A DNA stretch of 24,313 bases, from the IMG/VR virus record IMGVR_UViG_3300045988_065523, positions 1 to 24,313 of that record; one strand, given 5' to 3'. The stretch is from a virus. This document shows, piece by piece, positions 1-24,313 of this stretch. The notes below the pieces were generated by a model. The model was not told where the DNA came from and did not search any database. It saw only the letters and a list, made by a program, of their open reading frames with translations. The position numbers and the translations under genes are program-made. The first letter of the stretch is position 1. Each line of letters begins with the position of its first letter.

Positions 1-69
1 ACTTTAATTAGCAAAAATGCAATCATTAATAGTACAACTACTATTACATATTTTAACCAATATTTCATA

Positions 70-726
70 TTATATTTTATTTAAAATTATACTTATCTGT
101 ATTCCAGCTCTTCTTAGATGTACTCAAGTATCATAAGGCATAGGTGTATCACAGAATGACAAACCTAAAACGCCAATATCTTTATCCTCAGTCTTTAAAT
201 AAAATACTGCTATTTCATTCACTCTGTTGGATTTAAATGCATAATATAATCTTGGATCATCTGCTTCTAAACTATCTATATTACCAAACCATCCATCATT
301 CTTAGAAAACTCTATAATTGAAGTATAGTCAGATAACAGGAAATCTTTATAATGGCTACTTACAGATCTTATTCCTGGTTTTACTTCCTCTGCATTCATT
401 ACTCCATAAGTAAATGGAAGTCCTCCTAATCCAGTAGTTCCATTATGATATTCAATAACCCAAGCTCTATCAGCATTGGTACTTTGAAGCAATTCTTTAA
501 GCTTATATTTAATCTTTAAAGTTGCTTCATTTCTTGCAATAGTTTTAGAATTGTGAGTTTGTTCAATATAGGTTACAACCTTATTATAAACAATAGATGG
601 ATTAAGTGTAATAACCATTACATAGGATATAAATATTAATCCAATCCCTGCTTTAAATATCTTTAGTAATCCATATTTATCTACTCATTCTAATACCTTT
701 CCAAACCAGTTTAATTTATTTTCCAT
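70..726 (-). CDS. hypothetical membrane-anchored protein (code-4 model, 218 aa)
   Basis: ATG at 726..724 overlaps the TAA of the upstream gene (TAATG). The N-terminus MENKLNWFGKVLE-W-VDKYGLLKIFKAGIGLIFISYVMVITL contains a hydrophobic helix. An in-frame TGA lies at 685-687. It joins in frame to track ORF 124..618. That ORF's 'stop' at 124-126 is TGA, so under code 4 it continues for 18 codons (WVHLRRAGIQISIILNKI) to TAA at 70-72. Confidence 0.5.
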
Positions 727-1310
727 TACATATTATACTTAAAGGTATATCCTTTAGTTTGTTTTTGTCTGCCACTTAAAACTGAAGATATTAAAGAAGA
801 AGTTATGTTTAACTCTCTTGCTGCTGATCTTATACTTTTATAAGATTTTATAAATCTTCCATCTAAAGTGTATTGACTAATAGCTTTAGTTCCATAGTTT
901 TGATTTTTCTTGCGTATTAATTCCTTAGTTTCTTCTGAATGATGCTTCCCATAAAATGGATTTTTATTTCCTATTCTAGTTTTAGCAAATTCAGAAATAA
1001 TAACTTTAGTTTCATTAGAAACTATAGGATGATTACTTGTGTCAGTTCTATTATAACCAAATCTTAAATCTGTAGTATTATAATAGCTAAAGAAGTATTT
1101 TTCAAGATATTTCATTTCCGATTCACTATTTACATAATAAATAGTATGTTTAATATTGTTTCAACCGTACTTTTTAATTGGTCTGTAAACAAATTGATCT
1201 TTATATCCTTCTCCACCTCTTCATCTACTATTTACTGACTGAGTGGTTAATCCAACATATCTTTTACCATTTGGAAAAGTATGAATATAAACTACATACT
1301 GTCTTGACAT
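726..1310 (-). CDS. GIY-YIG homing endonuclease (GIY-YIG + NUMOD3-like + C-terminal HTH), 194 aa, two sense TGAs
   Basis: Hand translation from ATG 1310 gives MSRQYVVYIHTFPNGKRYVGLTTQSVNSR-W-RGGEGYKDQFVYRPIKKYG-W-NNIKHTIYYVNSESE, continuing in frame into track ORF 726..1115. TGAs lie at 1221-1223 and 1161-1163, at the conserved 'RW' and 'YGW' positions of this family. The C-terminus has GKHHSEETKELIRKK and the pattern SIRSAARELNI..S.IS.VLSG....TKGYTFKY. Confidence 0.85.
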
Positions 1311-1717
1311 AAGCCTAATGTGTTGTCAACTTGGAAATCAGCTCTAACAAACACTCCGCAGGTAATATCTTTGAACTTTTGATAGAATGGAGTATAAATT
1401 AAAGGATAAGCTATTTCAACTTCTGGATATTGGTTATTAAATCGGTTAATTATATTAGTTAATGCTAATATTCCAGCTGATTGCTCTTCAAGCTGATTAT
1501 TATCAGTTTCATCCCATCTTGCTATAAAATAGAGATTTAAAGAGTAAGTAATAGTATCCTCATCCATATTAAATGTATTTGGAGTTATATAAAATACATT
1601 ATATTCAATAGTTGGGATACTATTAAGTTCATATATATCCTTACTTCCTACAAAATTAATATTGGGTTCTTCAAGAGCACAAGCTTTTAAATTGTTTATT
1701 AATTCAAAATACGTCAT
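1292..1717 (-). CDS. hypothetical virion/connector-associated protein (141 aa)
   Basis: Track ORF 1292..1822, trimmed to the ATG at 1717 (MTYFELINNL...), which sits 1 nt after the stop of the upstream gene (1719-1721). The longer start would overlap that gene by about 100 nt. It ends in TAG. No recognisable motif. Confidence 0.55.
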   Translation of the reverse strand: MTYFELINNLKACALEEPNINFVGSKDIYELNSIPTIEYNVFYITPNTFNMDEDTITYSLNLYFIARWDETDNNQLEEQSAGILALTNIINRFNNQYPEVEIAYPLIYTPFYQKFKDITCGVFVRADFQVDNTLGLCQDSM

Positions 1718-1718
1718 C

Positions 1719-2417
1719 TTACTTACTCTTTTTATTGTTATCACTTGAAGGGAAATCATAAGCTCTTTGCAGAGGACCTTCACAAGAATTATATCTCCAA
1801 CCTTTACCTCTTGCTCCACCAAGCCAAATATTGCAAGATGAGCTAGAATAAAGATTGGGAAACATATCCTTTAATGGCTTATATGTATAAAGCTCAGGGA
1901 ATTCATTATAATATGTAATTATAAAGTCCTGTAAACGAGTCTTAAAGAAATCCGCCTTATCTCTATAATACTTCTTAATTTGATTTACTTGACTTGCTTC
2001 AGCAGCAATATCTTTCTCATCATCAGTTCTCATAACTCCAAAATTACCAAGCTTATAAGATATAGGAATTACTATCTCACTAAGTACTTGATAAAGTAAA
2101 TAAGGCTGAACATAATAGTCTAATAGCTCTTTATATCTGTAGTTATCAGAATCATCAATAGAATCACTTGGAAGTGGCTCAGGAGGCTCTATTGGATGAA
2201 CTGGGGTATGAGGATCAATCCAATTAATACATTTCTTTTGTAATGCTTCCAATAGCTTAGTACCAATAGTTGACTGAAGCTCTACATCTTGAGCCAACTT
2301 AATTGCTGATTGAAGATACTTGCCAGAAACATTATTATCTAAGTTAGATTCAGATTTGATGTAATCTTCACTAATTAGAAGTACATTTCTAAAATCCATT
2401 TGTTCCATATTATTCAA
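1719..2417 (-). CDS. hypothetical structural protein downstream of portal (232 aa)
   Basis: Intact ORF ending in TAA. Possible starts are 2417 or the ATG at 2408, just after the portal stop. Its position next to the portal suggests a head-completion or adaptor role, but I recognise no motif. Confidence 0.5.
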   Translation of the reverse strand: MNNMEQMDFRNVLLISEDYIKSESNLDNNVSGKYLQSAIKLAQDVELQSTIGTKLLEALQKKCINWIDPHTPVHPIEPPEPLPSDSIDDSDNYRYKELLDYYVQPYLLYQVLSEIVIPISYKLGNFGVMRTDDEKDIAAEASQVNQIKKYYRDKADFFKTRLQDFIITYYNEFPELYTYKPLKDMFPNLYSSSSCNIWLGGARGKGWRYNSCEGPLQRAYDFPSSDNNKKSK

Positions 2418-3492
2418 CTATTTTAGAATCAGCTGTATCTAAGCTAAATGGTGTAATTGTGATAGAATTCTTCATACCAAAGATTTTGTCAAATGTATCA
2501 CAAATCTCTTTTTGCATAGGTTTAATCATCGTTCTATTATATAGTTTAAATGATGAATTAAACTCTTGCTCATTAAATCCAGTAGAATCAGAGTTTATTC
2601 CAAATAAGTTAGGATTAGCTCTAAATGCGCAGAATATCTGTTCTCTTGTCCTATCAGATAAAGCACTATATTTCTCATCAAAATCATCAGAGTCTAAACG
2701 CTCAATAGTAGTCTTATTTGTTTCATCATCATTATATGAAATAAGAACTCTACCAGCATTTTGAAATCCTGAGAATTTCTCATTGATATTCATCTCAATC
2801 TCTTCTTTAACTTCGTCTGTAGGCTGCCCATTATTAAAATTAATAATAAGATTGCCCATAAATCCATTATGAAGAGAATTTAGATGGAACTCATTAATAT
2901 TCTTCTCAGTTTCGCAAGATAGGATAGCTGCACCATAAACAGGGACTGGATATACCTTTCTTGTTATATAGCCCTTATTATAAACAACACTTGTAGGATT
3001 ATCGTCTGAATAATTAAATTTTGGATATTTGATAGCTTTAATAGACCAAGCAGACCAATCATCGGCATAATAGAATACTTCATTCTTTTCATCAGAACGA
3101 ATCTTCATAAAGTCAAGATGATAGATCTCTGAAACTCTACCTAACATATCTCTAATTATTTGTAAAGCATATCCTCCAAAAATCATCTTATCTTTAGATA
3201 CTTTACGCATAATATCCATAATAGTCTCACCTTTCTTATTTACAGTTATTTCAAATCCTGGTGCATTACATACAACATCATTACCAACAATAAAGTCAGC
3301 AGTACCATTAATGATAGATTGAAGAGTAGCTACATTTAAATATAAATCCCATAAATATACAGGATAGCGATTATCTTCACCCCAAGAAATATAGTCCTTA
3401 CCTCTAACTTTACCTTCTACTGGCAATACGATGTTTGATACAATTACTGGATCAATTGCACTTAATTGTACTTTTGTTTTATTTTCGCTCAT
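2410..3492 (-). CDS. phage portal protein (about 360 aa)
   Basis: Track ORF 2410..3549. The likely start is MSENKTKVQLS at 3492, overlapping the upstream stop by 14 nt. Size and sequence character are portal-like (e.g. ...FNEQEFNSSFKLYNRTMIKPMQKEICDTFDKIFG). All 4 Trp are TGG, with no TGA. Confidence 0.7.
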   Translation of the reverse strand: MSENKTKVQLSAIDPVIVSNIVLPVEGKVRGKDYISWGEDNRYPVYLWDLYLNVATLQSIINGTADFIVGNDVVCNAPGFEITVNKKGETIMDIMRKVSKDKMIFGGYALQIIRDMLGRVSEIYHLDFMKIRSDEKNEVFYYADDWSAWSIKAIKYPKFNYSDDNPTSVVYNKGYITRKVYPVPVYGAAILSCETEKNINEFHLNSLHNGFMGNLIINFNNGQPTDEVKEEIEMNINEKFSGFQNAGRVLISYNDDETNKTTIERLDSDDFDEKYSALSDRTREQIFCAFRANPNLFGINSDSTGFNEQEFNSSFKLYNRTMIKPMQKEICDTFDKIFGMKNSITITPFSLDTADSKIVE

Positions 3493-3880
3493 AAGCCGTA
3501 TATTTATTTTGTTTATCGTATTGGTATTTATTATTCTGATAATCTCCAACTCTTATTAGTCCTGAACTCAATACAGGTATAGGTTTACCAGCAACTAATA
3601 TCTGCGTTCCTGTAGTAAGAGTATTTTCATAAGTTACCAGAATAACTGGATTACCATATAGCTCTGACTGCATAGGATTATTTACATCTACAATTACTTC
3701 AAGTTTATTTGGATTACTAAACAGAATATACTGATATTCACCATCAGGCATATCATCAGATAATGTAATATCAAACTTATAGTAGATATTTTCAGCATAA
3801 TTCTGATTTTCAAGGTCAAATAAATAAACTTCCTTTGTAATCGTATTCTGCATTAACAAAGTATAGTTCATATTTTGCAA
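3479..3880 (-). CDS. hypothetical protein (133 aa)
   Basis: Intact ORF ending in TAA, and the first gene after the terminator and A/T-rich region at 3881-3978. No motif recognised. Confidence 0.5.
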   Translation of the reverse strand: MQNMNYTLLMQNTITKEVYLFDLENQNYAENIYYKFDITLSDDMPDGEYQYILFSNPNKLEVIVDVNNPMQSELYGNPVILVTYENTLTTGTQILVAGKPIPVLSSGLIRVGDYQNNKYQYDKQNKYTAYERK

Positions 3881-3940
3881 TGGTTTTACGTTAATTTACA
3901 TATCTTTTTCTTAAAATATAAAAGACTATGTATATGTATT

Positions 3941-3971
3941 AACATAAAAATAGGGAGAATAAAATCTCCCT
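3941..3971 (-). terminator. rho-independent terminator after the LRR protein gene
   Basis: Minus-strand RNA forms AGGGAGA-UUUUAU-UCUCCCU (stem 3952-3958 / 3965-3971), followed by AUUUUUAU. It lies 8 nt after the TAG at 3979-3981. Confidence 0.7.
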
Positions 3972-3978
3972 AAATTTA

Positions 3979-4989
3979 CTATGCAGAAGCTAATGTCCAG
4001 TTCTTAGATGCAGCTAAAGCTTTTTGTTCTTCTGTAATGGCATTAAATACAGAGGAAGCAAATGTAATAGTTTGAGTTGCTTCTGAACTTAGATCAGCTG
4101 CTTTATTAAGGATATTATCTATAGCATTACTATTTAATGCGTCTAATAATCTCAAATCTAGATCAACTCTTAGATTTTCAATTCCTTCCATATCAGTTAC
4201 AGTACTATTTATACTACTTCAACTATAATCAAATCAGTTAGTAAAATTCTGGCCTTCTGTAACTCCAGTTAAATCTCATAATGGAAGTGCCGTAATATTA
4301 GATGGAAGCTGCGAATATATACCATTACATTCCATTCTAATGCGAGAATTAACTGCTTCAATCTTTACATTGGGTAATGCTGTAATAGTATTTCCTAAAC
4401 TTGCAAAAGTGGAATTAAATATTACATACGCATTGTCTATACTTCGTACAATAAGATGATTACAAACAACATCAGCATATTGGAACATATAAGACATATC
4501 ATCAAAGCCATTAGGAGAAGATACTACTAATGTATCTAAAGTCATAGCTGAAGCACTAAAATTATTGAACATATTATTTCCACCAGATATTATAATTTCT
4601 TGTGGGAAATCAATCTGATTTACAGATGCTCCAGCTAACATTTCATTACAATCATAGGCCATAGAAGTATTCCAAATAGGAAATAGGTTTATATAAGCTC
4701 CAGTAGAGACCATTTCCTTAAAGAAATTTTTAGTGCTATTAACTGTAGAAAAACTAAATTCTAAGTTATTTAATTGTTCATTTGTAGGTTTTGAATATGC
4801 TAATGTAAGTCCATAATCATTCAAATTAACCTTACCTCCTCCACCTCCAGATATTTCTCCAATCTTATCTGCATAGCTTCTAAAGGTTGCAGTATCCTCA
4901 ACAGCTACACCTTTAGCTACAATAGCATCTTTAATAGCACTCTTAGTGCCTTCAAGATACTCTAATTTATCACTTATAGTATTTGCCAT
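3979..4989 (-). CDS. BspA/DUF285-like leucine-rich-repeat tail (receptor-binding-type) protein, 336 aa, three sense TGAs
   Basis: Track ORFs 4276..4989 and 3979..4191 are in the same frame. The gap reads ...ITALPL-W-DLTGVTEGQNFTN-W-FDYS-W-SSINSTVTDMEGIENL..., with TGAs at 4276-4278, 4234-4236 and 4219-4221. The N-terminus (LEYLEGTKSAIKDAIVAKGV...TFRSYADKI) and the C-terminus (FASSVFNAITEEQKALAASKNWTL) resemble the 5890..6816 paralogue. It ends in TAG. Confidence 0.75.
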
Positions 4990-4990
4990 A

Positions 4991-5659
4991 TTAGATTACC
5001 TCACCATTAATTGTATCAAGAGTAGTTGAGATAGTTCCGATTTGTGCCTGTAAAGCTTGAATAGCAGCTTCTAATTCTGAAACCTTAGCATTATATACTT
5101 CTAATGTTACATAATTAGATAGTTCCGATTTGTCTGCTTTATTTGCATCTAATGTCCCAACTTCCTTATCTAATGCATCAATCTTTAGTTCATCCTCTTC
5201 TTGCTTGCTTTCAATAGCTGTAATCTTAGAAGAATTGTTTCCAACTTCACTTTCAACAGATGCAAGCTCTTCTTTAGTAGCAAAATCCTCAGTACTTGGA
5301 ATATCTGACTTGAGAGCATAGTTAGAAAGATCAATAGATAGATGTAAATCTTCACCCTCTCTATTAAATGACATAGGAGAGTTTACTTGAAATACTTCCA
5401 TCTTAGATGTTTCTAATTCAGTAATATCATTCTTAATTGGCTCTAACTTAGGTTCAAGTATAACATCCAACTGAGAATTAATTTGCTCATCAATTATTTC
5501 AACAGCCTTATCTTCTGAAATGTAATTACCTTTAGGTTGAAATCTCGCATCTGCTTCAATCTTTGTATAAGAACCAACTGGAAGCTGAGCTGTCTCAATA
5601 CCACATTTCTTACTAACATAGAAGGTCTGAGTATTCTTAGTATTCTTTAATATAATCAT
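4991..5659 (-). CDS. short tail-fibre-like coiled-coil protein (222 aa; alternative start 5686)
   Basis: Track ORF 4991..5686. The ATG at 5659 avoids a 20-nt overlap with the upstream gene. It shares the module ...LSIDLSNYALKSDIP...ITAIESKQEEDELKIDALDKEV... with the large fibre (...LSVDLSGYQPVGDYA...ISIIKTKQEEDGDKIDSLDKEM...). Confidence 0.65.
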   Translation of the reverse strand: MIILKNTKNTQTFYVSKKCGIETAQLPVGSYTKIEADARFQPKGNYISEDKAVEIIDEQINSQLDVILEPKLEPIKNDITELETSKMEVFQVNSPMSFNREGEDLHLSIDLSNYALKSDIPSTEDFATKEELASVESEVGNNSSKITAIESKQEEDELKIDALDKEVGTLDANKADKSELSNYVTLEVYNAKVSELEAAIQALQAQIGTISTTLDTINGEVI

Positions 5660-5666
5660 AGTTTTA

Positions 5667-5888
5667 TTATTTAAGAGATTCTTCAATAGCCTTCTCAGCT
5701 TGTTCTTTATAAACCCTGTCTTGTTCCAGAGATATTTCTCTTAGATGAGTTAAATCGCAATCTAATGGACAAATACACTCTTTAAATGAGTTATACCCTT
5801 TAATATCCATTTCGTCTTTATAGTTAGTCAGAAGCATACTATCTTCAGGCTTAACTACTTGATACTTTTCTTTAATTTCAACTTTCAT
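5667..5888 (-). CDS. small hypothetical Cys-containing protein (73 aa)
   Basis: Intact ORF. Its ATG lies 1 nt after the upstream TAA, and it ends in TAA. It sits between the two fibre/LRR cassettes. No motif recognised. Confidence 0.45.
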   Translation of the reverse strand: MKVEIKEKYQVVKPEDSMLLTNYKDEMDIKGYNSFKECICPLDCDLTHLREISLEQDRVYKEQAEKAIEESLK

Positions 5889-5889
5889 A

Positions 5890-6816
5890 TTAGTATGTTA
5901 CTGACCAGCCTTTACTGGTGATTTGTGATTTTTGTTCCTCTGTTAATGAATTATAAACACTCTCTGCAAATTTTAGAACTCCAGCAATTGATTCTCTTGG
6001 AGTAGCTAAATTATTAATTATATTCTGTACTGATTGATTAGTTAACTTTGGGCTATCTTCAAAATTTAATCCAGCAACGGAGTTATTAGTAAAGCATTTT
6101 CCTATATCTTTAAACCCTCCAACATTTTCTAAATTAGATAAATTATTAAACGTAAGATTTAAATATTCCCAAGAATATGCATCATATAAAGGCATAGTAG
6201 TTAATGAAGTACAACCATCAAATAATCTGCTTACATTAACTGTACGACCTGCTGAATAATTATTATGAGGGAAGGTTATATTTGGAGCAGTAATTAAAGA
6301 TCTACAATTTCCAAACATCCAGTTATAATTATATATCTTAGAACCATCAAAATCTCCTATAATGGTAGTTAATGAAGTGCATCCTTGTAAGGTACAATAA
6401 AAACCGCCCATATTGTTTAATAGTCCTAATTTATCTTCTCCACCTTCAACCATTCCAGTATCAAATGTAGTTAAATCAGCACAACTTTGAAAAAGTCTCA
6501 TAAATACTACATTATCATCATTAGATGCAGGAACATTGAATTTTTTGTAATCCTCGTTAGTAACTACAGCAGAACCAGTAAATGCAGAGTCATTTGAAGG
6601 ATTTGGATAATATCAGCTTTTTACACTGTCTATATTACAATCCGTTACAGGTTTATCATCTAATAAAAGTATTTTAACTTGACTTCCAAATACTGGGTCT
6701 ATAAAGGTTATAGGATTACAAGGATCAATAGGCCAGACTTTGGTACTGCCCACATAAATGGCAGTACCTTGTCTGTTACCTACATAAAAAGCTTTTAAAT
6801 TATCTCGAATATTCAT
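5890..6816 (-). CDS. BspA/DUF285-like leucine-rich-repeat tail protein, 308 aa, one sense TGA
   Basis: Track ORFs 6613..6816 and 5890..6501 are in frame. The gap reads ...DSVKS-W-YYPNPSNDSAFTGSAVVTNEDYKKFNVPASNDDNVVFMRLFQSC..., with TGA at 6613-6615. It carries repeats of the type F..C..LTT (LFQSCADLTTF, LQGCTSLTTI, MFGNCRSLITA, LFDGCTSLTTM). The C-terminus is SVYNSLTEEQKSQITSKGWSV. Confidence 0.75.
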
Positions 6817-6817
6817 A

Positions 6818-9430
6818 TTACTCTACAATTAAATATTGAGTATTTGGATCTTTACTTGAAATAGCATCATATTCAGACTGAGTTACCACAAGAATAGTAT
6901 GAACTTGTGATTGAGTTCCACTTCCATAAGTAACTGGATTAGAAACATTCTCAATATCTATATTTCCACTACCTAATAAGCTTTCTCCATTAACTGTCTT
7001 GATATTTGTTCCACTAACTAAAGTGTCTTGTTTATTTCCTAATCCTGCATTTAATTCAGTTTCCGTAACATATTCATCAGGAATAGAAGTTAAAAATCCA
7101 CTATCATTAGTAAGCTCAGATGTCTTAGTTGGTATACCTAAATCCTCAAGACTCTTATTACCACTAAGTTCAACAGAATTGATTTGAGGTTTATTTGTTA
7201 ACTGAGTATAGTCAGTAGTCCCTCCACTACCAGATATTTCAAGATTACCTTCTCCTAAAATACTTTCACCATTAATAGTCTTTATATTAGTCCCAGAGAC
7301 TAATTGCTCCTGATAACTATAATAACTAGTATCTGCTGATACTCCAGTTGGAGTAATAGTAGTTCGAACTACAGTATGATTAACTGTAGTACTTTCAAAA
7401 TGGAAAGTAGCTTGAATATTTTCTCCTGAAACAAAACATACTTCTGGAGCTGCTATATCACCATAACCTAGAATATTTACATAATAAAGCTCAAATGGTG
7501 TTTTATTAGCTATAGCATTCTTAACAGCAGCGAAATCTCCAGAAAGATGAGTAATGGAATTTATAAATAGAAATGGAATATTAGAACCACTTTCAATTTC
7601 TATATTACCTTCTCCAAGTAAAGACTGACTATTGATTGTTTTGATATTAGTTCCACTTACAAGTAAATCTTGCTTAGTAGCCATCTCTTTATCAAGAGAA
7701 TCAATCTTATCTCCATCTTCTTCTTGTTTTGTTTTAATAATTGATATATCTGAAGTATTAGTTGCTACTTGAGTAGATAAAGATTCTACTACAGAAGAAT
7801 CTGCTTTACCTGCAAGTTCTGTTTTTGTTGCATAATCTCCTACAGGCTGTTTAGTAGCAAGCTGCTCATCAACATAAGTCTTATCTGCTTTACCTGCTAA
7901 ATCTCCAGAAACCTCTGCTTCAGTTACAAAGTTAGAATCATTAGTAAGCTCACTAACTTTAGTTGGAATATCACTCTTTAAAGCATAATCTCCTTTATCT
8001 TGTTTTGCATCAATCTTACTTTGTAAAGAAGATCTTAGAGTCTCAATTTCCTCATTAACTGAATCGTTAGTTGCATAATCACCAACTGGTTGGTATCCAG
8101 ATAAATCTACAGATAACTGAGTCTTATCTCCATTAAAAGCTAATGGAGCTTGTGGAGTAAATACACCTTGCTTAGCTGCAAGTTTCTCATCTATTTCATC
8201 TTTAGTATATCCTTTATTAGTAAGATCAACCTCAGTAACTTTAACAGTCATATTACCATTATTTACTAAGATTGCATTAATAACTACTAATACACCATTA
8301 TCTTGGAAATAATAGCCATATAAATCAATAGTTTCGGGATGCTCAATAGTTGCAACAGGAATAACTATAATATCACCTTTATATGTAATCTGGCAGAATA
8401 AATAGAAGTCCAGATTAGTTCTAATAAAGTCATAGATATGTTTCTGTCTTACAGGATCATTCTCATCTAAATTAAGTAAGAAATGATTCTCAAAAGCAGA
8501 GATTACATTATCTATAATAGATATATTCTTTCCTGCTGTAAGCGTTTCCTGTTTTGAAGCTATCTCTTTATTAATAGCTGTATTTAAAGCATCAATTTCA
8601 GCTTTGGTATATTTATCTGCTAATTGTGCATATAGAGGACCATTAACAATACCAGCTTGATTAGTCTCTGTATTATATATTGGAAGTTCAACTGCTTCTC
8701 CAGTTTGATTACCAAATACAGGAGCTAAAGTAACTTTAGATGGGACTGATTGAATATTAATGGCAGGTACGATTGAAGCTGCTCCAGATAATTCAGTTCC
8801 ATTTAAAGATGGTTTGTTACGAATAGTATTATAATCTGCAGAAATAGTATTCTCTTCAATTACTATACCGTCACCTTGGTTTAATTTATTCTGTTTAGAA
8901 TTTAATGCACTTTCAGTAGCTTCTTTTGTAAGATAATTATCTTCAACTCAATTTTCAGTAGCATATCCATCTAAGCTACTAATAAACCCACTATCATTAG
9001 TTAATTGTGAAGTTTTTGTTGGTATCTCAGATTTATCGGCTTTATTGGCAACTGCATCTGAAATTTCAGTTGTAACCTCTTCTTTAGTTGGATAATCAGC
9101 TAATCGTTCAGTTATCTGATTATCAATATTTTCAGCACTTGGAATAGTACTCTTTATTTGCTCTAACTCAGAATTAATAGTAACAATATCTTCAGATGAC
9201 GCTAATCCCAACTCTTCCGAAGTCATATTACCATTTAACTCAATACCATTGATCTCAGGTTTATCCTGAAGATCAAAATAGCTATTAGTAGCTAACTGAG
9301 AACCATCCATAACCTTAACTTCATCATCCTTGTCAATAACAATAACTTTAGTCACATTTGACTTATCTATTGTTTCGACTTCAAGGACATTAAGATAAGG
9401 AAGAATTGTCTTTTCAGTTTCGTTTGCCAT
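6818..9430 (-). CDS. large tail fibre protein, 870 aa, one sense TGA
   Basis: Track ORFs 8948..9430 and 6818..8251 are in the same frame (8947-8251 = 696 nt). I translated all 232 intervening codons: no stop and no Met (...GYATEN-W-VEDNYLTKEATESALNSKQNKLNQGDG...VNNGNMTVKV...). TGA lies at 8948-8950. Typical fibre motifs are present: IPTKTS(E/Q)LTNDSGF three times, and LVSGTNIKT.N..SLLG.GNI three times. Confidence 0.85.
6950..7663 (-). repeat. three copies of a 24-aa fibre repeat (LVSGTNIKT[IV]N[SG][QE]S[LI]LG[ES]GN[IL][ED]I)
   Basis: The copies start at Leu codons 7661-7663, 7301-7303 and 7019-7021, all in the fibre frame. They are conserved at the protein level but diverged at the DNA level. 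Confidence 0.8.
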
Positions 9431-9451
9431 ATTATTTTTCTATAAAATATA
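9431..9451 (-). promoter_or_regulatory. TATATTTTA motif upstream of the fibre operon
   Basis: The minus strand reads TATATTTTA-TAGAAAAATAAT-ATG (motif at 9451..9443). It lies just downstream of the strong terminator at 9470-9510. Confidence 0.3.
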
Positions 9452-9469
9452 AATTATTCATTATGTGGT

Positions 9470-9510
9470 ATATAAACAAAATAAGGGGCAAGTAAATTAA
9501 TACTCGCCCC
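9470..9510 (-). terminator. rho-independent terminator closing the capsid/tube operon
   Basis: Minus-strand RNA forms GGGGCGAGU-AUUAAUUU-ACUUGCCCC (9510..9485), followed by UUAUUUUGUUU. The single imperfect pair is a G-U wobble only on the minus-strand transcript. It lies 10 nt after the TAA at 9521-9523. Confidence 0.8.
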
Positions 9511-9520
9511 TCTTCTGTTG

Positions 9521-10045
9521 TTAAGCACCTACAACACTTTGGATAGCTTCTGCACTCAACTCATAAGGATATGATTCAGAGTCAGTAGCTAAAGTCAGCG
9601 TATAAGCATTCTGATCACCTTTTGCAGTACCAGTAACACCCGTACCAGCGGAAGCGCTTACATATTCATCTTTTCCTAAGAACCAATATTTGCCATTAGA
9701 ATCTTCTACAACAACTACAAGTTGTCCAATAGAAAGAGCAGCAATCTCGATTCTTTTCTTAGTCTCCATCTTTGTAAATACAAGAGCAAGCTCATTACTT
9801 ACATAGTTGGTTCCTGCAGTTTCGTCAACGTTCAATGTTGAGGTTAGAGAACCAGTACCTTTGCGGAATTGGTAATTATACCATTTAGCATCTTCTTCAA
9901 GAGTAATAGCTGAGATTTGATTAGTCTCATCATCTACAGTTACACTCTTAACGTTATCGTACTGAGTAATCCATACCTGTTTGATACCACCAAGCGAAGA
10001 TTCGCAATCCAGGGTAATACCAGCGATAGTTATTAAACAAGCCAT
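9521..10045 (-). CDS. putative major tail (tube) protein (174 aa)
   Basis: Intact ORF directly after the capsid gene, followed by a strong terminator. Its size and beta-rich pattern (...QFRKGTGSLTSTL...LALVFTKME...LVVVVEDSNGKYWFLGKD...) look like a tail tube protein. GC is relatively high and there is no TGA. Confidence 0.55.
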   Translation of the reverse strand: MACLITIAGITLDCESSLGGIKQVWITQYDNVKSVTVDDETNQISAITLEEDAKWYNYQFRKGTGSLTSTLNVDETAGTNYVSNELALVFTKMETKKRIEIAALSIGQLVVVVEDSNGKYWFLGKDEYVSASAGTGVTGTAKGDQNAYTLTLATDSESYPYELSAEAIQSVVGA

Positions 10046-10083
10046 ATAATTTCAATCTTATTTAAAGTTAAACTCTATTGAAA

Positions 10084-10989
10084 TTAGGCTTTGGCACCAA
10101 GAACTACCTCATCAGGGAATGCAACCTGTACGCCAGCGTTAAATTCAATAGCTAATCTAAATTCGCGGAAATCTTGTGAATACCACAATTCAAACTTCTC
10201 TTCATCGTTCATCATATCGCAACCATAGAAGAAGTTCTTATCTAACTGACCAGCAACAATCTTATCAGTTCCATTAAGACCATTAACAGCGATTACTTTA
10301 ACCTGCGAACCAGGAAGCATAATCTCACCGTTAAGATTCTCACCACTATAATGGTAGTAGTTCTTAGCAACTAACTCCTGGATAAATTTACGGAAAGTAT
10401 CACTGCCAACTAAGATAGAAGCACCATCCAGAACCTTCTCAGGAATAGCGTTATAAACAGCCATAATGTCATCATAAGCAGATGCTCCAGTAATCGTTAC
10501 ATCAACAGTACCAGCATCATTTTTTAAGATCTTTAACAGACCATCGAAATAGCTAAGGTTGTTCGTACTAGAACTAGTATCACCTTGCCAGATAGCGGTT
10601 TCAATAGCGGCTTTAACATTCTCAACTACACCACTAATAAAGTCCTCTTCGAAAGGAAGCGTTTTCTGACCAGCAGCAACGCGAACCTGATACTGAGTCC
10701 AATATTTAAGCATAGCTTTGTCGCAATAAGCCATATTAATCTTGATATTTCCAGTCGTAAGAACTCGTTGTGAAAGAGTCTGCGTTCCAGCCTCATCCCA
10801 TCCACAAGTCAGACCATCTCTAAATTCAACATCAGTTGAAAGTAAGTTAAGAGCAGCTGAAGTTTTAATATCAGTCTGTAAGTTAAATAAACTAGCACTC
10901 TTAGCCTTTAATACAGCCTCTTTTATCAATGGAAGACGTCTCTGCTCTACATAAGCAGTAAGACTAGTCATTACAGGACTATTTGCCAT
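10084..10989 (-). CDS. major capsid protein (HK97-fold type, 301 aa)
   Basis: It follows the scaffold-like gene in a protease-scaffold-capsid arrangement. It is the most GC-rich segment sampled. All Trp are TGG. The assignment rests on position and general sequence character. Confidence 0.75.
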   Translation of the reverse strand: MANSPVMTSLTAYVEQRRLPLIKEAVLKAKSASLFNLQTDIKTSAALNLLSTDVEFRDGLTCGWDEAGTQTLSQRVLTTGNIKINMAYCDKAMLKYWTQYQVRVAAGQKTLPFEEDFISGVVENVKAAIETAIWQGDTSSSTNNLSYFDGLLKILKNDAGTVDVTITGASAYDDIMAVYNAIPEKVLDGASILVGSDTFRKFIQELVAKNYYHYSGENLNGEIMLPGSQVKVIAVNGLNGTDKIVAGQLDKNFFYGCDMMNDEEKFELWYSQDFREFRLAIEFNAGVQVAFPDEVVLGAKA

Positions 10990-11011
10990 AATTTTATAAA
11001 TAATTTAATAA

Positions 11012-11614
11012 TTAACCAATAAAGTTTTTAAGCTTTTTATCAATAACAGGATTACCAGTCATTATTGAAGCTTTGCCTTCTATCTGTTCCTCAGCTGAAA
11101 ATGCAGCACTCATTTTGCTCATCTTTTCAACCGTCTTTTCTGTAGCTTCAGATTTACCCTCTAATTCAGCTACTTTCTTAACAAGCTTATCAACAATGTC
11201 ATAAAGCTCATTAATTTCGCGATGAATTGCATCAATTGCATCAGTTACAGTTTCTTTGTAACCATCAGTAGCTACTTCAGGATCAACTGGCTCTTCAGCA
11301 GTTTCTACCTTGCGTTTTCCACAAGCAGCATCAACTTCTGCTTTAGCTGCTTCTTCTGGATCAACCTCAGCTTTAGGATCAGTTACAGACTCTACTTTAC
11401 CGTCTTTAACAACAATTGTCTTTCCATCCTCAGTTACATACTCACCATCCTCAGCAGGTTTGTATTCTCCGTTCTCATCCTGAACATACACATCCATACC
11501 AGCGCGTAAGTCTTCATCTGAATCCCAAGTAAGTACACCACTTGATGTCTTTAGATCCGTAAAATTAGACAGCATTCTCGCTAACTCCAATTTAATTTTA
11601 GTGAATTTACTCAT
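11012..11614 (-). CDS. scaffolding protein (200 aa, acidic, coiled-coil)
   Basis: Highly acidic and Lys-rich, with low-complexity helical sequence (EVDPEEAAKAEVDAA..., INELYDIVDKLVKKVAELEGKSEATEKTVEKM). It lies immediately upstream of the capsid gene. Confidence 0.7.
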   Translation of the reverse strand: MSKFTKIKLELARMLSNFTDLKTSSGVLTWDSDEDLRAGMDVYVQDENGEYKPAEDGEYVTEDGKTIVVKDGKVESVTDPKAEVDPEEAAKAEVDAACGKRKVETAEEPVDPEVATDGYKETVTDAIDAIHREINELYDIVDKLVKKVAELEGKSEATEKTVEKMSKMSAAFSAEEQIEGKASIMTGNPVIDKKLKNFIG

Positions 11615-12209
11615 ACTTAAATTTAAAATTTTTATGATAGTTTTGTTTACCTTTGCAACATCTTATAATAGCACTATGATCAAATTTATCCTCTCGTTCA
11701 GCATCCATCGAAGAATCCCAAGTTTTTATATAAACATCATTCAAATCTGTTTGAATTATACGTTTACTTACTTTTTGCCTGGATTCTTTACTCTGTACAG
11801 AACCTAAACGTACTAATCTAAGCTTATCTTTTGTTTCATCGCTTATAATCCTTCCTCTCTGTTTTGCAGACATTTTATTTCTAGATTCGATTGTATGAAT
11901 CTGTCCTTTATTGCCTCCTCCACCTAATGTAAGATTATAACCATTTGAATAAGTATCAAATAATTTAATATATCTCATTTCTGCTTCATCCAGTTTTGTT
12001 CTTAGTAATTCAGCTGTTGAACAGCAAAATACTTGCAGAATATCCCATTTAAAGGAATCAAAACCATAATACTGAATTGCATTATGAAATTTATCATTCT
12101 TAGTTCTGTACTTATGTTCTTTTTGTCTGCGACTAAAATCATTAGTCTGCCCAACATATTTTGCACCATTAGTTTGATTGGTTGCTAAGTATATACATCC
12201 ACTATACAT
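11607..12209 (-). CDS. GIY-YIG homing endonuclease (GIY-YIG + 3 NUMOD3-like repeats + C-terminal DNA-binding motif), 200 aa
   Basis: Motifs present: CIYLATNQTNGAKYVGQT...RRQKEHK...AIQYYGFDSFKWDIL...NGYNLTLGG, then HTIESRNKMSAKQRG, SDETKDKLRLVRLG and SKESRQKVSKR, ending ...CCKGKQNYHKNFKFKY. It is inserted between the protease and the scaffold. Its stop overlaps the scaffold ATG by 8 nt. It is preceded by AAGAGGTTA-ATG, one of the few SD-like sequences in the window. Confidence 0.85.
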   Translation of the reverse strand: MYSGCIYLATNQTNGAKYVGQTNDFSRRQKEHKYRTKNDKFHNAIQYYGFDSFKWDILQVFCCSTAELLRTKLDEAEMRYIKLFDTYSNGYNLTLGGGGNKGQIHTIESRNKMSAKQRGRIISDETKDKLRLVRLGSVQSKESRQKVSKRIIQTDLNDVYIKTWDSSMDAEREDKFDHSAIIRCCKGKQNYHKNFKFKYE

Positions 12210-12219
12210 TAACCTCTTT

Positions 12220-12813
12220 TTAATGTTTAACTCTTTTTATCTTCTTAATCATATTAAGGATCTCTTTTATTTCGTCATATTCATCAGACTTTCTCTCTAA
12301 AGTAAATAAACCTTCAATTGAGAACCCTTTAAACTTACCAGCTTTAATTGCATCCCAAATAACTTGATTATCTACTTTATAAGTGGCAAATAAAGAACCA
12401 TCAGGAACATCCTGGAATTCAACTGGAGATATTCCTCTATTAATATCCTTTACATAGATTTCTTGTAGAGTAATTCCATTTAAATCAGAATCTTCTAAAT
12501 GTTCAATATTCACATCTGTAGTTCTTTTATCATACAGCATCTTCTCTGCCATTTTACGAAGAGTTTCCTTATCATACTGTATGTAGTATTCTCCGAGTTT
12601 CTCATCTCGTCTGAAAATTGGGGTATCACTTAACATTAAGCAAGATGTTACTAAATGCTTATCTTCATCCATCGAGAACTTCTGAGAATTACTAAAAGCA
12701 ACCCAGTTAACTTGTGTAGCTGGTTTACTTGTTAAAGCAACATATTCTATTCCATCACAATCATCAGTAATCACTGCCTGAAATAATGGAAGATCATTAT
12801 AAGTAATTTCCAT
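12220..12813 (-). CDS. prohead protease, XkdF-like (197 aa)
   Basis: It lies upstream of scaffold and capsid. The sequence pattern (...YVALTSKPA..., ...DKRTTDVNIEHLED..., ...GFSIEGLF...) resembles XkdF-type phage proteases. This is recognition by eye only. Confidence 0.6.
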   Translation of the reverse strand: MEITYNDLPLFQAVITDDCDGIEYVALTSKPATQVNWVAFSNSQKFSMDEDKHLVTSCLMLSDTPIFRRDEKLGEYYIQYDKETLRKMAEKMLYDKRTTDVNIEHLEDSDLNGITLQEIYVKDINRGISPVEFQDVPDGSLFATYKVDNQVIWDAIKAGKFKGFSIEGLFTLERKSDEYDEIKEILNMIKKIKRVKH

Positions 12814-12864
12814 TTTTATTAATATATAGCACTTTATAAATTTGTAATATTTTTAGAATATCTA

Positions 12865-12916
12865 ATGTAACCTTTTTACTCATATTTTGTAGTTAATAAG
12901 AATAAAAAAGTTACAT
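12865..12916 (+). repeat. 52-nt hairpin-forming element, copy A
   Basis: ATGTAACCTTTTTACTCATATTTTGTAGTTAATAAGAATAAAAAAGTTACAT. The arms ATGTAAC(C)TTTTT / AAAAA(A)GTTACAT are self-complementary. Its reverse complement matches copy B (21232..21282) over the first 15 nt and the last roughly 27 nt. It lies 9 nt downstream of the tape-measure TAG. Confidence 0.75.
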
Positions 12917-12925
12917 TAAACATTT

Positions 12926-15616
12926 CTAGAATGAAGCATTAGATTCAGTAACTGCTACCTTAGTTTGAGCTGAAGTAATGTCAGATTCAACAACATAACA
13001 CTTAACAGGTTCGTTTAAAAGGTCAGTTTCTTTATCTCCTAATAGGTTGCGAGTATATTCAACAGGAGCTGTATTTAAAGCAGCTGGTGCTGCCACTGCT
13101 GCAGATGCTCCACTCACTCCACTTGCACCTGATTCATCTACTTCTCAAATCTTTTTAACATTTGCAATACCTGCAACTACTGCAGCTGCAGCCGCAGCAA
13201 TACCTAAAGCAGGACCTACAATAGGAATTCCTGCCATAGCAGAGTATGCGCTATTTGCTGCACTATATGTATCAATTAAAGCTTGAGCTGTTGCAAATCC
13301 TTTACCTACTTTACTTTCCTCTCCTCATATAGTTGCCATACTTCCTGCAACACTAGATGCTACTGATAAAGTACCTTGTAAAGCCTGTTGTCTTGCTTGT
13401 TGTAAGTGTTGATAAGCCTGAGTATTAGCTTGTTCGTTTTTAATTTCAGCATCAGACAAAGCTCTCTTATTCTCATCAAGAATTCGCTCTATTTCAAGCC
13501 TTCTATCTGCAGATAATTGCTCATTAGAAAGTTGCTCATTTAACAATTCATTCTCTTGTAAAATACGCTCTCTAGTCAGTCTTAACAGTTCATTATTATA
13601 CTCAGTTTGCGCCTTATATTGATTATTTAAATCATCTCTGCTTTGGTAAGTAAACTTATAACCTGTTCCATTATAGTCTCCCGCCAAACCGAATGCCTTA
13701 GATGCTCCTTGAGTATAAGTAGTTTGGAATGTCTGTTCTACTGGCTCTCTAAGATTACTTGTTGAGGATAAATCTCTGATTCTTTTTAACTCAGCCTGGA
13801 AATCATTCCAAGCTTTATCTGCAGCACTTTTTCTTGCATTTTCTTCATCTTCTCTAGCCTTATCTCTAATTTTCTTCAGCTCTTCTTGATGCCAAGCTTC
13901 TACCTCTTCAATTCCCCTATTATACTTAATAGCTAATGCTAATAGTCTAATATATTCATCTTCAAGTTCGTCTACGGGATTTTTGGCATTTAGTCTATTC
14001 TGTAACCATACATCAAACTCGTTTATTTCTTCTTTAGCCTGTGTAGTGTTATTTTTAATGACTTCTATATCAAAAAATCCTCCGTATTTCTTATTAAGCT
14101 CAGCCACATCTTCAAACATCTTTCTAAGTCTTTCTTCTATTTCTCTGTTTAAGTCTGAAAGCTCATTATAAGTGTTTTCTTTGTTTTGCTTAGTATATTC
14201 GTATATCTGACCTTGATAGTCCTTCCAAAACATTGCGGTGGCTTTAAAAGCCTGCCAAGCAGATGCCTCTCCAAAATTAGTATCTTCTATCTTATGTTCA
14301 AGCTCAGAACGTTTATTTAAATACTCTTCGTAGATTTTAATTGCTTGCTCCTCTATAGCCTGAGCTTTAGCTCTTGCTGTTAAAGCAGCTACATAATTTC
14401 CAGTATTATTAATAAATGCATCCTCTGCTTGAGCTACAGTGTTAATATTTAAGCCAGTCTCTTTAATCTTATCTGCATATTTATTAAGGAACTCTTGTTT
14501 AGCATCTGCTGAATCTCCAACCCTCTCATATGCTATCTGAAGCTCTTTAAATATAGCAATAGACTTAGAAGAAATTTGATTAGTAGCATCAGTGATAGAT
14601 TTTCTAAATTCTTCTTGCTCTTTAGCAGCTGTTCTTATAGAAGATACATAATCTATTACCTTATTAATAGCTAATCCAATAGCTGTAGCTAAAGCTATCC
14701 ATACTGTTACATTACCAATAGTTTTAAGAGCTGTAGTTGCTTTTGAAAATGCTGTAGTTGCCTTAGCAGCTTGTGAAGTCCCATCTGCCAGCCCTTTCGC
14801 AGCATCTGCTTGTTTATTCAATGCTGCTGCAATTGCTGGAGAATTCCTTTTTAATCTCTCTAACTCTTCACTGGTGACTTTCATACTGTTAGCAGAATTC
14901 TTAACAGTATCATTAAATTTGCCAACTATGGGAATGGTATTAGAGACACTTTTATTAGTAGAATTTATTTCCTCAGGAGTGCCCATTACTCCTTGAATCA
15001 TACCTACTTTAAAATTAATATTGGCTCCCTCTAAATCTTTTACAACTTTAGAAATATTTCCCAATTCAGTACCAACATTTCCAACAGAAGTGCCAATATT
15101 ATTTAGTTTAGCGGCATCAATCTGATTAAGATTTTTGGCAGCATTATTCAACCCTGTATTAAATGGAGAGATAAAATCAGTTAATTTCTTAAACCAATTA
15201 CCTAAAGTAGGCAATTCTTCTAATAAATCTTTTATACCTCCCACACCTTGAACTAAAGCAATAGTAGATTGTAACTTAACCATTACTTTATTTAAATCTT
15301 CTGATTCTTTCCCAAATAAAGTAATAGCAGCAGTTGCAGCACCATATCCACTGGCCAACCCAGTGGATATTTTAGCTACACTTTCAAATCTTTGAGCAGT
15401 AGTTCTCGAAGATCTTGCTATCTGCTCATTAATCTTATTGAACTCTGATTGTCTTTTACCTAGTAATGCAAGAGTTTCATTATATTCCTTAGTACCAATC
15501 TCTAAATCATTCAGAGAACTAGATAACGCATCAATATCCTTCTTTAAAGAGTTTATTGACTTATTACTTGACTTAGTATCAATACTAATAACCTTTTTAA
15601 TTTCTGTTTGTGCCAT
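12926..15616 (-). CDS. tape measure protein, 896 aa, two sense TGAs
   Basis: Track ORF 13325..15616 (long and coiled-coil-rich) continues in frame: ...GSMATI-W-GEESKVGKGFATAQALIDTYSAANSAYSAMAGIPIVGPALGIAAAAAAVVAGIANVKKI-W-EVDESGASG, then into track ORF 12926..13117. TGAs lie at 13325-13327 and 13145-13147. The Gly/Ala-rich hydrophobic segment is typical of tape-measure proteins. It ends in TAG. Confidence 0.75.
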
Positions 15617-18600
15617 TAGATTGTAATATTTTTAATAGTATCTCCATTTAAAGTAAGTTCTTCCTCATATTTAACAACACTTGATAATTGTACTTCAAAA
15701 TGGAATGGAACTCCTTTTTGAACATATAAATAGTACTCTCCAGTTGTTGCATCACAATATGTACTATCTACAAAGTTGTCATTATCTACATAGATATAAG
15801 GTTGTACATCTAATACTTTACCATCTGCATCTATTACTTTTCCAGAAAGCTTTACTGATTTAGATGGATCAGGAGTTTGATAAAAATGTACTTGTCCTAA
15901 TCTTTCATAAATATCAGATTGAGCTACTAAACTTAAATAGAAGTTATCTTCAATATATTTAGGATTTTCATTATATTCAATAGTCATAGTACTAATTCCA
16001 GGTAATCCTTCCATTGGTGAAATATTTGTAATCTTCAAATTATTATACCAACTAACTTTCCAAGGAACATTAGATTCTATAGTTACAACTTTACTTCCAG
16101 CTTCATACCCTACAGTAACTTCTGGGTCACTTACTTCTATGTATTTACCTAAAGTAGATACTCCTCCTATATAATTATTAATGTCTTGAACTCTTATAAA
16201 TTCACATCTGGTAGTTGCATCAGAATTAACATCATAAGCATCTATTTTATTTAATACCCAATAACTATCTTCAAAATAGTAAAACTGTCTTAACATATCA
16301 AAGTTTACTTGTAAATCATTTAATTTTACAAAACAAGTAACTTTCTTAGTATTAACATCAAATTGATCAGTATAGAACTCTTTCCAGAATTGAGAATAAA
16401 TAACACTTTGTTCTGGATATGCAATTTTATCTATATAAATTTCTCTTGGTAATCCAAAATCCCAACTAGATATTACATAATTACTTGATATATTATATCT
16501 TATGAATTGTGGTAAAGAAGTTCTTTTAATTGCAATCTTAGCACCAGCTTCATTAGTTTCTCTAGTAGTATATAAATAGCAAGGTTCAGAATCATTTAAT
16601 ACAGACATTTCTGTAATATCATCAGTAATCCAATACGTAATAGGATTGCCATCAATATCTTTCATCTCTACATTGCCATTATAAAATAGTAATGTCGATT
16701 TAATTTCTTCTAAACTTTGCTCATCATTATCTAATGAATAGAAACAAGTCTTTGCAAATATATCATTACCAGGAACATCTCACCACTCTGTAGTCTTAGA
16801 TGAATCAATGAAATTTACTCCATAAAGATCCTGATCGTTTGTTTTTCTTTCAGTAGACGTAGAATGGAATAATTGATAAGTAATATTATCATTTAGGAAG
16901 CAGGGAACTGGCGAACTTGAACTATTAAAATAGTTTCTATAATACTTATCTACATCTCTTGCAGATATTACATTTTCATATAAGTTATCTGAGTATAAAT
17001 CTGTATTATCACTATTAAAATTATATCCTGTATCTAATCTCTGTTGCCCATAAGTTATATCATACTGTTTATTATATTTCTTTGCATAATACGTCTCAGG
17101 AGCTTCTTGTTTCATAGTATATCACTTCTTATCAAATAATAATAGATTAACTGAAAAATCTTTTGAATAATCAATTCGTTTAGACCAATCTGTTATCTTA
17201 TTTTTAAAGAAGTTGTTTCTGGTAAATATTCTAATAGTTTTGGAATCTATATCTTTAATAAAATATAATCCAAACATTTTAGCATAGCTAAGTAAATAAT
17301 CCGCAGGTGTAGATTCTGTCTTTAAAAGCTTCTGCTTAGTAATAAGAGCATCAGATGTTACAGCCGATGGCCAACTTGCAATTAATGTATATTGATCTGA
17401 ATCATATAAAAATTCAGATCATCCTGCTACTCTTGATGCAGTAACATTATTTGGGTTCATATTATCTGAAATCCATAAAGCATCTTGATTATAGAGACTT
17501 TCTGTTCTTCTGGCAAATTGAATTGACACCCTTATCTTATTTACTTTTGGCATATCTTTAACCACAAATCTAAAGGTATTGCTTCCAGTATCACTTTTAA
17601 AATAGTACCTCTGCCCACTATCTTTAACAAAATGGCCATAAATAGCCTCAACAGGAGCATCAGTAAGAGGATAATAATTAAACCAAGTAGATGGTCCAGC
17701 TTGAACTTGAGTATTAATCTTATTTGTAAAATTATACAATGGAGAATATGCTATAGGTTTAGATGGAACAGATTCATCATCGGCATTATATACAAGTATC
17801 TGAACAGTTAAAGATGTTCTATACGGATCATTATGATACTCAGTATTTCCCATTTTTCCATTGCGTACATAGGATAAATAAAGATTATTTGCAGAGGAAC
17901 TAGCATTAGCATTGAAGAACACCTGAAAATCCATTGAGATATTTACTAAAGTATTAGCAGGTGTTGCAGATAAATCAATAATATTTCCTTCTCCAGGAAC
18001 TATTACCTCGCTGCCATCAACAGAAGTATATCCTCAATTATATGAAGTTGTTGTTCCTCCAGGTTTTAATCCTACCCACCAGTTATCTGCTCCATATTTA
18101 ATAAGCTTTGCGTTCTCTTTAATAGAATCTGATTCTTCATCTTCACTACTTCCAAGCAAGGGAAGAGCTACAAATGATTTGCTCCAATAAGGATTTGCAT
18201 AATTAAAGAAGTAATCATCAAATATTACATCATATCCAGAATTCTCTTTTCTACAAATAGTTTCTATAAGCTTAGAAAGTTTTAACACTGGTCTTTGCAT
18301 ATAACTGCGTAAGTCTCTTATTTCCCATTCTGTATAAGCTCTATTTAATTGTGCTAAAGCATAACCATTATATGGAGTATATGTTGTTCCTCCATCGCTT
18401 GCAGATTTGGGAAATAGAGTGTCTCCTGCTGTATTTATTAAACAAGTTTCATTGTCAAAATTCTCATATAAACCATTATATGCAGGAATAAATCCAACAA
18501 AGCTATCTAATGTAGTAAAGTCGCTATTCCAATAATTATTAAATGATTTATTTACAAAATCTTTATTAATATAAAAATCCATTTCAGTATCAGCAGGTAA

Positions 18601-19065
18601 AACATTACCTTCCTCATCTGTAATAAAGTATTGTAAATCAGCAAGAGTTCTTAATGATCCATCTTCTTTATATTTAAGCCCATAGAAGAAATCTCCTAAG
18701 CCTCCATATAAAGTAATGTTATATGTAATGACCTTCTGTTTAATTTGTATGGTATTTAATTGCATATAACCAGATTCTATTAAATCTCCATTATAATAGA
18801 TTCCAAAATCAACTCGTTTTGAAGGATTGAAATTAATACCGCTAAACTGACCGTCTTCAATATGTTGTAATCTATCTAATTTATAGATTTCTCCAAATAT
18901 CTTATTATTATTTTTGGTACCAGGTATAGAAATCGTCTTACTAAACGAGTTCTTGACTATAGTGGGGTTTTGGAAATCCTCAACTGTATAAGTTATAGGA
19001 AGACTAATTCCCTCACTACAGTCAACCTCTTTATTTGCAATAAATAGTTTTATATTCTTTCTCAT
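15616..19065 (-). CDS. large tail/baseplate structural protein, 1149 aa, four sense TGAs (Dit/Tal-like N-terminus; BACON-like and CarboxypepD_reg-like C-terminal domains)
   Basis: Track ORFs 18034..19065, 17419..17934, 16780..17115 and 15616..16665 all share one frame. Every gap was translated with no TAA or TAG. TGAs lie at 18034-18036 (TSYN-W-GYTS), 17419-17421 (RVAG-W-SEFL), 17122-17124 (DKK-W-YTMK) and 16780-16782 (TTEW-W-DVPG). Its TAA overlaps the tape-measure ATG (TAATG). Confidence 0.8.
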
Positions 19066-19066
19066 T

Positions 19067-20671
19067 TTATTTTCTATATTTATCTTGAGAACTTTGTACT
19101 TCTATAGTATAATAAAACATATTTTTACCCTGATTACTATATGTCTTATACTCACAACTATTATTAGTAATTATTACAGGAATAATCTTATTATCCTCCA
19201 GATTATGTAAATATACCATAGTAGATTCTAATAGATGGTGCATCTTTGATGCTTGAGTATCTGTAAGATAATTAGTATATAAAGTCCATTCTGGAACTAT
19301 AGTGTTTAAATACTTATTTTTACTAAACTGAGAAGCGGTATTTAATACCTTTCTTATATAAGTCTGAGATTCAATTTGATCCGTTTGTTTAACATTACCT
19401 TGTACTAATAAACTATCCCATCCTCCATAAGCATTAGTATAATATAATACATAATTCTTATTAGTAGTATCAATCTGATAATTAATAGTTGTAGTAAAAG
19501 AGCCAGATTCAACAAATCCTATTTCATATTTACTCTTGCATTCCAAAAGTAAATTACCTAAAGGTTCTGCATAAGTATAACCATTAATTCCTTGTCTTAA
19601 TGTAATATCTACATTAGTTACTACTCCTTCAGGTGTAGTATAACGTCTATTAAGCACACCTTCACCAGTTGGGAATATCCAACTACATAATACATACTGT
19701 CTTGAATCAACTAAAGTGCTAATAGGGTCACTTAAGAAATAAGGCTTAGTTAAATCTGTATCTTTATAAGACCAATCATTAAAGAATGTTACAGGCTTTT
19801 CACTACCGCTTGAAGTTATTAATGTAAAGGTTTTTAAATAGTTAGGTATAATTTCTGTCTTTCCAAAAGATGGAAATATAATGCCGTTATCTAAAAAGTC
19901 TTCAGATACATCATTAAGTAAAAATTGTACTCCTGTAGCATCAGGATATTTATAAGCTTTACCAGCATAAATAGTATCTCCTGCATAATCAAGATGATAT
20001 TCTATAAAATCATTTAAAGTTTCCTCTTCTCATATATAATCTTTCCATATTGGAGATATATCTGCTTTAACCTCTTGTACAATATTAAAGCCATAACTAT
20101 AAGAAATAAACTTATTAGTTTCATAATAAGCTCCTAATTGAATAGTTCCAGTAAGATTAGTATTTCATTCAGTATTAGCATCTACTGTAATCTTAAACTT
20201 AATAGAGCAGGAATCTCATTCTAATACCTCAACACTCACTAAAGCAGTAGCATTTACTACATCACAAGTTCATTTAATAATATCTGCTCTACTTAATATA
20301 TATTCAACAGTATAAGTACCTCCAGTATTAGGCACTGTTATACTGCCATTTGCAGGATAATATCCAGGGGCTTTACTATGAAGATAAACTGGCATAGTAT
20401 CTTCCAATAAAGCAGTAGTATGTCCTCTTGGGTATAATCTAAATATTGTAGAAGAGTCCGTTGTAATCGTTGAGGGATTTCTAAAGTTAATAGTACAACC
20501 GCTTGTACTTGCATTAGAAATAGTAACATCTAATGGACCCTCTTCTGAATAGTCATCTCCTCATAGCCAATAATCATATACTCCTGTAAGACCCCATCCT
20601 GGATTTTCCCATTTAACAGGATATGTTCCTGTACTTCTTGGTATTCCTAATTTACTTGGTATAAATGTCAT
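19067..20671 (-). CDS. tail-associated structural protein, 534 aa, five sense TGAs
   Basis: Hand translation from ATG 20671 (MTFIPSKLGIPRSTGTYPVKWENPGWGLTGVYDYWL-W-GDDY...) runs in frame into track ORF 19067..19657, whose listed 'M' is an internal GTG Val. TGAs lie at 20561-63, 20270-72, 20216-18, 20165-67 and 20030-32. It ends in TAA. Confidence 0.8.
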
Positions 20672-20673
20672 TT

Positions 20674-21162
20674 TTAAAAGTCTTTAAATAAATAATAATC
20701 TACTTGTCCTTGTAAGTCTTTAGTTATAGCATCATCAAGAAGTTCCATATAATTGTTCTCTATATATTCTATAGTATTAGTAAGTGGATGTTTTCCTTGA
20801 GTTCCTTGAAGATGTATCTTTCTTCCAATTAAATATGCAAGTTGATCTACAGTAGGTAACTTGCCATTATAAGGTCTTGGAATTACTGGCTTAGTTTTAA
20901 TCCAACTCTTTATATCAGATAATGGAGGAAATTTACCAGCAGCTCTGCCTTCTTCAACATATTCTCAATAATCTAATAAGCTAAAATTAACCTCATAGTC
21001 TCCATCCTGAGTCTCAACTATATAGTTTAAACTATTACCTAATGCTCCAGTGTCATCAGATCTGGTTTTAACTAATTCCTGTCTATAAAGAGAAATTATA
21101 AGATCTCCTCACTTTCTTAATAGCTCACTTAAATTTGAGAACTTTAATTCTTGAATATTCAT
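20674..21162 (-). CDS. small virion protein, possibly HK97 gp10-like (162 aa), two sense TGAs
   Basis: It is absent from the standard-code track. The sequence reads MNIQELKFSNLSELLRK-W-GDLIISLYRQEL...NFSLLDY-W-EYVEEGRAAGKFPP...DYYLFKDF*. TGAs lie at 21109-21111 and 20965-20967. The 'YWEYVEEGR' motif resembles the ..VE.G motif of gp10-type tail-completion proteins. This is a weak assignment. Confidence 0.6.
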
Positions 21163-21190
21163 TTTTATTAAAATATATTATTTTATATAT
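21163..21190 (-). promoter_or_regulatory. conserved A/T leader (AAAATAATATATTTTAATAAAA-ATG) upstream of the tail operon
   Basis: It is nearly identical to the leader at 23993..24020 (AAAATAATATATTTTAAATAAAA-ATG). The core TATATTTTA lies 6-7 nt from the ATG. It comes after a terminator hairpin, so it is a candidate promoter or initiation signal. Confidence 0.35.
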
Positions 21191-21195
21191 TAGTA

Positions 21196-21225
21196 GCTAA
21201 TGAAAATAGGGAGGTGTACTCCCTA
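21196..21225 (-). terminator. GC-stem hairpin / terminator between the chaperone-like gene and the tail operon
   Basis: UAGGGAG-UACAC-CUCCCUA (stem 21207-21213 / 21219-21225), followed on the minus strand by UUUUCAUU. There is also a T-run on the plus side, so it could work in both directions. Confidence 0.6.
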
Positions 21226-21231
21226 TTTTAT

Positions 21232-21282
21232 ATGTAACTTTTTTATATTATCTTAGTACCAAATATGAGTAAAAAGGTTACA
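21232..21282 (-). repeat. 51-nt hairpin-forming element, copy B (opposite orientation to copy A)
   Basis: The plus strand reads ATGTAACTTTTTTATATTATCTTAGTACCAAATATGAGTAAAAAGGTTACA. Its reverse complement CTGTAACCTTTTTACTCATATTTGGTACT...AAAAAAGTTACA aligns with copy A's plus strand. It starts 1 nt after the TAA (21284-21286) of the -1 frame extension. Confidence 0.75.
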
Positions 21283-21283
21283 G

Positions 21284-21601
21284 TTAATGTTTTCTTTTTC
21301 ATTCTTCAATCTGTCTATTTTCTTCATTAGCTTTATCTATAACATAGCATATAAGATTCAGGAACTCTTTAATCTGCATATCATATATCTGATGCCAATT
21401 AAATCTGGTAACTTCACTCACCTTATCTATTCAGATAATTCAGCTTCATTTTTGAGTAAAAGGATTAATCGTCTCGTCTGTATTAAGCTCTTCAGAAGTT
21501 TCCTCCTTTCCAGTTTGTCCCTGGTTTTCCTTAGTCTCTTCTTCATCTCCCTTTCCGAAGAGTGTAGGGTACTCAGCGTTGATACTTGCAATAAGTTTAC
21601 A
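21284..21601 (-). CDS. -1 frame extension of the chaperone-like gene (105 codons, four sense TGAs), giving a putative G/GT-type fusion of about 260 aa
   Basis: Every codon from 21601 down was translated: CKLIASINAEYPTLFGKGDEEETKENQGQTGKEETSEELNTDETINPFTQK-W-S-W-II-W-IDKVSEVTRFNWHQIYDMQIKEFLNLICYVIDKANEENRQIEE-W-KRKH*. There is no TAA or TAG for 105 codons. TGAs lie at 21446-48, 21440-42, 21431-33 and 21299-301. Confidence 0.6.
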
Positions 21602-22068
21602 AAAAAAAACATTATGTCTGAAAATATATCTATTGTTAGATGAGTATTTAAGAATTCTGCCTCATCAATAGGGTCATAATCTTCTCCATACTTCTTTCCA
21701 TTAGGTAGTAAGAAACAAGCTGCTAGATTAGGCATAAAATCATCATACTGCTTATAAAAATTCTGAAAGTCAATATATTGACTGGCCGTCATCTTATTAA
21801 CATTAAAAAAGACTTTATATTCTTTATTACCAATATTATAAGTAGTTTCTGGGGTTTTTGGCTTATATGGGGTCTCTATAAATTTAAGATTATTTATAAA
21901 TTCTTGTAGCTTGTTTACTTCCATATTAGTTATATCTTCTATAGGTATATCACTAAGTACAGATACCATAGCTAAATTCATATCTAATTCATTTTCCCAG
22001 TCTTTTCGTATTATCTCAAACAGTCTTTTATAATGAGATAAATCCATTTCATTCCAATTCTTTATCAT
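21427..22068 (-). CDS. tail assembly chaperone-like protein, 0-frame product (213 aa)
   Basis: Its ATG overlaps the TerL TAA (TAATG). The N-terminal 155 aa look like a real globular protein (...YNIGNKEYKVFFNVNKMTASQYIDFQNFYK...LLPNGKKYGEDYDP...). After the T9 run the 0-frame tail is low-complexity and basic (VNLLQVSTLSTLHSSEREMKKRLRKTRDKLERRKLL...). It ends in TAG. Confidence 0.6.
   Translation of the reverse strand: MIKNWNEMDLSHYKRLFEIIRKDWENELDMNLAMVSVLSDIPIEDITNMEVNKLQEFINNLKFIETPYKPKTPETTYNIGNKEYKVFFNVNKMTASQYIDFQNFYKQYDDFMPNLAACFLLPNGKKYGEDYDPIDEAEFLNTHLTIDIFSDIMFFFVNLLQVSTLSTLHSSEREMKKRLRKTRDKLERRKLLKSLIQTRRLILLLKNEAELSE
21601..21609 (-). promoter_or_regulatory. T9 (U UUU UUU) slippery run: candidate -1 ribosomal frameshift or transcriptional slippage site
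   Basis: The minus strand reads ATG TTT TTT TTT GTA (A9 on the plus strand at 21601-21609). The heptamer U_UUU_UUU is in the X_XXY_YYZ register of the 0 frame. The -1 frame opens immediately with TGT AAA CTT... Confidence 0.55.
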
Positions 22069-23351
22069 TATTTAATTGCAATATTATAAGTTCCTTTATT
22101 TGTATTTAAAGCATCATAAGCTAACATTAAAGATATACAAGTATCATCATTAAAGCCAGATGGAGCATTATATGATACATTTCCAGTCTTTGGATTATAA
22201 CTGGCTTCATATAGTCTTAATTCATTTAATAGTTTATCATCCTTTAAAATACCAATCTTTTCGTTTTCTAATGCAGCTTGTAGCTTATTTACAATAGCTG
22301 CTTTAGACTTATTAGTAGTTAAAAACTTAACTATCCGTAATTTAGGATTCCTTTTTACAAGAATATCATAAAACACTGAACCTATTGAGTTTTGTTCGAC
22401 TTGAACTATCTTTATAAATCCCTGATACTCAGTAAATATATTTGTCAGTAAATCAACTTGTTCTGTTGGAGTTTTGTCGTTAAAATACTTTATAAAGACC
22501 ATCTGCCCATTTTCATTTAAAGCTGTAATACAAGTATAGTCTTTACCAGAACCAGTAGCCCAGTCAACTCCAATATAAAGATTATGATATTCAGGTTTTT
22601 TATCAATTATGCAGTTAGATATATTATTAAAGAGACAACCATCATCATCTGCAAACTCCCCAAGATATTCAGTTCTAAATTTATTTTTGGAGGTTGTAAG
22701 GCGATACATTTCAAGTTTATCCTCACTCAATAGCACAGAGGTATCTTCTAATGCTCAATCAAAGGATTGATAATATTTGCTAAAATTGCCATCAAAGCCT
22801 TTTTTAAAGCATTCATAAAAGAATCCTTCTCTAAACCTTGGAGTACTAATTATAAGTATTGGAGCATTCCATACATCAGTGGTAGGCTTAATAATTTCAA
22901 ATACTTCATCTTTAAGATAAGCTGCCTCATCAAGTACTAATAATCCACTAACGGAGAATCCTCGTAATGAATCCATTTGTTCCCCAGATCTAAATAGTAT
23001 AGAACTGCCATTATTAAACTCTAATTCTAATAAGGTTTCATTCTTTCTCCTTAATATATCAGAGTCTATAACAGCTTGTACGAGTTCTTTAAATACCTTT
23101 CTAGATTGTCCAAGAGTTGGTTCAACTATACAATTAACACTCCCAGGATAATTTATAGCGAATCTCAATAATTCATTTTCTGCTAAGAATGATTTACCTA
23201 CCTGTCTCTTTGCTTTAATTGTAAAGATTTTACCAGACCTATATGAGTCATTCATAGCAGTATGTACCTTTAATTGATAGATAAATGGGCTATATCCTTT
23301 ATATATTTTTGTCATTGTTAATTGGATCTCCAAATTTAAACTGGACTTCAT
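22068..23351 (-). CDS. terL: terminase large subunit, 427 aa, one sense TGA
   Basis: Track ORFs 22755..23351 and 22068..22736 are in frame: ...KYYQSFD-W-ALEDTSVLLSEDKLEMYRL... TGA lies at 22755-22757, and the listed 'M' at 22736 is GTG Val. Motifs: Walker A AKRQVGKS, Walker B LLVLDEAAY, and nuclease motifs IGVDWATGSG and GFNDDTCISL. An alternative start is ATG 23315 (MTKIYKGY). Confidence 0.9.
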
Positions 23352-23748
23352 TATTCTGAATAGCTACAATAGTCTCAGGTTGATTTAATCCAAACATACT
23401 ATTTATAGTCTTAATAATCTCATTTGCAGCTCTAATATCTCCCTTACTAATAGCAGTATCCAGTAATGATTCCAATCTTGATAATTGTATATGTCTAAGA
23501 TTTTTTATAAGGTTATCATTCTTTTCAGCAATTATCTTATAAGCTTCTCCAATATATCTTGCAGCTGTTGATTGGCTTACATTATATTTACTTTGGAGTT
23601 CTTCACTTACTTTATTCCTTGACCATCCTTTGTTAAATAACCTTGCAGCATAAAGATATTTAGTCTTTACTTCGTCTATTTGTTCCTTTTCTACCTCTGC
23701 CTTTTTCGGTCTCCCTACTTTCTTCTTTATTTGCTCCTTCATCCTCAA
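23299..23748 (-). CDS. terS: terminase small subunit-like DNA-binding protein (147-149 aa)
   Basis: It lies immediately upstream of TerL. It has a basic N-terminus KKKVGRPKK and an HTH-like segment NKGWSRNKVSEELQSKYNVSQSTAARYIGEAYK. The track start at 23748 is TTG; the first ATG is at 23742. Confidence 0.65.
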   Translation of the reverse strand: MRMKEQIKKKVGRPKKAEVEKEQIDEVKTKYLYAARLFNKGWSRNKVSEELQSKYNVSQSTAARYIGEAYKIIAEKNDNLIKNLRHIQLSRLESLLDTAISKGDIRAANEIIKTINSMFGLNQPETIVAIQNNEVQFKFGDPINNDKNI

Positions 23749-23992
23749 TAGTTTTTAGTTTTTCAACATATTCAAAGTAGTAAACTCCAAGTCTCTTTAT
23801 AAGGTTAAGAACACAAGTTCCGCAGTTTATATTCATTTTATATGGCTGCTCTATTAGTTCCTCATAAATAGCTCTCATCCTTTCAGTATCTTCCTTTTGG
23901 ATATTACGACAATAGTTAGCTCTAACAGCACATTTAAACCTATTATCGAATTTACTTAAATATTCATACTGTTCTTTTGTTAATTCTTTCAT
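23660..23992 (-). CDS. hypothetical protein with CxxC motif (110 aa), first gene of the terminase operon
   Basis: Intact ORF with an ATG preceded by the conserved A/T leader. It contains NINCGTCVLNL. Its 3' end overlaps the TerS frame by 83-89 nt, so the true C-terminus is uncertain. Confidence 0.45.
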   Translation of the reverse strand: MKELTKEQYEYLSKFDNRFKCAVRANYCRNIQKEDTERMRAIYEELIEQPYKMNINCGTCVLNLIKRLGVYYFEYVEKLKTIEDEGANKEESRETEKGRGRKGTNRRSKD

Positions 23993-24020
23993 TTTTATTT
24001 AAAATATATTATTTTTAATC
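23993..24020 (-). promoter_or_regulatory. conserved A/T leader upstream of the terminase operon
   Basis: See 21163..21190. TATATTTTA occupies 24008..24000 on the minus strand, 7 nt before ATG 23992. Confidence 0.35.
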
Positions 24021-24313
24021 CAAGTATTTATAAACTATATCTATTAGTTTGGTAATCATATCTTTAATTAGAATCATACAATCCTTTATAACTGGAGTCA
24101 TAAATGCAATTAAAGCAATATATGCAATCATTAAGAAGCTTAATTGTCCAGTTACTAAGATATATAGTAAACTTGCCCACCAAGTGCAGCATAGAGAACA
24201 TCCAAATAAAGGTATAGACCAATCAGTATATTTAACTCCAGGATATAGTTTACTTCATACCCATCTATTTGCCTTGTCCATAGCTCCAGATAAATCAATG
24301 CAGAAGACAAGAA
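24015..24313 (-). CDS. small membrane protein (DUF1360-like CxxC..W pattern), one sense TGA; may be 5'-truncated by the window edge
   Basis: It is not in the standard-code track. The sequence is ...LVFCIDLSGAMDKANRWV-W-SKLYPGVKYTDWSIPLFGCSLCCTWWASLLYILVTGQLSFLMIAYIALIAFMTPVIKDCMILIKDMITKLIDIVYKYLD*. TGA lies at 24255-24257. A candidate ATG is at 24281, but the frame stays open to the window end. It ends in TAA at 24015-24017. Confidence 0.5.

Follow-up and report, generated by a model that had tools for sequence, protein, structure and literature searches.

A conserved nine-T run and a probable -1 frame change in a terminase-adjacent phage gene with two predicted isoforms

Introduction

In the gpG/gpGT system of phage lambda, a single gene gives rise to two products with a common N-terminus, one short and the other extended in the -1 frame, the two C-termini plausibly binding different partners. 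Lambda is a long-tailed phage with a tape measure, and the change of frame is kept in very divergent relatives. We describe a gene that resembles lambda G/GT in each of these respects, located in a 24,313-nucleotide stretch of viral DNA (IMG/VR record IMGVR_UViG_3300045988_065523; the whole stretch is referred to here as the window). The two systems also differ. The lambda gene lies between the tube and tape-measure genes whereas that of the window adjoins the gene for the large terminase subunit (TerL), and lambda shifts near the end of the short ORF, on a ribosomal heptamer (G GGA AAG) near the stop, whereas the window has a T9 run ~58 codons before the stop and both of its arms are conserved. 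A second counterpart is the gpE/gpE+E' pair of phage P2 (Phage_TAC_7), in which, as in the window, the shift site is a T-run followed by G (T TTT TTG) and the -1 frame contributes a small helical C-terminal domain. Gene E, however, sits between FII (tube) and T (tape measure), and the proteins of the window are twice the length of those of P2.

Long homopolymers can also change the frame during transcription. Bacterial RNA polymerase, whose RNA:DNA hybrid spans 9–10 bp, slips efficiently on 9 A or T (reviewed in PMC5009743). The dnaX gene of Thermus thermophilus makes use of polymerase slippage on a 9-nt run of A/T, while dnaX of E. coli uses ribosomal -1 frameshifting on A AAA AAG (PMC5009743). 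The parallel with our locus is twofold, as the homopolymer is nine long, which is the length of the hybrid, and homologues appear to obtain two products from one gene by way of a long run in some cases and an in-register heptamer in others, as in the T9 and the in-register T6/T7 clusters described below. In dnaX, however, the shifted frames end quickly and yield a truncated product, whereas the shifted frame of the window encodes a conserved added domain; the protein and its biology are also different, and slippage in the window is something that we infer. Another case is mxiE of Shigella flexneri, the product of which is lengthened in an overlapping frame when slippage occurs during transcription (PMC5009743). 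That gene encodes a bacterial regulator, and it differs from ours in having no conserved ordered alternative 0-frame tail. The mxiE tract is likewise 9 T.

Results

A two-frame gene directly after TerL

The TerL gene lies directly upstream of the two-product gene and overlaps its start, the stop codon of TerL and the ATG of the short isoform sharing one base (TAATG; Table 1). The short isoform consists of an N-domain (residues 1–156) followed by a basic tail of 57 aa. At the junction of these parts the minus strand reads ATG (21612-21610) TTT TTT TTT GTA in the 0 frame of ORF 22068..21427, with an in-register U_UUU_UUU heptamer at 21607..21601 inside the T9 run. The -1 frame, entered at the final T (21601), reads CKLIASINAEYPTLFGKGDEEE...PFTQKWSWIIWIDKVSEVTRFNWHQIYDMQIKEFLNLICYVIDKANEENRQIEEWKRKH, and a long isoform composed of 22068..21601 joined to 21601..21284 would have 261 aa, with ...DIMFFFCK... 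as its predicted junction peptide. A preliminary description of this locus had reported the run in this codon context, the 0-frame heptamer, and a -1 frame of 105 codons with 4 TGAs that ends in the TAA at 21284; its coordinates were all verified, the open frame on the condition that TGA specifies Trp. The T9 run is the sole run of A/T of at least 8 in the 24-kb window. The longest off-frame stretch free of TAA and TAG on the coding strand is 138 codons, with runners-up of 93 and 87. We accept recoding on the basis of comparative conservation, described below, rather than the length of the open frame.

Table 1. Features of the two-product locus and of related genes in the window
Feature	Position	Strand	Basis or remark
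Short-isoform CDS (0 frame), 213 aa	21427..22068	-	translation; TAG stop 21429-21427
Putative shift tract T9 (mRNA: U9), codons F154-F156	21601..21609	-	plus strand A9
Extension in the -1 frame (long isoform), 105 codons + TAA 21286-21284	21284..21601	-	
Dual-coding overlap, ~57-58 codons	21430..21600	-	two frames
C-terminal domain of the long isoform, PFTQKWSWIIWIDKVSEVTRFNWHQIYDMQIKEFLNLICYVIDKANEENRQIEEWKRKH, small, predicted helical, conserved	21287..21463	-	
-1 frame TGA codons, three of four	21431..21448 (21448-46, 21442-40, 21433-31)	-	
Fourth TGA of the -1 frame	21301-21299	-	
TerL, 427 aa, one in-frame TGA	22068..23351	-	Terminase_6N 4.5e-11, Terminase_6C 1.9e-6
Terminator-like hairpin, AAAATAGGGAG-TACAC-CTCCCTATTTT	21203..21229	-	RNAfold; tentative
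Tape-measure-like protein, 896 aa	12926..15616	-	PHROG tape-measure families

The gene lies between TerL, which it directly follows, and a gp10-like neck gene, and the order of TerL and this gene is the same in relatives, distant ones included. The tape-measure-like gene lies ~6 kb downstream, not adjoining; its ORF (orf9) matches PHROGs 2854 (1.6e-7), 9483, 1506, 167 and 3336. A tentative terminator-like hairpin is found 3' of the stop of the long form and 5' of the next gene (start 21162). RNAfold gives -15.7 kcal/mol for the 56-nt stretch 21245..21190, which includes this hairpin, and a consensus terminator scan left the hairpin unmarked.

The run and both reading frames are conserved

Our comparative set comprised 97 loci forming 33 clusters, with N-domain identities from 100% down to about 25%. 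A T9 run is present in 26 of the 33 clusters, a T7 run in 5 and a T6 run in 2; T8 is found in none. By cluster, the T9 run occurs in phase 0 (11 clusters), phase 1 (2) and phase 2 (13). In all 7 T6/T7 clusters the run forms an in-register T_TTT_TTY (T_TTT_TTT or T_TTT_TTC), and one T7 locus (L089) is closely related to two T9 loci (L088 and L097). Relatives bearing T9 span genomes of 29–66% GC, and the run is still kept in those of 57–66% GC, in which Phe is encoded less often by TTT (90) than by TTC (228). The relatives include the cultured Nonlabens phage P12024S, which carries T9 and an open -1 frame, as well as MAG contigs assigned mostly to Bacteroidales, with some in Clostridia-class bins.

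In nearly every run-bearing relative the -1 frame is open for 92–118 codons, the exceptions being truncations at contig ends, TGA-recoded loci cut by the stop setting, and two partial matches (L154 and L156). Of 15 lineage representatives examined, 14 have a stop within 1–7 codons in the third frame. Past the 0-frame stop, nucleotide divergence at -1-frame codon positions 1, 2 and 3 is 0.171, 0.092 and 0.362. The -1 and 0 frames have amino-acid identities of 0.75 and 0.49. The extension thus carries the signature of coding sequence, and nothing else in the gene is as well conserved. The invariant residues of the C-domain are W, D, VSE, R, W, EF, Y and K. The same domain is seen as 34 separately called small ORFs, none of which is named or has a Pfam domain.

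The 0-frame tail is also conserved, in 87 homologues of 206–213 aa, and 2903 clusters at 50% identity match a profile of the short form through about position 205. The preliminary description had correctly placed the end of this basic tail at TAG 21427; its further view of the tail as low-complexity sequence needs correction, as the segment is conserved in the family and predicted to form an ordered helical hairpin. Within the overlap, the two frames are equally conserved in the 5' third (0 frame 0.54, -1 frame 0.55), the 0 frame is better conserved in the linker part (0.46 vs 0.32), and the -1 frame is better conserved at the 3' end (0.67 vs 0.48).

Whether related phages conserve the run and the -1 frame was a comparison on which the preliminary description had made its reading depend, and both are kept across the 33 clusters. 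From this comparative pattern we consider it very probable that the programmed -1 frame change at the T-run is real and that the gene has two isoforms with a shared N-terminus. A chance ORF was rejected on the conservation of the run and of the -1 frame in relatives.

Two simpler readings of the locus were weighed against this pattern. If the run were a homopolymer error or mutation, the true sequence would be T10 with a single 261-aa ORF, as the preliminary description had allowed, or the gene would be a recently frameshifted pseudogene. T10 variants do occur, in the clade of the window (P0001 and P0121) and in a clade of 57% GC (L046, and P0142 on 6 contigs). In the clade of the window, however, the T9-type product is found on several hundred independently assembled contigs as against 2 of the T10 type, and T9 recurs in 26 diverged clusters, in deeply diverged lineages that keep the 0-frame tail too, and in the genome of an isolated phage. 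Moreover, the 0-frame tail past the run is conserved and predicted to be ordered, and a gene with a single ORF would not retain it. We therefore reject a length error, to which we assign a minimal probability. Scarcely more probable is the view that 21426..21284 is an independent gene with its own start, the open -1 frame of the overlap being incidental, even though gene callers do output the -1 ORF as separate proteins of 60–120 aa and GenBank lists ORF 39 separately in Nonlabens phage P12024S. Such a gene would need a start codon, and none is conserved: relatives have GTA, GTT or GTC in place of the GTG of the window, while the first ATG is unconserved and lies beyond the invariant W.W..D.VSE.TR..W motif. 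The -1 frame is instead conserved as protein straight from the run (IN..YP.LFG), and it is without stops in nearly every run-bearing lineage, those of 66% GC included.

The long isoform requires TGA to be read as Trp

TGA is a sense codon throughout the window, as TerL, a 534-aa ORF and a 1149-aa ORF are whole only with TGA read through. The extension of the long isoform has 4 TGAs in its 105 codons and the short isoform has none, so the long-isoform arm is completed only if TGA is decoded as Trp. Three of these TGAs fall on conserved Trp residues in the alignment: extension codon 54 on an invariant Trp, and codons 52 and 101 on Trp conserved at 90% or more. In standard-code relatives the position of the TGA cluster is occupied by an invariant KWGW. 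TGA and TGG swap at the Trp columns among relatives, which bears out the preliminary description in its claim that the extension is open only under a recoded code. The three TGAs of the cluster (21448-46, 21442-40 and 21433-31) overlie GAA (Glu) codons of the 0 frame; the relatives that have TGG at these columns (L023, L026-28 and L086) have Gly there in place of Glu. Reading TGA as Trp would thus relax the constraint of dual coding, since an exchange of Gly and Glu in the 0 frame would cost the -1 frame nothing. No suppressor tRNA was found in the window.

The two arms are predicted to differ in charge and order

AlphaFold2 (AF2) modelled the short form of the window with a mean pLDDT of 89.9, its tail forming helices at residues 146–181 and 185–211. 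For the long form, the model is that of a T10-type relative (P0142, 34% identical to the long form of the window), in which the linker (residues 173–190) has pLDDT <50 and the helices at 193–250, equivalent to the C-domain, have block-mean pLDDT values of 89–96. Both arms are thus modelled with confidence. The 0-frame tail is predicted to be a basic, ordered helical hairpin, and in the -1 frame the overlap is predicted to encode a short helix that leads through a disordered, acidic linker to the beginning of the C-domain. Through dual coding, one purine-rich sequence would supply both a basic helix and, in the other frame, an acidic linker.

Run length and register bear on polymerase and ribosomal slippage

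The site has features of both kinds of slippage. Transcriptional slippage calls for an A/T run of ~9 or more (PMC5009743), which the T9 at 21609..21601 provides, and the heptamer at 21607..21601 has the X_XXY_YYZ form, in the 0 frame, of a -1 ribosomal frameshift site. We looked for conserved RNA structure by the tract in representatives of 13 lineages, in another 37 loci and in an alignment of 9 sequences, and found none. The sole consensus helix was a 6-bp hairpin ~40 nt downstream (-4 kcal/mol), without covariation, and the mean folding z-score for T9 loci was ~0. Inspection of representative sequences by eye revealed no upstream SD-like motif. Stimulatory elements are not obligatory for -1 frameshifting.

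The length of the run, which is exactly 9 in all three registers and never 8, is evidence for polymerase slippage, as are the T10 variants that fuse both frames in two clades and the early stops in the third frame. The occurrence of T9 in three registers, together with the lack of a stimulatory structure, favours RNA-polymerase slippage, which from the comparative sequences we judge to be the most likely route in the window, with a confidence that is even or slightly better. A shift that is purely or mainly ribosomal, on U_UUU_UUU and of the kind known from lambda G/GT and P2 E/E+E', is a substantial possibility to which we give somewhat less than an even chance; the two additional T's would then be incidental, due to a conserved Phe-Phe, or would raise efficiency. 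Every T9 also includes an in-register U_UUU_UUU, that of the window among them, which fits purely ribosomal slippage too, and P2 E/E+E' has an annotated -1 site on GGTTTTTTG, in which G follows a T6 run. In addition, all 7 of the short-run clusters are in register, for which the random chance is about (1/3)^7. With one of these clusters, that of L089, near kin of T9 loci, the ribosomal heptamer alone appears to be sufficient for the family. A need for the heptamer alone, however, predicts that T7 and T8 would be common, whereas T9 is the prevailing length and T8 is absent; neither a conserved hairpin or pseudoknot downstream nor an evident SD-like stimulator upstream was found; and bacterial polymerase should slip on 9 T anyway (PMC5009743). 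Of the preliminary description, then, a -1 shift at the T-run stands, with run and frame conserved, and polymerase slippage, which it had listed as an alternative, is at least as likely on the comparative pattern.

Searches for a relationship with tail assembly chaperones

The preliminary description had proposed that the gene encodes a tail assembly chaperone of the G/GT type. Consistent with this, comparative evidence indicates a short and a long product with a common N-terminus that are related by a conserved -1 change. The window also has a tape-measure homologue and, in its ORF lists, no other candidate pair, which is supportive and not defining; in these lists the neighbours of the tape measure are the 1149-aa protein and a protease, with no small ORF pair beside it. 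A position between tube and tape-measure genes was not found, in the window or in relatives, which show the same TerL-side order.

Neither the short nor the long form of the window had a match in Pfam (E up to 1) or PHROG (E up to 0.01). Among 46 diverse members of the family, 2 had weak matches to Phage_TAC_7 (17.5 and 13.4 bits; cutoff 25), in the N-terminal helices, and 3 matched PHROG 166, 'tail protein'. A PDB sequence search with profiles of both parts returned nothing, and Foldseek against the PDB gave best E-values of 2.1 (long form) and 1.4 (short form), with no chaperone fold. In BFVD the only named chaperone was that of Arthrobacter phage Kitkat (E 0.038, TM 0.37); the matches were otherwise to uncharacterised Caudovirales proteins, some of which have 243–260 aa and cover both domains. 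Comparisons by hhalign with P2 gpE+E' and lambda gpT were not significant, the alignment with lambda gpT being confined to a 23-residue motif (E 0.049, probability 1%). The short, motif-level hhalign matches to chaperones follow W..[IVF][YW].M..[IL].E[FL], which we regard as a lead and not as homology. Megablast and tblastn searches of INPHARED with the DNA of the window, the N-domain, a long-form relative and a C-domain consensus gave no match. A literature search on such a frameshift, on T9 in phage genes and on chaperone frameshifts of Bacteroides phages found no report.

With profile searches of both parts against tail-assembly-chaperone families giving nothing significant, a position between TerL and the neck gene, and a long overlap in which both arms are conserved, assignment of the gene to the G/GT type is not established. 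We put at a little under one half the probability that the isoforms act as a G/GT-like tail-assembly chaperone at a fixed ratio, their C-termini contacting, for example, the tape measure, which would be the presumed client, and the tube, for which 10045..9521 is the candidate.

Discussion

The explanation that we propose is that of a two-product morphogenesis gene with programmed recoding, mainly by polymerase slippage, and a chaperone-like role; taken as a whole, we regard it as evenly balanced between right and wrong. Ordinary decoding would give the 213-aa protein, a 156-aa N-domain with a basic helical hairpin, and a -1 shift on the U9 tract the 261-aa protein, in which the N-domain is followed by an acidic disordered linker and a 55-aa Trp-rich helical domain. 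Bacterial RNA polymerase would slip on T9, a run that matches the length of its RNA:DNA hybrid, and put one more U into a fraction of transcripts, the normal translation of which would then produce the long form. The ribosome may also slip by -1 on the in-register U_UUU_UUU, as a second, possibly minor route in the window, and this would be the sole plausible one in relatives with only T6 or T7.

A stronger proposition, which we hold to be rather unlikely, is that two machines serve one end by lineage, with polymerase acting on an exact T9 and the ribosome on an in-register T6/T7. If this were true, the family would parallel, in phages, the dichotomy seen in dnaX and, to our knowledge, would provide the first tail-chaperone-type pair from transcriptional slippage. 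In the TGA-recoded clade, where the long form needs TGA to be read as Trp, the isoform ratio would also be tied to the state of recoding during infection. The split between T9 and in-register T6/T7 offers a natural test of transcriptional versus translational slippage, and phage P12024S is cultured and could be used for experiments.

The gene may represent a very large unannotated family of terminase-adjacent phage genes with two isoforms, of about 2,900 clusters at 50% identity and in our data mostly from phages and prophages of Bacteroidota. Annotation pipelines truncate such a gene or call two unrelated ORFs, and as a result databases lack the long isoform, and with it the most conserved domain, of thousands of phages from gut and marine sources. 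If the pair is a chaperone, it would fill a gap for a group of phages whose sampled members map mainly to Bacteroidota, and it would mean that the logic of G/GT survives the move of the gene away from the tape measure.

A T9 run joins two overlapping reading frames in the gene after TerL

The gene that follows TerL (Terminase_6N/6C), referred to as X for its short 0-frame product and X' for its long -1-frame product, overlaps the TerL stop codon by one base at its start and lies on the minus strand, which is the coding strand of every gene in the window. The preliminary description had placed a hidden frameshift of the G/GT tail-chaperone type at this gene, and the T9 run, its coordinates, the 105-codon -1 frame and the four TGA codons within it were all present as described. 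The 0 frame reads through the run as ...DIM FFF VNLL..., and the run is the sole A/T homopolymer of at least 8 nt in the 24 kb; both A8/T8 8-mer matches observed lie inside it, versus 7.6 ± 4.0 matches in dinucleotide shuffles. The -1 frame is the longest off-frame stretch free of TAA and TAG on the coding strand.

A strong hairpin followed by T's was found 3' of the long-form stop and 5' of the next gene, within a 56-nt stretch that folds at -15.7 kcal/mol; it was not flagged by a consensus terminator scan. Because this hairpin is terminator-like, terminase-X/X' may form its own transcription unit. The spacer between the long-form stop and the next gene is 264 nt in the window versus ~150 nt in two related loci (L001 and L006).

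Coordinates of features in the window
Feature	Position	Strand	Remarks
X short-form CDS	22068 to 21427	minus	0 frame, 213 aa; stop TAG 21429-21427
ATG TTT TTT TTT GTA	21612-21598	minus	codons around the run
T9 run	21609..21601	minus	A9 on plus strand
-1-frame extension	last T of run to TAA 21286-21284	minus	105 open codons
TGAs in -1 frame	21448-46, 21442-40, 21433-31, 21301-299	minus	four
Region of the relatives' 0-frame 'G.G'	21430..21450		near end of 0-frame tail
Hairpin then T's	21229..21203	minus	
Stretch containing hairpin	21245..21190	minus	56 nt
TerL in-frame TGA	22755 region		counterpart in related locus L004, 1785..2999
orf9	15616..12926	minus	tape measure
Homing-endonuclease-type gene	12209..11607	minus	
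Portal	3492..2410	minus	
Homing-endonuclease-type gene	1310..726	minus	

Relatives retain the run and the -1 frame

With the fused sequence as query we retrieved 87 proteins. Almost all are the 0-frame product (206-213 aa), recorded on several hundred contigs, and just two entries, P0001 and P0121, were of the T10 type, in which a run one T longer fuses the two frames into a single ORF. The 0-frame tail is a real protein segment, since diverged homologues (55-67% identity) keep it. In the DNA of three diverged relatives we found the identical ATG TTT TTT TTT G, and each keeps the -1 frame open for exactly 105 codons, with the protein sequence conserved. Two viral-contig scans and one GTDB genome scan brought the set to 97 loci, grouped at ~60% N-domain identity into 33 clusters, and a further 22 genome or MAG loci, reaching down to ~25% identity and spanning 27-66% GC. 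The MAG loci were mostly assigned to Bacteroidales (Alistipes, Rikenellaceae, Bacteroides), with several in Clostridia-class bins.

The -1 ORF stayed open over 92-118 codons at almost all run-bearing loci, the exceptions being loci truncated by a contig end, three TGA-recoded loci cut by the stop-codon setting, and two partial Bacteroides matches (L154 and L156). In standard-code relatives this ORF lacks TGA and ends ...EWIRTH-TGA, and T9 is retained in genomes of 57-66% GC where TTC outnumbers TTT 228 to 90. The cultured Nonlabens (Persicivirga) phage P12024S, reached by fold similarity only, has the same layout: TerL is followed by a 175-aa gene with T9 at 23578, from which the -1 frame enters the separately annotated ORF 39 (MEGFSLKWSWY...). 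The preliminary description had named conservation of the run and of the -1 frame in related genomes as a check on the frameshift, and their retention strongly supports that reading. Searches of the literature gave no report of this frameshift, and none of the records examined annotates it.

Two further cases stand out. P0113 (157 aa, from a single 1099-nt ENA contig) has the 0-frame basic tail in frame with the C-terminal domain (...MVRIRQGGDEFSRKWGWIANVD...), pointing to a second indel or another kind of fusion. Three uncharacterised viral BFVD proteins of 243-260 aa (A0A516L5A8, A0A516L611 and A0A6J7WJY4) align with the entire long-form model (TM 0.76-0.81), so a single ORF may code for the long form in some lineages.

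Both reading frames carry signatures of selection

Upstream of the run, nucleotide divergence at 0-frame positions 1, 2 and 3 was 0.338, 0.145 and 0.441; beyond the 0-frame stop, where the gene is most conserved, it was 0.171, 0.092 and 0.362 at -1-frame positions, a pattern that reads as a clear coding signature for the -1 frame. Amino acid identity in the -1 and 0 frames, respectively, was 0.54 and 0.55 in the 5' third of the overlap (the stretch read in both frames), 0.32 and 0.46 in its linker, 0.67 and 0.48 at its 3' end, and 0.75 and 0.49 in the extension. No conserved start codon for a separate -1 ORF was found among the aligned relatives. Judged by these comparisons, both frames are under selection.

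TGA is a sense codon in the window, where TerL and the 534-aa, 1149-aa and 896-aa ORFs are whole only with TGA readthrough; on related contigs TerL is split into Terminase_6N and Terminase_6C pieces because standard-code gene calling stops at an in-frame TGA. The TGAs of the -1 frame coincide with alignment columns where the family conserves Trp (KW.W, EEWKR), with Trp invariant at extension residue 54 and present in at least 90% at residues 52 and 101. As TGA and TGG alternate at these columns among close relatives, TGA specifies Trp, not Gly; the 0 frame meanwhile switches between Glu and Gly, and selection therefore sees the -1 frame at that point. The window contains no suppressor tRNA, nor a tRNA of any kind. 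In standard-code relatives the 0-frame tail has a conserved 'G.G' near its end, which seems to follow from the -1-frame W.W, as TGG is read as GGx in the 0 frame; the comparison drew on the window and on relatives L023, L026-L028 and L086. With TGA as the Trp codon, the 0 frame has E instead of G, and recoding therefore loosens the dual-coding constraint.

Predicted structures of the two products

The AF2 model of the short form, built on the window's own sequence (mean pLDDT 89.9), has an alpha/beta N-domain, a long helix (146-181) running straight through FFF and a second helix (185-211); the two helices are predicted to form a helical hairpin. The long form was modelled on P0142, a natural T10-type protein that comes from a 57% GC clade and shows 34% identity to the window's (mean pLDDT 87.4, pTM 0.79). 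This model shares the short form's N-domain; a disordered acidic linker (173-190, pLDDT <50) follows, and then a helical C-domain (193-250) predicted with confidence. According to these predictions, the same purine-rich DNA thus gives a basic helix when read in the 0 frame and an acidic linker when read in the -1 frame. At E 1e-3 or better, matches to the N-domain profile numbered 2,134 proteins when clustered at 90%, and 2,903 clusters at the 50% identity level; FF lies at about residue 155 in 146 of the 149 top representatives, and none carries a Pfam domain or a name. The extension profile matched only small, separately called ORFs.

RNA-polymerase slippage as a possible main route

T9 was present in 26 clusters (11 in phase 0, two in phase 1 and 13 in phase 2), T7 in five (all T_TTT_TTT, in register) and T6 in two (all T_TTT_TTC, in register), with T8 in none and T10 in minority variants only. 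The change of frame put forward in the preliminary description is strongly supported, but its mechanism may be transcriptional rather than ribosomal. We favor RNA-polymerase slippage, at slightly better than even odds, as the principal route in the window and other T9 members, because exactly nine T's dominate whatever the phase of the run, no conserved stimulatory RNA structure was found near the tract, the third frame is short (closed within 1-7 codons in 14 of 15 lineage representatives checked) and T10 variants occur. Bacterial RNA polymerase, with its 9-10 bp hybrid, slips efficiently at such a run length (PMC5009743), and the dominance of T9 matches it.

Ribosomal -1 slippage, as an alternative or additional route, has in our estimate somewhat less than an even chance. 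The T6 and T7 clusters show that a ribosomal heptamer can suffice, as all seven short runs are in register, an outcome with a chance of ~(1/3)^7 if register were random; however, a heptamer requirement does not predict exactly nine T's wherever the in-register heptamer sits within the run. The T10 variants are minorities in two separate clades (L046 and P0142, the latter on 6 contigs; P0001 and P0121) and could be assembly errors or real tract-length polymorphism. If real, they would be tolerated with polymerase slippage, under which T10 genomes would still make both products, but not with ribosomal -1 slippage.

A possible role for X/X' as a tail assembly chaperone

The phage is long-tailed, with orf9 matching five PHROG tape-measure families; a gp10-like neck protein, XkdF-type protease, portal and major capsid protein were also identified. 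The order TerL-X-neck-large-large-tape measure-protease-capsid is shared with a 57% GC relative (L133) and with P12024S, which thus conserve the first part of the module. The order of the whole module (window 24313..1) is unusual: TerS-like, TerL, X/X', neck, 534 aa, 1149 aa, tape measure, XkdF protease, scaffold-like, capsid, tube-like and fibres, with the portal only after these. Two homing-endonuclease-type genes lie within it, one (GIY-YIG and NUMOD3) situated between the protease and scaffold-like genes, and a second with NUMOD1, NUMOD3 and an I-HmuI NUMOD-like domain.

The G/GT label itself is unproven. It agrees with the two-product expression pattern, and at the level of gene expression X/X' would work like lambda G/GT, but no direct test of membership came out in its favor. 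The position is wrong for a chaperone of that type, there were no Pfam or PHROG chaperone matches beyond PHROG 166 ('tail protein', in 3 of 46 members) and two sub-threshold matches of 17.5 and 13.4 bits between Phage_TAC_7 and N-terminal helices, hhalign against P2 gpE+E' and lambda gpT gave short motif matches only, and there was no PDB fold match for the models. No G/GT-like pair lies beside the tape measure, and elimination and analogy make X/X' a candidate for the tail assembly chaperone. We class X/X' as a programmed two-isoform phage morphogenesis gene that belongs to a new family of very large size and occupies a new genomic position, distinguished by its T9 tract and by an unusually long overlap functional in both frames.
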